Sequence record: SRR31156797_505
Length of the DNA stretch: 64,000 bases
Strand: one strand, 5' to 3'
The notes below the pieces were generated by a model. The model had not been told where the DNA came from. It searched no databases and worked only from the letters and a program-made list of their open reading frames with translations. Every line of letters starts with the position of its first letter. Position 1 is the first letter of the stretch. Shown here piece after piece: positions 1-64,000 of the stretch. Position numbers and translations under genes: made by a program.

Positions 1-482
1 CCGACCTCAGACATAATATAAGCTACGTTCCACAGGATGTAACTCTCTTCTCAGGGACAGTACGGGAGAATATAGTTTTCAAAGCTCCGCACTCAGAAGA
101 TGAAGCTATCTTAAACGCTGTGCAGGTTGGTCATGTAAACAATTTTACAGACAGGCACCCGATGGGGTTAGATCTCTTCGTTGGTGAGCGTGGTGCGCAT
201 CTTTCCGGCGGACAGAGGCAGTCAGTTGCTGTGGCGAGAGCTATGCTGACCGACAGCCCGATAGTCCTTATGGACGAACCTACAAACGCAATGGACTTTA
301 CAACTGAGGCGAAGGTTATCCAAAACCTTAAGAAAGCTACAGAGGGTAAAACGGTAATAGTTATTACACATAAACCATCTATCCTTGCCATTGTTGACAG
401 GCTTGTTGTTATGGAAAGTGGTAAGATTGTTATGGATGGACCTAAGAACGAAGTTTTACAAAAGCTGGGTAAAAGCAGATGA
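1..482 (+). CDS. Type I secretion system ABC permease/ATPase (LapB/HlyB-like), 5'-truncated by window edge
   Basis: Frame open from position 3 (DLRHNISYVPQDVTLFSGTVREN), ABC signature LSGGQRQ, Walker B LMDEPT, H-loop ITH; overlaps the HlyD gene. Confidence 0.9.
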   Translation, partial: DLRHNISYVPQDVTLFSGTVRENIVFKAPHSEDEAILNAVQVGHVNNFTDRHPMGLDLFVGERGAHLSGGQRQSVAVARAMLTDSPIVLMDEPTNAMDFTTEAKVIQNLKKATEGKTVIVITHKPSILAIVDRLVVMESGKIVMDGPKNEVLQKLGKSR

Positions 483-1828
483 CGGATAAAAAATCAACAA
501 TGAAAAGAAAGAAAATCTCAGATAAAGATATAGCATTTATGAAGAGTCTCAATCAGGCTGTGCTTCAGCGTAGCCCTGTGAGGATGTCTCTGGTGCTATA
601 CATAGTTGCGGCACTTACTTTTGCGTTTATTGCGTGGGCTAATTTTGCTGATGTTGATGAGATGACCAGAGGTATGGGGCGTGTTATCCCTTCGAAGCAG
701 ATTCAGATTGTTCAAAACCTTGAGGGTGGAATTATCGAGGATATTCATGTTCATGAAGGACAGCGTGTTAAAAAAGGCGAAGTTCTCCTTACCATAGACG
801 ACACAGGGTTCGGCTCATCATTCGAAGAGAGTAAATCTAAAGAGGATGAGCTTAAAGCGAAACTTGGGCGACTCAGAGCAGAATCAGAAGGTAAAGGGTT
901 TAAGCCGAGCGAAGAGGCACTTAGAGACTATCCTGAACTTGTGCGTGAGGAGCAGAACCTTTACAGAGCTAATCAGAATAGAATAAATAGTGAAATAGCT
1001 TCACTTAAACAGAGGGTTCGCCAGAGGGAGATTGAGCTTCAGGATGCCAAGGCGAACATTAACAACCTCAAACAGAGTAGAAAGCTTATACTTAAAGAGA
1101 AAAAGCTTACAGACCCGCTTTTTAAAAAGGGGCTGGTCTCTGAGGTGGAATACCTACAGCTTGAACAGAAAGTTATTGAGAATAAAACCGAACTTGAGTC
1201 GCTTGAAAAATCTCTAGGCTCTATCAGGTCTAAGATTTCTGAGGCGAAAAGTATGATTGCTGAGGTTAAGGCTAAGGCTCAATCCATTGCGCAGCAGGAG
1301 CTTAACGAGGTTCTGGCTGAGCTTAAAAGACTTAGTTCAACACAAGTAGCAATTGAGGACAGGGTAAATAGAGCACTTGTTCGAAGCCCGGTTAATGGTA
1401 CGGTAAACCAGCTTCTGGTAAACACCATTGGCGGTGTTGTGAAGCCGGGTATGGATATATTAGAGATAGTTCCTGAGGATGATGCACTTCTTGTAGAGGC
1501 TAAGATAAAGCCTTCTGATATTGCATTTATTTATCCAGGGCTTAAGGCTGTTGTAAAGCTTACGGCGTATGATTACGCTATTTACGGCGGTCTCGAAGGC
1601 TCCGTAGTTCACATAAGTGCGGACACGATTGTGGACGAAAAGCAGGAGCATTTCTATTTGGTAAGGATAAAAACAGACACAAACTTCCTCGGTGACGAGG
1701 AAAATAAAAAAGACATTATTGTTGGTATGACAGTTATTGCGGATATCGTAACAGGTAAAAAGACGGTTATGCAGTACCTGATGAAGCCGATTCTTCGGGC
1801 AAAGTATAACGCACTAAGGGAGAGGTAA
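479..1828 (+). CDS. HlyD family T1SS membrane fusion protein
   Basis: Single N-terminal TM, QNLEGGII, long coiled coil, RSPVNGTV, VGMTVIADIVTGKKTVMQYLMKP C-terminus. Confidence 0.93.
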   Translation: MTDKKSTMKRKKISDKDIAFMKSLNQAVLQRSPVRMSLVLYIVAALTFAFIAWANFADVDEMTRGMGRVIPSKQIQIVQNLEGGIIEDIHVHEGQRVKKGEVLLTIDDTGFGSSFEESKSKEDELKAKLGRLRAESEGKGFKPSEEALRDYPELVREEQNLYRANQNRINSEIASLKQRVRQREIELQDAKANINNLKQSRKLILKEKKLTDPLFKKGLVSEVEYLQLEQKVIENKTELESLEKSLGSIRSKISEAKSMIAEVKAKAQSIAQQELNEVLAELKRLSSTQVAIEDRVNRALVRSPVNGTVNQLLVNTIGGVVKPGMDILEIVPEDDALLVEAKIKPSDIAFIYPGLKAVVKLTAYDYAIYGGLEGSVVHISADTIVDEKQEHFYLVRIKTDTNFLGDEENKKDIIVGMTVIADIVTGKKTVMQYLMKPILRAKYNALRER

Positions 1829-2403
1829 TGTTTGTACTAATAAGTAAAGATAAGTTTGTTTGTGAACGCTTTGCATCTGCTTTGAAGAGCGGATATAAGA
1901 TATTCGACAGCTATAAGAGCCTTGTGGCAGGTTATAAGATTCAGGCTGGCGATGTTGTTGTGGCAGATATTGGCTCTGTTGAGGCTTTTGACATGACAAA
2001 GGTCGGATGTGCTGTAGCTGTTTTTGTAGGCATACCGAAATACGAAGAGGCTATGCGGCTTCTTAGTTTTGGCATAAGAGGCTACGGAAACAGGCTTATG
2101 CTCCCTGCTAATATCGCACAGGTGGTTAACTCCCTTGCTAACGGTCAGGTTTGGATGCCGCCGGATGTTATCAGCAGGATGATAAGCAATATTCCTGCAA
2201 ACGGTACAGATGACAACGTTGATATGTCTGAGCTTACGGAGCGTGAGCTTGAGGTTGCAAAGCTTGTGGCTGACGGACTTACGAATAAAGAGATAGCTGC
2301 GAAAGCGGATATTACTGTCAGAACAGTAAAGGCGCACCTCACGTCAATTTTTACCAAAACAGGTCTTCGTGACAGGGTGGCTTTGGCTCTCAAGTTCCGT
2401 TAA
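1828..2403 (+). CDS. LuxR/NarL-family regulator with degenerate receiver domain
   Basis: C-terminal LTERELEVAKLVADGLTNKEIA...TVRTVKAHLTSIFTKTG HTH; start overlaps the HlyD stop. Confidence 0.88.
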   Translation: MFVLISKDKFVCERFASALKSGYKIFDSYKSLVAGYKIQAGDVVVADIGSVEAFDMTKVGCAVAVFVGIPKYEEAMRLLSFGIRGYGNRLMLPANIAQVVNSLANGQVWMPPDVISRMISNIPANGTDDNVDMSELTERELEVAKLVADGLTNKEIAAKADITVRTVKAHLTSIFTKTGLRDRVALALKFR

Positions 2404-2420
2404 TCGCTTAAGTGTTTTAC

Positions 2421-2535
2421 GTCATTGCGAGGAGTATGGGACGAAGCAATCCTATACCGCTATTGTCACTAACAAGTCTATTCTATCACCTAAGATTCTG
2501 TAGGGATAAGATCATTCGCAAAGCTCAGGATGACA
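2421..2535. repeat. REP/RPE-like palindromic intergenic element
   Basis: Begins GTCATTGCGAGG..GACGAAGCAATC and ends GATCATTCGCAAAGCTCAGGATGACA; GTCAT/ATGAC inverted termini; single copy in this window. Confidence 0.55.
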
Positions 2536-2619
2536 TTTACTTTATCAGCCGACTAGCAGGAAGGGGTGGGAGTCTAAATAATATTCCAGGTATAGTGATA
2601 GGGGAGTGCTCCTAAGCAC

Positions 2620-2648
2620 AAAAAAAGCCCCTCCAGCTGGAAGGGCTT
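2620..2648 (-). terminator. Intrinsic terminator of the etf/FeS oxidoreductase operon
   Basis: Minus strand AAGCCCTTCC-AGCT-GGAGGGGCTT followed by a T tract. Confidence 0.85.
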
Positions 2649-2737
2649 AATCAGTTTTGAAATGATCCACATAAGCCAACCAACGGGAGGCGTAAAGTGT
2701 GGATGTTATGAAAATATTCTCAGAGTTGTGCTAAGCA

Positions 2738-4672
2738 TCAAGGTGCTAACCTTGTGGCGACCAGCTCAGAGATATCCTGAACCTTCACGTCTTCTTTACC
2801 AAGGTCTTTCAGACCGTCTTCGAACATTGTCATACAGTATGGGCATGAAACGCATATGGAATCTGCGGAAGTGTCGAGCGCCTGCTCTACACGGTTAACG
2901 TTGATACGTGAACCGAGGTCTTCCTCCATCCACATACGACCACCGCCGGCTCCGCAACAGAATGACTTATCCATGTTGCGCTCCATCTCAGCAACGGTTG
3001 CTCCAGTGCTTTTGATCACATCTCTAGGTGCTTCGTAAACATCGTTGTGTCTGCCGAGGTAGCATGAATCGTGGAAAGCGATCTTTTCGTCAATTTTATT
3101 ATCAAGCTTAAGTTTATCGCTTTTGATAAGCTCGCTTATTACTTCTGAGTGGTGGATAACCTCAAGCTCTATTCCGTACTGCTTGTAGTCGTTCTTAAGT
3201 GTGGTGAAACAGTGCGGACACTGAGTGATTATCTTCTTTACACCCTTCGACTGGAAGAGTTCAACGTTTTGCAGAGCCATCTGCTCAAAGAGATATTCGT
3301 TACCGAGCCTACGTGCGGAATCACCACAGCAGAGTTCCTCTTTACCGAGGATTCCGTATGATACTCCAGCCTTATCGAGGATCTGTGTCATAGCGAGTGA
3401 AATTTGTTTAGAGCGTGAGTCGAATGCGCCTGCACAGCCGATGAAGAGAAGGTATTCTGTATCTTCGCTGTATTCGTTAAGTTCCAGCTGACTGCACCAC
3501 TTTGTCCGCTCAGATGGTGCGATACCCCAAGGGTTGCTCCTCTGCTCAAGGTTTTCAAAGAGGTTAAGAAGCTCTTCCGGGAACTCAGCATCCATCTCAA
3601 CAAGCTTTCTTCTCATCTTGATCAGCTTTGGCACATGCTCGATAAAGACAGGACAAGCCGCCATACAAGCACCGCAGCTAAGACATGACCATATGCTGTC
3701 TTCTGAGACAGAGTGTGCGCCATCTCCGATGAGAGGTGTTTTCACGTCGCCATTTTTAAGCCCTTTACCGTTTTCATTAAGATTGTCTTTGATTATATGA
3801 ATCATCTCTCTAGGGTTGAGAGGTTTATCTGTTAAGTTAGCCGGGCAATTATCCTGACATCTTCCACACTCAGTACAAGTAAAACTGTCGAGGAGGTCTT
3901 TCCATGAGAGCTCATCCGCTTTACCTGCGCCATATTCATTGCCTATTTCGTACTCTTCTCTCTGCATCATTACAGGTCGCTCTGTTGAGCGGAAGTAAAC
4001 ATTAGGCAGAGCAGTGATCACGTGCATATGCTTGCTGTATGGGAGGAAATTCATAAATACAAGAAGAACTACAGCGTGAACCCACCATGATGTAGCGTAG
4101 AACGACTGGATGTATTCCGCTGATGCTCCAGTGAGACCGCTAGCGACCAATCCTGATATAAAGCTTGATGCTTTTGCGTGTCCGGTTGCTATCTCTGCTC
4201 CGTGAAGGAAGAAGTACGCAACCATAAGTGTAGCGATCATACCTAGGATAAAAAATGCCTCGAATGTGCGAGCTTCGGGGTATGGAGGAGCAAAAAGCTT
4301 TCTGAGCAGTGCGAGGGATACAGCAACTAAAACCAGAACTGACACAAGGTCGAAAAGGTTAAATAGAAGCCCGTAAATCCCTTTCGGGAGTAGTGTAAAT
4401 GATACCACCGGAAAGATCCCGTTTGCTAAAAACTCCGCATTGAGGAGCACAAGTACAAGGAACGACCAGAAGAGCATTGCGTGGTTCATTCCGAACGGTC
4501 CGCTGATGACTCTTGACTGACCTATAGCATCTTTGAACATATTGCCAAAGCTGCCCTTTCTGTTGTCTGATGCTCCGAGGCTCACCAGACCGAATTTATT
4601 AAAGCAACTGTATGCGAAAAACAGCATCCCAGCCGCAAAAACTACTGTGAATAATGTGTTATTTATATGCAT
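2738..4672 (-). CDS. Membrane-bound heterodisulfide-reductase-like FeS oxidoreductase (ETF:menaquinone oxidoreductase/FadF-like)
   Basis: N-terminal TM domain with His residues (MNHAML, WVHAV, SKHMHV), two CxxCxxCxxxCP motifs (CTECGRCQDNCP, CLSCGACMAACP), two CCG domains (LCCGD..QCPHC, FCCGAGG..SCPYC). Confidence 0.88.
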   Translation of the reverse strand: MHINNTLFTVVFAAGMLFFAYSCFNKFGLVSLGASDNRKGSFGNMFKDAIGQSRVISGPFGMNHAMLFWSFLVLVLLNAEFLANGIFPVVSFTLLPKGIYGLLFNLFDLVSVLVLVAVSLALLRKLFAPPYPEARTFEAFFILGMIATLMVAYFFLHGAEIATGHAKASSFISGLVASGLTGASAEYIQSFYATSWWVHAVVLLVFMNFLPYSKHMHVITALPNVYFRSTERPVMMQREEYEIGNEYGAGKADELSWKDLLDSFTCTECGRCQDNCPANLTDKPLNPREMIHIIKDNLNENGKGLKNGDVKTPLIGDGAHSVSEDSIWSCLSCGACMAACPVFIEHVPKLIKMRRKLVEMDAEFPEELLNLFENLEQRSNPWGIAPSERTKWCSQLELNEYSEDTEYLLFIGCAGAFDSRSKQISLAMTQILDKAGVSYGILGKEELCCGDSARRLGNEYLFEQMALQNVELFQSKGVKKIITQCPHCFTTLKNDYKQYGIELEVIHHSEVISELIKSDKLKLDNKIDEKIAFHDSCYLGRHNDVYEAPRDVIKSTGATVAEMERNMDKSFCCGAGGGRMWMEEDLGSRINVNRVEQALDTSADSICVSCPYCMTMFEDGLKDLGKEDVKVQDISELVATRLAP

Positions 4673-5994
4673 TACGCTGTCCTCGCTTTATCTGTTTTCA
4701 TCTGTTTAACAATGTTAGTCATCGCCGGGACTATCTGAAATAGGTCCCCTACAATGCCGTAGGTCGCCACTTCGAAGATTGGAGCTTCCTTGTCACGGTT
4801 GATAGCGATTACCACATCAGAGTCCTGCATACCTACAAGGTGCTGGATAGCTCCGCTTATCCCGCAGGCGATATAAATTTTCGGTCGAACTGTTGTGCCT
4901 GTTTGCCCTACTTGTTTAGAGTGTGGCTTCCAGCCAGCGTCAACTGCTGACCTTGATGCACCTACTGTTGCTCCGAGCTCGTCTGCAAGCTCCTGAAGGA
5001 CTTTGAAGTTATCAGCATTCATCATGCCTCTACCGCCGGATACGATGATCTCTGCCCCTGCGATATTTTCTTCTTTGCCGCCAGATTTATCTTTTATAAT
5101 CTCGAGCACTTTAGTGAGTATATTATCTTCGTTCACTTTTGAGCTCTCTCTGATTATCTCACCTGTCTTGCCGTTAGTTTTTTCTGGCATGTCCATAACG
5201 TTTGAGCGGACTGTCGCCATCTGCGGTCTGTGTTTATCACACATAATAGTCGCCATGATGTTTCCGCCGAAGGCAGGTCTTGTCTGCATCAGGTTACGTT
5301 TATCGTCAACGTCAAGCCCTGTACAGTCAGCAGTAAGCCCAGTTGCAACCTCAGTGGCAACAGCTCCTGCAAGGTCACGTCCCATACCTGTTGCACCCAT
5401 AAGGATGATCTCAGGTTTATATTTTTCTACCAGTCCACACATAGCTTCGTGATACGCTTGGGTGCGGTAAAATTTGAATACCGGCTCATCGATAAGATAC
5501 GCTTTATCTGCACCGTGGTTGAAAGATTCGGTACAGAGGTTTTCAACTTTTTCGCCTATTACAACAGCGCAAAGCTCAGTTTTAAGCTTATCTGCGAGTT
5601 TGCGTCCTTCGCCTAGCAGCTCCCATGAAACCTCTGCGACTTCACCCTCTGTCTGCTCTATGAAGACCCAAACGCCTCTATACTGTTTGAGCATTTCAGC
5701 GATAGCTTTATCCTCTTCGGAAAGTTCCTCTTCTTCCGGCTCAGCACCTGCTTTTTCAAGCTCTTCTAGTATTTTCTTCTCTTCGTCTGTGAGGTACATA
5801 TATATCGCTTCCGCCGGACATACCTTCACACATTTTATACAGCCTATACATTTTTCTTCATTTATTACAGGGACTTCATTTTCGTCCATGACGATGGCAT
5901 CAACGGGACAGGCGCTTTCGCACCTCGCACCACATGAGATACACATGTCATCTTTAAGCCTAGCCTTTCCTCTCGGTTTTTTTACTTTAGCCAT
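4672..5994 (-). CDS. etfA: Electron transfer flavoprotein alpha subunit with N-terminal 2x[4Fe-4S] ferredoxin domain
   Basis: CISCGARCESACP and CIGCIKCVKVCP, then GLTADCT, RPAFGG, QVGQTG, GISGAIQH. Confidence 0.93.
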   Translation of the reverse strand: MAKVKKPRGKARLKDDMCISCGARCESACPVDAIVMDENEVPVINEEKCIGCIKCVKVCPAEAIYMYLTDEEKKILEELEKAGAEPEEEELSEEDKAIAEMLKQYRGVWVFIEQTEGEVAEVSWELLGEGRKLADKLKTELCAVVIGEKVENLCTESFNHGADKAYLIDEPVFKFYRTQAYHEAMCGLVEKYKPEIILMGATGMGRDLAGAVATEVATGLTADCTGLDVDDKRNLMQTRPAFGGNIMATIMCDKHRPQMATVRSNVMDMPEKTNGKTGEIIRESSKVNEDNILTKVLEIIKDKSGGKEENIAGAEIIVSGGRGMMNADNFKVLQELADELGATVGASRSAVDAGWKPHSKQVGQTGTTVRPKIYIACGISGAIQHLVGMQDSDVVIAINRDKEAPIFEVATYGIVGDLFQIVPAMTNIVKQMKTDKARTA

Positions 5995-6002
5995 GTTTTA
6001 CC

Positions 6003-6815
6003 TCACACACTCAACAGGTCTTTTTCGAGCAGCTTCTCTATGAGGAGTTTTGCTGTCTCTTCCGGTTTGTTCTCGCCGTCGCCGATTATTTCACCCTTGT
6101 CACGCTCAGGTGAAAAGATTTTGCTAACCCATGTCGGTGAGCCTTTCAGCCCGATCGTCTCAACATCCAGCTTGAGCACACTGTTATCCCAAAGTTCAAC
6201 CTGTGCATCTTTAGATGCGAGCCTCATAGGGACTGATGGGTAGCGTGGTCTGTTGATCTCTCTTACTACTGTGATCATAGCAGGTAGAGCACTCTCCACT
6301 CTTTCGTAGCGACCTTCGAGTTTTCTGCGGACTGTTGTTTTCTTGCCTGCGACGTCTACGTCTTCGATAGTGTCCACAAGTGTGAGCTGTTCCAGTGACA
6401 TGCGAGTAGCGATACCGGGACCGACCTGTGCTGTGTCGCCGTCGATGGTCTGCTTACCGCAGAGTACAAAGCCTACCTCGTCCTCTTCAGCAAGCTTTTT
6501 GATAGCTGCCGTGAGAACATTACTTGTGGCGAGTGTATCTGCGCCTCCGAAAACTCTGTCTGAGAGCAGGATCGCTCTGTCTACACCGAGTGCGAGCGCC
6601 TTTCTTAGTGCCGCCTCAGCGTTAGGAGGCCCCATAGTGAGGACAACGACTGTTGCTCCGCATCTCTCTTTAAGCCTTAAGGCTTCCTCGAGAGCGTGTG
6701 TGTCATAGGGGTTGATAATGAACGGGATACCGTCTCTTACCAGCGTGTTTGTAACAGGATCGATCTGTACCTGTGTGGTATCAGGAACCTGTTTAATACA
6801 AGCAATAGCTAACAT
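6003..6815 (-). CDS. etfB: Electron transfer flavoprotein beta subunit
   Basis: CIKQVPDT, INPYD, GADTLAT, GKQTIDGDTAQVGP, GLKGSPT. Confidence 0.95.
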   Translation of the reverse strand: MLAIACIKQVPDTTQVQIDPVTNTLVRDGIPFIINPYDTHALEEALRLKERCGATVVVLTMGPPNAEAALRKALALGVDRAILLSDRVFGGADTLATSNVLTAAIKKLAEEDEVGFVLCGKQTIDGDTAQVGPGIATRMSLEQLTLVDTIEDVDVAGKKTTVRRKLEGRYERVESALPAMITVVREINRPRYPSVPMRLASKDAQVELWDNSVLKLDVETIGLKGSPTWVSKIFSPERDKGEIIGDGENKPEETAKLLIEKLLEKDLLSV

Positions 6816-7485
6816 TAATAACTCCGTATATTTATATTTATGTTCATTTAAAAATAATAGTGTTTATCAGGATTTGTAATATGAATACATTTTAACTAGC
6901 ATATGATTATATTAATGTCAAAAATGTAAATCTTTGTTAACTTAAAATTAGGTGTTAGAATTCTGGGGTATGGCTCATAACTAAACATAATTAACTATAA
7001 AACCTAGTAAAATCAGCTATCTAACACTGTTTGAAATTTTTAAATAAAATTTCATAAAAATTAAATTGATAATACATAGGAAAAAAGAATATTGGACAAA
7101 ATCGAGTTGTATGTTTTAAAATCAGCACTGTTTGAAAGATTTCATCGTAAATTTGGTTGTAAATGATTGTTGTACCACTTAAATATATAAGATATGCAGT
7201 TGTTGTGTCATACTATGTATGTTTTCAGACATTGCGATGAGTGTTCGGAATCTATTTAACTAGTACCCTGTTTTTGTCGGTTAAGGCTCAGATAGGAATT
7301 AGCTGGGTGGAAATGATTTGATTTATTAATAACTAAGAAGGTATTATTTAAAATCAAATACCGATGGACTTTTTGACAAAAAATCATATATGTATAAGTA
7401 AGCGATTGTAGATATGAACTACAAATTTATTGTAAATAATAATAATTACTGTTACGATATATAATAAACATAGATATGGTGACCA

Positions 7486-8604
7486 ATGGAAACTAAATTT
7501 GCTTCACCTGAGAGGACATCTCAAGAGAACATACTGATTTTTAACGAACAGCTTAACAAAGTACCTCTTGTTAGAGACATTATAGATAGGTCAACTGAGG
7601 TGATGTTTGTTCTTGATTCCAACAGGCAGGTGGTTTTTGCAAATAAGGCATATCTTGACTTTCTTGGGCTGGAAAACTTTGATGGTGTTCTCGGCAAAAG
7701 ACCGGGCGAGGCTCTGGGCTGTGTCCATTCAGAAGATGTTTCAGGATGCGGGACAACTGAGTATTGCATCAAATGCGGTGCAGTAAATGTGATACTTGAA
7801 TCACAGACTTGCGATGAAGAAGTGGTTGATGAATGCCTCCTCGCTGTTGAAGGTGGAAAATCATTCGAGTTTATGGTGGTTGCAAAGAAGTTTGAATTTT
7901 CTGGCAGTGTTTTTACCTTTCTAACTGCAAAAGACATCAGTGATTCTAAGCGCAAAGTTGCACTGGAAAGAGTATTTCTACATGACATAATGAACTTAGC
8001 TAGTGGTATTTATTCTGTTATTGACCTTGTCAAAGATGGAAACATGGAAGATATACCCGATAATATGCTAATGCTTTTACACCAGTCTAGTGAGTCAATG
8101 ATCAAGGAGATCGGTGACTACAGGACTGTTGCTCTTGCTGAGAACAGAGAGCTTACGGTGATTCCTGATCTTTTAAATTCAAATCAGTTTATTGACGAAT
8201 TGATAACGCTTTATAAATGCTGTGCGGAAAGGCGTAGTGTGGAGCTTGTCGCTAGAGACGATTCTGAGAGTATTGAGTTCGTATGTGATAAAACCATACT
8301 CTCACGTATCATTATTGCAATGCTTAAGAATGCAGTCGAAGCCTCTCAAAAGGGTGAACAGGTTACTTTGTGGGCTGAAAACATCGGCGGAAGCTTACAG
8401 ATAAATGTTCATAATTCTTGTGTTATGACAAATGATGTTCAGTCACAGGTGTTTAACAGAACTTTTACAACCAAGAAATCTGCTGCCGGGCTAGGTGCTT
8501 ACAGCATGAAATTGCTTGGCGAGTCTTACCTTTCCGGTAAAGTCTTCTTTATTTCAAATAAAGAAAACGGGACAATCTTCACATTTTCTTTACCTAAACA
8601 ATAA
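7486..8604 (+). CDS. Cytoplasmic PAS-domain histidine kinase with Cys-rich PAS
   Basis: PAS (VLDSNRQVVFANK), H-box FLHDIMN, N-box MLKNAVEA, FTTK..GLGAY. Confidence 0.85.
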   Translation: METKFASPERTSQENILIFNEQLNKVPLVRDIIDRSTEVMFVLDSNRQVVFANKAYLDFLGLENFDGVLGKRPGEALGCVHSEDVSGCGTTEYCIKCGAVNVILESQTCDEEVVDECLLAVEGGKSFEFMVVAKKFEFSGSVFTFLTAKDISDSKRKVALERVFLHDIMNLASGIYSVIDLVKDGNMEDIPDNMLMLLHQSSESMIKEIGDYRTVALAENRELTVIPDLLNSNQFIDELITLYKCCAERRSVELVARDDSESIEFVCDKTILSRIIIAMLKNAVEASQKGEQVTLWAENIGGSLQINVHNSCVMTNDVQSQVFNRTFTTKKSAAGLGAYSMKLLGESYLSGKVFFISNKENGTIFTFSLPKQ

Positions 8605-8677
8605 ACTTTATACATTTATTAATTTATGGTTTTCCTATATAAATGGTATTAATGTATTCATTATTTTGGATAACACA

Positions 8678-11437
8678 ATGATTAAGAATAATAAGATTTC
8701 ATTTAAAAACACACCGGCACCAATATTTAAGATAAATAGTGAAGGTATCATTATTGAGGCGAATGACTGTTTTCTAGCAGTTTCAGGTCTCAATACTAAA
8801 ATGCTTGAAAGTGGCTCTAAATGCTCAGATATTATTACATGCCCTTCTTCTGACTACTTCTCCAGATTAAAGGCTACCGGCACCATCACTAATTATGAAG
8901 CTATTATAAATGGCGTACCGGTAAATGTGAACGGATTTGCTGACTATAATGATGAAGGCGTGTTTTTAGGCGCTACAGTATTTTTACGATTAGTTGAAGG
9001 GAAGCAGCCGGACTATAACCAGATTTTTCATAAAACCTCAGTCCCAATATTTATTTACGATCCTGTGACAAGGAAGTTCGTTGATGCTAACAGTGCGTGC
9101 TGTGCGTATTACGGCTATTCGATAAATGAGTTTACTAATCTTTCGGTAGACGAAATCAACGACGATGATTATGACAATGTCACAGAAAATATTAAGTCTA
9201 TCCTCGAGGGTAAGGGTGAGAGAAAGTTCACCTTCAGGCATAGGCTTAGCGATGGCAGAATAAGATATATTGAGACAAAACCTTCTCCGGTCACATTTGG
9301 CGGGAGAAAACTAATTTTTGAAACAATAAATGATGTTACCGATAAATATAAATCTGAAAAGAATTTAAATAACATAGCCAGTATCTCGACGATGTTGATG
9401 ACCGCAGAGGTTGACCTTAAGCAGATTTCAGAAATAATCGTGTCCTACGCCAAAGACCTTACAAATGCTACGTCTGGATATGCTGGAAGTATCGATGAGG
9501 ATAGCGGTAATTTATGTATCCATGCGTATGACACACCAGGTGACTCCAATAGAGATGGGCGTACAGGTAAGAGCATAGAGATCCCTTTCCATAAAGATGG
9601 TGAATACCGTGGCTTATGGGGACACCTGCTCAATACCAAAGAGCCTCATTTTGATAATAACTTTAGTAGTAGCGAGCTTTCAGCTGAGTCGTCTCAGGGG
9701 CATTTAAATCTTGAGAATTTTCTCTCTTGTCCGGTTGTTTTCGATGATGAGCTGGTAGGTCAGATCACTGTTGCAAATTCACCTGAAGGGTTTAGTGAAG
9801 AGGACGTTTGGTCCTTGAGAGAGCTTGTAAAGCTTTACGCTTTTGCTCTCAGGCATCAGTCAGAAAGGCAGCTCGAAAGACTTTTTCGTACTATGTTTAA
9901 CCATATCGAAGACGGAATTGCGATATATGTTGTGGTTGATGGCAAATATATCTTTAAAGAGATCAACCAGAGCGGGCTGGACATAAGCGGCTTTACCAGA
10001 GATGATGTCATAGGCAGGAGCCTATTTGATGTTTATCCAGGTTTTGAAGGTGATCCGCTTATCGAAACTTTTGATAAGGTATGGGAGAGGGGTGAGGCTA
10101 TGTCACACCCTAGAGCCTTGTACAAAGATGATACGCATGAGCTTTGGGTTGAAAACTACGTGTTTAAACTTGATGAAAAATATTTAGTAGCTATATATCG
10201 GGATATTACTGAAATTGTTAGAACAACTGAAGAGCTTGCCACAAGCGAAGAGAAGTATAGAACATACATTAACGACTCACCTGACCCAATTATCGTAATT
10301 GATAAATCCACTAATATTGTTGAACTGAATAAAGCAGCACATGAGAAGTTTGGCTATACAGAAGAAGAGCTTATAGGTAAGTCGATCTCTATATTATGGC
10401 CGCAGAACAGTCATGAACGCTATTTACGGGACTTGGGTGAACTGAATGTACTTGGTAAGGTTAGGATTGTTCATGAGTTTGTTTCAAAATCTGGAGACAT
10501 TTTTGATATTCAAGTTCACGCTAAAGCGCTGAAGGATGGCTATGTTATGGCAATGCTACAGGACATCAGCGACCGGGTCCGTATGCAGATGGAGCTCAGC
10601 GAACTTAATATTGATCTGCAAAAGCGTGTTCAGGATGAAGTTCAGCTCAGAGAGAAGCAGGAGAAAGCTTTTTTCGAACAGAAGAAGCTCGCCGATATGG
10701 GGCAGATGATAAGTGCTATCGCTCATCAGTGGCGACAGCCTATTAATGCTTTAGGGCTTTTTGCTCAATATATTGCAGAGCAGTACGCAGAGGGCGATCT
10801 GAATGATGAGGATATCAGAGAGTTTAAAACAGTTTCAAATAATATGATACAGCACATGTCCCGCACCATAGATGATTTCAGAAATTTTTGCACACCTGAT
10901 AAAGAGGAAGTCAATTTTGAAGTTATCTACGAAATACGGAGTACGTTAAAAATTATTGAATCTCAGCTAGGGATGGATGGGATAGTTTGCTCGCTAAGCT
11001 GTCGGTGCCCTCATAAAGATTCGCATATAATCGTCGGTGATGATTTTAAGTGTGAGCACGGGCTGAGTCTTGTACGAGGGTATCCTGGTGAGCTTAAGCA
11101 GGCATTGATGAATATTATATATAACGCTGTTGACTCTATCAAAGAGAGGGCTTTGTCTGATGAAAAGCTGAAAGGTCGGCTGGATATATCTGTCAGGGCG
11201 GATAAAGATGGCGTAAGTGTTTTTTGCTGTGACAACGGCTGTGGTATACCTGATAATGTTATGCCTAATATTTTCGATCCGTACTTCACCACAAAAGACG
11301 AAGGGAAGGGGACTGGAATAGGTCTTTATATGACAAAACTTGTTGTAGAAAAACATATGAACGGCAGGGTGAGCACTGTCAATACTGAAGAGGGTGCTTG
11401 TTTCGAAATATACCTTCCGAATAATCTTTACGCTTAA
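8678..11437 (+). CDS. Multi-PAS/GAF histidine kinase
   Basis: Several PAS repeats, a GAF domain, H-box IAHQWRQP, PYFTTK..GTGIGL. Start moved to ATG 8678 because the track start at 8516 overlaps the upstream gene. Confidence 0.88.
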   Translation: MIKNNKISFKNTPAPIFKINSEGIIIEANDCFLAVSGLNTKMLESGSKCSDIITCPSSDYFSRLKATGTITNYEAIINGVPVNVNGFADYNDEGVFLGATVFLRLVEGKQPDYNQIFHKTSVPIFIYDPVTRKFVDANSACCAYYGYSINEFTNLSVDEINDDDYDNVTENIKSILEGKGERKFTFRHRLSDGRIRYIETKPSPVTFGGRKLIFETINDVTDKYKSEKNLNNIASISTMLMTAEVDLKQISEIIVSYAKDLTNATSGYAGSIDEDSGNLCIHAYDTPGDSNRDGRTGKSIEIPFHKDGEYRGLWGHLLNTKEPHFDNNFSSSELSAESSQGHLNLENFLSCPVVFDDELVGQITVANSPEGFSEEDVWSLRELVKLYAFALRHQSERQLERLFRTMFNHIEDGIAIYVVVDGKYIFKEINQSGLDISGFTRDDVIGRSLFDVYPGFEGDPLIETFDKVWERGEAMSHPRALYKDDTHELWVENYVFKLDEKYLVAIYRDITEIVRTTEELATSEEKYRTYINDSPDPIIVIDKSTNIVELNKAAHEKFGYTEEELIGKSISILWPQNSHERYLRDLGELNVLGKVRIVHEFVSKSGDIFDIQVHAKALKDGYVMAMLQDISDRVRMQMELSELNIDLQKRVQDEVQLREKQEKAFFEQKKLADMGQMISAIAHQWRQPINALGLFAQYIAEQYAEGDLNDEDIREFKTVSNNMIQHMSRTIDDFRNFCTPDKEEVNFEVIYEIRSTLKIIESQLGMDGIVCSLSCRCPHKDSHIIVGDDFKCEHGLSLVRGYPGELKQALMNIIYNAVDSIKERALSDEKLKGRLDISVRADKDGVSVFCCDNGCGIPDNVMPNIFDPYFTTKDEGKGTGIGLYMTKLVVEKHMNGRVSTVNTEEGACFEIYLPNNLYA

Positions 11438-11492
11438 CCTAACTTTACAATCAAGCGCTTGTTAATCTTATTACATCTGTTATACATATCTA

Positions 11493-12674
11493 ATGATAAA
11501 TATCGAAAAGAGTAAAAGTTTTTATATATTGTTTATAGCACTTCTCGGAAGTATCGCCCCTGTATCAACTGACATGTATCTCGCTGCCATACCTCAGATA
11601 GCTGAAGGGTGGGGTGTTGGCAAAAACCTCGTTAACCTCACGCTGGTATTGTGGTTTGCATCTTTCAGCGTGTTTATACTTGTGGCTGGTTCTCTCTCTG
11701 ATAAGTACGGACGAAAGCCTATTCTTCTGATAGGGCTGGCACTTTTTGTTGTGGCGTCTTTACTATGTGCTATGTCGTCAAATGTCTATCAGCTAATAGC
11801 TTTCCGCATTATGCAAGGTGCTGGTGCAGGTGCGCCGGCGGCTATAGTTATGGCTATTGTCAGAGATAAATTTCAAGGTTCAGAACGCCACAAGGTACTT
11901 GCGTATATTATGACTATTGTGGCTGTTGCTCCTATGGTTGCTCCTATGGCTGGCGCTATGATGCTTAAGTTCCTTAGCTGGAGATACATCTTTTTCGCAC
12001 AGGCATCTGTGGTGATTTTTTCATTTTTCATTACACTTAATTTCAAAGAGACGATAGCTGAGAAGCTTGATACAAGAGTGCTGAAGCTTGTGACAAGATA
12101 TGCGGTACACCTGAAAAATAAGCAGTTCATGATGGCGAATTTTAGCTTAGGGCTTCTTTCGCTCCCTTTTTACGGATTTATCGCTTTTTCGCCTTTGTAT
12201 TATATATCTATAAATAACCTTTCAGAGCAGATGTTTAGCGTTTATTTTGGTGCGAATGCATTTTGTGCTATGCTCGGTTCTTTCGCCTCATCTAAGGTTG
12301 TAAAATTTCTGAGCGATGAAAAGATTGTAACTTACTCTATTATAGGCTGTGTTGCTGGCGGAGCCGGAGTGCTTCTATTTGCCGGTGTACACCATATATT
12401 TTTCTTTAGTTCAATGGCTCTTTTTACATTCTTCATGGCGATGAACAGACCTTTGAGCGGATCTATAATTGTTGGTCTTGTTGAGACAGATATAGGCTCA
12501 GCGTCTTCGTTTCTAGTCTCATTTCAGTTTCTCTGCGGAGCTATATGTATGGCCGTTGTTACTCACGAATGGGGTAATCCGACAATAGTTTATGGCTCAG
12601 TAGTATTCGGAACATCAGTTATGGTTCTCTCAGTATGGCTGAAAATAGCAAAGAGCATAACTACTGCTGATTAG
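11493..12674 (+). CDS. Bcr/CflA family MFS efflux transporter
   Basis: STDMYLAAIP, GSLSDKYGRKP motif A, about 12 hydrophobic segments. Confidence 0.9.
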   Translation: MINIEKSKSFYILFIALLGSIAPVSTDMYLAAIPQIAEGWGVGKNLVNLTLVLWFASFSVFILVAGSLSDKYGRKPILLIGLALFVVASLLCAMSSNVYQLIAFRIMQGAGAGAPAAIVMAIVRDKFQGSERHKVLAYIMTIVAVAPMVAPMAGAMMLKFLSWRYIFFAQASVVIFSFFITLNFKETIAEKLDTRVLKLVTRYAVHLKNKQFMMANFSLGLLSLPFYGFIAFSPLYYISINNLSEQMFSVYFGANAFCAMLGSFASSKVVKFLSDEKIVTYSIIGCVAGGAGVLLFAGVHHIFFFSSMALFTFFMAMNRPLSGSIIVGLVETDIGSASSFLVSFQFLCGAICMAVVTHEWGNPTIVYGSVVFGTSVMVLSVWLKIAKSITTAD

Positions 12675-13381
12675 CGTTCTGGAAGTTCAAAAAGTATAAC
12701 GTCTGACTCAGCATTAGCATGTATATGTAGCTGATCAGCACCCGATATTTCAGCACTGTCTCTCGGTTCGAGTATGTTTTTGCCCAAGGTTACGGATCCG
12801 TCAATGATGAATAGGAATAGCAGGTTACCTGAGTTTCTTACGTCGTAGCGATAGTCCTGATCCTTAGATAGAATACCTCTTTTTACCCATGCATCCTGAT
12901 GAAACGTCAGCCCCTCTTCCTCCTTTTCGCCGGAGGCAACAGTGATCAGCTCGCCCTTACGTTTTTCAAAATCAAAACTCATCTGCTCGTATTCAGGTTC
13001 GATCTCCCTATTGTTGGTCTGAATCCATATCTGAAACAGCTTGAGAGCTTCCTCGGCCGAAGGATTCCACTCGGAGTGGCTTATTCCGCTCCCTGCGCTC
13101 ATCCTCTGTACTTCACCCGGTTTTATTATTGAGCCGTTGCCAAGGCTGTCTTTGTGTTCGAGTGTCCCCTCAGTCACAATGGTGACTATCTCCATGTTGT
13201 TGTGTGGATGCCTTGGGAAACCGCTTTCTGGCTGAACAATATCGTCATTCAAAACTCTAAGTACACCGAAACCCATCCTGTGCCGGTTAAGATAGTTAGC
13301 AAAGCTGAAGCTGAAAGCTGATTTTAGCCAGCCGTGGTCACCCGTTCCGCGTTCATTAGATTTGTGTATGTTTATATCCAT
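12671..13381 (-). CDS. Pirin family protein (YhhW-like)
   Basis: GFPRHPHNNMEI, HKDSLGN, MSAGSGISHSE, LFQIWI; ATG at 13381 preceded by GAGG. Confidence 0.92.
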   Translation of the reverse strand: MDINIHKSNERGTGDHGWLKSAFSFSFANYLNRHRMGFGVLRVLNDDIVQPESGFPRHPHNNMEIVTIVTEGTLEHKDSLGNGSIIKPGEVQRMSAGSGISHSEWNPSAEEALKLFQIWIQTNNREIEPEYEQMSFDFEKRKGELITVASGEKEEEGLTFHQDAWVKRGILSKDQDYRYDVRNSGNLLFLFIIDGSVTLGKNILEPRDSAEISGADQLHIHANAESDVILFELPER

Positions 13382-13463
13382 TTGAACCTCGAAATAAAAT
13401 GCATAAATTTTGTCTGTAAAACTAATTTGCTGCATTACCAGATAAGTTCAAGAGTTAAATAAT

Positions 13464-13486
13464 AACTATTGTCGATTTCAATAGTT
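13464..13486. promoter_or_regulatory. Perfect inverted repeat, candidate operator between divergent pirin and moaE-like genes
   Basis: AACTATTG-N7-CAATAGTT. Confidence 0.5.
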
Positions 13487-13541
13487 GCAATAAGAGAAAT
13501 GTCTGCTATTGTTAGTCTATTGAGCTTATCGGAGAGACAAA

Positions 13542-13904
13542 ATGGATATTTCTAAAAAGATTGCAGAACTGAAAAAAGATGAAAATTTTGCCGAAAATGT
13601 CGGCATGATACTTATACACAACGGAGTAGTCAGAGGGACTAAAAGAGAAGACGGTGCTCCTGTTTCAAAGCTGGAAGTTAAGGCTGACAGGGAGAAGATG
13701 GGGGAGATTGTAAAAGATATCGAAGCGATGGAAGGTATTTATAAAGTTGTGGCAGAAGCTATTGACGGTGTGATGCTGCCGGGTGATGATCTCCTTTATC
13801 TTATTGTCTGCGGTGACATAAGAGAGAATGTTAAGCCTGCACTGGCGCTCCTTCTTGACCGTATAAAGTCTGAGGCTGTAGCGAAAAAAGAGTACGGAGT
13901 ATAA
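13542..13904 (+). CDS. moaE: MoaE-family molybdopterin synthase subunit (short type)
   Basis: GMILIHNGVVRGT, PGDDLLYLIVCGDIRENV, KKE C-terminus; RBS GGAG. Confidence 0.75.
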   Translation: MDISKKIAELKKDENFAENVGMILIHNGVVRGTKREDGAPVSKLEVKADREKMGEIVKDIEAMEGIYKVVAEAIDGVMLPGDDLLYLIVCGDIRENVKPALALLLDRIKSEAVAKKEYGV

Positions 13905-13953
13905 TTTTGTGTGTTAGAATAAAATAATTATTTATCTCAGGTGAAGGTGAAGA

Positions 13954-14304
13954 TTGAAGGATGTCAGCGTACTTTTTGTAGAGGATGATGAGCTCACCAG
14001 AGCGATCCTTGGCAGACAGTTCGACGAAATATATTCAAAAGTTTATAAAGCTGCTGACGGTGCAGAAGGTCTCGAAATATATAAAACTGAGATGCCTGAT
14101 GTCGTTGTCACAGATATCACTATGCCGGTTATGACAGGTTCTGAGATGATAATGCATATCTTCAGCATAAAAGCTGACCAGCCTGTGGTCGTCCTTACAG
14201 GTTTCAGTGACGATTCTGAATTTGCTGGCGATGTGAAAATACTCCATAAGCCCGTTATCGCTGCCGATGTGATAGCCCTGATAGATAGTTTTATCGAAGC
14301 CTGA
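13954..14304 (+). CDS. Single-domain response regulator
   Basis: VEDD, TDITMPVMTG, LTG, HKP receiver motifs. Confidence 0.85.
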   Translation: MKDVSVLFVEDDELTRAILGRQFDEIYSKVYKAADGAEGLEIYKTEMPDVVVTDITMPVMTGSEMIMHIFSIKADQPVVVLTGFSDDSEFAGDVKILHKPVIAADVIALIDSFIEA

Positions 14305-14368
14305 AATAACCCCGTCTCCTAGTTGACTGATGACCTATCTGGTGTATGATATTCTATTCTAAAAATGA

Positions 14369-14869
14369 GTGAGACCTATGATCACAATGATAACTGGCGG
14401 AGCTGGTGCCGGTAAAACTGCCCACGCATTACATCTTGCTGATAATTATCGCAGTAAAGTCTATGTCGCTACTGCTGAGAATACTGACCCTGAGATTCAG
14501 GCGAAGATCACAGCACATAAAGCTGAGCGGGATGCAACCTACATGACAACCGAAGAACCCTTAGAACTTTCCGGCGTTTTTGATACAGAAGCTGATATTA
14601 TTATTATCGACTGTATTACCTTCTGGGTGAACAATCTTATCTATTATAAAAAAGACGAAAAAGTATATTTTAACGCATTCGTCCAAAGCTTAAAAAACAC
14701 TGATAAACCAGTGGTTATTGTTACAAATGAAGTCGGGCTCGGTATAATCCCTTGGGAGAGCGAGACCAGAAGATATGCAAAACTTCTTGCAAAAATTAAT
14801 AAAGAAATAGCAGGTATAGCGGACAGTGTTACTATGATGGTGTCCGGTGTGCCGATGAAAGTTAAATAG
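14369..14869 (+). CDS. cobU: Adenosylcobinamide kinase/adenosylcobinamide-phosphate guanylyltransferase
   Basis: ITGGAGAGKT, YVATA, IDCITFWVNN, VTNEVGLG, VSGVP; exact start uncertain. Confidence 0.92.
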   Translation: MRPMITMITGGAGAGKTAHALHLADNYRSKVYVATAENTDPEIQAKITAHKAERDATYMTTEEPLELSGVFDTEADIIIIDCITFWVNNLIYYKKDEKVYFNAFVQSLKNTDKPVVIVTNEVGLGIIPWESETRRYAKLLAKINKEIAGIADSVTMMVSGVPMKVK

Positions 14870-14881
14870 ATGGAGTATTTA

Positions 14882-15952
14882 ATGAAACTTAGAGAAGTTA
14901 TTGATTCGATTGAGGCAATTGACAAAGAAATTTATGAAAAAGCGGCTCAGCGCACAAGTAATCTGATTATGCCGCCGAGGGCTATGGGGCGTCTTAATGA
15001 CCTCTCCGAACAGCTTTGCGCTATCAGCAGAACCTTGAAGCCGAAATACACAAAGAAAGGTGTTTTTGTTATGGCTGCCGATCATGGTGTAGTGGAAGAG
15101 GGCGTGAGCGCATTCCCACAGGAAGTGACTGGTCAGATGATAGGTGCATTTTCCGTAGGTATCGCAACTATTAACGCACTTTGCAATGATGCGGGTGTTC
15201 GTGTTGTGGTTACAGATGTCGGTTCACTATCAGAAGTCCCTGCGACAAAGGTTTCAGCTAAGGCTGACTATCTTGTACGCAAGGTCGCAAAAGGGACTAA
15301 AAATTTTGTAAAAGAAGCTGCTATGACACGTGAAGAGGCGGAGCAATCTGTCATCACAGGTTATCAGGTCGCTGTTGAATACGTAGAGAAAGAAGGGTTG
15401 GAGCTCATCACTACAGGCGACATGGGGATAGGCAACACAACTCCGTCAGCAGCTATTGGCGCAGTTTACACAGGCGTATCTGTTGATATTATGACTGGTC
15501 GTGGCTCAGGCATTAATGATAAAGCTCTTGCACACAAAACAAAAGTTATCGAAGATGCAATAAAGCTTAACAATCCTGACAAGAGTGATGCAATAGATGT
15601 ACTTTCTAAGGTTGGCGGGCTTGAGATAGGTGCTATCGCAGGCGCTATGCTAGCTGGTGCTGCAAAGGGGCTCCCTGTTATTGTGGATGGTGTGATATCC
15701 ACAGCGGGTGCTATAATAGCAGCAGGGCTCTGTCCGAATGCGAAAGGTTACATGATCGCAGGACATAAGTCTGTTGAGCCGGGGCAGATTAAAATGCTTG
15801 AATATCTCGGACTCGACCCGCTCCTTAATCTCGGCATGAGGCTAGGGGAGGGCACAGGCGCTGTTGTGGCTATGTCTATTGTAGATAGTGCGGCGGCTAT
15901 CATTCGTGATGTCGCAACATTCGAAGAGGCTGGTGTCAGCGGAAAGGAATAG
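14882..15952 (+). CDS. cobT: Nicotinate-nucleotide:dimethylbenzimidazole phosphoribosyltransferase
   Basis: AADHGV, GDMGIGNTT, VGGLEI, MRLGEGTGA, ATFEEAGV; RBS GGAG before ATG 14882. Confidence 0.95.
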   Translation: MKLREVIDSIEAIDKEIYEKAAQRTSNLIMPPRAMGRLNDLSEQLCAISRTLKPKYTKKGVFVMAADHGVVEEGVSAFPQEVTGQMIGAFSVGIATINALCNDAGVRVVVTDVGSLSEVPATKVSAKADYLVRKVAKGTKNFVKEAAMTREEAEQSVITGYQVAVEYVEKEGLELITTGDMGIGNTTPSAAIGAVYTGVSVDIMTGRGSGINDKALAHKTKVIEDAIKLNNPDKSDAIDVLSKVGGLEIGAIAGAMLAGAAKGLPVIVDGVISTAGAIIAAGLCPNAKGYMIAGHKSVEPGQIKMLEYLGLDPLLNLGMRLGEGTGAVVAMSIVDSAAAIIRDVATFEEAGVSGKE

Positions 15953-16654
15953 ATGAAAAACTTAAAAGATGCACTCTCGTTTCTTACAATTGTAAAGTTC
16001 TACTCGGACGATTTCAGTGCTGTGGGGGCTATGAACGCCTTCGCATATGTCGGGCTGCTTCTGGGCTGCGTTCTTGCTGGTGCATATCACCTGCTTGGCG
16101 ACAGTTTCCTCATGCCTATCGCTGTGACAGTCTTATGGGTTGTGCTTACGGGGGCTTTGCATCTTGACGGTGTTATGGATACGGCGGACGCACTCTTCTC
16201 TCATAGGGAGAGGGAGAGAAAGCTTGAGATAATGAAAGATTCAAGGTCAGGGGCGATGGCTGTGGTTACGGCTATCCTCCTGATCCTTATAAAATATGAA
16301 TCGATAAGCCAGCTAAATAATTTCTGGGTTCTTATAATAATTCCCGCTATAGCACGTGCTGGGATGGTATGGACAATGAAAACTATGCCTTATGTACGGT
16401 CTGAGGGCACTGGTAAAATGTTTTTTGAGTCAGAGAGTTCTTTGTGGATATATCAGTTTGTGCCGGTTTTTGTTATTTCACTGATGTTAGGCTTAAAACC
16501 TGCGCTTATGCTCATCGCTGTTTTTGGTGCAACAGTGCTGGTGCTCCAGTGGTGGTATCGTAAGCAGATCGGCGGGATAACAGGCGACCTCCTCGGTGCT
16601 CAGTGTGAGGTGACAGAGACCGCTATGCTCCTTTTTGCGGGGGCATTATTATGA
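15953..16654 (+). CDS. cobS: Cobamide synthase
   Basis: TGALHLDGVMDTADA, IMKDSRSG, GGITGDLLGA. Confidence 0.95.
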   Translation: MKNLKDALSFLTIVKFYSDDFSAVGAMNAFAYVGLLLGCVLAGAYHLLGDSFLMPIAVTVLWVVLTGALHLDGVMDTADALFSHRERERKLEIMKDSRSGAMAVVTAILLILIKYESISQLNNFWVLIIIPAIARAGMVWTMKTMPYVRSEGTGKMFFESESSLWIYQFVPVFVISLMLGLKPALMLIAVFGATVLVLQWWYRKQIGGITGDLLGAQCEVTETAMLLFAGALL

Positions 16655-17625
16655 AGCAGGGAGCACACGGCGGAGATATTTATCAGGCGGCTAAGTATCT
16701 AGGGTGTGGTATCGATGATATTTACGATTACAGCAGTAATGTTTCGCCATGGGCTGTAGATGTCGATGTAGATAAGGCTTGCCTGTCACGTCTGCCGGAA
16801 CCTCATAGTGAAACTCTTGTAAAATCATTTGCCGAAAAATACGGGCACAACGCTGAAAATGTATGCATATCTTCCGGTACGACGGAGATCATAGAGGCTG
16901 TATGCAGAAAATATTCTGGTAACAGTGCTAAAATATTTCATCCAACTTACTCTGACTACATATATTATTGTAATAAGTACGATGTTAAACTCACGACCAG
17001 TCTGCTTGCCGGGGTGTGTTTCATCTGTAATCCGAATAACCCAACTGGGTCGACACTCGAAAAGGATATCCTCCTCACAACAATTAATAAAAATATCGGT
17101 ACACTGTTCGTAGTGGACGAATCATATATGCCTTTTCACCTTAGCGAAGATAGCTTTACCTTAACTAATGAGCTGGCTGACAACTTGATTGTTTTACGCT
17201 CATTTTCTAAAGTGTACGGTCTGCCTGGGCTTAGGCTTGGCGGGGCTATATCTGGTAATGTCGATCTTATTAATGATATCAAAGGGTCTATATCCCCTTG
17301 GAGTGTTAACAGCTACGCTCAGCAGGCAGGTCTTAAACTGCTTGATATTAGCACAATTGATGTTGCTGAAAAACTCCAGATAAAGAAATTTGATTTCTTA
17401 AAAGAGCTGATAGATTTAGATTATCTTGAACCAGTGAAGAGTGATGTTAATTTTCTTTTGTGCAAGCTTAAAAGGGGCACATCAGCGGAGCTTTTCGAAC
17501 ATTGCCTGAGTCAGAAGGTGCTAATAAGAGATTGCGCAAATTTTGAAGGGCTGGACGATTCTTTTGTCCGCTTCGCTATGACAGATAATATAGAACCACT
17601 CACAGATGCCTTAAAAGGGTTTTGA
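16651..17625 (+). CDS. cobD: Threonine-phosphate decarboxylase (PLP class I/II)
   Basis: HGGD, CNPNNPTG, VVDESY, RSFSKVYGLPGLRLG, IRDCANFEGL; cob context. Confidence 0.85.
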   Translation: MKQGAHGGDIYQAAKYLGCGIDDIYDYSSNVSPWAVDVDVDKACLSRLPEPHSETLVKSFAEKYGHNAENVCISSGTTEIIEAVCRKYSGNSAKIFHPTYSDYIYYCNKYDVKLTTSLLAGVCFICNPNNPTGSTLEKDILLTTINKNIGTLFVVDESYMPFHLSEDSFTLTNELADNLIVLRSFSKVYGLPGLRLGGAISGNVDLINDIKGSISPWSVNSYAQQAGLKLLDISTIDVAEKLQIKKFDFLKELIDLDYLEPVKSDVNFLLCKLKRGTSAELFEHCLSQKVLIRDCANFEGLDDSFVRFAMTDNIEPLTDALKGF

Positions 17626-17626
17626 T

Positions 17627-18589
17627 ATGGCTGATTTTATAGTCCTTAACCTTGTGTCAGTTATTATCGCATACCTGCTTGATTTGAGATTTGGTGAGCC
17701 GAATACAAAATACCATCCAATCTGTTGGCTTGGTTATTTGATTACTAAGCTGGAAAATATTTTTTACCCAAACTTTTCAAAGTTTAACGGCGGACTGTTG
17801 CTACTCATTTTTACAGTGGGGATAGCGACGGGAACAGCGTATATATTGTTATCCTTCGCATACAGTATCGGTGGGTATGCATATTTAGCTCTTAATACCG
17901 TAATTATATATTTCTCCATAAGTGTTACATCTATGGTAAATCATTCCGAGGCAGTTTATAAACCTTTGTCTGACAGAAACTTAGAAGAAGCAAGACGAGA
18001 ATTATCTATGATTGTAAGCCGTGATACGGATGGAATGGATAGCGAGATGATTGTGCGGTCAACAGTGGAATCAATCTCTGAAAACCTCACTGACGGCGTT
18101 GTCTCGCCAATATTTCTTTCAGCAATATTTGGTGGTACAGGAGCTATTTTATTCAAATCAGTTAGTACGTTAGATTCTATGGTTGGGTATATGAATGAGA
18201 AATATGAGCTATTCGGCAGAGCTTCAGCTAAGGCAGATGATGTTCTGAATTTCATCCCAGCTAGATTATCAGTAATCTTTATTGCTGTTGCCGGATATTG
18301 CAGAGGCATTTCAGTTGCAGAGGTCTTTAGAGTAGCTAAAAAGTTTAGATTATCTCACCCTAGCCCTAACTCAGCTCATAGTATGTCAGCCTTTGCCGGT
18401 GTGCTTAGGGTTACACTTGGTGGTGCTGTTAGTTATTTTGGAAAGGTGAAAGAAAAAGAACATATTGGTGATGGTGATGCGCAGCTTTCCCCTGAAATTA
18501 TTTATGAAGCGATAGCCTTATATAAGCTGTCGTCACTGGTTGCTGTCGTATTGTTAGCCGGTATACCACTTTTAAGGGCTGTTTTATGA
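17627..18589 (+). CDS. cbiB: Adenosylcobinamide-phosphate synthase
   Basis: GEP..HP, IVSRDT, ESISENLTDG, TLDSMVGY, HPSPNS. Confidence 0.95.
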   Translation: MADFIVLNLVSVIIAYLLDLRFGEPNTKYHPICWLGYLITKLENIFYPNFSKFNGGLLLLIFTVGIATGTAYILLSFAYSIGGYAYLALNTVIIYFSISVTSMVNHSEAVYKPLSDRNLEEARRELSMIVSRDTDGMDSEMIVRSTVESISENLTDGVVSPIFLSAIFGGTGAILFKSVSTLDSMVGYMNEKYELFGRASAKADDVLNFIPARLSVIFIAVAGYCRGISVAEVFRVAKKFRLSHPSPNSAHSMSAFAGVLRVTLGGAVSYFGKVKEKEHIGDGDAQLSPEIIYEAIALYKLSSLVAVVLLAGIPLLRAVL

Positions 18590-19251
18590 GAATTTCAGCG
18601 CCGTCATTCATTAAACCTGCATCAAGGGTTGATAATGTTAAGTTTCTTAAAAGTCTGGTGGATGAAGTCGAGCTTTTGTTTATGGCGAGCATAGAAGAGT
18701 ACGACCAGCCAGATGATAAAGAGATCACACAGCTAGCAGAGATGGATATGAGATATAACGTTCATATGCCTTATGATCGTGACCTGACTAACCAATCTGA
18801 GTGGGAGTTTATAGCGAAGTTTGCAGAAAAGCTAAGACCACTTAATGCTGCGACTCACACATTTCATATAATAGAGGACAGTAATTATTTTAGTGGGCTA
18901 GAGTGGTTTATGAAAGAAACAGAACTGCCTGTTACTCTTGAAAATGGTGATGAATATATTGGAGATTTTAACTTTCCGGAAGATATAAAAATCTGTCTCG
19001 ATGTCGGGCATATGTATATGCACGGGCAAAATGTGAAGGCTGTGCTTGATAAACACGCAGACAAGATAGAGATGTTTCACATGCACGGTGTTCTTGACGG
19101 AAGAGACCACAAGAGCATTAGATATTTGCCGGAAGATATCAGAAATTTAGTTTTTGATTTCGCTAAGGATAGAAACAAAACGGTCAGCCTCGAAGTTTTC
19201 AACGAAGCCGACCTGATGGATTCTTTATCTATTTTTTCACAATGGCAGTAG
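18586..19251 (+). CDS. cbiR: Cobamide remodeling phosphodiesterase-like (endonuclease IV/TIM-barrel family)
   Basis: APSF..NVKFL..VDEVELLF, VHMP, LEN, CLDVGH, HMHG..GRDH, LEVF metal motifs; translationally coupled to cbiB. Confidence 0.72.
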   Translation: MRISAPSFIKPASRVDNVKFLKSLVDEVELLFMASIEEYDQPDDKEITQLAEMDMRYNVHMPYDRDLTNQSEWEFIAKFAEKLRPLNAATHTFHIIEDSNYFSGLEWFMKETELPVTLENGDEYIGDFNFPEDIKICLDVGHMYMHGQNVKAVLDKHADKIEMFHMHGVLDGRDHKSIRYLPEDIRNLVFDFAKDRNKTVSLEVFNEADLMDSLSIFSQWQ

Positions 19252-19915
19252 AGAGATAGCCAGCGCTATCATCGTTGATAGTCTCTTTGAGCAGGTCGAA
19301 AGTTTCGCCGTCTGAAAGTGAAACCCTGTGGAATAAATATGCCGCACGAAGCTCATTTTCACGCACAAATTCATTAAGCACGGCAAGCTTCTTATGTACT
19401 TTCATGAGTACAACTGAGGTGAAAGATTCGAGAACTTTTGCAAGCTCCTCTTTTGTCTCAGGCATCTCGATTACACAGAAATTCTCACCCTTCTCGCATA
19501 ATGGCAGCGCAACCTGATTAGCTCCGGCGGAGTATGCCGCAACACCTGGGATCATCTCCATTTCTATATCCTGATCGATCAGCTTATCTCGTAAGTAGTT
19601 GAACGTACTGAATATTGGGGTGTCTCCTATAGTGACGTATGCAACTTTTTTGCCGCTTTTGAGCATGTCGGCCATACTGTTTGCAAGGTCAGTGTAACGC
19701 ACATCAAGGTCGGCTTTTATACCTGTCATCGGGAAGAAGTACCAGTGTATTTTATCATCTTTGATGTAGTGTTTAACTATGTCGCCGGCGATGCTTCTGC
19801 CGGTTTTATCAGATTGAGGTACGACAACTATGTCAGCCTCTTCAAGAATCCTCACGGCTTTGACTGTTAAAAGCTCCGGATCGCCAGGTCCGAGCCCAAT
19901 TCCATAAATTTTCAT
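19229..19915 (-). CDS. cbiL: Precorrin-2/cobalt-factor II C20-methyltransferase
   Basis: GIGLGPGDPELLTVKA, FPMT, TIGDTPIFSTF, VVLMK. Confidence 0.9.
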   Translation of the reverse strand: MKIYGIGLGPGDPELLTVKAVRILEEADIVVVPQSDKTGRSIAGDIVKHYIKDDKIHWYFFPMTGIKADLDVRYTDLANSMADMLKSGKKVAYVTIGDTPIFSTFNYLRDKLIDQDIEMEMIPGVAAYSAGANQVALPLCEKGENFCVIEMPETKEELAKVLESFTSVVLMKVHKKLAVLNEFVRENELRAAYLFHRVSLSDGETFDLLKETINDDSAGYLSTAIVKK

Positions 19916-20003
19916 AACCACCTCGAACAGCTAATATAGAAAACCACTTGTGGTGTGTCCAGTTTTTTTATACCATAATTGTCATTAAAAGGCGGTTAGG
20001 TTA

Positions 20004-21443
20004 ATGAAGAAACCATCAATAATGTTTCAGGGGACTGGTTCCGGTGTGGGTAAAAGTATTGTTACTGCTGGTTTTTGCCGTCTTTTTGCGGATATGGGTA
20101 TCAAAGTTGCTCCTTTCAAATCACAAAATATGGCTCTTAACTCAGGCGTTGTTAACGGAAATCTTGAGGTGGGGCGTGCACAAATTTTACAGGCGGAAGC
20201 AGCTAGGCTCACTCCTGATGTAAGGATGAATCCAATTTTGTTGAAACCGCAGGGGAATTCATCGTCACAGCTTGTCAGGATGGGGCTTGTCGCCGGAGTT
20301 TATAGCGCACGTGAATATTATACTCTATCCAGAGAAAATTTCGAAGTGGTGAAAGAAGCTTACGATTCTCTATCTTCTGAAAATGACCTTATAATAATTG
20401 AGGGTGCCGGAAGTCCGGCGGAGATTAATCTGCAATCAACTGACATAGTGAATATGAAGATGGCTCAGTATGCTGAGTCAGATGTTTACATAATAGGCGA
20501 CATAGATAGAGGCGGTGTTTTCGCATGGATGAAAGGTACTTACGACCTTGTGCCTGCTGAGACAAAAGAGCTTATCAAAGGTTTTATCATCAATAAATTT
20601 CGTGGTGACGTGACACTGCTTCAGCCGGGGATAGATATGTTTAAAGAGCATGTACCTAAGCCTGTGTGCGGTGTCTTGCCGTTTATATATAATACTCTTG
20701 AGGAAGAGGATTCTCAGGATATCGCCTCTGGTAGAGTGGACAGTTCAAAGCCTACTGTTGGCGTTATTAGGCTGCCGAAGATCTCTAATTTTTCTGATTT
20801 TGCACCTCTTAAGGCGAATGAGAATATCAATCTGATATACATAGACAGACCTGAGCAGATTTCTAGTTGTGCTGTGCTTATAATTCCGGGAAGTAAGAGT
20901 ACAATTTCTGATATGAAATTTTTACGGGATAAAGGTTTTGAAGTTGAGATAAAGAAGTTTGGCAATCTCATTATAGGGATATGCGGCGGGTTTCAGATGC
21001 TTGGTCGTGAAGTTTTTGACCCTCAGCATTTTGAGGGAAACATAAGCGAAACCGATGGTTTAGGTCTTATCAACATGCGCACGGTCATAACTGCGGAAAA
21101 GCGTCTTGAGCGTGTTATATATAACGGCACTGATGCACTGAATAGTGTGAAAATATCCGGTTATGAGATGCATATGGGCGAGACATCTATCAAATCAAAG
21201 CTAGCCCAACTCGCTGATGGGGATAATGTTATAGTGTATAGTGCTGAGAAGAATCTGATGGGAACATACCTGCACGGGATCTTTGAAAACGGCGAAGTGC
21301 AGAACAGGATTTTCAAGCTTGCAGGGCTAAATATTCAGGCGGAAGACTACGCTGACGAAAAAGAGACACAGCTTAATAAATTAGCTGATATGATAAAAGA
21401 AAACTGTGATGTTGCGAGCATCCTGAGAGGTGTTGGTTTATGA
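20004..21443 (+). CDS. cbiP: Cobyric acid synthase
   Basis: FQGTGSGVGKS, PFKSQNMALNS, EGAGSPAEINL, GICGGFQM, GTYLHG. Confidence 0.95.
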   Translation: MKKPSIMFQGTGSGVGKSIVTAGFCRLFADMGIKVAPFKSQNMALNSGVVNGNLEVGRAQILQAEAARLTPDVRMNPILLKPQGNSSSQLVRMGLVAGVYSAREYYTLSRENFEVVKEAYDSLSSENDLIIIEGAGSPAEINLQSTDIVNMKMAQYAESDVYIIGDIDRGGVFAWMKGTYDLVPAETKELIKGFIINKFRGDVTLLQPGIDMFKEHVPKPVCGVLPFIYNTLEEEDSQDIASGRVDSSKPTVGVIRLPKISNFSDFAPLKANENINLIYIDRPEQISSCAVLIIPGSKSTISDMKFLRDKGFEVEIKKFGNLIIGICGGFQMLGREVFDPQHFEGNISETDGLGLINMRTVITAEKRLERVIYNGTDALNSVKISGYEMHMGETSIKSKLAQLADGDNVIVYSAEKNLMGTYLHGIFENGEVQNRIFKLAGLNIQAEDYADEKETQLNKLADMIKENCDVASILRGVGL

Positions 21444-21892
21444 TTTCAAGATATCCACTGCTTATGAATATGCGTAAGAAGAGAGTGCTTTTTGTTGGCG
21501 GGGGCGCTGTTGCTGAGCGCAAAATACATTCCCTTATGATTTGTGACCCGGTAATTACAGTCCTTTCGCCGGAAGTTACAGATAAAATACAGACTTTAGC
21601 AAACCTCGGTGCGATAATTGTGACTACAGATTTCCCTGCGGAAGAGACTTTCGACTATGTTTTTATCGCTACTAATGAACGTGAAGTTAACGAAGAAGTT
21701 TACGATTTTTTCAAAGGTAAAGCTCTGATAAATATAGCGGACGACCCTGATAAGTGCGATTTTCATATGCCTGCTACTATAGTGAATAATGATGTGGTTG
21801 TCTCAGTTTCAACTGATGGGGCGGACCCTGCAAAGTCTAAGCGCATACGTGAGAAGCTTGAAGCTTGGATCGCTGACGGAGGGCTTGATTGA
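21440..21892 (+). CDS. sirC: Precorrin-2 dehydrogenase (CysG N-terminal/SirC-like)
   Basis: YPL, VGGGAVAERK, INIADDP..CDF, VSTDG; only 150 aa. Confidence 0.82.
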   Translation: MISRYPLLMNMRKKRVLFVGGGAVAERKIHSLMICDPVITVLSPEVTDKIQTLANLGAIIVTTDFPAEETFDYVFIATNEREVNEEVYDFFKGKALINIADDPDKCDFHMPATIVNNDVVVSVSTDGADPAKSKRIREKLEAWIADGGLD

Positions 21893-23157
21893 AAGGTTTT
21901 CTGATCGGTGCTGACAGGAGTGGCTCCGGTAAAACAACTATCACAACCGGGCTTGTGCACGCATTTGCTAGAAGAGGTAAAAAAGTCGCTCCATTTAAAT
22001 GCGGCCCTGACTATATAGATACTTTGCACCTCGGAAGAGCGGCAGGTTGCCCTGCGAATAACCTTGATACTGTTATGCTTTCTGAAAAAAGAGTGAAAGA
22101 AGTTTTTGCCCTTGGGGCTATTGGTGCTGATATATGTATAGCTGAGGGTGTGATGGGGCTTTTCGACGGTGTAAAGCCGGAGGGCTTTTACGGAAGCGCA
22201 CATCATGTGGCGAAAACAGTCGGTTTTCCAGTGGTTATGGTGTTGAATTGCGCTTCAACATCTTATTCTGTGGCGGCTACTCTCAAAGGTTTTCAGGCTA
22301 TGGCAGATGTTCCCGTAGCTGGCGTGATACTGAATAATGTAGCATCTGCGAATCACGAAAAGCTGCTTAAGGAAGCGGTTAAGATGCATACGGATATACC
22401 TGTTTTCGGCTGTGTACCGAGGCAGGGTGAGCTTTTAGGCTCCCGCTATTTAGGTATAAAAACAGCTTTTGAGGTGGATGAAAAATATTTTGGAAGATGT
22501 GCTGATCTTGTAAGTGATTACATAGATTTAGATGCTCTTACTGAGCTTGAGGTTGACGCTGAGACGGTTACTCAGCCTAAGCTTCCACAACCTGAAAAAG
22601 TTTGCTATGTAGCTTATGATAAAGCGTTTAATTTTTACTACGAGGCTAACCTTTATGAGCTTCAAAAGCGTGGGTTTGCTATCAAAAGATTTTCTCCTCT
22701 GGCAGATGAAACTGTCGATGGTGCTGATATGGTACTTCTCGGCGGCGGTTATCCTGAGCTTTACGCTAAGGAACTCGCAAATTGCAAAGAATTCCTCCGC
22801 TCAGTCAGGAGTTATGAAAAAACTATGCTTGCAGAGTGTGGCGGTATGATGGCTCTTACAAAAGGAATTCACACTGCTGATGGTTTTTACAAGATGGCTG
22901 GCGTTTTCGATGCGGAATGCCGTATGACGGAGAAGAGGCAGGCGCTCGGTTATGTGAAAGCTTCCGGCAAGTATGTCGGACATGAGTTTCACTACTCAAA
23001 GCTTGCAAATGTTAAGGAGCCTTATTACTTTCAGCTTGAAAAAATAACAAACGGACAGCTTACAAATGACGGTTTTCTGAAAGGGAAAATCTTTGCCGGA
23101 TATGCTCATTATCACTTTATGGGCGAACCTTCAATTTTAGATATGATACTGGAGTAA
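21889..23157 (+). CDS. cbiA: Cobyrinate a,c-diamide synthase
   Basis: SGSGKTT, FKCGPDYID, EGVMGLFDG, GGGYPE, AECGG, GHEFHYS. Confidence 0.95.
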   Translation: MKGFLIGADRSGSGKTTITTGLVHAFARRGKKVAPFKCGPDYIDTLHLGRAAGCPANNLDTVMLSEKRVKEVFALGAIGADICIAEGVMGLFDGVKPEGFYGSAHHVAKTVGFPVVMVLNCASTSYSVAATLKGFQAMADVPVAGVILNNVASANHEKLLKEAVKMHTDIPVFGCVPRQGELLGSRYLGIKTAFEVDEKYFGRCADLVSDYIDLDALTELEVDAETVTQPKLPQPEKVCYVAYDKAFNFYYEANLYELQKRGFAIKRFSPLADETVDGADMVLLGGGYPELYAKELANCKEFLRSVRSYEKTMLAECGGMMALTKGIHTADGFYKMAGVFDAECRMTEKRQALGYVKASGKYVGHEFHYSKLANVKEPYYFQLEKITNGQLTNDGFLKGKIFAGYAHYHFMGEPSILDMILE

Positions 23158-23160
23158 ACT

Positions 23161-23775
23161 ATGGATAAGGGACTAAAGATCGAAAGCGACAGCTTTGACA
23201 TTATAGATAATCTTGTGGATCTTTCGAAGTATGACGAGGGCGAGGCTCTCATAGTGAAGAAGCTTGTACATACTACTGGCGATCCGGAATTCGCTGAATT
23301 AGCAATACTTTCTGCTGAAGGCGTTGCTAAAGGTGTGCAAGCGCTTAAGGATAAAAAACCTGTAATTACTGATGTTACGATGGTGACAGCTGGCATCACA
23401 AAACGCTATCTGGACAAGACAGGTGTCGAGGTTTTATGCTTCATCAATCATCCTGATGTTTTGAAAATTGCTAAAGAGACAAACCAAACACGATCCGAGG
23501 TGGCTATGGTTTACGCCGCTGAAAAGTATCCTGATGCAGTCTATGCTATTGGTAATGCTCCCACAGCGCTGTTTAAAATTATCGAACTAACTCGTGAAGG
23601 TAAGGCGAATCCGTCATTCATAGCAGGACTTCCAGTAGGTTTTGTAAAAGCTGAAGAATCGAAAGATGAGTTAGCCGGAACCGACATCCCGCATGTTACA
23701 AATAAGGGAACGAAGGGCGGAAGCCCGTGTGCGGCGACAGTGATAAACGGTCTGCTTACGCTTGCTGCGGATTAA
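23161..23775 (+). CDS. cbiC: Cobalt-precorrin-8 methylmutase
   Basis: HTTGD, IGNAPTAL, PVGFV, KGGSP. Confidence 0.95.
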   Translation: MDKGLKIESDSFDIIDNLVDLSKYDEGEALIVKKLVHTTGDPEFAELAILSAEGVAKGVQALKDKKPVITDVTMVTAGITKRYLDKTGVEVLCFINHPDVLKIAKETNQTRSEVAMVYAAEKYPDAVYAIGNAPTALFKIIELTREGKANPSFIAGLPVGFVKAEESKDELAGTDIPHVTNKGTKGGSPCAATVINGLLTLAAD

Positions 23776-24442
23776 TGACGAGAACGTCTATCCCGCACTT
23801 TGCACAGGCTGAAATCTTTTCAGCATAGCCGCTCCCTTCGCCACTGTTTTTAGTGACCAGGCAGTCGATTTTCAGCTCTTTTATAAGTGCCAGATTGAAA
23901 TCCTCTGAGAAAGGACCCTGCATGCCTATGATTTTAGAATAGTGAAAACCTGCATCTGTACAAGCTTTTATAGATTTCTCAAATGCGAGTACACGGGCGT
24001 AGGAAACTTCTGCAACCGGGCTGAATTTATCTATATTATTCCCACCTGTGGTGATTAGCACAGATTCATAGTTATGCTTTATTATGTGCGTGACAGCGTC
24101 TTCGTAAGTGTAGAAGTGATGCATCTTTTCATATTTAATATCTTCAAGTTCACGAACTTCGTTTGTGTAGTCGATTCCTGTCAGCTTGCAAGCTTCCACT
24201 GCGACTTTGCTTATCTCGATGGCGTGCGGGTGGGTGGTGTCTATAACCTGCTCAATACTATTAAAACGGATAAATTTCGCAAGTTCCGTTACGGTAAATC
24301 GCTTTAGTGTAAGCTTTTTAGGGTAACGCTTAGAGAATTCATCCCGCCCGTATTCTGTGGCGACACTTATCATGAAATCGTCACTATTTAGCTGGCTTAT
24401 TATTTTGTGTGTTGTAGAGGTTCCGCCCAGTATCAGTATCAT
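23756..24442 (-). CDS. cbiJ: Cobalt-precorrin-6A reductase
   Basis: LILGGT, IDTTHPHA, MQGPFS, VTKNSG. Confidence 0.92.
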   Translation of the reverse strand: MILILGGTSTTHKIISQLNSDDFMISVATEYGRDEFSKRYPKKLTLKRFTVTELAKFIRFNSIEQVIDTTHPHAIEISKVAVEACKLTGIDYTNEVRELEDIKYEKMHHFYTYEDAVTHIIKHNYESVLITTGGNNIDKFSPVAEVSYARVLAFEKSIKACTDAGFHYSKIIGMQGPFSEDFNLALIKELKIDCLVTKNSGEGSGYAEKISACAKCGIDVLVINPQQA

Positions 24443-25176
24443 AAGCCGTATTTATCAACATAGCCTCTTGGTGAGACCAGTTTCCCGTCCTTTATAAAAG
24501 TTTTTGTCGCACCAATTATAACAACTGTGCTCATATCTATCTGCTCAAAATCCAGTTTACTTAGTGTTGTGACGTTGGTCTCCTGATTTTCCCTGTCGCA
24601 GTGTTTAACCCAACCGCAGGGCAGGTCGCCACGAGCCTCAATAAATTTTTCAACTGCATAAGGTAATTGAGTTGTGCGTTTTCTGCTTCTAGGGTTATAA
24701 ATAGCGCATACAAAATCGCCGAGATTAATAGCGTCGATACGTTTTTTGATAAGTTCCCAAGGGGTTAGAAGGTCGCTCATCGAGATTATCACCATGTCAT
24801 CTGATACAGGTGCGCCGAGCTTTGCGGATGCTGATAGAGCTGATGTTATGCCGGGGATGATCTCAACCTTGTCCACATCTGTTGAAAGTTCGTAAACAAG
24901 TGATGCCATAGAGTAAAGAGATGCATCGCCACCGCAGACAAGAGCGACATTACGCCCTGATTCGCATTCTGAGACAGCTTTTTGTACTCGTTCCATCTCA
25001 CCTGTCATGCCATTTGTAAATATTTCTGCTTGTGTTATTAGTCCGCTTATTTGTTTTACATACGGCTCATATCCACAGACGATATCTGCATTTTTTATAA
25101 CCTCTGCCGCTTTTGGTGAGGTTAGAGAGATGTCGCCCGGACCGTTGCCCACGACAAATAATTTTCCGTTATCCAT
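24439..25176 (-). CDS. cbiH: Cobalt-precorrin-3 C17-methyltransferase
   Basis: VVGNGPG, GGDASLYSMA, SMSDLLTPW, YNPRS, DMSTVVIIG, PRGY. Confidence 0.92.
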   Translation of the reverse strand: MDNGKLFVVGNGPGDISLTSPKAAEVIKNADIVCGYEPYVKQISGLITQAEIFTNGMTGEMERVQKAVSECESGRNVALVCGGDASLYSMASLVYELSTDVDKVEIIPGITSALSASAKLGAPVSDDMVIISMSDLLTPWELIKKRIDAINLGDFVCAIYNPRSRKRTTQLPYAVEKFIEARGDLPCGWVKHCDRENQETNVTTLSKLDFEQIDMSTVVIIGATKTFIKDGKLVSPRGYVDKYGL

Positions 25177-25942
25177 TACTAAGCACCTCTTTTATGACAG
25201 CTATGGTTACATCGCCGTATGTTTTTCTCTTCATAATTATTTCGGGGTTAGTAGCAGATAGAACCGCTGATGGTTCAGCCACTCCTGGTATGCCGAAGTG
25301 CTTCATCGGAGCGTCGTGTATATCAAATTTGTAATTATCATTTTTGAAGTAGCTTTCCGGCAGAAAGCGTAGGTAAACGTTTAACTCAGCCGAGGCATCT
25401 ATAATGCCCTGCTCGTCTTTTTTAACCCATGCGGATGTAAGCAGGCGAAGGTCGTCTATTGATATACTTGAATCTGAGCAGCCATTTTTGACCGCATCGA
25501 TTATAGCGTCTTTCTGTGTTCCTTTACGGCATCCGATTCCCATGATGTAGGTTCTGTTCGCCTCTGTAGCGGTGGTGATCACAGGGTCTGCGCCGGTTAT
25601 TGAGCTAACAATATGGGCGAGAATATTTGCACCACCTTCGTGACCGGATAGGGTGCTAATTGCGAATCGACCGACTTCATCACATGTGACAATAGCCGGA
25701 TCGGTATATTTTGATTTTATGTGTGGTGCGATCATGCGGGTGACTATCCCCTGCGCCATGATTGCTATGATATTCTGATATTTAACAAATAGCTCAGCGA
25801 AGCAGTCTTTGACAGAGCTGTAGTTTCCGCCGAGTTTTTCCGGATAATATAAATCTGATGGCATCTCAGTGTGCACCATCTTTGCAAGGTTCAGCCCCTT
25901 TTCTGTTACAGTGATTACAGCGGTCTTATTTCCTGTAGTCAT
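25169..25942 (-). CDS. cbiG: Cobalt-precorrin-5A hydrolase (compact form)
   Basis: DPAIV, LSGHEGGAN, VITTAT directly followed by GIGCRKG, GVAEPSA. Confidence 0.9.
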   Translation of the reverse strand: MTTGNKTAVITVTEKGLNLAKMVHTEMPSDLYYPEKLGGNYSSVKDCFAELFVKYQNIIAIMAQGIVTRMIAPHIKSKYTDPAIVTCDEVGRFAISTLSGHEGGANILAHIVSSITGADPVITTATEANRTYIMGIGCRKGTQKDAIIDAVKNGCSDSSISIDDLRLLTSAWVKKDEQGIIDASAELNVYLRFLPESYFKNDNYKFDIHDAPMKHFGIPGVAEPSAVLSATNPEIIMKRKTYGDVTIAVIKEVLSNG

Positions 25943-26684
25943 GGGAGAAGTCCTTGTCGTAAAGCTTACTGTATTTTTCTAATGTATCAGAGAGTGCTTT
26001 GCCTATTATGATGAGGGCGTGCTTATTTATGTCGGCTGTTTCGAACTGCTTGGCTATGTTCGCGAAAGTCCCTCTGAGGATTTTTTCATCCGCCCAGCTT
26101 GCACGGTAAACCACTGCTATAGGGGTGGTTTCTCCCCAGTTATTTGCTCGGAATCTATCGAGAACCTCGTCCAGCCTGTTTACTGATAGGTAAAATGCGA
26201 AAGTTCCGCCGTGCTTGGAGAGTTCTTCGATACGCTCGTTATCAGGCACAGGTGTGCGCCCTTCAATACGGCTAATGATGATGGTTTGCGATTGCTCCGG
26301 TGCGGTGAGCTCCGCCTGAAGAGCTGCCGCTGCGGCGAATAATGATGTCACACCAGGGATTATTTCGTAAGAAATATTAAGTTTATCAAGCTCTAACATC
26401 TGCTCTTTTATAGCGCCGTAAATGCACGGGTCGCCGGTGTGAAGTCGGGCAGTTTTATCGCCATTATCCGTACTTTTTTTAATGACTTCGATGATTTCAC
26501 CGAGATCCATCGAGGCGGAGTCGTAAATGTCCGCATCTTCTCTACAGTGAGTCAGTATATCTTTTGAGACAAGGCTGCCAGCGTAAATGACAGTTTTGCA
26601 CTCTTTTATCTTATTGACAGCTTTAAGAGTAATAAGCTCCGGGTCGCCTGGACCAGCCCCTATGATGTAAACGTCAGGCATCAT
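25926..26684 (-). CDS. cbiF: Cobalt-precorrin-4 C11-methyltransferase
   Basis: GAGPGDPELIT, YAGSLV, RLHTGDP, SKLYDKDFSH. Confidence 0.95.
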   Translation of the reverse strand: MMPDVYIIGAGPGDPELITLKAVNKIKECKTVIYAGSLVSKDILTHCREDADIYDSASMDLGEIIEVIKKSTDNGDKTARLHTGDPCIYGAIKEQMLELDKLNISYEIIPGVTSLFAAAAALQAELTAPEQSQTIIISRIEGRTPVPDNERIEELSKHGGTFAFYLSVNRLDEVLDRFRANNWGETTPIAVVYRASWADEKILRGTFANIAKQFETADINKHALIIIGKALSDTLEKYSKLYDKDFSHDYRK

Positions 26685-27294
26685 CTCTCCTGATCCCTAC
26701 TACAACAGCGATAGAGCTTCCATCCAGCTTATTAGTGTCAGAAACATTTTTTATCTCAGTTATCTGCTCACCATCCAGCCCGAGGTTTTCCATCACAAAA
26801 ATCTCGTGAGAATTGAGCGCGGTTTCTATGGTTTTAACCATCTCAGCCGCACGATTTTTATTATCACAAAGGATAAGGAAGCGGTGGTTCTGTTCGATGT
26901 TAACGAGCTCGTCGGTGGTTCGTCCGTGAACGGATACCAGCCTTGCATCCTGCCAAGGTTCACACAGCTTCGAAAAAGCGAGCTGAACTATGCTGACTCC
27001 GGGGATGACTTCCACCTTGCCTCTGCCGAACTCTTTCACAACAGATTTCGCGAGGCTGTAAAAACCTGCATCGCCTGTCACCATAACAGCTATCCGTTTT
27101 CCGTCGTGCTTTTTTATCAGGTCTATAGTGCCTTGAAGCAAGGTTTTCGGAACCTGAATGTTCTGCTCCGGGTAAAGCTCGAGAAATTTTTCAGAACCGA
27201 TAAGGACATCAGCCTTATAAAGTGCTTGTACTGCTTCCCATGTTAGGAGGTCAATCCCTCCGGGACCCATTGATACTACTTTGATATTAGCCAT
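26674..27294 (-). CDS. cbiE: Cobalt-precorrin-7 C5-methyltransferase (stand-alone)
   Basis: MGPG, TGDAGFYS, PGVSIVQ, SVHGR, ENLG. Confidence 0.88.
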   Translation of the reverse strand: MANIKVVSMGPGGIDLLTWEAVQALYKADVLIGSEKFLELYPEQNIQVPKTLLQGTIDLIKKHDGKRIAVMVTGDAGFYSLAKSVVKEFGRGKVEVIPGVSIVQLAFSKLCEPWQDARLVSVHGRTTDELVNIEQNHRFLILCDNKNRAAEMVKTIETALNSHEIFVMENLGLDGEQITEIKNVSDTNKLDGSSIAVVVGIRRDDA

Positions 27295-28264
27295 CGTAAT
27301 TACCTTTTAAGTTTCCAGCCATGTCGAAGAGGATAACCCTCACTTTGTTAAAGCTATAGGTCTTCATGATTTCAACAGAGATGGCTCCTGCCACCCTGTC
27401 AAGGTTTTCAACCTTTTCACAAATTTCTTCGACTGTATTGTAGCCGCCGCCAAGCTCTAATAACTCTGATATAAAATCCTGAGCCATTGGTGACTGCTTA
27501 GAGTGTGTATTATAATATCCCATTGCTATTTTGGCAAGCTTCCCCGGGTGTCCGGCTAAGGTGATCTTACGGATATTACGCCCAAGTGCGTGTTCCAGAG
27601 CGAATCCTACATAATTGCTCATTATCACCGTCTGAGTATCCGGCATCAGTTTATTAAGGTGCTTTTCGCCAATTTTACCCGGCACAAGATAAAGCTCCTC
27701 CGCTCCGCTTTCAGCCAGAACATCTATTTCACATGCGATAGTTGCTGTGATTGCTTCTATGCTCATCGGCTCGACTACGCCTGTTGTCCCTATGATAGAT
27801 ATTCCGCCTTTGATGCCTATGCGTGAGTTGAAAGTCTGCTCCGCAAGCTCCACACCCTTCGGTACGGATATTGTGACAACGCAGTCTTCTACTCCAGCAT
27901 TAGTAAGGTTCCTTTTTATCATCTCAAGAGGCACGGGGTTAATCGCCGGAGCACCAATAGGTATCTGAAGCCCTGCCTTGGTGACAACGCCTATCCCTTT
28001 GCCGCCTTTGACTATTATCCCGCCTGAGTTTTTCAGCTCTACCTTGGCGCATATCTCAGCACCGTGAGTAACATCCGGATCGTCGCCTGCATCTTTAATG
28101 ACAGTAGCGGATGATTCACTGCAAGCGTATACAGGTATGGTCGCACATGCACCCTCCGGCAGAAAAACTTCTACCTCTGCAGGTGCTTCCCCATTCGAAA
28201 GATATAGTGCGTGAGCCTTAGCTGCGGCTGATGCGCAGGTGCCCGTTGTGTACCCTTTTTTCAT
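27287..28264 (-). CDS. cbiD: Cobalt-precorrin-5B C1-methyltransferase
   Basis: GYTTGTCA, KDAGDDPDVTHG, PAINPVP, GGISIIGTTGVVEPMS. Confidence 0.95.
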   Translation of the reverse strand: MKKGYTTGTCASAAAKAHALYLSNGEAPAEVEVFLPEGACATIPVYACSESSATVIKDAGDDPDVTHGAEICAKVELKNSGGIIVKGGKGIGVVTKAGLQIPIGAPAINPVPLEMIKRNLTNAGVEDCVVTISVPKGVELAEQTFNSRIGIKGGISIIGTTGVVEPMSIEAITATIACEIDVLAESGAEELYLVPGKIGEKHLNKLMPDTQTVIMSNYVGFALEHALGRNIRKITLAGHPGKLAKIAMGYYNTHSKQSPMAQDFISELLELGGGYNTVEEICEKVENLDRVAGAISVEIMKTYSFNKVRVILFDMAGNLKGNYDG

Positions 28265-28340
28265 ATAACTAATACTGTTGCATTATTTTTTGAAGGTCAA
28301 GAATATTGTTGACTGAAACGGATATTTACGGTCTACTATA

Positions 28341-28510
28341 GCGAGGGTGTAGGCAAAATCAGGGAACTTGGTGAGAGTCCAAGACAGTCCCGCTACTGTA
28401 ACCGGAACGAAACTGCAACGCCACTGTTTGGGCATCTAAGCCGAAGCAAACGGGAAGGCGCAGAAGTAGGAAAGCGATCAATCGACGCCGGAAGTCAGGA
28501 TATCTGATTT
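28341..28510 (+). ncRNA. Cobalamin (AdoCbl-type) riboswitch
   Basis: AGGGAA-CTTGGTGAGAGTCCAAG-ACAGTCCCGCTACTGTAA, GCCACTG...CGGGAAGGC, B12 box AGTCAGGATATCT; 5' of cbiK. Boundaries approximate. Confidence 0.93.
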
Positions 28511-28596
28511 GCTGATAGACTTTACGAGGATAGAGGTTCCTGTTTCACCACAAAACTCTTAACTAAGTTCACCCATATTATTTTTTGGAGGTACTA

Positions 28597-29553
28597 ATGA
28601 GATTATTATCATTAGTTACATTGCTACTCCTTATGACAGGGGTGGTCTATGCATCAGGAGATTTCAAGATGGAAGAGAAAACTGCCATTGTTATCACAGC
28701 TTTTGGAACAACCTATGACAGAACACTTAAGTCGATCTTATCCATTGCCGAGGATGCGAAAGCGAAATATCCTAAGGCGGAAGTGAGGCTTGCATTCACG
28801 TCAAACATAATCAGGAAAATCTGGAATAGAAGAGCGGGCGAGCCTGACTACAGAGCTTCACACCCTAATGTTCCGGAGCAGCTTTATAAAGTTAAAAATG
28901 TACTAGGTGTTGTGGGTGATCTGCAAAACGAAGGGTACAGAAATATCATTGTGCAATCCTTACATGTGGCAAATGGTGAGGAGTACCACGACCTCGCATC
29001 GTATGTTAGAGGGCTTGCATCGATCAGAACATTTAAGCCGAAATTTCAGCCTTTTAATGCTATTGTGCTCGGTAAACCGCTGACAGGAACTATCAGCCAT
29101 GTAGAAGCCGTTGAGGCACTGGTAAAAGCGCTTGCTGATGATGTGGCTGAGGCTAAAAAAGCTGGTGCGGCACTGGTTTATATGGGACACGGTAATGAGC
29201 ATATGGCGCAGGGTGTTTACTATGAGCTTGAGCTTATGCTGAACCGGATGTACGGTACACCCGTTATGATCGGTCTTGTGGAAGGTCAACCGGATGTTGA
29301 TACTGTGCTTGATAAACTTAAACACGCAGGCACTAAAAAGGTGATCATCAGACCGCTTATGATAGTTGCTGGGGATCATGCTAATAACGATATGGCTGGT
29401 GATGAGGATGACGCATGGAAAGTGATTCTCACAAAAGCTGGCTATGACGTTACGCCTGTCCTTGAGGGGCTTGGTGATAAGAAAACAGTTAGAGATATCT
29501 TTATAAAACACATTGAGGAGGCGGCCGCAAGAGCGGACATTCCACTTAATTGA
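28597..29553 (+). CDS. cbiK: Sirohydrochlorin cobaltochelatase with signal peptide (periplasmic CbiK-type)
   Basis: AFGTT, AFTSNIIR, QSLHVANGEEY, MGHGNEH, MIVAGDHANNDMAG; N-terminus MRLLSLVTLLLLMTGVVYA; RBS GGAGG. Confidence 0.9.
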   Translation: MRLLSLVTLLLLMTGVVYASGDFKMEEKTAIVITAFGTTYDRTLKSILSIAEDAKAKYPKAEVRLAFTSNIIRKIWNRRAGEPDYRASHPNVPEQLYKVKNVLGVVGDLQNEGYRNIIVQSLHVANGEEYHDLASYVRGLASIRTFKPKFQPFNAIVLGKPLTGTISHVEAVEALVKALADDVAEAKKAGAALVYMGHGNEHMAQGVYYELELMLNRMYGTPVMIGLVEGQPDVDTVLDKLKHAGTKKVIIRPLMIVAGDHANNDMAGDEDDAWKVILTKAGYDVTPVLEGLGDKKTVRDIFIKHIEEAAARADIPLN

Positions 29554-30398
29554 AAGAGATAGAAGTAAAAAACCTGACTAAAAAATTTGGCGATGTTCCG
29601 GCTGTGGAGGATGTAAGCTTTACCGTAGAAACAGGCAGTATCCTTGCGTTCCTCGGTCCGAACGGAGCCGGGAAGACAACAACGGTGAATATGCTCACCG
29701 ACTTGCTCCAGCCGACGTCAGGTGAAATCTTCTATAGGGGTGAAAAGTTTACCTCAAAACGTGACGACCTGAAACGTGCAATAGGCGTTGTCCCACAGCA
29801 TAATAATGTCGATCGTGACCTTTCTGTTTATCAGAATTTAAGGGTGCATGGGATGCTTTTCGGCATGGGCAGGTTGGAGCTTGAAAGAAGGATAGAGGAG
29901 TCGATAGAGTTCGCAGGGCTTTCGGCACACGCCGGCAAAAAGGCGGGCAAGCTCTCAGGCGGGATGAAGCGCAGGCTGATAATAGCCAGGGCACTTCTGC
30001 ATGAACCGTCGATCCTTTTTCTGGATGAGCCGACGGTGGGGCTTGACGCATCTGTCAGGCGGACAATGTGGGACTTTATCAGAAATATAAATACGAATAA
30101 AAACTGCACAGTTTTTCTCACTACTCACTATATCGAAGAGGCTGAGTTGCTCTCTGACAACGTTATCGTCATCGACAGGGCGAAGATTGTTGCGGAGGGT
30201 AACGCTTCTTTGATGAAAGAGCAGATAGGAAAATGGGCACTTGATATATTAGTTGATGATATTACAGAAACAGAGTTTTTCGCCACTCGTGACGAAGCTC
30301 TCGCTAGGCTGGCTGAGACCAGCGAAACAGCAAAGCTACGCAAGACAAACCTTGAGGACGTTTACCTCTCCATTACAGGTCGGAGGATAGACGTATGA
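29550..30398 (+). CDS. ABC-2 type exporter ATP-binding subunit (NodI/DrrA-like)
   Basis: GPNGAGKTT, LSGGMKRR, LDEPTVGLD, LTTHYIEEAE, NLEDVYL. Confidence 0.9.
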   Translation: MKEIEVKNLTKKFGDVPAVEDVSFTVETGSILAFLGPNGAGKTTTVNMLTDLLQPTSGEIFYRGEKFTSKRDDLKRAIGVVPQHNNVDRDLSVYQNLRVHGMLFGMGRLELERRIEESIEFAGLSAHAGKKAGKLSGGMKRRLIIARALLHEPSILFLDEPTVGLDASVRRTMWDFIRNINTNKNCTVFLTTHYIEEAELLSDNVIVIDRAKIVAEGNASLMKEQIGKWALDILVDDITETEFFATRDEALARLAETSETAKLRKTNLEDVYLSITGRRIDV

Positions 30399-31138
30399 TG
30401 CTTAACGGCATAAAAGGTATATACTACAGAGAGTTTCTCGTTTTATACAGCAGACGCTGGAAGATACTTATGGCTTCTTCCATCTCGCCGTTACTGTTCC
30501 TTTTGGCTTTCGGCTACGGTGTCGGGCGTTTTAGCAATGTTGACGGCGTAGGTTATTTGGCGTTTCTAATACCGGGACTTATCGCCATGAGCAGCATGAA
30601 TCAGGCTTACGGCATATCCACCGAGATAAACATTTCACGTTTTTACTTTAAAGTTTTTGACGAATACCTGCTGGCTCCGATCAGGCGCTGGGAGATAGTC
30701 GTGGGCGAGATGTTATACGGTGTGACTAGGGGATTTATCCCAGTGGTCATCGTTGGGATATACGGCTTTGCGATTGGTGTGGAGCTGAATATTACGCCGC
30801 TATTTTTTATAAGCATGATTATGCATCTGTTCATATTTGCTCTCTTGGGGCTGATAGTTGCGCTGATGGTTAAGAATCACGGTGACCAGTTCGCTGTGAA
30901 TACATTTGTGATAACGCCGATGGTATTTCTGTCGGGGACTTTCTATCCTGTGGATAAGATGCCGCTTGTTGTGCAGTGGATAGCTAAGGCTTTTCCGCTT
31001 ACTTATTCCACAAAGTTAATCAGATATTCTCTCCTCGGTGGTGAGCTGAATGTCCTCGGGCATCTGGCTATACTGCTTGTGATATTCGCAGTTCTTTTCA
31101 CGTTTGCTTACAGAGTTGTGAGCAGGGTAGAGGCTTAG
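30395..31138 (+). CDS. ABC-2 type exporter permease (NodJ/DrrB-like)
   Basis: YLAFLIPGL, EYLLAP, PMVFLSGTFYP, FPLT; about 6 TM. Confidence 0.88.
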   Translation: MMLNGIKGIYYREFLVLYSRRWKILMASSISPLLFLLAFGYGVGRFSNVDGVGYLAFLIPGLIAMSSMNQAYGISTEINISRFYFKVFDEYLLAPIRRWEIVVGEMLYGVTRGFIPVVIVGIYGFAIGVELNITPLFFISMIMHLFIFALLGLIVALMVKNHGDQFAVNTFVITPMVFLSGTFYPVDKMPLVVQWIAKAFPLTYSTKLIRYSLLGGELNVLGHLAILLVIFAVLFTFAYRVVSRVEA

Positions 31139-31139
31139 T

Positions 31140-32090
31140 ATGAGGCTGGCAATAGCTCTTCTGTTGTGCGTAACCGTAGTTATTGCTGCGATGACCGGTT
31201 CGACAGAGATAAATATATTTGAGATGACCGAAGTGCAAAAAAATATCTTCTGGTCGATACGCATGCCTAGGGTACTTTTCGCCGCTGTGATAGGCGGGAT
31301 GCTAGGCGTCAGCGGTTCGGTTTATCAGCTTGTTCTGAAAAATCCTCTGGCGGACAGTTTTACCACCGGAGCGGCATCATCGTCGGCACTCGGCGCTGTT
31401 GTGGCTATTGCGCTCGGTTTCCCTGTGGCTCTTATTTCACCATGTGCGCTTGTTACAGGTCTTGGCGGTTTGATGATAGTCTATAAGCTCTCGTCTGTTA
31501 AGGGGCGTTTGATATCGCCTGTGACGATGATACTTGCAGGTGTTGTTTTGAATATTGTCGCCTCATCTGTGATAGGTTTCACTAAGTTTTATTTCGAAGA
31601 GTCATTATCCTCCATTGTCTTCTGGCTGATGGGTGGTTTTTTTATAGTTTCATATCAGAAGATTACAGCAGGCGTTACGGTTTTGCTTGTGGTTTACGCT
31701 TATTTTCATATGCGTTCCGGCAGGCTTAATCTACTTGCGATGGATGAATATTCCGCAGAGACATCAGGTGTAAACGTTCGTGTTGAACGTATGCTTGCGT
31801 TTGTTTTATCCACGCTTTTAGTTGCGGTGGCGGTTAGCTTCAGCGGGCTGATCGGATTTGTCGGCTTGATAGTTCCCCACGTTGCGAGAAGTTTTTTCGG
31901 CTCAGATATGAAGTTAAATATTTTTTATTCAGCTTTCATGGGTGCGATACTTCTTGTGGTTTCTGATGCGGTGGCTCGCAGTATCATCCCGGGCGGGACA
32001 GAGCTTCCCGTTGGGATAATTACAGCTATTCTGGGCGGTTTCTTCTTCCTTTATATGCTTAAGAAGCGGTCAAGGCAGGTGTGGTTATGA
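31140..32090 (+). CDS. FecCD/BtuC family import permease
   Basis: IRMPR, KNPLAD, GLIGFVGLIVPH, ELPVGIITA. Confidence 0.92.
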   Translation: MRLAIALLLCVTVVIAAMTGSTEINIFEMTEVQKNIFWSIRMPRVLFAAVIGGMLGVSGSVYQLVLKNPLADSFTTGAASSSALGAVVAIALGFPVALISPCALVTGLGGLMIVYKLSSVKGRLISPVTMILAGVVLNIVASSVIGFTKFYFEESLSSIVFWLMGGFFIVSYQKITAGVTVLLVVYAYFHMRSGRLNLLAMDEYSAETSGVNVRVERMLAFVLSTLLVAVAVSFSGLIGFVGLIVPHVARSFFGSDMKLNIFYSAFMGAILLVVSDAVARSIIPGGTELPVGIITAILGGFFFLYMLKKRSRQVWL

Positions 32091-32794
32091 TACACACAGG
32101 TCAGATAGATTTTAAACGTAGCGGCTTTCACTTAACTGTTGAGCCGTTTGAGATAAATCGTGGCGAAAAGGTCGCAATACTTGGCGAAAACGGATCGGGT
32201 AAGAGCACGCTTATGCACCTGCTTGTCGGTGTGCTGGGGAAGGCTGACGTGAGTTTTCAGGGGGAGAATCTTCAAAAGATGGGATACGGTGAGCGGGCGA
32301 GGATGTTTTCATTCCTTCCGCAATTGCCGGAGGTATCATTCCCGTTTACAGTTTTTGAGGTTGTCCGGTTCGGCAGATTTCAGCAGGGTGACGATGTTGA
32401 TGAACAAACAGAAAGAAGCTTGAAAGCTGCGGACATGTATCACCTGAAAGATAAAGCTTTCAACGAGCTGTCAGGCGGTGAGAAGCGCAGGGTGATGTTC
32501 GCCCGAGTGATAAATCAGGACACGCCGGTTCAGTTTTTGGATGAGCCGATATCCATGCTAGATATTCGTCATAAACTTGAGATTCTACAGCTTGTTACAG
32601 ACAGCGAAAAGACAGTCATCGTTTCTATACACGATGTAAATCTTGCGCTGGAATACTTTGACAGGCTTATATTTTTAAAAGACGGTAAATGCGTCGCCGA
32701 TCTGAGAAGGGAAGAGGTTGACGCTCAAATTATAACTGAGGTGTTTGATGTTAAAGTCAGTGGTACTGCTGGTAATTTTAAGTTTTACCTTTAG
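32087..32794 (+). CDS. Iron-chelate/cobalamin import ABC ATPase (BtuD-like)
   Basis: GENGSGKST, LSGGEKRR, LDEP, IHDVNLA; ATGA overlap with the permease. Confidence 0.9.
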   Translation: MIHTGQIDFKRSGFHLTVEPFEINRGEKVAILGENGSGKSTLMHLLVGVLGKADVSFQGENLQKMGYGERARMFSFLPQLPEVSFPFTVFEVVRFGRFQQGDDVDEQTERSLKAADMYHLKDKAFNELSGGEKRRVMFARVINQDTPVQFLDEPISMLDIRHKLEILQLVTDSEKTVIVSIHDVNLALEYFDRLIFLKDGKCVADLRREEVDAQIITEVFDVKVSGTAGNFKFYL

Positions 32795-33536
32795 TGCTTT
32801 TGCCGCTGAAAGGGTTATTTTGCTCGCTCCGGCCGCTGCTGATATCATGCAGAAACTCGGTTGTGAGGATAAGATCGTCGGCAAGACAAAAAGTGTGGAA
32901 GAGTTCCCAAAAGCCGTTAAGGTTGGGAGTCATATCCGCCCGAATATTGAGCTGATCATGTCGCTTAAACCTGATGTGATTGTCATACCTTCCAACCGTT
33001 TCTTTACTGAGGAGATGGTGAAAGAGGTTGGTGTGCCAGTGTTTCAGTATAATCCGTACACCCTTGATGAGATACTTATTGGTATCGCTGAGGTGGGTGA
33101 GCTGATGAATAAACAGGCTGAGGCTGAGAAGCTTATCGCCCATTTACGTTCCACGACAAATCAACTAAAAGAGGTGACTACCTCCCCCACGGTGCTGTTT
33201 GAGTCGATGCAGATACCTTACACAGTGGCAGGGGCTAAAAGTGTTGTGGCGGATATTATCAAAAAAGCTGGCGGTAATTTTGTGATAACAGACAAGCGGA
33301 AGATGGTGCGTTTCAATATGGAATCCACTGTTGCTATTAATCCTGATATTTATATTTATCAGGTTGGGCCTATGAATAAAAAGCCTGAACCGCCAAAGGA
33401 TAGGGCAGTTTTCAGGACGATGAAAGCAAAATATATAAAAGTTGATGAGAGAAAATTTTCAAGAGCGAACTCTATCTCTTTCGAGAATGTGTTGATGCTT
33501 AACGAGCTTTTTTCTCAGTTTAAGAGGGATAAATGA
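32748..33536 (+). CDS. BtuF-like periplasmic binding protein
   Basis: Signal peptide ending AFA-A, RVILLAP, PNIELIMSLKPD. Confidence 0.85.
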   Translation: MLKSVVLLVILSFTFSAFAAERVILLAPAAADIMQKLGCEDKIVGKTKSVEEFPKAVKVGSHIRPNIELIMSLKPDVIVIPSNRFFTEEMVKEVGVPVFQYNPYTLDEILIGIAEVGELMNKQAEAEKLIAHLRSTTNQLKEVTTSPTVLFESMQIPYTVAGAKSVVADIIKKAGGNFVITDKRKMVRFNMESTVAINPDIYIYQVGPMNKKPEPPKDRAVFRTMKAKYIKVDERKFSRANSISFENVLMLNELFSQFKRDK

Positions 33537-34240
33537 GAGAGTTAATAATAATCGGTGCTGGGCTTGGTGCTCAGTCTATCACCCTGCAAGGTGTGAACGA
33601 GCTTAAGCGAGCGGACGTTGTTCTCTACGACAGGCTCTCGCATCCGGACATACTTAAATACGCTGAGGGCGAGCTTGTTGAGGTGGGGAAAACTCCTTAT
33701 AAACATTGTATCCGCCAGAATGAAATAAATGATCTGATCAAAAAATACCTTAGTGAAGATAAGGTTGTCGCTAGGCTGAAAGGTGGCGACAGCACTGTTT
33801 TCGCTCGCTCCATCGAAGAGATTGAAGCTGCGGAAGATGCTGATGCACCAGTGAAAGTTATCCCAGGTGTTACATCTGCGGCGACGCTTTCGGCTAAGAT
33901 GAAGGCTGCTCTCACTGACAGGCGCACTGCCTCCGGTGTAGTCTTCATAACAGGTCATCCTAAAAACGGAACCATAGAGGATACTTATAACTGGAAAGCG
34001 CTTGCGTCCCTCAATCTGACTATTGTTATATATATGGGTGTGAAAAATTCGCCTAAGATTTCAGAGATGCTTATCTCCGGCGGGATGTCTGCGGATACTC
34101 CTGTTATGATTGGCGAAAAGCTTGAAACAGAAGGTGAGCGCCTCTTTGAATGCGATCTCAAAGGTTTAGCCGAGTTTATAGACGATAATGAAATAGAGAA
34201 TCCGGCGACTATTGTTATCGGGAAGATTGGTCATCCCTAG
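33533..34240 (+). CDS. cobA: Uroporphyrinogen-III C-methyltransferase
   Basis: IGAG, VLYDRL, RLKGGD, PGVTS, ITGH, YMG. Confidence 0.92.
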   Translation: MRELIIIGAGLGAQSITLQGVNELKRADVVLYDRLSHPDILKYAEGELVEVGKTPYKHCIRQNEINDLIKKYLSEDKVVARLKGGDSTVFARSIEEIEAAEDADAPVKVIPGVTSAATLSAKMKAALTDRRTASGVVFITGHPKNGTIEDTYNWKALASLNLTIVIYMGVKNSPKISEMLISGGMSADTPVMIGEKLETEGERLFECDLKGLAEFIDDNEIENPATIVIGKIGHP

Positions 34241-36599
34241 GGAACGACAGGGTGGTATTTAAGCCGTTATCATCCTTATGGTCGATATCGCCTTTTATCT
34301 GCTTTGTCAGTGATTTGATTACTGTGAAGCCCAGGCTTTTTCCAGTATGAATGTCATCGCTGTTCTCCAGCCCTTTACCATTGTCTTTTAGCCAGAAAAC
34401 ATACCTGTCGCCATATTCTTTCAAGCCGACTTCAATCTCTTTTTCAGGTTGTTCCGGATCAAAAGCATGTTTCATAGAGTTAGTGAATAGCTCAGTTGTG
34501 ATAAGCCCGATAGGGACTGCTTTGTCGATGGAAATGCTGAAATCGTCTATATCAGTTATAACTCTTATGTCTCCGTTTACAGTAAACATAGTTTTGAGGT
34601 CTAGCAGGAGCCTTTCGAGGTAAGATTTGATGCTGAGTGCATTTAGACCTTTTGTCTGATAGAGAAGCTCGTGGATGAGTGCCATAGACCTGATTCTGGC
34701 TATAGAGTCATTAAGATACTGCGCATGCTTTTTATCATCCATAGTGTCAATCTGGAGCGAGAGCAGGCTGCTTATTATCTGAAGATTATTTTTTACCCTG
34801 TGGTGGACTTCTCTCAGGAGTACACTGTTTTCATCAATCTGCTGAACCATTTTCTGCTCGTTGTGCAGCTCTTCCGTTATATCTCTGAAGATAACGATGC
34901 AGTTCTTTCTGCTGTTGTAATATTTAAGGTTGCTAAGTGTTATATCTATGGAGAAGACTGAGCCGTCTTTGTGCGCCATGAAGTCCCTGTAGTGTATAAA
35001 CTCCTCATCATTTTTAAGAAATTTCATTATAGGACAATTTTCTATGCCTATATGTCCTTCTTCAGAAGGGTGGTGAAGAATCATGTGCGGGTTTTGCCCT
35101 GTTAGCTCCTGTGCAGTGTATCCTAAAAGCTTTTGTGCGAATGCATTAACAAAAAATATCTCGCCCTTATCGTTAAGCCCCATTACACCCTCGTTAAGTG
35201 ATTCAAGTATGGCACTTTGCAGTGTTGAGATATTTCGAAGTTCTTTTTGGAAGTAAAGCTCACTGGTGATGTCAGAAAAGTTGATATACAGATATTTAAC
35301 ATTATCAAAGAAGAGCGGGGAGTAGCTTACCTGAACAGTTTTAATATTACCTCTTCTGTCGATTGTCTGAAACTTCTCCTGTCTGTCGCCTGTATTACTA
35401 ACGTGCCAGAAATATTCCGACTCACGCTTAGTGATGAAAAGGTTATCAATCTTCATAGAGCGCAGTTCATTTATGTCATATTTATAGAAGTCTCTCAGTG
35501 GGTTATTAGCGTCTACTATGGTTCCAGTCTCTGCATTTACGAGCATTTGCATAGATATTGATTTCTGGAAAATAGCTTCGTACCAGTCTTGCCTGTCAAC
35601 TAAAGTATCAAATGCTAATACGTCTTTTGTGACATCTTTTATATATCCTATGGTCTGTTCTATAGATTCATCGAGACCGTAATAGTTAGTGTAGGAGTAC
35701 TCAAGTATAAGGTCTTTGCCGGATTTTGCTTTTGATTCGTGTGTGTTTATGCCAAACTTATGCGGTGGTGCTGTCTGGTGCTCAGCTTGCATCTTAACCA
35801 GGAAATTTTTGAAAAACCTCTCCTGAAGTTCTTCATACTTAAGTATTTCAGCAATGTTATAGCCTGTAATTTTCTCAACAGCAGGGTTCAGGTATTTTAA
35901 TGTCATTTTCGAACCGTAGCTTACTATAAAGATGATATCGTCTGATACTTCTGCTATACGCCTGAAGTTGATCTCACGCTCTTTGATGTCTTTTTTAACT
36001 TTTTCAAAATGGAGAAGTATTATCCCTGATGCAGAAGTTAGTGTAAGAAGGACTGCAATGTGATATCCGAGCGGCTCAAACCACTCTATATTCGCCAGGA
36101 AGGGGTAATCAATCTTTTGTATACCCCAGATAACTATCGAAGTTCCGGCGAGTCTGCCTCCCAAACTGAATTTTCTTGTATGTTTGAAGATCTGGTAACC
36201 CGACATGATAAATACAATAGCTGTTAATGTTTGAAAATATAGCTCAGTAAGGTGCAGCGGAACATGACCGAAATATATGATAATGCCCATCATAATAGCC
36301 AGAGAAATTAGCCTTGTTACTGTTTGAGTTTTTCTGCTGGATACGAAATTTAAAGCACCTATAAGAAGGAAATACCCGCTGATAAACTCCGCTAGCAAGT
36401 GAACAAAAGGCGAATGTATACTCACAGGGTTTAGTGTATGGAGTAGATCTATCGAAAGGATGAAAGAGAAACAGAGCCAGCTTAAACACCAGTATATGAG
36501 ATAGGTTTTCCTCTCGATAGCGTACAGTATTACGAACATTATCGAGAATATTACCGAAGCAGTAAGGATTGATGTGATGTCGTAAACTATATCGTACAT
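34215..36599 (-). CDS. Multi-TM PAS histidine kinase (HisKA_2/HWE-related)
   Basis: About 7 N-terminal TM segments, three PAS domains, EVHHRVKNNLQ, ELFTNSMKHAF, DNGKG, SLG. Confidence 0.9.
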   Translation of the reverse strand: MYDIVYDITSILTASVIFSIMFVILYAIERKTYLIYWCLSWLCFSFILSIDLLHTLNPVSIHSPFVHLLAEFISGYFLLIGALNFVSSRKTQTVTRLISLAIMMGIIIYFGHVPLHLTELYFQTLTAIVFIMSGYQIFKHTRKFSLGGRLAGTSIVIWGIQKIDYPFLANIEWFEPLGYHIAVLLTLTSASGIILLHFEKVKKDIKEREINFRRIAEVSDDIIFIVSYGSKMTLKYLNPAVEKITGYNIAEILKYEELQERFFKNFLVKMQAEHQTAPPHKFGINTHESKAKSGKDLILEYSYTNYYGLDESIEQTIGYIKDVTKDVLAFDTLVDRQDWYEAIFQKSISMQMLVNAETGTIVDANNPLRDFYKYDINELRSMKIDNLFITKRESEYFWHVSNTGDRQEKFQTIDRRGNIKTVQVSYSPLFFDNVKYLYINFSDITSELYFQKELRNISTLQSAILESLNEGVMGLNDKGEIFFVNAFAQKLLGYTAQELTGQNPHMILHHPSEEGHIGIENCPIMKFLKNDEEFIHYRDFMAHKDGSVFSIDITLSNLKYYNSRKNCIVIFRDITEELHNEQKMVQQIDENSVLLREVHHRVKNNLQIISSLLSLQIDTMDDKKHAQYLNDSIARIRSMALIHELLYQTKGLNALSIKSYLERLLLDLKTMFTVNGDIRVITDIDDFSISIDKAVPIGLITTELFTNSMKHAFDPEQPEKEIEVGLKEYGDRYVFWLKDNGKGLENSDDIHTGKSLGFTVIKSLTKQIKGDIDHKDDNGLNTTLSFPRDDQSSR

Positions 36600-36609
36600 G
36601 ATTACCTTA

Positions 36610-37689
36610 TTAATGTTTCATACAGAACTGTGTGATAGCCATAGGGATGTCTGTGAGCGACATTATCCTGTCTACTCCGCCGTGCTCAATAGCAACTTTT
36701 GGCATACCGAATACTACACTGCTCTTTTCGTCCTGAGCGAAATTATATGCGCCGGCATCTTTCATCTCTTTCATACCACGTGCTCCGTCATCGCCCATGC
36801 CGGTGAGGATAACCCCCACAGCATTTTTACCGACATATCTGGCACCTGAGCGGAAGAGGACATCGACAGACGGTCTGTGTCTGCTGACAAGTGGTCCTTC
36901 TTTCGTTTCAACAAAATACCTAGCACCGCTTCGCTTGATGAGCAGGTGCTTATTGCCGGGCGCAAGCAGAACTCTGCCTGGGAGAACTGTGTCGCCGAAG
37001 TCCGCCTGTTTGACAGAGAGCGCACAAAGGTCATTTAACCTCTGAGCGAACGACAGAGTAAAATTCTCAGGCATGTGCTGAACAATGACAACACCCGGGC
37101 TGTTTTGCGGGAGACCCTGTAGAAAAACAGTCAGAGCCTCTGTCCCACCTGTTGATGCACCTACTAAGATTACTTTTTCAGTGGTCTTAAGCATAGCGTC
37201 TGATGTTGGTTTCGATGATGCGATAACAGCGTCCGCTGTGAGCTTAGGCTGTACTTTGTATATACTTTCAGATAATTTTTTCGGTTTAACTTTTGCGGCA
37301 CCTTTCACAGCATCGCAGATGATGACCTTCGACTCTTCGAGGAATGTTTTCGTTCCTACTTTCGGTTTTTGTATGATGTCTACTGCGCCATATTCCATGG
37401 CTTTCAAGGCTGTCTCAGAGTTTGATTCTGTGAGAGTTGAGCACATTACAACGGGGATGGGGTGCTGTGTCATTATTTTTCTGAGGAATGTTATGCCGTC
37501 CATCTTCGGCATTTCAACATCAAGGGTTATTACATCCGGTATGAATGTTTTCATCTTTTCAGCTGCAGCAAAAGGGTCGCTACAGCATACTATTTCACCT
37601 ATGTCTTTATCGCTAGCGAGAACATCGTGCATAGTCTGCCTGACTACGGCTGAGTCGTCGACTACCATTACTTTTAATTTTTCGCTCAT
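36610..37689 (-). CDS. cheB: Chemotaxis response regulator methylesterase
   Basis: REC plus [25 protein letters not shown]. Confidence 0.96.
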
Positions 37690-38177
37690 TATATCCCCTG
37701 AAGTTTGGATATCTTTCTGACGTAAACTATACCAGTTTCTGTAGAGAAATACAGCTTTCTGGTGAATTGCCCGCCGATATCTTTTGCGACTATGTTGTAA
37801 CGCAGATCACTTAGGCACCTTACAGCGGATGCAATGTTTTTTGCTCCGATGGTTTCAATGTTTTTATTATAATCGAACATGTCAGAACCGCCGAATATTT
37901 TTACTTCTGTTTCGTCCGGTGTGACACCTCTGTTTAAAAACGTTTCATGCATATGGAGTATACAGCAGTCGATATATTTCATACAGTTGTCATCCTGTTT
38001 GAAAGCTTCGAGTGCTGACGGGAGCATTCCGTGACAGATCATCCCAAAGCTTGTACGTTTCGAGTACATTGTGACAGAGATGCATGAGCCGAGGACAGTA
38101 TTGACCATTACAGGCACACCGGATTTATAGATCTCTCCGGGCAGTAAGTATTCACATCTGACATCATCGAACTGCAT
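37689..38177 (-). CDS. cheD: Chemoreceptor glutamine deamidase
   Basis: [28 protein letters not shown]. Confidence 0.92.
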
Positions 38178-39023
38178 TTAGTTCCTCGAGTATACGGTGG
38201 GCGCATAGTTTTTTATTGGCAGGGTCATACCGTGGATAGACTCTGAGTGCCCCATGAATAAGAAGCCGCCTGGCTTTATGTATGAGCAGATATTGTTTAG
38301 GATCGACTCCTGTGTCTCAGTGTCAAAATATATTATTACATTCCTGCAAAATGCGATGTCTACCTTTTCAGTGAGGACGTATTGCGCATTCTTCAGGTTA
38401 TTGCGTGCGAATTTAACTTTTTTCCTAAGCTCCGGTCTGAAACGGACTAGCTTCTCTTTTCTGTCTTTAGAGCGAAGCATATATTTGACCTTTAAGTCGT
38501 AAGGGATAGGACCGGCTTTCTCTTCTGTATAGATAGCCTTTTTACCTTGCGCCAGAACATCAGTATTTATATCTGTTGCGTACACGATGAAATTCCCGCC
38601 TAGACCGAAATACTCTGCGAGTATCATGGCTAGTGTATACGGTTCTTCACCAGTAGAGCTTGCGCTGCTCCAAACCTTTAGCTGTTCGGTGGTTCCGAAA
38701 CCTTTAGATGCTAGTGATGGCAGTATCTTGTTCGTCATTAATTCAAAGTGGTTAGGTTCTCTGAAAAAATCAGTCTTATTAGTTGTTATAACGTCAATAA
38801 GGTGGAGCTGTTCTGTATCTGCGCCTTCATTAAAAGCGTAATTCAGATAATCCTTGTAGCTTGCAAAACCGAGAACTTTTACTCTTTTGCGGAGTCTCCC
38901 CTCTACCATGCTTTTCTTTGTTTCAGAAAGCTTGATTCCGCATGTGTCATAAATAAAGCTTCTAAGGTTTGCAAACTGCTTGCTCGTTAATTGTTGAGCG
39001 AATATAGAATCATTTGCAGTCAT
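38178..39023 (-). CDS. cheR: Chemotaxis methyltransferase
   Basis: TTNKTDFFRE, WSSASSTGEEPY, FCRNVIIYFD, GHSES. Confidence 0.95.
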   Translation of the reverse strand: MTANDSIFAQQLTSKQFANLRSFIYDTCGIKLSETKKSMVEGRLRKRVKVLGFASYKDYLNYAFNEGADTEQLHLIDVITTNKTDFFREPNHFELMTNKILPSLASKGFGTTEQLKVWSSASSTGEEPYTLAMILAEYFGLGGNFIVYATDINTDVLAQGKKAIYTEEKAGPIPYDLKVKYMLRSKDRKEKLVRFRPELRKKVKFARNNLKNAQYVLTEKVDIAFCRNVIIYFDTETQESILNNICSYIKPGGFLFMGHSESIHGMTLPIKNYAPTVYSRN

Positions 39024-39034
39024 TTGTTCCTCGA

Positions 39035-39064
39035 GAAGAAAATGCCCCGCACAGGGTACGGGGC
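39035..39064 (-). terminator. Intra-operon hairpin/weak intrinsic terminator between cheW and cheR
   Basis: Minus strand GCCCCGTAC-CCT-GTGCGGGGC followed by ATTTTCTTC. Confidence 0.6.
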
Positions 39065-39088
39065 CAAGTCATGTTGGGTTTCCTGTTT

Positions 39089-39631
39089 TTATGTCGGGGT
39101 TCCTGCTGCTACAGGAGGTTCAGCAGGGATATTATTAGTTATTTCAGTTCCAGCGATTATATTGTTCAGCTCTACGTTAGAGAAAACTGAATCAACACAG
39201 AGGATTATAACAAAACCATCCTCACGCTTAGCCATTCCGTTTATGAAAGCAGTGTTGAGCTGTGTTCCTATCTTCGGAGCATCCTCAATGGCACTACCTT
39301 CGAAATCCACAACCTCTTGTACTGAGTCTGCAAGTGCGCCCAGTACAGTAGATTCGTCGTCTATTTCTACTTCAACTATTATCACGCATGTGTTTACGCT
39401 TTTTTCTGTTTTGCCCAGCCCGAACTTAAGCTTAAGGTCTATAACCGGGACAACATTACCTCTAAGGTTTATGACACCGACCATGAAATCCGGCGTCTGA
39501 GGAACTTTGGTTACGCTTGTGTAGTCGAGAACTTCCCGCACTGACATAATGTCAACACCGTAAACCTCTTCCTCAAGCTTAAAGGTCAGTACCTGACAGC
39601 TTGCGTGAGTGTTTTTATCATTTTCAGACAT
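39089..39631 (-). CDS. cheW: Chemotaxis coupling protein
   Basis: GVINLRGNVVPVIDL, LADSVQEV; ATG 39631 after AGGAGG. Confidence 0.95.
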   Translation of the reverse strand: MSENDKNTHASCQVLTFKLEEEVYGVDIMSVREVLDYTSVTKVPQTPDFMVGVINLRGNVVPVIDLKLKFGLGKTEKSVNTCVIIVEVEIDDESTVLGALADSVQEVVDFEGSAIEDAPKIGTQLNTAFINGMAKREDGFVIILCVDSVFSNVELNNIIAGTEITNNIPAEPPVAAGTPT

Positions 39632-39644
39632 TTTTACACCCTCC

Positions 39645-41693
39645 TTAGAAGCTTTCAAAGTCTGCGTCGAGTCTATCTTTAGAAGAACCTTCAGGGGACA
39701 TATCGAGATTCAGCCCTTCCGATTTTCCGTTACCATTTCCGTTACCGTTGCCTCTTTTCGGTTCAGCTCTCTCTGTTGTTTGCTCCTGTCTCAAAGCAGG
39801 TTTATCTGTTGACGCTTTGGCGACTGGCATTGAGAGGCTTGCCCTATGACCATTTGATTCTTCCATTTTAAAGAATGCAACTGCGTGCTGGAGTGCGCCT
39901 GCCTGACCTGAGAGTTCCTCAGATGTGGCTGCCATCTCTTCGGATACGCCCGCATTTCTCTGGATAACTTTATCAAGCTGCTGAATTGCAGTGTTGATCT
40001 GGTCGGAGCCAGTTCTCATCTCATTACTTGCCGCTGTGATCTCCTGAACTAGTTCAGCAGTTTTCTGTATGTCTGGGAGTATCTGGTCGAGGAGTCCGCC
40101 AGCTTTCACAGCGATATCTACGCTGGATGATGATAGCTCACTGATCTCTCCCGCTGCTTCCTGACTGCGTTCTGCAAGCTTGCGAACTTCAGAGGCAACC
40201 ACAGCGAAACCTTTACCATGCTCACCAGCTCTCGCAGCCTCGATAGCTGCGTTAAGTGCGAGAAGGTTAGTCTGTCTTGCGATCTCTTCGATGATGGATA
40301 TCTTATCAGCGATATCTTTCATAGCTTTTACAGTCTGGTCTACAGCCTCTCCGCCCTCTTTAGCATCTGATGCCGCTTTAAGAGCGATTTTTTCGGTCTG
40401 GAGTGCGTTGTCAGCATTCTGATTGATGTTAGATGCCATCTCTTCCATTGAAGATGAAGCTTCCTCAGCAGATGCCGCCTGCTCTGTGGCGCCCTGAGAC
40501 ATATCCTGTGCGGCTGAGCTGAGCTCTGTACTTCCCGAGCCAACATTATCTGATGCATTTTTAACATCGGTAACTATAGAGCGAAGGTTATCGACCATAT
40601 TTTTAAGGTCTCCGTAAAGTCCTGTTGGTGCTCTGCCTTTGGTTGTTGTGAATTCTATGTTGAGGTCACCATCAGATATGCGTTTAGTGATTTCTGCCAT
40701 ATCTTTCGGTTCTCCTCCGAGTGGAGCTTTAACAACTTTTGTAATGAACCATGCGAAGAATATACCAACAAAAAAACCGATTCCTGAGATAATGCTTACC
40801 ATGCGGACTGTCATGTCGTTACTCGCCTGAACTTTAGGTCCGAGAGCATCCTGATCGTTCTTTACAGAGAGTTTAACATCCTCAACTGCCTTCGCAATTT
40901 GTGGTCCTACCACGTCGAGAGTGTTAAGTACGAGGTCGTTTCTTCTATTAACCCTCTGCTCCATCTCATTGAAAGATTCTACATATTGCTTACGTCTCTC
41001 AAGAAACTCATTAAATAGTTTTCTTCTGTTAGGATTTTGAAGACCTTTATCCAGAGGCTTAATAAGTATGTCCATCTCAGGTCCGAACTCTTGTCTGACT
41101 CTATCTGCGGTCTCTTTCTTCCCATCACTCTTGAATGCAAGAGCGTAGTATCTGCCGAGCATTAGGTGCTCTTGAAGTCTGCCGGAGTAATATGAAGCAT
41201 CAGGGTCACCATCTCTATATGCTGTTTTCATAATGTCTGTGAGATGTTTGCGCATGTCAAGACCGATAAATTTCAGCTCTTCCAGATGCTCATTTCTATC
41301 AATTATTACTTCTTCAACTTCTTTGAAAGCAGTTTCATATTTTACAACAGACTCATCAATGAATTCCACGAGTCTTACCCTTTCTGGCTTTTTAATTTCT
41401 ACTTTTGCAGCAGTGAGGAAGTTATGCATTTTTTGAAGGTAATCACTGTATTGCTGCATATCTTTTTCGCTGTTGGTGATAAGGAAATCCTTAACATTCA
41501 TGCGAACCATGAGCATGTTAGCCTGAAGACGTCCCGCAAGGTTAGTGTCTCTTGCGAGGCCCCTGTATTCACTAAAGCCTTCTGCTGCTTTTCCGATTCC
41601 GATAAATGAAGACGCACCGACGACAATAAGTATCGCGAGTACTGCTATAAAACCCACAGCTATCTGTGTCCCGAGTTTCATGTTTTTAAACAT
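39645..41693 (-). CDS. Methyl-accepting chemotaxis protein with large helical periplasmic domain
   Basis: 2 [41 protein letters not shown]-terminal pentapeptide DFESF. Confidence 0.95.
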
Positions 41694-41705
41694 TTTAATC
41701 CTCCG

Positions 41706-43787
41706 TTATTCTATACTTGTGTATATCTTGTTTATATCTACTATCAGGGCTACTGAGCCGTCGCCGAGAACGGAAGCACCTGATATACATTCAACTTCTT
41801 TAAATGATTTGCCGAGAGATTTGATTACTGTCTGGTGGTCGCCGATTACATTGTCTACAAGGAAGCCTACTTTGCGACCCTCGAGTTCAACGATCACTAT
41901 CTGCTGTATCTCCGGTTGGTCATGTTTTATGCCGAAAATGTCTCTCAGTTTCACATAAGGTATGAGGTCATCACGAACTTTGATAATCTTCCTGCCGGAC
42001 TTCTTTGCAGTAGTATCTTCTGCATGTTCTATACACTCGTTAACCATGGCAAGCGGGATAATGAAAAACTGGTCACCTATCTGAACAAGCAGCCCGTCGA
42101 TAATGGCTAGTGTCAGTGGGAGTTTCAGAGTGATTGTTGTGCCGACTCCGAGTGTGCTGTCGATGTCGATAGTTCCTCTGAGCGCCTCAATATTCCTTTT
42201 TACAACGTCCATGCCCACGCCTCGGCCTGATACGGATGAAACCTCTTTCGCTGTGGAGAAGCCGGCTGCGAATATAAGCTCAAAAACTTCTTTGTCTGTG
42301 AGCTCAGCGGTTTCAGAGATGAGCCCTTTCTCTACTGCTTTGTTAAAAAGTATGTCTCTAGGGAGCCCTTTACCGTCATCTTTTATCTGGATAAGAACTG
42401 AATCCCCTGAGTGAACAGCGGAGAGGAGGATAGTCCCTTTAGGGTCTTTGCCAGCTTTGATCCTATCTTCCGGTGATTCGATACCGTGATCAAGGCTGTT
42501 CCTTATGAGGTGAACAAGGGGGTCGCCGAGCTTTTCGATGACCGTTTTGTCAAGTTCTGTATCTTCACCTTTTGTCTGTAGCTCTATGTTTTTGCCGAGG
42601 TCTTTTGATAGGTCTCTGACGAGTCTTTTATATTTGCTGAAAGTTGAGCCTATCTGAAGCATTCTGATGCTCATTGTGTTATCACGGAGATCCCACACAA
42701 GCCTCTCAAGCTCTTCTGATATCTTAATAAGCTCAGGGTTCATGTTCTGAACTGCTGTCTGGTTAAGCCCTGCCTGAACAGTTACGAGCTCGCCAACTAG
42801 GTCTACAAGTACATCCAGTTTTTCAGAAGGGACCCTCAGTGACGATGTTGACTCTACTGTTACTTTCTTCGCTCGGGCTTCTTTTACAAGCTTTTGCTCT
42901 TCGAGAGCTGATGCGATAGCTTCCGGTGCCACAAGCCCTTTTTCAACTAGCTCTTCACCGAGCATCTTGCGCTGATCAAGGAGTCCCTGTAGAGCCTCCG
43001 GTGTGATATCTCCCTTTTCAAGGAGGATTTCACCTAGTCTTTTATACTGCTCTTCATCTTCAAAGTGCTCTATCACGCTAATGGTGATGTCGCTGTCGTC
43101 TTCAACGAAGATGAAAACATCTTTAATATCATTTTCTGTTTTAGTTGTAGTTAAGATGATATCCCAGAATGCGTAGCACTTTTCCGGATCCATCTCGCTT
43201 AGTGGAGGGGTGTCTGCTGTGTGGGCGATAATTTGAGAATCTCCCATCTCTTGGAGTTCCATTAAAAGGAATTCCGGATTAGTCCCCTGCATAAGAATAT
43301 TAGAGTCAGGGCGGAATCTGATGCGGAAAGTTTTCTCTTCCTTGTTCTGGTCATCGCTTTCAGCGACAGCCTGAGTGTCTTCTTCTTTTGTCTCATTCGG
43401 GGTAGCTGAAGCAGCACTGTGCATTCCTCGGAAGAACTTAAGAATCTCTATCGCTTCTGGGCTGTTAGCTTCTGCTGTTGGGTCCTCCAGCATATCCTTG
43501 ATTATGTCGCATGATCTGAGTGAGTAGTCGACCATCTCCTTATTTACGCTTAGTTCATTGTTTCTTACTTTGTCGTAAACAGTCTCAATATCGTGAACAA
43601 GATGTGCTATATTTTCGAAGCCAAACATAGCTCCGGAACCTTTGATAGTATGCATCGCACGAAAGATGCGTGCCACAAGGTCAAGGTCAGAGGTGTTGCT
43701 CTCCAGTTCCAAAAGAGACGACTCGAGCTCTTCTAAAAGCTCCTGCGCTTCTTGTATAAAGACTTCCTGATGCACATCTACTGCCAT
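41706..43787 (-). CDS. cheA: Chemotaxis histidine kinase
   Basis: HPt FRAMHTIKG, HLIRNSLDHGIE, SGRGVGMDVV, C-terminal CheW domain. Confidence 0.96.
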   Translation of the reverse strand: MAVDVHQEVFIQEAQELLEELESSLLELESNTSDLDLVARIFRAMHTIKGSGAMFGFENIAHLVHDIETVYDKVRNNELSVNKEMVDYSLRSCDIIKDMLEDPTAEANSPEAIEILKFFRGMHSAASATPNETKEEDTQAVAESDDQNKEEKTFRIRFRPDSNILMQGTNPEFLLMELQEMGDSQIIAHTADTPPLSEMDPEKCYAFWDIILTTTKTENDIKDVFIFVEDDSDITISVIEHFEDEEQYKRLGEILLEKGDITPEALQGLLDQRKMLGEELVEKGLVAPEAIASALEEQKLVKEARAKKVTVESTSSLRVPSEKLDVLVDLVGELVTVQAGLNQTAVQNMNPELIKISEELERLVWDLRDNTMSIRMLQIGSTFSKYKRLVRDLSKDLGKNIELQTKGEDTELDKTVIEKLGDPLVHLIRNSLDHGIESPEDRIKAGKDPKGTILLSAVHSGDSVLIQIKDDGKGLPRDILFNKAVEKGLISETAELTDKEVFELIFAAGFSTAKEVSSVSGRGVGMDVVKRNIEALRGTIDIDSTLGVGTTITLKLPLTLAIIDGLLVQIGDQFFIIPLAMVNECIEHAEDTTAKKSGRKIIKVRDDLIPYVKLRDIFGIKHDQPEIQQIVIVELEGRKVGFLVDNVIGDHQTVIKSLGKSFKEVECISGASVLGDGSVALIVDINKIYTSIE

Positions 43788-43791
43788 GATA

Positions 43792-44157
43792 TTACCTCAG
43801 TACTTTTTTAGCTATTGATACGAGTTGTTCCGGTTTAAAAGGTTTTACTATCCAGCCGGTTGCGCCTGCTGATTTCCCTTCTGATTTTTTCGAATCCTGA
43901 GATTCGGTAGTGAGCATGATGATAGGGATAAATTTAAACTTAGCCAGTGCCCTGAGCTCTTTGATGAGAGTTATCCCGTCCATATTAGGCATATTTAGGT
44001 CAGTTACGACCATATCAATCTGGGCGCCTCCAACTTTTGAAAGAGCATCTTTACCGTCACTCGCCTCAATTACGCTATAACCCTCTTTGGTGAGAGTGAA
44101 TTTAACCATCTGTCTGATGCTTGCCGAATCATCTACTGTAAGTATTGTTTTGCTCAT
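43792..44157 (-). CDS. cheY: Chemotaxis response regulator
   Basis: VDDS, TDLNMPNMDG, MLTTES, GWIVKPF. Confidence 0.93.
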   Translation of the reverse strand: MSKTILTVDDSASIRQMVKFTLTKEGYSVIEASDGKDALSKVGGAQIDMVVTDLNMPNMDGITLIKELRALAKFKFIPIIMLTTESQDSKKSEGKSAGATGWIVKPFKPEQLVSIAKKVLR

Positions 44158-44158
44158 A

Positions 44159-44509
44159 TTAATTCTCCTTTTTTACGAGGACGCAGTTATTATTTTTATC
44201 AAGATTACAGCCTTTGTGCCTTGTAAATCCCATGGCGTCAGTCCTCTTGAATAGTTCATTGTTTACTCCGCAGAGGCAGAAGTTTTTGCCTGCTAAGTTA
44301 TATGCCCTGTGGGCTGTACAGATCAGCTGAACAAATGTCATGTCTATCTCTGTATTGTTTTCCAGCTTAAGAGCCAGATTATTTTCAGTTTCTAAAAGCT
44401 CGCTTATCTTTTTATGAAGCTGTGCTATGTTGTTGACGGTTAGCTCTCCGCTTACTTTGAGAGAGGTTGTTTTGTCGTCAGCCTTTTCGACCTGCATTCC
44501 TAACATCAT
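44159..44509 (-). CDS. STAS-domain protein
   Basis: VSGELTV..EIDMTFVQL; usual position before cheY-cheA. Confidence 0.78.
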   Translation of the reverse strand: MMLGMQVEKADDKTTSLKVSGELTVNNIAQLHKKISELLETENNLALKLENNTEIDMTFVQLICTAHRAYNLAGKNFCLCGVNNELFKRTDAMGFTRHKGCNLDKNNNCVLVKKEN

Positions 44510-44515
44510 TTCCTC

Positions 44516-45715
44516 CTAGAAAAGCTCTACATTATCGTCATCTTCAGCATTAACAGAACCCTCAGAAGGGGACGATGTAAAGATATCCCTCTCTGATTTC
44601 ATTGTGTATATCTCCTGCATGTGCTGTGCGATTTCACTGACATCCAGATCGAGTTCCTTCCCTTTGAAACTAGCGAGAGCCTGACATATTTCCGTAAGGT
44701 CAGTTCTCATTATCCTCAGCGGGTCAATGACATGCTCAATCCTTTGGCGGTTTATATCCTGATACTGCATAGAGACAACGATATTATTGATCTCATATGC
44801 TAGAGAATCTGAGGATGTGAGGATGTTTTGAACTATATTGTTAGATTCTTCGATGGAGGTGTTGAGACTTTCAAGGGTGCTGTTGATTTCTGCTGAGGAC
44901 GTGTTGCGTATTTCGCTAACAGTGTCGACATCCTTGGCGGCCTTATTGTGTATTTCGTTAATTTCTTTTGAAACGCCGTCAACAGTGTTTCTGATATCAA
45001 GAGCGAACTCATTCGATTTTTCAGCGAGTTTGCGAACCTCATCAGCGACCACAGCAAAGCCTCTGCCTGCTTCCCCGGCTCTTGCCGCTTCTATGGCAGC
45101 ATTAAGTGCAAGGAGGTTAGTTTGGTCTGCGATATATTCAACGTTAACAACAGTCTCTTTGATCACTGATATATTTTTGATGACACTTGCAAGCTTCTGG
45201 TTTGTGTCTTCGATATAGGTACTGATATTCCCCATCTCATCAACAACTCTCAAAAGCGTTGATTTAGTTTTATCGATAAAGCTGTTTCCGTCACTATCTG
45301 AGTGAGTGAAGGAAGTTACAGCCATTGATGCATTTGCAGATTGTTCTTCAGCTTTTGAAACTATGTCGCTGAATTTCAGAGAGATATTATCGTGGGCAGA
45401 AGAGCTGTCCAGGTTAGCCTTAACGAGCTGATCTTCTAAGGTCTGCATGATTTCGCCACGCTCAGTAAGTATGGCCACCACAGGTGCAATGCCTTTTTCT
45501 ATGCGTGTGACACACTGCTCTTCCAAATCGTCATGTTCGCTTATCAGCTGATTTGTTGTATTGCTGACAGCCTTAATAGTAGCGAGGATTGCCAATGAAC
45601 CTGCTGTAGCGCAGACTATAATACGAATCATGGCGGACGGTATAAGAGCTGCAACAATAGCTAAGACAATAAGTATGATAGGTATAAATGCTTTAGAAGT
45701 AGTGTTAGAGTTCAT
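44516..45715 (-). CDS. Atypical short MCP-domain protein with CheZ-like C-terminal motif
   Basis: Two adjacent TM helices, [35 protein letters not shown]-terminus DDDNVELF. Confidence 0.85.
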
Positions 45716-46109
45716 TTGTCGCTCCGTATGATTCGTTGATCATCTCTGTGATCTTCTCCATAAATACTGAAGACATGAATGGTTTCTGTAGAATTTCGAC
45801 CTTCTTAAGTCTGGAACAGAAACATTTTATGTCGTAATTTATAAACCCTGTGATAACAAGGACAGGTGTCTGGAGCCTTTTGTGAACCATATACTCAAGG
45901 ATGTCAGCTCCGGAGACTTTCGGCATCATTATATCGAGGACAATAAGATCGTATGATACACCGCTGGTCATGCTTCTTATGATTTGCTGCATCCCTTCAT
46001 AGCCGTCTGCAACATCTGTTACTTCAAACCCTTGTTTCTTAAGGGCAATCTTGACTCCGCGCCTAAATTGATCTTCGTCATCTATTAGAAGTATTTTTAT
46101 ATTTTCCAT
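45705..46109 (-). CDS. Single-domain response regulator, first gene of the che operon
   Basis: IDDE, LDIMMP, ITG, QKPF. Confidence 0.88.
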
Positions 46110-46120
46110 GCATTTGTTAA

Positions 46121-46136
46121 AGCAATGGCTATGCCA
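46121..46136 (-). promoter_or_regulatory. Sigma54 -24/-12 promoter of the che operon
   Basis: Minus strand TGGCAT-AGCCA-TTGCT matches TGGCAC-N5-TTGCW with correct spacing. Confidence 0.85.
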
Positions 46137-46153
46137 AAGGTGAATTTATTGTT

Positions 46154-46166
46154 TATTAGTGACTTA
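46154..46166 (+). promoter_or_regulatory. Candidate IHF site
   Basis: TATTAGTGACTTA versus WATCARNNNNTTR (1 mismatch), between the sigma54 site and the palindromes. Confidence 0.5.
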
Positions 46167-46190
46167 TAGGATTTCATTTTAGAGAGGCGT

Positions 46191-46206
46191 GTCAATTAAT
46201 ATTGAC
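46191..46206. promoter_or_regulatory. Candidate enhancer (UAS) for a sigma54 activator
   Basis: Perfect palindrome GTCAAT-TAAT-ATTGAC; degenerate copy GTAAAT-AAAA-GTTGAC at 46261-46276. Confidence 0.6.
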
Positions 46207-46327
46207 GGTGTATTGTTTAGTATCTATAAATGACTTTAGTTAATGGTTAAAATAAGAAAAGTAAATAAAAGTTGACACTGAGGATAATTGACATAGAATT
46301 AATGTATACAGAAACATAGGGAATAAT

Positions 46328-48196
46328 ATGAAAAATATCCTCATCGTCGAAGACGAAATTATTATTGGTCTTGATATAGCGAGCAAACTGAAAAAACTTG
46401 GCTATGCTGTAGTAGAGACTACGACCAGCCCTGAAGAGGCTTTGAGCGTGCTGTCACAAAATGAACCCGATCTTATCCTGATGGATATCAATCTTAATGC
46501 TGATATGGATGGTGTTGAGCTTGGTGATATTATTAAAGAGAAGTACGGTATACCTGTTGTGTTTATGACGAGCTATTCTGATGGAGTGATGATAGACAGG
46601 GCAATGAATGCTGAGCCGTACGGCTATCTTATAAAGCCATATACCGAGAGTGCTCTTGTCGCTACTCTTAAAACTTCTTTTACACGTCTTGAGCTTGAGA
46701 AGAGGAATTCCCTCCAGAGTGAAATGCTTAATAATATTATGGATAGTATTACAGATGCTGTTGCAGTGGTAGATAGTGAGCAAAATTTTGAAAAGACTAA
46801 TAAGAAATTTAGTGAGATATTTAATATAGAAGACCCTGTAGGTAAAAGTCTGGAGAGTGTTTTTGGCGGTGCTTTACCTTATAGCACTGTTACAAAACTT
46901 TACGACGAGAAGGCACAGGATATTATAAATATTCGTGTTGGCGACGATGATAAACATATCCTTATCTCAGTTAGCGACTTTTTCTGGAGCAAAGGTTCTA
47001 AGCTCCTTCTTACTATAACTGACCTGACAGAGATGTATTCTATGAAGTCCGCTCTTTCGGAAGCGGAGCAGAGATTCACAAAGATATTCAGAAAGAAAAT
47101 GGTTCCCGCTGTTTTAGTGACTTGTCCTGAAATGGAAATATTTGAAATGAACGATGCGTTCCTCGATCTTTATAATACTAAGTCTGGTGTTTATGTGGAT
47201 AGGGGGATTTCGTGCCTTATCGGTGATGAGGCTGTTCAGGTTATAAAAGATTCTATGGATAAGGAACAGTCAGTCAGAGCTGATATGATTATACAGAAAG
47301 ACCTGACAGGCAAAGACTTTTACGCAAATATCAGAGGGAAGAAAGTTGAATTTGACGGTCAGGGGTATCTGCTTATGGATTTTACAGATATGACTGAGCA
47401 GGTTCGTATATCAGAGATGGAGAAGGATCTTCAGCAGAAGCTTATCCATGCAAATAAGATGACTTCGCTAGGTACACTCGTCTCGGGTGTTGCCCACGAG
47501 ATAAACAACCCTAACAACTTTATAATGTTTAACAGCTCCCTTCTGGTAGATTTCTGGAAGGATGTTTTCAACAGTCTCAGCGGCTACGGATGTAAGAATA
47601 TAGGCGGAATGAGCTTCGAAGAGTTCAGGATAGATATAGAAAACCTTATGAGCGGGATAAATAACGGATCAGAAAGGATAAAAAATATTGTTCAGGATCT
47701 GAAAGGTTTTGCGAAAACAGAGCGCACAGAGAGCTTTGAGGCTCTCGATGTAGAAGAAGTTCTAAGGACTGCCGTGCGTATCCTTGAGCATCAGATAAGT
47801 AAATCCACTGACAATTTTGTGCTCGACATCGAAGTTGGTCTGCCCCTTATCAAAGGGAATACCCAAAAGCTTGAGCAGGTATTTATAAACATAATTATGA
47901 ACGCTCTCGAAGCTATTCAGACTAAGATGTCGCTGGTTGAGATAAGGTGTTTCAAATCAGACGGAAAAGTTGTCATTGAGGTTAAAGATGAAGGTGTAGG
48001 GGTTCCTCAGGAGAGCCTCAACAGGATAACAGAACCGTTCTTCACCACTAAGCAGAGCATAGGCGGTACAGGGCTCGGTCTTTCTATCGCATATACCATA
48101 ATCAAAGAGCACGCCGGAACAATTGAGATCAGCTCAATCGTTGGCACTGGCTCAGAAGTGCAAATATGTATACCGGAAATTAATGATGGAAAATGA
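46328..48196 (+). CDS. Hybrid histidine kinase REC-PAS-PAS-HK
   Basis: VEDE..MDI..KP receiver, VAHEINNP, NALEA, FFTTK..GTGLGL. Confidence 0.92.
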   Translation: MKNILIVEDEIIIGLDIASKLKKLGYAVVETTTSPEEALSVLSQNEPDLILMDINLNADMDGVELGDIIKEKYGIPVVFMTSYSDGVMIDRAMNAEPYGYLIKPYTESALVATLKTSFTRLELEKRNSLQSEMLNNIMDSITDAVAVVDSEQNFEKTNKKFSEIFNIEDPVGKSLESVFGGALPYSTVTKLYDEKAQDIINIRVGDDDKHILISVSDFFWSKGSKLLLTITDLTEMYSMKSALSEAEQRFTKIFRKKMVPAVLVTCPEMEIFEMNDAFLDLYNTKSGVYVDRGISCLIGDEAVQVIKDSMDKEQSVRADMIIQKDLTGKDFYANIRGKKVEFDGQGYLLMDFTDMTEQVRISEMEKDLQQKLIHANKMTSLGTLVSGVAHEINNPNNFIMFNSSLLVDFWKDVFNSLSGYGCKNIGGMSFEEFRIDIENLMSGINNGSERIKNIVQDLKGFAKTERTESFEALDVEEVLRTAVRILEHQISKSTDNFVLDIEVGLPLIKGNTQKLEQVFINIIMNALEAIQTKMSLVEIRCFKSDGKVVIEVKDEGVGVPQESLNRITEPFFTTKQSIGGTGLGLSIAYTIIKEHAGTIEISSIVGTGSEVQICIPEINDGK

Positions 48197-49565
48197 ATTA
48201 ATAATAATTGTGGACGATGAGCAGGAGATAACCCGATCGTACGAGATATTTCTTCGTAAATTTGGACACTCAAACTATAAACTTTTCAACTCGCCAGGAG
48301 ACTGCCTTAAATCTCTGGATGATGAAGAGCCTGCGGTTATCTTTCTGGATCTTCGTATGCCTGGGATGAACGGTGAGGAACTCCTCGCTGAGATAAATGG
48401 GCGATATTGCAACACGTCTATCTTTATAGTATCCGGAACCGAAGAGGTGGAAACTGCTGTCAGGTGCATAAAGAATGGCGCCTTGGACTATCTCGTTAAG
48501 CCGATAGACAAAGACAGATTTCACACAGCAATACTGAAGGGTCTTGAGGTTTACGGTATAAAGAGCGAACTGCTGAGCATTAAAAGAGGGCTTCACGGTT
48601 CGGACGGCGTAAATCTCGCATTTCAGAATATTATCACAAGAGATAAGGCTATGAGCCGGATGTTCAATTACATAGAGGCTGTTTCAGAAGCTGATAATTC
48701 TATACTTATTACCGGTGAAACAGGGACAGGTAAAGATTTACTAGCTGAGGCGGCACATAAATGCAGTGGTCGTGAAGGTGATTACATCCCTGTAAATGTC
48801 TCTGCTCTAGATGAAAATATGTTCAACGATACTCTCTTCGGGCATAAGAAGGGGGCTTTCACCGGAGCAGATAAGGAGCGTGCCGGTCTGTTGAGTAAGG
48901 CGGACAGCGGTACGATTTTCCTGGATGAGATTGGCGATCTGAAAGAGTCGTCACAGATAAAACTTTTAAGAGTAATTCAGAACAGAGAGTATATGCAGAT
49001 AGGCTCTGATGTCCCGAAAAGGACTAACGCCAGGATCATCGCAGCCACTAATGCTGACCTGAGACAGAAGGTGGAAGAGGGGAGCTTCAGGCAGGATCTG
49101 TTTTATCGTCTGTCAGCTCATACTGTTTCAATACCGGCGCTTCGTGAGCGTAAAGCTGACATTGAAATGCTATTTCACTACTTTTATGTCCGTGAGCTGA
49201 ACAACCTTGGGCTTGAATCAGAAGATATACCGAGAGACTTTCTCGTTGCCTTAAGCGGACACAGCTTTCCGGGGAATGTCCGTGAGCTTGAATCCGTAAT
49301 AGCTGACTATGTAATCCTTTATAAGAATAGTAAGATAACGAAAACTGAGCTTAAGAATTTTCTTTCTGATCATAACGTCAGACCGATCACATATAAACAG
49401 GCTGATGATACTGATTTCGAATTTAAGGGGAGCTTCCCTACATTCAAAGAGATGGAGAAGGTTCTCATCGAAGAGGCTTTAAGGCGTACCGGCGGAAATC
49501 AGAGCAGAGCAGCATCTATGCTAGGCATCTCTCGTCAGGCGATGAACAAGAGGCTAAACGGTTAG
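48183..49565 (+). CDS. NtrC-family sigma54-dependent response regulator
   Basis: [31 protein letters not shown], Fis-type HTH; start 48183 or 48186. Confidence 0.95.
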
Positions 49566-49900
49566 ATTTTTTTTACGAATTCAGACTTCAGCTTCATCGC
49601 ACCTATGCCGTCGATTTTGCAGTCTATGTCGTGGTCGCCGTCTACGAGGCGGATGTTCTTAACCTTTGTCCCTACCTTTACAACTGATGATGAGCCTTTA
49701 ACCTTAAGGTCTTTTATAACCGTAACACTATCGCCGTCGTTAAGCTCATTACCGTTGGAATCTCTTATTATCTTTGATTCTTCCGCTTCAGCATTTTCAG
49801 CTACAGTCCATTCGTGAGCGCATTCAGGGCAAACAAGTAATCCTCTGTCTTCGTATGTATATTCGCAATTGCATTTAGGGCAGTTTGGAAGTTCGCTCAT
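49562..49900 (-). CDS. yjdM: PhnA/YjdM zinc-ribbon protein
   Basis: [39 protein letters not shown]. Confidence 0.92.
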
Positions 49901-50019
49901 TAAAATATCCTCATAATTTTTGATGCATACTAGCAGAGAGGGGGGAGTATTTCAATAACCCTTGATAATTTCACTCTTTCTTAATAAAATAGATAAGATT
50001 TGTCTTTTTAGGAGGATTT

Positions 50020-50433
50020 ATGAAGCATTTAGTTTTCTATGAAAAGCCGGGCTGTCTCGGTAATAAACGGCAGAAAGAGAGCCTTACGAATGAAGGGTTT
50101 ACGCTTGAGGTCAGATCAATTTTAGACGAAGATTGGAACAGTAATAACCTGAAGCCTTTTTTAGAAGCGCGTCCTGTAGCAGAGTGGTTTAATGTTACAG
50201 CACCCGCAGTTAAAAATGGTGAGGTCAAGCCGGAGATGTTAAATGGGGATGAGGCGCTGGAGATAATGATCCTCGACCCTATACTTATCCGTCGCCCCCT
50301 CATCGATTATAATGGTAGAAAGAGCTGTGGTTACGACGATTATGTAATGTATGATGTACTTGGACTTTCGAAGGGTGAGATAGATATGGAGAAGTGTCAG
50401 ACAAAGGATGATGACTGTCATCCGGATAAATAA
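50020..50433 (+). CDS. ArsC/Spx-family protein (nitrogenase-associated type)
   Basis: FYEKPGCLGN, WFN.TAP.VK.G, PILIRRPL. Confidence 0.78.
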   Translation: MKHLVFYEKPGCLGNKRQKESLTNEGFTLEVRSILDEDWNSNNLKPFLEARPVAEWFNVTAPAVKNGEVKPEMLNGDEALEIMILDPILIRRPLIDYNGRKSCGYDDYVMYDVLGLSKGEIDMEKCQTKDDDCHPDK

Positions 50434-50500
50434 GTTTAGCATATTAACTATATTTGCTTGCACTTTAAAATAATTTTGCATAAATATTATAACAAGTATT

Positions 50501-50529
50501 TTGACATGTGCTGTAAAATGATGTAGGTT
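50501..50529 (+). promoter_or_regulatory. Sigma70-type promoter for DAHP synthase
   Basis: TTGACA-N17-TAGGTT. Confidence 0.55.
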
Positions 50530-50562
50530 ATTTAAACTTAACTCGATTAAGGGAGAGTGAAC

Positions 50563-51615
50563 ATGTTTAAGAAAAGAGTTGAAAGCAGTAATTTGAACGT
50601 ACTCGAAGTATCGCCGATTATTGCTCCGCAATATATGAAGCAGGTATTTCCTATCCCAGTGGGTGGCGGTGTTTTTGTTAACAAATCAAGAGATGAGATA
50701 AGAGCAATACTTAACAGTGAGGACAAAAGGCTCCTTGCGGTTGTTGGTCCTTGCTCCATCCATGATACAGTTTCAGCTCTTGACTATGCGAGGCGTCTTA
50801 AAGCGCTTTCTGATAAGGTTAGTGACAAGATTCTAATCATCATGCGTGTATATTTTGAAAAACCTAGAACCACTGTCGGCTGGAAAGGACTTATTAATGA
50901 TCCTGACCTCGATGGTACACATGAGATTTCGAAAGGTCTCGGTATGGCTAGACAGCTTTACTGTTCAATAACAGAGATGGGGCTTCCTATCGCATCTGAG
51001 ATGCTAGACCCGATCACTCCGCAGTATCTGTCTGATATGATAAGCTGGGGTGCAATAGGAGCGAGAACTACTGAGTCGCAAACTCACAGAGAGATGGCGA
51101 GCGGTCTTTCTTTCCCTGTCGGTTTTAAGAATGGTACGGACGGCGGGCTTAAAATAGCCACTGACGCTATGGCTGCGGCCTGTCGTGAGCACAGCTTTCT
51201 CGGTATCAATAACGAAGGTCTCACTGCTATCGTTCATACAAAAGGTAATGCTAATGTTCATATCGTTCTCAGGGGCGGTAATGATGGACCTAACTACTCA
51301 GATAAAGATATTGAAAACACCATAGGGCTCCTCTCTAAAAACGATCTTCCGCCGGCTATTATGGTTGATTGCAGTCATGCAAACTCATACAAGGATCATA
51401 ACCGTCAGGAAGAGGTTCTCGACAGTGTCGTAGAGCAGATTAACAACGGACAGAAGGCTATCGCCGGTGTTATGATTGAGAGCAATATAAACGCAGGAAA
51501 CCAGAGTATTCCAGAGGATTTGACTCAGCTTGAGTACGGTGTTTCTGTTACGGATAAATGTGTGGATTGGGAAACAACAGAGAGAATGATTCTCGGTGCA
51601 TACGAAAAACTATAA
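50563..51615 (+). CDS. DAHP synthase, class I alpha (AroF/G/H family)
   Basis: GPCSIHD, RVYFEKPRTTVGWKG, GAIGARTTESQTHRE, VDCSHANS. Confidence 0.96.
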   Translation: MFKKRVESSNLNVLEVSPIIAPQYMKQVFPIPVGGGVFVNKSRDEIRAILNSEDKRLLAVVGPCSIHDTVSALDYARRLKALSDKVSDKILIIMRVYFEKPRTTVGWKGLINDPDLDGTHEISKGLGMARQLYCSITEMGLPIASEMLDPITPQYLSDMISWGAIGARTTESQTHREMASGLSFPVGFKNGTDGGLKIATDAMAAACREHSFLGINNEGLTAIVHTKGNANVHIVLRGGNDGPNYSDKDIENTIGLLSKNDLPPAIMVDCSHANSYKDHNRQEEVLDSVVEQINNGQKAIAGVMIESNINAGNQSIPEDLTQLEYGVSVTDKCVDWETTERMILGAYEKL

Positions 51616-51638
51616 AAAATTATATCTATAATATTTAG

Positions 51639-51668
51639 AAGCCTCTGCTGAAAAGTGGGGGCTTTTTT
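51639..51668 (+). terminator. Intrinsic terminator after DAHP synthase
   Basis: AAGCCTCTGCT-GAAA-AGTGGGGGCTT followed by a T tract. Confidence 0.8.
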
Positions 51669-52944
51669 ATTCAGCGGACTCGGACATTTTGAAGAACATT
51701 TTAAACTTAGCACCACGTTCAGTGTTTTTAAATTCAAGCTTTCCGCCGAATTTACTCTCGAGAATCCTTTTAACCATATTGAGACCAATCCCTGTGCCCG
51801 TTTCCTGTTTGGTGGTGAAGTACGGTTCGAATATCTTATCTTGTATCTCTTCCGGTATACCGCCGGCTGTGTCCGCTATGCTTATTATGAGGTTATCATT
51901 TTGGAGTCTGGTACAAATGAGGATCTCATCATTTTCGAAATATCTTTTTTCAGGGTCACGCATCTCAATCGCATCCCTTGCGTTATTCACTAGGTTGATA
52001 AGAACCTGCTTGAATTCGTTTTTGGAGCCTTTGATGATAGCTCCCTTGACGTCACAAGTTTCGCATGATGTTGTCTCATCAGGGCATTCGCAGACAATAT
52101 TGTTCAGAAAGAAAACATCGCTTAGCTCTGAAAAGTCTTTGAGGCAACAGGAATATTTAAGCTTGATACCATTCTTCGTGATGTAAGCACCTATCAGCCT
52201 GAGCACTTCAATAATCGACTCGCTCGCTCGGAAACTGGATTCCTTCCTGTCCGGTTTCAGATAGTTATGAAAGTCGTCAACAGTCTGGGTCATGTAGTTA
52301 AGCTGGCTCATGCCGCTTTCGATGCTGTCTGAGATTAATTCATCTTCCATGATTTCTTCGGACATGTCAGCAATGTTCTGAAAGCATGAACTGAGGATGT
52401 TAACTGGCTGCTTCCACTGGTGAGCCATGAAGCCCATCATCTCGCCGAAGGTTGCCATTTTAGACTGCTCAATAAGAAGCTCGTCTTTAGCTTCTCTCGC
52501 CTGCTTCTCTATGTGATAGAGGCTTTCCAGCTCTGAGGCTTGGCTTTTGATGAGAGCATTCTGCTCGTATAGTCTTTTAAATATTGTAACTTTCTGTTTG
52601 AGGATATCAGGGTTAACAGGTTTGAGGATATAGTCAACAGCTCCGCTTTTATACCCTTTTTCGATATATTTATTCTCTTTATTGAGTGCGGTGAGAAAGA
52701 TTATTGGGGTGTTTCTGGTTTTGGCATTACCACTCATCAGTTCTGCAGTTTCAAAACCGTCCATTACTGGCATCTGTACGTCAAGAAGCACAAGTGCAAA
52801 CTCGCTTTTTATCATATGAGTAAGGGCTTCGTTCCCGCTTTGTGCAGTAATAATATCGATGTCCAGTTCGTCGAGGATAGCTTCCATGGCTACTAAGTTT
52901 TCTAGCTTATCATCAACGACTAGAACCTTCGTGGTTCCTTGCAT
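51667..52944 (-). CDS. Hybrid REC-histidine kinase
   Basis: VDD..LDVQMP..KP, MAHQWKQP, NNARDA, PYFTTK..GTGIGL. Confidence 0.9.
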   Translation of the reverse strand: MQGTTKVLVVDDKLENLVAMEAILDELDIDIITAQSGNEALTHMIKSEFALVLLDVQMPVMDGFETAELMSGNAKTRNTPIIFLTALNKENKYIEKGYKSGAVDYILKPVNPDILKQKVTIFKRLYEQNALIKSQASELESLYHIEKQAREAKDELLIEQSKMATFGEMMGFMAHQWKQPVNILSSCFQNIADMSEEIMEDELISDSIESGMSQLNYMTQTVDDFHNYLKPDRKESSFRASESIIEVLRLIGAYITKNGIKLKYSCCLKDFSELSDVFFLNNIVCECPDETTSCETCDVKGAIIKGSKNEFKQVLINLVNNARDAIEMRDPEKRYFENDEILICTRLQNDNLIISIADTAGGIPEEIQDKIFEPYFTTKQETGTGIGLNMVKRILESKFGGKLEFKNTERGAKFKMFFKMSESAE

Positions 52945-52953
52945 ATAATCCTC

Positions 52954-53532
52954 TTATACAGACTCTAACATTTTTTCTTTAATAAATCTTGCGATTTCAT
53001 CTATATTGCCTATAAAATCCGGCTCTGATCTGTTTATGGCCTGGAAAGGCATAGTATCGTATTTCGCCTCATCTGGAGACTGCACTATTGTGCATCCGCC
53101 GTGTGTTTTCACTTTGGCAAGCCCTGCGCTTCCATCTTGGTTTGAGCCGGTGAGTATGACTCCGATCAGCTCTTCCCCGTATGCCTCAGCCGCAGATTCG
53201 AAAAGCACATCTATGGACGGTCGTGAGAAGTTTATCGGTTCGCTTGAGAGTAGCGTAATTGTCTTATCCCACTCGACAGTTGTGTGGTAATCCGCCGGAG
53301 CAAAATATATTACTCCCGGTAATATCGGTTCACCTGGTTCCGCCTCTTTTATCCTCAGCCCAGTTATAGCAGCCATCAGCCCAGCAAGAGAAGTCCCTTT
53401 GCGTAGGTGCTGGACAACGATCATTGGTATGTCAAGGTCATTACCGACTAATTCCATCAGCTTTGTAAAAGTATCTACACCGCCGGCAGATGTGCCAACG
53501 ACTATAGCCTTGTATTTTCTTATTAATCGCAC
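52954..53532 (-). CDS. Stand-alone CheB-type methylesterase (no receiver)
   Basis: GTSAGG, VQHL, RPSIDVLF, LTGSNQDG; probable GTG start at 53532. Confidence 0.88.
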   Translation of the reverse strand: MRLIRKYKAIVVGTSAGGVDTFTKLMELVGNDLDIPMIVVQHLRKGTSLAGLMAAITGLRIKEAEPGEPILPGVIYFAPADYHTTVEWDKTITLLSSEPINFSRPSIDVLFESAAEAYGEELIGVILTGSNQDGSAGLAKVKTHGGCTIVQSPDEAKYDTMPFQAINRSEPDFIGNIDEIARFIKEKMLESV

Positions 53533-54374
53533 GTTCTGTCGTACCTCAGCTGGTAGGTCTTCATATCTTCGCTGAGAGTGATAAAGCACTTTTCTGCATC
53601 TGTATATCTTATAGTTTCTTTACTGCCTAGGCACATGATGCCTCCGTTGCAGAGTGATTCTTTGAATAGTGACAAGACATTGTCCTGAAGCTCTTTATTA
53701 AAGTATATGAGCACGTTACGGCAGAGTATCAGGTGTATCTCACCGAAGACACCGTCTGAAGCCAGATTGTGATTAGCAAATACAATCTTTTCGCGCAGTG
53801 AGGAATCGAGCACAACATTATGATCGTCAGAAACGTAATAGTCGGAAAAAGAATTCAGACCGCCAGCCTGCTGATAGTTCTGTGTGTAGCTTTTGATATA
53901 GTCGAGAGAATATATCCCCTGTTCCGCTTTTCGAAGCACTTTATCGTTAAAGTCTGTTGCGTATATTTGTGTTTTTTCGTAAAGCCCGCACTCTTTCAGC
54001 ATGATCGCTAAAGAATAAACTTCTTCGCCAGTGGAACAACCTGCATGCCATATCTTAACAAAAGGGAAGGTCTTGAGAATGTCTAGTATTTCAGTTCTAA
54101 GATACTGATAGAACTTAGGGTCTCTAAACATCTCAGTGTAGTTTATTGAGAACTCATGGAGAACCATCTGTTTGAAAGCTGGGTCCCATATTATGTCGTG
54201 GATCATTTGTGAAATTGAGTCGTAGCCTTGCCTTGTTTTTATACCGTCGATACGGCGCTTTATATGCACCTTAGAATACTTGCGGAAATCATAGCCGTGT
54301 TTCCTGTAAAGCGCATCTAAGAATAACTCTATCTCAATTTTTTCGTTAGCGAATTCGTCTTTTTTATCTATCAC
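53523..54374 (-). CDS. CheR-type methyltransferase
   Basis: GYDFRKY, TEMFRDP, WHAGCSTGEE, CRNVLIYF. Confidence 0.92.
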   Translation of the reverse strand: MIDKKDEFANEKIEIELFLDALYRKHGYDFRKYSKVHIKRRIDGIKTRQGYDSISQMIHDIIWDPAFKQMVLHEFSINYTEMFRDPKFYQYLRTEILDILKTFPFVKIWHAGCSTGEEVYSLAIMLKECGLYEKTQIYATDFNDKVLRKAEQGIYSLDYIKSYTQNYQQAGGLNSFSDYYVSDDHNVVLDSSLREKIVFANHNLASDGVFGEIHLILCRNVLIYFNKELQDNVLSLFKESLCNGGIMCLGSKETIRYTDAEKCFITLSEDMKTYQLRYDRTCD

Positions 54375-57300
54375 TTATAAAGCCACACTCTGAGCAGGGA
54401 TAGGAGCTTATCGATATTTACAGGTTTTGCCATATATTCATTTGCACCAGCCTCAATGCACTTCGCTCTGTCGTTAGGCATAGCTTTGGCGGTTAGCGCA
54501 ATGATCGGTGTATCTTTTATACGGCTGTCCTCTCTTATCTTTCCTATAGCCTCATATCCGTCCATTATCGGCATCATAATATCCATGAGAACCAGATCAA
54601 TCTCATTATTTGCCTGTAGTTTTTCAACGGCTTCCTGTCCGTTTTCAGCCATCTCAACGATCAGCCCGTTCTCCTCCAGCATACTAGACAGGGCGAAAAC
54701 ATTTCTCATGTCGTCATCGGCGAGAAGTATTTTTTTGCCTTCGAGAACAGATTCGTTATCTTTGCTTTCGAGCATAGCACGCTTATTCTCAGGTAGATTT
54801 TTCTCTACCCTGTGGAGGAAGAGCGAAGTTTCAGCAAGGAGCCTCTCAGGTGATCTTGCACCCTTGATTATGATGCTTCCTGCATACTGTTGGAGGATAC
54901 GCTCCTCTTCGTGTGTGAGGTCTTTTCCTGTATAAATAATAACAGGTATGTCTTTTATGTTTTCGTTATTTTTGATTCGGTTAAGGAACTGTAGCCCGTC
55001 CATATCCTCTAGCCCGAGGTCTAAAATCATACAGTCGAACTCATTAGACATCAGATTTTTATATGCCGCCTCGCCAGTTGCGACAGCCGTGCTTACAACA
55101 TCGCCATTACCTATAAGCTCTACGATGCTCTGTCTCTGGATGTCGTTATCCTCTACGATAAGCAGGTTCTTTACAGCTTTCTCGAGAACATTTTCTATCC
55201 GTATGAAAGCATCATCTAATGTCGCAGTTGTGACAGGCTTCTGGAGGAAACCTATAGCTCCCATATGCATAGCCTTCATAGTATCCGCTGTTCCAGAGAT
55301 GAAGTGCACCGGTATGCTCTTTGTGTCCGGGTTGTCTTTTAGCCTCTTCATAACCTGAAATCCGTCCATTCCAGGGAGTGAGATGTCGAGTATGATCGCT
55401 TTAGGTTTATAGTAGTCCGCTAGGTGCAGCCCTTTCTCACCTGTGCTTGCGACTATAGGCTTGTAACCTCGGTCTTCCGCTATGTCCCATAAGATATTAA
55501 CAAAGCTTAGGTCATCCTCGATGATGAGGAGAGTGTTTTCTCCGATGAGGCTGTTATCGTGGTCTGATGTTTCAGATATCGTAGGTGATACGGCTTTTTC
55601 TTCTACGACCTCCTCTGCGGGGGCCTCTTCTGTTTCTATTGAGATTAGATCAACTTTTTCCGGTTTGGACTGCAATGCCGGCGTTTTAAGCGGAAGCTGA
55701 ACAAGGAATGTGCTACCTTCTCCTACTTCACTTGTGAGAGTAATATTACCGCCGAGCAGCCCGCATATTTTTTTACATATAGTAAGCCCCAGCCCTGTTC
55801 CGCCGTATTTTCTGCTTGTAGTACCGTCAACCTGTCTGAAAGCTTCGAAAATATGGTCAACCTTATCTTCTGGTATGCCGACACCTGTATCAGAGACAGA
55901 TATGTTGATCACCTCACCCGGTTTATATGCCACATCTGAGAGGGTAACTTCTTCGTCGCTAAGTTCTGTATGAAGAGTCACTCCCCCGTTTTCGGTGAAT
56001 TTAACAGCATTTGATAAGAGGTTTTTAATAACCTGACTGAGTTTAACACTGTCAGTGCTGATATTTTCAGGGAGTTTTTCAGAGTTTTCAAGGCTGAAAC
56101 TGATATCTTTATCTTTAGCCAGCGGCTGTATCTCACTCGCTATATCTCCGAGCATTTTAAAAAGACTGACTTCTTCTATATCAAGATCGAGCCTGCCCGC
56201 CTCTATTTTTGACAGATCGAGTATATCGTTGATAAGATGGAGAAGATTTGTTCCTGATTTATAGATTGTGTTTGCAAACTCTATCTGTTTCTCGTCGAGA
56301 TTCCCCTTCTTATCACTACCTAAAAGCTGAGAAAGGATGAGTATGCTGTTTAGCGGAGTTCTTAGCTCATGAGACATATTTGCAAGGAATTCTGATTTAT
56401 ACCTACTCGCTTCCTCTAGTGCCTGAGCTTTTTTGGTGATGTCTATCTGAGCTTGGGTGAGCATTGAGTTCTGCTTTTTGATCTCGTCACGCTGCTGCTC
56501 GATTGCGCTTGAACGCTCCTCAAGTTCCTCGTTAGTAACCCTGAGTTCTTCCTGCTGCTGCTGAAGTCGTTTCTCCGAAGCCTGAAGTAGTTTCGTCTGC
56601 TCTTCCAGCTCTTCGTTAGAGACTCTAAGCTCTTCCTGTTGTTGCTGAAGTTCCTCAGCCTGTTTCTGGGTTTGCTTGAGAAGCTCAGTGACTTTCGACT
56701 GGGATTTTGCCATATTCAGCGAAACTCCGGCATTCTCAGCTACTCTGTTGATGAGCTCCAGCGCTGCATCGGAGAAAGGCTTATCGCTACCCAGCTCTAT
56801 CACCCCTACAACTTCGTTGTTAAATGTGAGCGGTGTGATATAGAGCTCTTTCGGGTGTGCCTCACCTATGCTTGATCTTATTCTTATATAATTTTCCGGT
56901 ACATCAGTGAAAAGGGTGGGTTTGCCGCTTTCCGCTGTTCGTCCTATAAGTCCTTCACCCCACTCGAATTTAGTGGATAAAGGGAAGTCTCTGTCTGTCG
57001 AATATCCTGCGTATAACTCAAGTGTTTTTTTGCTGTTTACAATATATATGGAACCTATCATCGCTGATGTATAGGTGGCGAGATAGTCGATCATGGTTTT
57101 GGTCATTTTCTTGATGTCGTACTGACCTCGAATAGAATTATCAAGGTCGACAAGCCCAGACCTTAGCCACTTGCGTGCATTTTCATGGTCTTGTGCTTCA
57201 TTAAGGGTGACAACCATTTCGCACATCACTTTATATATGCCCGATGCATTTTCGTGGTCTAAATCAATATCAAGATTCCCCTTAGAAATCTGCTCGGCTA

Positions 57301-57976
57301 TTTCAGATAGCTCCTGAGGGTCTTTGCCTACCTGTTTGAGTATATTTTTACCGAAGAGCACAGCAGTGAATATACTGCCCATAACTACTAGGATTGCGTA
57401 AAAGGTGGTGTATATAAAGTCGCTTCTGCGTGCCTCTTTTGCTTCATTGATAAAATAATCAGCTTTAACATGGGAATAAGCCTTAAGGGCTTCGATGTCC
57501 TCTTCAAGCTTAAGCATAAACGTAGCGTATTTAGCTCTGGAGATACTCATCGCCTCTCTCTTCTTCCCTTCTTTTATGAGGTTTATAACTTTTGCTCTCA
57601 GTGGTCCCCAAGCATCAAATTCACGTTGCGCTTTTACGGCGAGGGCTTTACCCTCTTCGCCGAGGATACGCTCATGCACTATCGCTAGCTGCTGATAAAT
57701 TTTTGTTTCGTTCTGACTGATACTGTCTTCAATGATAAAAAATTGTTGTTTATCTTTAACGATGAGCAGCTCTTTCATAGATTTTTGCATTCGGATGATT
57801 CCATTCATAACTTCAAGTGAGGCGTTCGAGACTTTCAGAGGATGCTCATAGATGGTTTCTGAAATGTCGGCGAATTTTTCTTTTGTTATGAGAGCGTAAG
57901 CACAAAAAATTGTGAAAACGATGATAAAGCCAGTGAATATGGTGAAAAGTTTATGTTTGAGCGTGAGTGAGTTCAT
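54371..57976 (-). CDS. Membrane hybrid histidine kinase (4HB-HAMP-GAF-coiled coil-HK-3xREC)
   Basis: 2 TM, GAF (GEGLIG), FLANMSHELRTPLN, YGGTGLGL, three receivers; ATG 57976 after AGGGG. Confidence 0.92.
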   Translation of the reverse strand: MNSLTLKHKLFTIFTGFIIVFTIFCAYALITKEKFADISETIYEHPLKVSNASLEVMNGIIRMQKSMKELLIVKDKQQFFIIEDSISQNETKIYQQLAIVHERILGEEGKALAVKAQREFDAWGPLRAKVINLIKEGKKREAMSISRAKYATFMLKLEEDIEALKAYSHVKADYFINEAKEARRSDFIYTTFYAILVVMGSIFTAVLFGKNILKQVGKDPQELSEIAEQISKGNLDIDLDHENASGIYKVMCEMVVTLNEAQDHENARKWLRSGLVDLDNSIRGQYDIKKMTKTMIDYLATYTSAMIGSIYIVNSKKTLELYAGYSTDRDFPLSTKFEWGEGLIGRTAESGKPTLFTDVPENYIRIRSSIGEAHPKELYITPLTFNNEVVGVIELGSDKPFSDAALELINRVAENAGVSLNMAKSQSKVTELLKQTQKQAEELQQQQEELRVSNEELEEQTKLLQASEKRLQQQQEELRVTNEELEERSSAIEQQRDEIKKQNSMLTQAQIDITKKAQALEEASRYKSEFLANMSHELRTPLNSILILSQLLGSDKKGNLDEKQIEFANTIYKSGTNLLHLINDILDLSKIEAGRLDLDIEEVSLFKMLGDIASEIQPLAKDKDISFSLENSEKLPENISTDSVKLSQVIKNLLSNAVKFTENGGVTLHTELSDEEVTLSDVAYKPGEVINISVSDTGVGIPEDKVDHIFEAFRQVDGTTSRKYGGTGLGLTICKKICGLLGGNITLTSEVGEGSTFLVQLPLKTPALQSKPEKVDLISIETEEAPAEEVVEEKAVSPTISETSDHDNSLIGENTLLIIEDDLSFVNILWDIAEDRGYKPIVASTGEKGLHLADYYKPKAIILDISLPGMDGFQVMKRLKDNPDTKSIPVHFISGTADTMKAMHMGAIGFLQKPVTTATLDDAFIRIENVLEKAVKNLLIVEDNDIQRQSIVELIGNGDVVSTAVATGEAAYKNLMSNEFDCMILDLGLEDMDGLQFLNRIKNNENIKDIPVIIYTGKDLTHEEERILQQYAGSIIIKGARSPERLLAETSLFLHRVEKNLPENKRAMLESKDNESVLEGKKILLADDDMRNVFALSSMLEENGLIVEMAENGQEAVEKLQANNEIDLVLMDIMMPIMDGYEAIGKIREDSRIKDTPIIALTAKAMPNDRAKCIEAGANEYMAKPVNIDKLLSLLRVWLYK

Positions 57977-58124
57977 AAGCAGGTAACCCCTAAAAAGTGT
58001 TAGACACCGCATTTTCTGCACGAATCAATAATGTCTATTGTTTAAGAATTATACACTAACAAGTGAATTATTTCTACATTCTTATATATAAGAAATGGAA
58101 AGTGTTTTTATTGAATTAGTAATG

Positions 58125-58679
58125 TTATGAAATATAGCTGAGCTGCATGATAGCCTTGACGATAGAGTCTCCGATGCATTTGTAAGTGTGGTCGCAGTCA
58201 GCATGAAACTGAAGGAACTCTCCTGTGTTAATAGTGTATTTCTTCTCATCGAGTATCATCTGAAGGGTGCCTTCAGTGACAAAAACGTACTCTGTAACGT
58301 CCCCCTTGTGAGGCTCGCCTTTGAATGATGTTTCAGGGTCGATTTCGAAATAATAGGTTTCAAAGGGCATCGCCGGATCGAAAGGTATCAGAGGATAAAG
58401 CCTGTAGTGGTCACCTTCCGCCATAAGACCGGGTGAATCTTTAAAAGAGCGAACTTCAGCTTGAACTTCATTTTTACGGAGCAGTGCGGTAAATGATATG
58501 TGCAGCCCGTTTGCTATCTTCCATATTGTAGAGATCGTTGGGCTTGATTTACCTGTTTCGATCTGACGTAGCATACTTTTGCTCACATCTGTAAGCTCAG
58601 AAAGCTGATCAAGGCTGAGCCCTCTCTCCTCTCTGGTCGCTTTTAGGTTTGACGCTATGGCATCTACGGATTGTTTCAT
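58125..58679 (-). CDS. XRE-family HTH regulator with cupin domain (SutR/PuuR-like)
   Basis: SLDQLS..VSKSML.QIETGKSSPT, EPH..EYV, HTY. Confidence 0.9.
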   Translation of the reverse strand: MKQSVDAIASNLKATREERGLSLDQLSELTDVSKSMLRQIETGKSSPTISTIWKIANGLHISFTALLRKNEVQAEVRSFKDSPGLMAEGDHYRLYPLIPFDPAMPFETYYFEIDPETSFKGEPHKGDVTEYVFVTEGTLQMILDEKKYTINTGEFLQFHADCDHTYKCIGDSIVKAIMQLSYIS

Positions 58680-58780
58680 ATAACAAACACCTTGACAATA
58701 TATTGCTCAATGATTACTTTAACACTCAAAAGTATGCAATAGTGTACATGTGTATGTAAGACTTTTCAAGAGGCGTTTGA

Positions 58781-59677
58781 ATGAACACTGTTTCAATAAA
58801 GAGAGTAGACAACCATGCCTTAATAGCATTTGCTGTGCTTGGGCTTATCTGGGGTAGCAATTTCATATATATGAAGATGGCGGCAGGTCTGATATCTTCT
58901 ACGCAGGTTGTTTTTTATCGGGTTCTTTTCGGGTTTATTCCTGTGCTCGTCTATGCACTTATCAGGCGTGATTTAAAATTCAGCCACTTTAAGCATTCCA
59001 TACACTTCATAGTGATGTCACTCCTCGCTACAACTGTATATTACTATATGTTTGTCAAAGGGACTGAGCTTCTTCTATCTGGTGTAGCAGGTGCTTTGAG
59101 CGGTTCGATCCCTCTTTTCTCCTTCATGCTTGCTGTGATTTTCATACCGGAAGAGAGGGCAACTGTAAGGAAAGTTCTGGGCGTTCTGATAGGTTTCAGC
59201 GGAGTAGTTCTAGTAGGCTATCAGCCTGGGGCGAACATGCTTACAACTAATTTAACAGGGGTGGCATATATGTCGTGCGGCGCTTTGTGTGTCGGAGCAT
59301 CCTTTGTTTATGCTAGGAAATTTATAACCCCTTTGAAGCTGCCTTCTGCGGCGTTAACAACTTATCAACTCGGCTACGGGCTCATCACGCTCACTCTTGT
59401 GACTGACTTCAATGGGATAACCGCAGTCTTTTCAGACGTACATACAAGTGTGGGACTGGTTTTAGGGCTTGGTCTGCTCGGGACAGGGCTGGCGTATATC
59501 ATATACTATTACATAGTCAAAACTCTCGGTGCAGTAACAGCATCATCTTCAACCTACCTTCCTCCTGTTGTTGCACTTTTCATCGGTGCGCTTATCGTTG
59601 GCGAGGATATTATGCCGGCTGACTATCTGGCAACTGTGATGATATTTGTCGGTGTTATCCTTCTGAAAAAGAGATGA
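58781..59677 (+). CDS. DMT/EamA family transporter
   Basis: IWGSNF, two 5-TM repeats, GTGLAY, TYLPPVVA. Confidence 0.9.
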   Translation: MNTVSIKRVDNHALIAFAVLGLIWGSNFIYMKMAAGLISSTQVVFYRVLFGFIPVLVYALIRRDLKFSHFKHSIHFIVMSLLATTVYYYMFVKGTELLLSGVAGALSGSIPLFSFMLAVIFIPEERATVRKVLGVLIGFSGVVLVGYQPGANMLTTNLTGVAYMSCGALCVGASFVYARKFITPLKLPSAALTTYQLGYGLITLTLVTDFNGITAVFSDVHTSVGLVLGLGLLGTGLAYIIYYYIVKTLGAVTASSSTYLPPVVALFIGALIVGEDIMPADYLATVMIFVGVILLKKR

Positions 59678-59802
59678 TACGGGTAAGATTTGTCAGGATT
59701 ATGTGAGAAAATATTAATATTTCGATATGTATCAAATGACTCTTGACTTTATCCGGCTGGATATTATATCTATCGTTAGTTCAGATATTCAAGGAGAGTA
59801 AG

Positions 59803-60231
59803 ATGTCTATACAGAAAGTTCTTTTCGTTTGTATTCATAACAGCGCAAGAAGCCAGATGGCGGAGGCTTACCTTAACCAGTTAGCACCTGAGCTTTTCTC
59901 TGCTGAGAGTGCCGGTCTTGAGCCTGGAAACCTTAACCCTTATGTTGTAAAAGTAATGCAGGAAGATGGCATAGATATATCAAATAATCCTACAAACAGT
60001 GTATTTGACTTTTTCAAAGAAGGTAAAATATATAAGTATGTTATCACTGTTTGCGATAAAGAAGCTGCGGAGAGATGCCCGATCTTCCCTAGTGTGGAAG
60101 AGCGTATCCACTGGGGCTTCAAAGACCCTTCATCTGCTAAAGGTAGCGAAGAAGAGAAGCTCGCTTTCGCAAGAACAGTAAGGGATGAAATAAAAGCGAC
60201 ACTCACTAAGTGGATAGCAGAATTTAAATAA
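59803..60231 (+). CDS. arsC: LMW-PTP-type arsenate reductase
   Basis: [35 protein letters not shown]. Confidence 0.88.
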
Positions 60232-60238
60232 ATATTTG

Positions 60239-60265
60239 AGCCCTATACTGAGGGCTTTTCTTTTC
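60239..60265 (+). terminator. Intrinsic terminator after arsC
   Basis: AGCCCT-ATACTG-AGGGCT followed by TTTCTTTT. Confidence 0.75.
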
Positions 60266-60314
60266 CTGAAACCTTTAAGGTGTTATTATGTAGGTAAAAC
60301 GCCAGAGGGGATAG

Positions 60315-60905
60315 ATGGTTACTGCTTGTGAGACTTGCGGACTGGTTTTAGAGATAGACATAGAGAGCAACCAGAAATCTGTGTGCCCCAGATGCAGAGC
60401 GACCATCGTCAGCAGAAGCGGCGGTATGTTTAACTCCTTAATGTTTGCCATCTCTGCACTTTTAATGTCTGTACCTGTGGCATTTTTCCCTTTTATGAAT
60501 ATCTATATTAACGATGATAAAAGCTCAGCAACCCTTATGCAGACTGCTCAGGTTATGTTTAACGACGGGTTTGGTCTCGCTGGCGGTGTGATACTTTTCA
60601 CGGCTCTTATCTTTCCTGTTGTCTACCTTATCTTGCTTATATACACCTCTCTCGCCTGCGTGATCAGAGTAAAATTACCTTTTATATGGTCAGCGGTCAG
60701 AGCTGTTGATGTTATCCATCATTTTCAGATGACAGACGTTTTTATCGTTGGAGTTCTTGTGAGCATCATTAAGCTTGTTGATATAGCTGACATATCTTTC
60801 AGCTCAGGGTTTTACTGTATGGTGGCTATGACTGTTTTTCTGCTCATTGCCGGGGCATACTATGATAAGAGACTTTTCTGGTGCAGGATAGCTTATGATA
60901 AATGA
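60315..60905 (+). CDS. PqiA/LetA-family protein, N-terminal half
   Basis: CETC..CPRC Zn ribbon, TM segments, MTDVFIVGVLVSIIKL. Confidence 0.88.
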   Translation: MVTACETCGLVLEIDIESNQKSVCPRCRATIVSRSGGMFNSLMFAISALLMSVPVAFFPFMNIYINDDKSSATLMQTAQVMFNDGFGLAGGVILFTALIFPVVYLILLIYTSLACVIRVKLPFIWSAVRAVDVIHHFQMTDVFIVGVLVSIIKLVDIADISFSSGFYCMVAMTVFLLIAGAYYDKRLFWCRIAYDK

Positions 60906-61497
60906 TAAAAGCATGGGCGCAGCCCTCTGCATCACCTGCGGAACACTGGTTGAAACTGATGAAGCAGATGGCGGTAAGTGCCCTGTGTGTGAGAGCAATC
61001 TTGAGGTGCGTAAAAAGAACAGCCTCCAGAGGACGTGGGCTTATACCATAGCGTCATTAGTGCTTTACATACCGGCTAATCTCCTCCCTATGATGGATTT
61101 ACAGGTTATGGGTGAGAGTGATAAAAGCACAATTTTAGAGGGTGTTATCCAGTTTTTTCAGCACGAGATGTATTTTATCAGCGGAGTGGTGTTTACTGCT
61201 AGTTTCATCGTTCCACTGTTTAAGATAGGGGTGCTTATATACCTTCTGGTGACTATTAACAGAAAAAGTAAGCTAACTAATCTTCAGAAAACAAAGCTAT
61301 ATAGTATAATTGAGCACATAGGCAAATGGTCTATGCTTGATGTTTTTGTTGTGGCTATAATGGCAGGTCTTATAAATACAGGGTATCTTTTAAATATTAC
61401 AGGCGGGACAGGCGTTGTCTTTTTCGCCGTTGTTGTAGTGCTTACAATGCTGGCATCTGCTAGTTTTGATACACGTTTAATATGGGATGAGGATTGA
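60895..61497 (+). CDS. PqiA/LetA-family protein, C-terminal half
   Basis: CITC..CPVC, LYIPANLLP, IGKWSMLDVFV, FDTRLIWD. Confidence 0.9.
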   Translation: MINDKSMGAALCITCGTLVETDEADGGKCPVCESNLEVRKKNSLQRTWAYTIASLVLYIPANLLPMMDLQVMGESDKSTILEGVIQFFQHEMYFISGVVFTASFIVPLFKIGVLIYLLVTINRKSKLTNLQKTKLYSIIEHIGKWSMLDVFVVAIMAGLINTGYLLNITGGTGVVFFAVVVVLTMLASASFDTRLIWDED

Positions 61498-61498
61498 T

Positions 61499-64000
61499 AT
61501 GACTGAACTTCCAAAGGCTGAGATAGTTAAAAAGAGGCGATTCTCCTTGGTTTGGCTGACACCGATTCTAGCGTTGGTGATTACAGGCTGGCTTTTATAT
61601 AACGGCTATACAAACACCGGAAAAGAGATAAGGGTACAGTTTAAGACAGGTGCGGGGCTTCTGGCTGGTAAAACGCCTCTTAAATATAAAGGTATCGACG
61701 TTGGTAAGGTTATTGATTTCGAAGTCACGGGTAGCCTTGACAGGGTTAATGTCGTTATAAAGCTTAAAAAAGAAGCGGGAGATATCGCCCGTAAAGGGAT
61801 GCAGTTCTGGGTGGTGAAACCTAGGCTCGGTATTGATCAGGTGACAGGGCTCGAGACTATCCTGTCCGGCTCATACATTGAGGTGAAGCCTCCTACATAC
61901 AACATATCTGAAATAATGGAGCTGGGAGAGCAGGAATACTTCATAGGGCTTTCCGAACCGCCAGCAGATGAGGCGCCAGAGGATGCAGTTAAGATTACCC
62001 TTATTGCGGAAGATGATCAGCAGCTTTTCAAAGGTATGGGGCTGTATTTCAACGGCATTGAGACGGGGAAGGTCACCTCAATAGAATATGATGACAAACT
62101 TAAGAGTTACCTTGTTAAGGCGTATATCGAAGGAAGTTATAAGAAATATATTAATGGGCAGTCTAGGTTCTGGAATACAAGCGGTTTGGATGTCAGGTTT
62201 GATTCTGCTGGTTTTCAGGTAAGCTCGCCCCCTCTGATGAGTATATTAAACGGCGGGATATCCTATTCGTCTGACCAGATAGTTAAGGCTCCTCAGCCTT
62301 TGAAGCAGTACAATATATACAGAAACTACGAAGAGACTTTGCTCAGCAATAACAGCATAACAGTTTATATGGATGAAACCTATGGGGCTATAGCTGGCAG
62401 AACTCCGATACTTTATAAAGGGCTTAAGGTCGGTATGGTGACAGAGCTTGAACTTGAGATTGACAAAAAGTCTGTGCTTGCAACCGTCAAGCTTATGAGA
62501 GAGCAGGAAGACCTAGCAAGGTCAGGCAGCAGGTTTGTCTTAAGGCGTGCAAAGATATCTCCTTCTGGTGTGGAGAATCTTTCATCAATAGTGACAGGTG
62601 TCTACCTTGAGCTTATCGCTGGTGAAGGAGAGCCGGAGGATGAATACATTCTTTTGATTGATGATATCCCTGAGTTCCCGATTGGCGGAGTACCTGTGAC
62701 TTTTACTGCTGATAATAAGGGCTCAGTTGATAAAGGGAGTGGGATATATTTTAAAGGTGTCCGGGTTGGTGAGGTTACAGCTTTTAAGCTTTCAAAGAGG
62801 GGCGTTATCTTTGATGGCGCAATCTATAAAGAATACAGTCATCTCGCTGTGAGAGGGCTTTACCTTTGGGAATCGAGTGCGGTTGAGGTGAGTCTGGATA
62901 CGAAGCTGAATATTAAAACGGCTCCGGTATCGCACATTATCAGCGGTGGAGTGAATGCCGGTTTCTTCGGTAAAAACAGAGGGAAACCTCTTGGCGAGAG
63001 AACTTTGAAACTATACCGAAGCGAGGATTCGGCGAAAGAAGCTTACATAGCAAGTAAGGGGATAAAGAAGATTTTCCTCATCACTGATAATGCGTCAGGT
63101 CTCTCAAAAGGTGCACCGCTTATTTACCGTGGGATGAAGGTTGGTGAGCTGGGGAACAGATTTCTAAGTGAGAAGACCGGCGTCGTTAGCATAAGTGCTA
63201 TGATCGAGCCTAAATATAAATATCTATTAAAGGGTTCTGTGTACTTCTGGAAACATGGCGGTGCTTCTGTTTCTGTGAAAGACGGCGAGCTGAAAGTTAA
63301 GACTCCGACAGTGACATCACTTATATCCGGCGGGGTAGAGTTCGAGACTGACAGTATAGTTCCAAACGGAATGAGCCGTACGGTTTTCGAAGATAAATCT
63401 ACTGCATTGAAAGCCTTTAAGCTGGCTCTTGCGAAGAAAAAATTGAGGCTTTATTCGAGGGGTGAAACACTCCCTCCGGTTGGTGCTGAGGTCTTCCATA
63501 AAGGGGTTAAGGCTGGTGAGGTTTACGGGAATGGATATAGCCCTGATAGAAAACAGGCTTACGCTGATGTTCTGTTATATGATCAGTTTGCCTCGTCGGT
63601 ATCGGACTCCACAAGGTTCTGGAAGGGGAGCGCAGTCAGTGTCAAAGCCACTGGTGACGGTATAGATGTTAAGAGTGAACCAGTTACATCATTTCTGAAG
63701 GGTGCGCTGCATTATGATTCATTTGCCTCTTCTGAAGGGGCTGATTTTATATACGCTGACAGGAATTCTGCGGAACGCCCAGACCATATCGAGGCTGTTT
63801 TAATATTAAAATCAGTTAATAATTTAAAAGAACGTGCTCCTGTTTTGCATAAAAATGAGAAAATTGGTTATGTGGAAAGTATAGAGAAGTATGGAGATGT
63901 ATATAAAGCCGGACTGGTTATCTTCAAGGGGAATAGTAAACTTTTGAGGGATGATTCTATCTTCTGGCTGGAGGATATTGAGCTCTCTTTAAGCGGTGTT
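61499..64000 (+). CDS. LetB/YebT-like multi-MCE (MlaD) lipid transport protein, 3'-truncated; not in the ORF track
   Basis: ATG 61499 gives MTELPKAEIVKKRRFSLVWLTPILAL; same frame ends FWLEDIELSLSGV at 64000; seven MCE signatures (YKGIDVG, FNGIETG, YKGLKVG, FKGVRVG, YRGMKVG, HKGVKAG, HKNEKIG). Confidence 0.9.
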   Translation, partial: MTELPKAEIVKKRRFSLVWLTPILALVITGWLLYNGYTNTGKEIRVQFKTGAGLLAGKTPLKYKGIDVGKVIDFEVTGSLDRVNVVIKLKKEAGDIARKGMQFWVVKPRLGIDQVTGLETILSGSYIEVKPPTYNISEIMELGEQEYFIGLSEPPADEAPEDAVKITLIAEDDQQLFKGMGLYFNGIETGKVTSIEYDDKLKSYLVKAYIEGSYKKYINGQSRFWNTSGLDVRFDSAGFQVSSPPLMSILNGGISYSSDQIVKAPQPLKQYNIYRNYEETLLSNNSITVYMDETYGAIAGRTPILYKGLKVGMVTELELEIDKKSVLATVKLMREQEDLARSGSRFVLRRAKISPSGVENLSSIVTGVYLELIAGEGEPEDEYILLIDDIPEFPIGGVPVTFTADNKGSVDKGSGIYFKGVRVGEVTAFKLSKRGVIFDGAIYKEYSHLAVRGLYLWESSAVEVSLDTKLNIKTAPVSHIISGGVNAGFFGKNRGKPLGERTLKLYRSEDSAKEAYIASKGIKKIFLITDNASGLSKGAPLIYRGMKVGELGNRFLSEKTGVVSISAMIEPKYKYLLKGSVYFWKHGGASVSVKDGELKVKTPTVTSLISGGVEFETDSIVPNGMSRTVFEDKSTALKAFKLALAKKKLRLYSRGETLPPVGAEVFHKGVKAGEVYGNGYSPDRKQAYADVLLYDQFASSVSDSTRFWKGSAVSVKATGDGIDVKSEPVTSFLKGALHYDSFASSEGADFIYADRNSAERPDHIEAVLILKSVNNLKERAPVLHKNEKIGYVESIEKYGDVYKAGLVIFKGNSKLLRDDSIFWLEDIELSLSGV

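Follow-up and report, generated by a model that had tools for sequence, protein, structure and literature searches.

The window analysed here, a 64,000-nucleotide stretch from a Deferribacterota bacterium related to Denitrovibrio, contains a single Rfam match, a cobalamin riboswitch aptamer on the plus strand (28314..28525; RF00174, 71.8 bits against a gathering threshold of 31.5, covering the full model, 1-189). It is followed by seven genes, encoding CbiK with a predicted signal peptide, the ATPase and permease of an ABC-2 system, the three components of a FecCD/BtuCDF-like importer, and CobA; the RF00174 hit and the family matches thus bear out the riboswitch operon described in an earlier note. 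The genes overlap or abut at six of the seven junctions, so translational coupling along the operon is plausible. The last of them, cobA (33533..34240, +), encodes a uroporphyrinogen-III C-methyltransferase (NF004790, 222.8 bits against a cut-off of 198; TIGR01469, 212.2 against 185). The operon adjoins an anaerobic cobalamin cluster (14369..28264) recognised by NCBIfam matches, most of them above their cut-offs, and containing cobU, cobT, cobS, cobD, cbiB, cbiR, cbiL, cobQ, sirC, cbiA, cbiC, cbiJ, cbiH, cbiG, cbiF, cbiE and cbiD, of which the cbiD-to-cbiJ genes (23756-28264) are divergent from the riboswitch. The operon would be the point at which entry into anaerobic B12 synthesis is controlled: the riboswitch would permit expression under B12 scarcity, CobA would form precorrin-2, SirC from the neighbouring cluster would oxidise it, and CbiK would insert cobalt.

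The likely long form of CbiK (28597..29553, +, within an open reading frame at 28585-29553) has 318 amino acids and comprises a predicted signal peptide and a class II sirohydrochlorin chelatase (PF06180, 250 bits). Its ATG at 28597 is preceded at 5 nt by the Shine-Dalgarno (SD) sequence GGAGG (28587..28591, +), and the part encoding the signal peptide (28597..28653, +) specifies MRLLSLVTLLLLMTGVVYA, followed by SG, which reads by eye as a Sec-like N-terminus (10-residue hydropathy maximum 2.9). The protein is 74% identical to one from Denitrovibrio acetiphilus, and its relatives in the PDB are the periplasmic CbiK of Desulfovibrio vulgaris (2xvx, 9e-42), the CbiK of Salmonella (1qgo, 1.6e-39) and FetB (9b86). 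The MGHG and AGDHA motifs, said earlier to be intact, are both there and align with the metal-binding histidines of 2xvx and 1qgo.

Behind the signal peptide lies a feature that is absent from the earlier note: an internal SD sequence, AGGAG (28656..28660, +), placed 8 nt before an in-frame ATG at 28669, from which a leaderless, cytoplasmic CbiK of 294 amino acids, starting MEEKTAIV, is predicted (28669..29553, +). The N-terminus of this short form resembles those of natural leaderless CbiKs, and a database gene call of 294 amino acids (P0003) begins at the same motif. A post-signal ATG with GGAG or GAGG at 4-12 nt occurs in 20/20 Deferribacterota orthologues (the window's own and those of 19 genomes; 17 distinct sequences in one set and three more in a second), and among ten Desulfuromonadales orthologues that have a post-signal Met the motif is present in seven and absent from three; the background is 6.1% of internal in-frame ATGs (189/3105). 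The residues encoding the SD motif vary (SGD, SED, GGE, TGV, SGV, AAE, ASE), with GGAG falling in differing codon phases, and RNA folding around the internal start is weaker than in the gene body (mean percentile 0.24 vs 0.5 expected). Because the SD core arises in 2-52% of trials per gene when synonymous codons are resampled with the encoded residues fixed, and because the 54-nt linker contains GGAG or GAGG in 7 of 14 exported CbiKs that lack the Met, the sequences point to an SD signal of moderate strength at the internal start.

Could the signal peptide be an annotation artefact, with only the internal ATG in use and CbiK purely cytoplasmic? Database gene calls do begin at the internal Met in P0069, P0094 and P0116, as well as in P0003, but we consider this very improbable. 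In every orthologue of the clade the signal region is an open frame and hydrophobic, and the same holds, together with a basic N-terminal end, for each of the 37 exported-type rows, although their sequences have diverged strongly; the upstream start is preceded at 4-12 nt by GGAG or GAGG of its own in 15 of 17 orthologues; and, as described below, the transporters encoded next to cbiK differ where the leader has been lost. In bacteria, genes with two in-frame starts are known to give isoforms that differ in location or function, and cbiK is like them in having an SD sequence before each of two in-frame starts and a shorter product that lacks the targeting segment, both products here being predicted. 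A literature search combining CbiK with start codons or alternative initiation brought to light no report of a two-start CbiK.

The statement that no other chelatase and no CbiMNQO are encoded in the window is correct, since tblastn with CbiM, CbiN, CbiQ, NikMN, CobN, ChlID, small CbiX and CbiK found only cbiK itself and generic ABC ATPases. Beyond the window, the exported CbiK is the only CbiK/CbiX match in all 19 Deferribacterota genomes of the orthologue group (one PF06180 match per genome, with PF01903 matches only inside the same gene), and all 19 possess CbiD. That an exported enzyme should be the sole chelatase in genomes having the pathway favours the idea, put forward in the earlier note, of a periplasmic cobalt-capture shuttle in which the ABC-2 system exports sirohydrochlorin or precorrin-2, the exported CbiK loads it with cobalt and the BtuCDF-like importer retrieves it, so that a pathway intermediate would act as cobaltophore. 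So does what was seen of cobalt uptake: no B12-regulated cobalt importer turned up in the relatives' genomes examined, CbiM homologues are of the nickel type, with nikR or NikL as neighbours, in both of the loci annotated, no riboswitch was found at the four CbiM loci scanned, and NicO matches, all weak and partial, occur in 6 of 24 exported-CbiK genomes. The absence of a second CbiK or CbiX, suspected from the window, therefore extends to the relatives, but the premise that a cytoplasmic chelatase is missing is probably false, since the conserved second SD-ATG in the same gene would yield one. If, as is most likely, one gene supplies a chelatase to each compartment, the shuttle is not required; we think it unlikely, and it could coexist with use of the second start.

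The distribution of the internal start bears on the same question. Exported CbiKs at 13 Desulfobacterota loci have no post-signal Met, and nine of the ten of these genomes searched have a second CbiK match, whereas G198 retains the Met despite a second CbiK. Other exceptions, which favour the shuttle, combine a sole exported CbiK and CbiD with the lack of a post-signal SD-ATG; they number four to six, namely the Deferribacterota genomes G039, G040, G041 and G067, which carry a distant CbiK type (G068 being left out of that check), and the Desulfuromonadales genomes G142 and G219. A raw Fisher test (27/5 vs 1/10) gives p=1.5e-5 uncorrected for kinship; the Met trait represents only about one change on the CbiK tree, and a phylogenetically independent test, with three pairs, lacked power.

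The start of the ABC-2 ATPase gene (29550..30398, +; DrrA/NodI-like; PF00005, 122.7 bits; TIGR01188, 271 bits, below the cut-off of 312) overlaps the cbiK stop, and the ABC-2 permease (30395..31138, +; PF01061, 98.4 bits) gave no match in a sequence search of the PDB. There follow the FecCD/BtuC-like permease of the importer (31140..32090, +; PF01032, 248.8 bits; BtuC equivalog 197 bits, below the cut-off of 461), its ATPase (32081..32794, +; PF00005; best NCBIfam match the heme ABC ATPase NF010068, 186.5 bits, below the cut-off of 261) and a periplasmic substrate-binding protein with a predicted signal peptide (32745..33536, +; Peripla_BP_2, PF01497, 85 bits). This last is a member of a compact subfamily, with about 95 proteins matching at E<=1e-50 before a drop to 1e-27, and its closest solved relatives are the heme-binding IsdE (8e-14) and then B12-binding proteins (7e-9), as might be expected if it took part in a shuttle.

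An orthologue of the ABC-2 permease was identified in 26 of the 68 Deferribacterota genomes and in 13 of the 151 from Desulfuromonadales. Within Deferribacterota such orthologues are present in 24/24 genomes with exported CbiK vs 0/8 with leaderless CbiK, and in Desulfuromonadales 12 of the 13 lie at most 4 kb from an exported cbiK. The synteny of the ABC-2 pair with exported cbiK is thus upheld in two phyla, in favour of the shuttle, but breaks down elsewhere: G021 and G050 have the pair and neither a CbiK nor a CbiD match, and in seven genomes an operon of the ABC-2 system and importer is unlinked to cbiK, lying among housekeeping genes in L096, the one annotated. G050 also has a ChlID-CobN-TonB receptor-importer near its ABC-2 pair.

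The seven unlinked operons are consistent with a more ordinary mixture of functions, in which the importer serves corrinoid salvage in the manner of BtuCDF, the ABC-2 system exports an unrelated cargo, cobalt enters unspecifically, and the exported CbiK resembles CbiK(P) of D. vulgaris in being a periplasmic protein that binds heme or metal. His96 and His103 of CbiK(P) reportedly have a role in heme binding. Among the nearest solved relatives of the window protein are 2xvx, which is periplasmic, and FetB, which binds heme. In the window protein a His aligns with His96 of 2xvx, but an Arg stands at position 103, and the His96 equivalent is not kept among orthologues (consensus GEEYxDL). Known loci lend the mixture further support: PMC545781 places a Desulfovibrio B12 element upstream of cbiK-cbiL and btuCDF, and PMC7755780 gives cbiK-btuCDF within the cobamide cluster of Sulfurospirillum. 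Taken as a whole, however, we find it as unlikely as the shuttle, because it leaves unexplained both the tracking of exported cbiK by the ABC-2 pair (24/24 and 12/13 genomes) and the exchange of transporters that goes with loss of the leader.

That exchange is apparent from the CbiK tree, in which seven leaderless enzymes form a clade nested inside the Met-plus-SD clade (SH-aLRT 99 and 98). The operon of these sister lineages is riboswitch-cbiMNQO-cobT-cbiK-cobA, so that cbiMNQO beside leaderless cbiK occupies the slot taken by the ABC-2 system and importer beside exported cbiK, and leader loss coincides with the swap. This, too, speaks for the shuttle. Riboswitches were matched at 8 of 15 cbiK loci scanned in relatives, directly upstream of exported cbiK at seven (L031, L033, L034, L037, L039, L040 and L041) and upstream of a leaderless cbiK operon at one (L045); the remaining riboswitches in five relatives' genomes lie in front of reading frames that resemble nrdD, metE and, in one case, a receptor gene, as judged from their N-termini only.

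Comparison with known systems helps to place the locus. In Salmonella the enzyme family, the catalytic histidines and the pathway context (cbiL, and cbiH through cbiD) are the same, but CbiK is leaderless and fed by the cobalt importer CbiMNQO, whereas the window has no cbiMNQO and in two relatives the CbiM homologues belong to the nickel type. In Porphyromonas and Bacteroides, outer chelatase-like heme proteins (FetB/IhtB and the CobN-like HmuS/BtuS) have their genes alongside those for TonB receptors and importers of the FecCD type, and these organisms are not known to synthesise the tetrapyrrole. The association of an exported CbiK-fold or CobN-fold protein with a tetrapyrrole-type importer is shared with the window, but our operon also holds cobA and sits in a complete cbi cluster. 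Closest are the Desulfovibrio loci, where, as the earlier note stated, a periplasmic CbiK is found beside a Btu/Fec-type importer (CbiK(P) of D. vulgaris, 2xvx; B12 element, cbiK-cbiL and btuCDF in PMC545781): an exported class II chelatase and a FecCD-type importer stand behind a cobalamin riboswitch, and the metal-binding histidines are shared. Desulfovibrio-type loci differ in that a second cbiK, leaderless, follows within a few kb downstream and the ABC-2 pair is lacking, the latter telling against the shuttle; in the window one gene with an internal SD-ATG takes the place of two, and the ABC-2 pair is added. Nor was a precedent for a shuttle found in those passages of a cobalt/B12 review (PMC7689651) that use the word 'periplasmic'.

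We therefore favour, with belief and doubt about equally balanced, the reading that the single cbiK gene gives rise to two chelatases, one exported and one cytoplasmic. Initiation at ATG 28597 would give a pre-protein for export via Sec, and initiation at ATG 28669 with its own AGGAG a leaderless enzyme that would feed the pathway in the cytoplasm, and perhaps siroheme synthesis too. Together with the ABC-2 system and the importer, the exported CbiK would form a periplasmic module handling a metal-tetrapyrrole or corrinoid; as this module stands in the cbiMNQO position of the sister-lineage operons, it most likely helps to supply cobalt or corrinoid. The sole cobalt-inserting enzyme of the operon thus bears an export signal together with a conserved second start, and one gene probably serves both cytoplasm and periplasm.

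The cobalamin riboswitch at the head of the operon (28314-34240, + strand) lies at 28314-28525 (+), where RF00174 is matched over model positions 1-189 with 71.8 bits against a gathering threshold of 31.5; it is the only Rfam match of the window. In a search for an expression platform that would link the aptamer to cbiK, no terminator-like site was found between 28525 and 28597, and the stretch 28480-28700 is predicted to fold no more stably than shuffled sequences (z = -0.03). Seven genes follow on the same strand, with ends overlapping or abutting: cbiK (PF06180, 250.2 bits, profile positions 2-261 of 262), a gene for a DrrA/NodI-like ABC ATPase (TIGR01188, 271 bits, under the subfamily cut-off of 312), and genes for an ABC-2 permease (PF01061, 98.4 bits), a FecCD permease (249 bits), a second ATPase, a binding protein (Peripla_BP_2) and, last, CobA/SUMT (cobA; NF004790, 222.8 bits vs a cut-off of 198; TIGR01469, 212.2 vs 185). 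This anatomy is real and is conserved across two phyla. Upstream, the genes of anaerobic cobalamin synthesis form a near-complete cluster (cobU, cobT, cobS, cobD, cbiB, cbiR, cbiL, cobQ, sirC, cbiA, cbiC, cbiJ, cbiH, cbiG, cbiF, cbiE and cbiD), of which the cbiD to cbiJ genes are divergent from the riboswitch. Within it, the homologue of the cobamide remodelling phosphodiesterase gene cbiR occupies 18586-19251 (156.8 bits vs a cut-off of 105), and the sirC reading frame (21440-21892; precorrin-2 dehydrogenase of the CysG N-terminal type) specifies just 150 aa, corresponding to profile positions 1-145 of 205. At the other end of the operon, a reading frame for a 794-aa membrane-anchored sensor kinase-like protein (34215-36599, - strand) converges with cobA, sharing its last 26 bases, and is followed by cheB (36610-37689, -). 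A tblastn search of the whole 64 kb with CbiM, CbiN, CbiQ, NikMN, CobN, ChlID, small CbiX and CbiK revealed neither a second chelatase nor CbiMNQO, confirming what the earlier note had observed by inspection.

The CbiK protein of the window is a predicted enzyme of the class II sirohydrochlorin cobaltochelatase family, its nearest named relative being a protein of Denitrovibrio acetiphilus (74% identity). The metal-binding histidines of its GHG and GDH motifs align with those of Salmonella CbiK (1qgo) and Desulfovibrio vulgaris CbiK(P) (2xvx), and H174 and H237 are invariant in all 40 aligned orthologues. At 186.6 bits it falls below the cut-off of 400 for the NCBIfam equivalog NF047852, and it belongs to a subfamily that has diverged and, compared with both structures, carries an insertion. 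In one Desulfovibrio MAG, a third CbiK-like gene (L094, G074:C7:11519-15283) specifies a long histidine-rich N-terminal extension (an H/D run) ahead of the chelatase core.

Where does translation of cbiK begin? The list of reading frames opens the gene at a TTG. For the long form, the ATG at 28597 makes a convincing start, with GGAGG 5 nt upstream, and the N-terminus predicted from it, MRLLSLVTLLLLMTGVVYA/SGDFK, has the appearance of a Sec-like leader (n-h-c pattern by eye, hydropathy 2.9). A second in-frame ATG lies 24 codons further on, at 28669, with AGGAG 8 nt upstream. Its product would begin MEEKTAIVITAFGTT, resembling the natural leaderless CbiKs, and the RNA around this internal start is predicted to fold more weakly than the gene body (mean percentile 0.24). 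Our preferred reading, to which we give about an even chance, is that cbiK has a dual start, the internal one giving a short form that would serve the pathway as a cytoplasmic chelatase, and the first giving a long, exported form that would act with the ABC-2 pair and the importer. Among the open-access records listed, we found no report of a dual start or alternative initiation in CbiK, or of a link between CbiK and ABC-2 transporters.

The second start could be followed in other genomes, using loci extracted by tblastn anchoring. Of 68 Deferribacterota genomes searched with PF06180, 38 gave a match, exactly one in each: 19 leader-bearing orthologues, five genes of a distant type (about 27% identical; a leader is present in the four examined), eight leaderless genes and six weak cross-hits on small CbiX genes. 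All 20 Deferribacterota orthologues (the 19 and the window gene; 17 distinct sequences were tested first and three more later) have an in-frame ATG after the leader that is preceded, at a distance of 4-12 nt, by GGAG or GAGG, against a background at the same loci of 189 such Shine-Dalgarno (SD) motifs among 3105 internal in-frame ATGs (6.1%). The residues encoded by the motif vary (SGD, SED, GGE, TGV, SGV, AAE, ASE), as does its codon phase. In a sample of 151 Desulfuromonadales genomes, ten exported orthologues (46-52% identical) retain the post-leader Met, seven of them with GGAG or GAGG and one more with AGGA. Two in-frame starts, each with an SD motif at 4-12 nt and conserved in orthologues, are therefore what was found. 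These figures are to be read with some caution: synonymous codon resampling with the protein held fixed regenerates an SD core in 2-52% of trials, depending on the gene; even where the Met is missing, GGAG or GAGG occurs at some point in the 54-nt linker of seven out of 14 genes for exported CbiK; and the post-leader Met represents about one change on the tree. The argument for a dual start thus rests on the persistence of ATG and SD throughout a deep clade whose linker is variable, rather than on many independent origins.

Do organisms with the exported CbiK have another chelatase? Genome-wide statements here refer to the relatives' genomes, not to that of the window. In the 19 leader-bearing Deferribacterota genomes, PF01903 (CbiX) matches fall within the cbiK gene itself, CobN occurs in only two, and CbiD is universal (19/19), so the pathway is complete, with the exported gene as its sole class II chelatase. 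CobN was considered as a general substitute for the missing chelatase and rejected, being found in only three of the 68 Deferribacterota genomes (G002, G034 and G050). The Desulfovibrio-type CbiK(P) arrangement includes a separate cytoplasmic paralogue, CbiK(C), whereas the window's relatives have a single CbiK match in 19 of 19 genomes. No post-leader Met is seen in the exported CbiKs from 13 Desulfobacterota loci; of the ten of those genomes that were searched, nine had two or more CbiK matches, the additional one in many cases lying a few kb downstream. Among the Desulfuromonadales genes with the Met, eight of ten are sole chelatases, and CbiD is present in all ten genomes; for those without it, two genomes lack CbiD, one has a second CbiK and four have CbiX. 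There are exceptions: G142 and G219 have a sole CbiK together with CbiD, yet no post-leader Met; in G092 the Met is only four codons ahead of the core; G198 has both the post-leader Met and a second CbiK; and four genomes of the distant Deferribacterota type have no internal SD-ATG. The raw table relating 'sole chelatase' to 'Met after the leader' (27/5 vs 1/10; Fisher p=1.5e-5) ignores kinship, and a kinship-aware test offers only three pairs and has no power.

The CbiK tree was built from 72 rows in a quick IQ-TREE search, after exclusion of 16 rows lacking the anchor motif and of those shorter than 240 aa. A clade of seven leaderless enzymes (Pelovirga-, Chrysiogenes- and Desulfurispira-like) is nested within the clade having both Met and SD (SH-aLRT 99 and 98), and the leaderless enzymes of G011 and G012 adjoin the second Deferribacterota group. 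It follows from this nesting that leaderless, evidently cytoplasmic CbiKs arose from the exported type, as would be expected if the internal start was already functional. That the leader is never used, even in genes that retain it, we regard as very improbable.

What of the transporters that accompany the exported enzyme? The earlier note had proposed that an exporter sends a tetrapyrrole to the periplasm, where exported CbiK inserts cobalt before an importer retrieves the product, and had made lack of conservation of the ABC-2 pair with cbiK a ground for abandoning the idea. The pair proves to be conserved with exported cbiK in two phyla. ABC-2 permease orthologues (E below 1e-60) are present in 26 of the 68 Deferribacterota genomes, comprising all 24 with exported CbiK, none of the eight with leaderless CbiK, and two (G021 and G050) with neither CbiK nor CbiD; among the 151 Desulfuromonadales genomes, 13 have the permease, in 12 cases within 4 kb of an exported cbiK. 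The arrangement varies: six genomes have the window order (cbiK-ABC2-importer-cobA), which is also that of the distant CbiK type; in six the ABC-2 pair is divergent from cbiA-cbiK-importer-cobA; and in seven cbiK-cobA stands alone, with a separate five-gene ABC2-importer operon. In Desulfovibrio-type loci the importer is present but the ABC-2 pair absent, whereas the window operon has both. By sequence, the ABC2_membrane permease and DrrA/NodI-class ATPase belong to the ABC-2 (type V) exporter class; no sequence relative of the permease was found in the PDB.

The stand-alone five-gene operons (L095-L101, in seven Deferribacterota genomes; e.g. L096:7730-11761) consist of genes for the ABC-2 ATPase, ABC-2 permease, FecCD permease, ATPase and binding protein, so that exporter-type and importer-type ABC systems are held together as one unit; in L096, the one locus annotated, the flanking genes are of housekeeping kinds (thymidylate synthase, DHFR, TerC). 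A different assemblage is found in G050, lacking CbiK and CbiD, where genes for a ChlI/D-like protein, CobN (1281 aa), a TonB-dependent receptor and a FecCD-type importer occur in a row (L103, G050:C2:18000-37999), with the ABC-2 pair some 3 kb away, behind a DNA methylase gene.

The importer itself is assignable at superfamily level only (FecCD, Peripla_BP_2), its components all falling below the BtuCDF equivalogs (BtuC 197 vs 461 bits, BtuD 101 vs 281, BtuF 45.5 vs 234). Its binding protein is nearest to heme and B12 binders (IsdE, 8e-14; B12-binding proteins from 7e-9). Another reading has an ordinary salvage importer alongside a CbiK acting as a heme protein. Positions 96 and 103 of the 2xvx chain are the heme-ligand histidines (His96 and His103) of CbiK(P); the window enzyme has His at the first and Arg at the second, and the residue at position 96 varies among CbiK orthologues. 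This salvage-and-heme interpretation seems to us rather unlikely. The binding protein forms a tight subfamily whose taxonomic range matches that of exported CbiK and extends to several species of Vibrio and Photobacterium. Structure prediction for a complex between the binding protein and CbiK in its mature form (alignments A1 and A2) gave a score of 0.00, which speaks neither for nor against an interaction. Several of the Vibrio and Photobacterium species encode, on the same large contigs, orthologues of the binding protein and of exported CbiK, the latter sometimes in duplicate (database proteins P0047, P0082, P0099, P0102, P0114, P0118; P0162, P0180, P0181, P0187, P0188).

Sources of cobalt were sought in the relatives' genomes. 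CbiM matches are present in all 19 leader-bearing Deferribacterota genomes, at sites away from the cbiK operon and with no riboswitch in the four loci scanned. In both of the loci annotated (L104:4971-8015 and L106:3715-6950) the CbiM homologues are of the nickel type, one locus comprising nikR and genes for a fused 360-aa M/N protein, Q and O, and the other M, a NikL-family subunit, Q and O. NiCoT (NicO) was rejected as a cobalt importer, giving just weak partial matches in nine of the 68 Deferribacterota genomes. Five related genomes have 12 cobalamin riboswitches in total, five of them at cbiK; the other seven (L139, L141, L142, L143, L145, L150 and L144) comprise five before NrdD-like reading frames, one before a MetE-like frame and one before that of a putative outer-membrane receptor, all judged from N-terminal sequence only. 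In leaderless sister lineages, the operon runs riboswitch-cbiM-cbiN-cbiQ-cbiO-cobT-cbiK-cobA. Comparison of the operons thus indicates that one slot is shared: where the enzyme is leaderless it holds CbiMNQO, and where the enzyme is exported it holds the importer and the ABC-2 pair. The best reason to suppose that the exported module serves to supply cobalt or corrinoid is this swap, which keeps the earlier proposal alive.

How far can that argument be taken? In its strict form the shuttle is, in our view, doubtful, although it could coexist with a dual start; among the open-access records listed on sirohydrochlorin, the periplasm and export, none reports a dual start or an ABC-2 link. It is conceivable, and we offer it only tentatively, that CbiMNQO is replaced, in Deferribacterota and Desulfuromonadales alike, by a system for acquiring cobalt made up of the exported chelatase, the BtuCDF-like importer and the ABC-2 exporter, in which a B12 precursor tetrapyrrole would be sent to the periplasm, loaded with cobalt and retrieved, the internal start retaining a cytoplasmic enzyme. 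Rodionov (2004; PMC545781) describes a B12 element before cbiK-cbiL and btuCDF, and cbiK-bearing delta-proteobacteria without known cobalt transporters; a cbiK-btuCDF arrangement in Sulfurospirillum appears in PMC7755780; PMC7689651 mentions neither CbiKP nor Desulfovibrio; and, according to PMC11568245 (2024), genetics has yet to establish the physiological role of periplasmic CbiK(P).

For anaerobes without CbiMNQO, the route of cobalt to the corrin ring has been an open question since at least 2004 (PMC545781). The locus offers two leads that can be pursued in a cultured relative, Denitrovibrio acetiphilus: a single gene may serve two compartments by means of a second start, and a conserved exporter-plus-importer pair accompanies the exported enzyme, in the place of a cobalt importer. 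Either, if true, would alter the way in which B12 producers are recognized from their genomes, since a 'periplasmic' CbiK would no longer signify a missing step.
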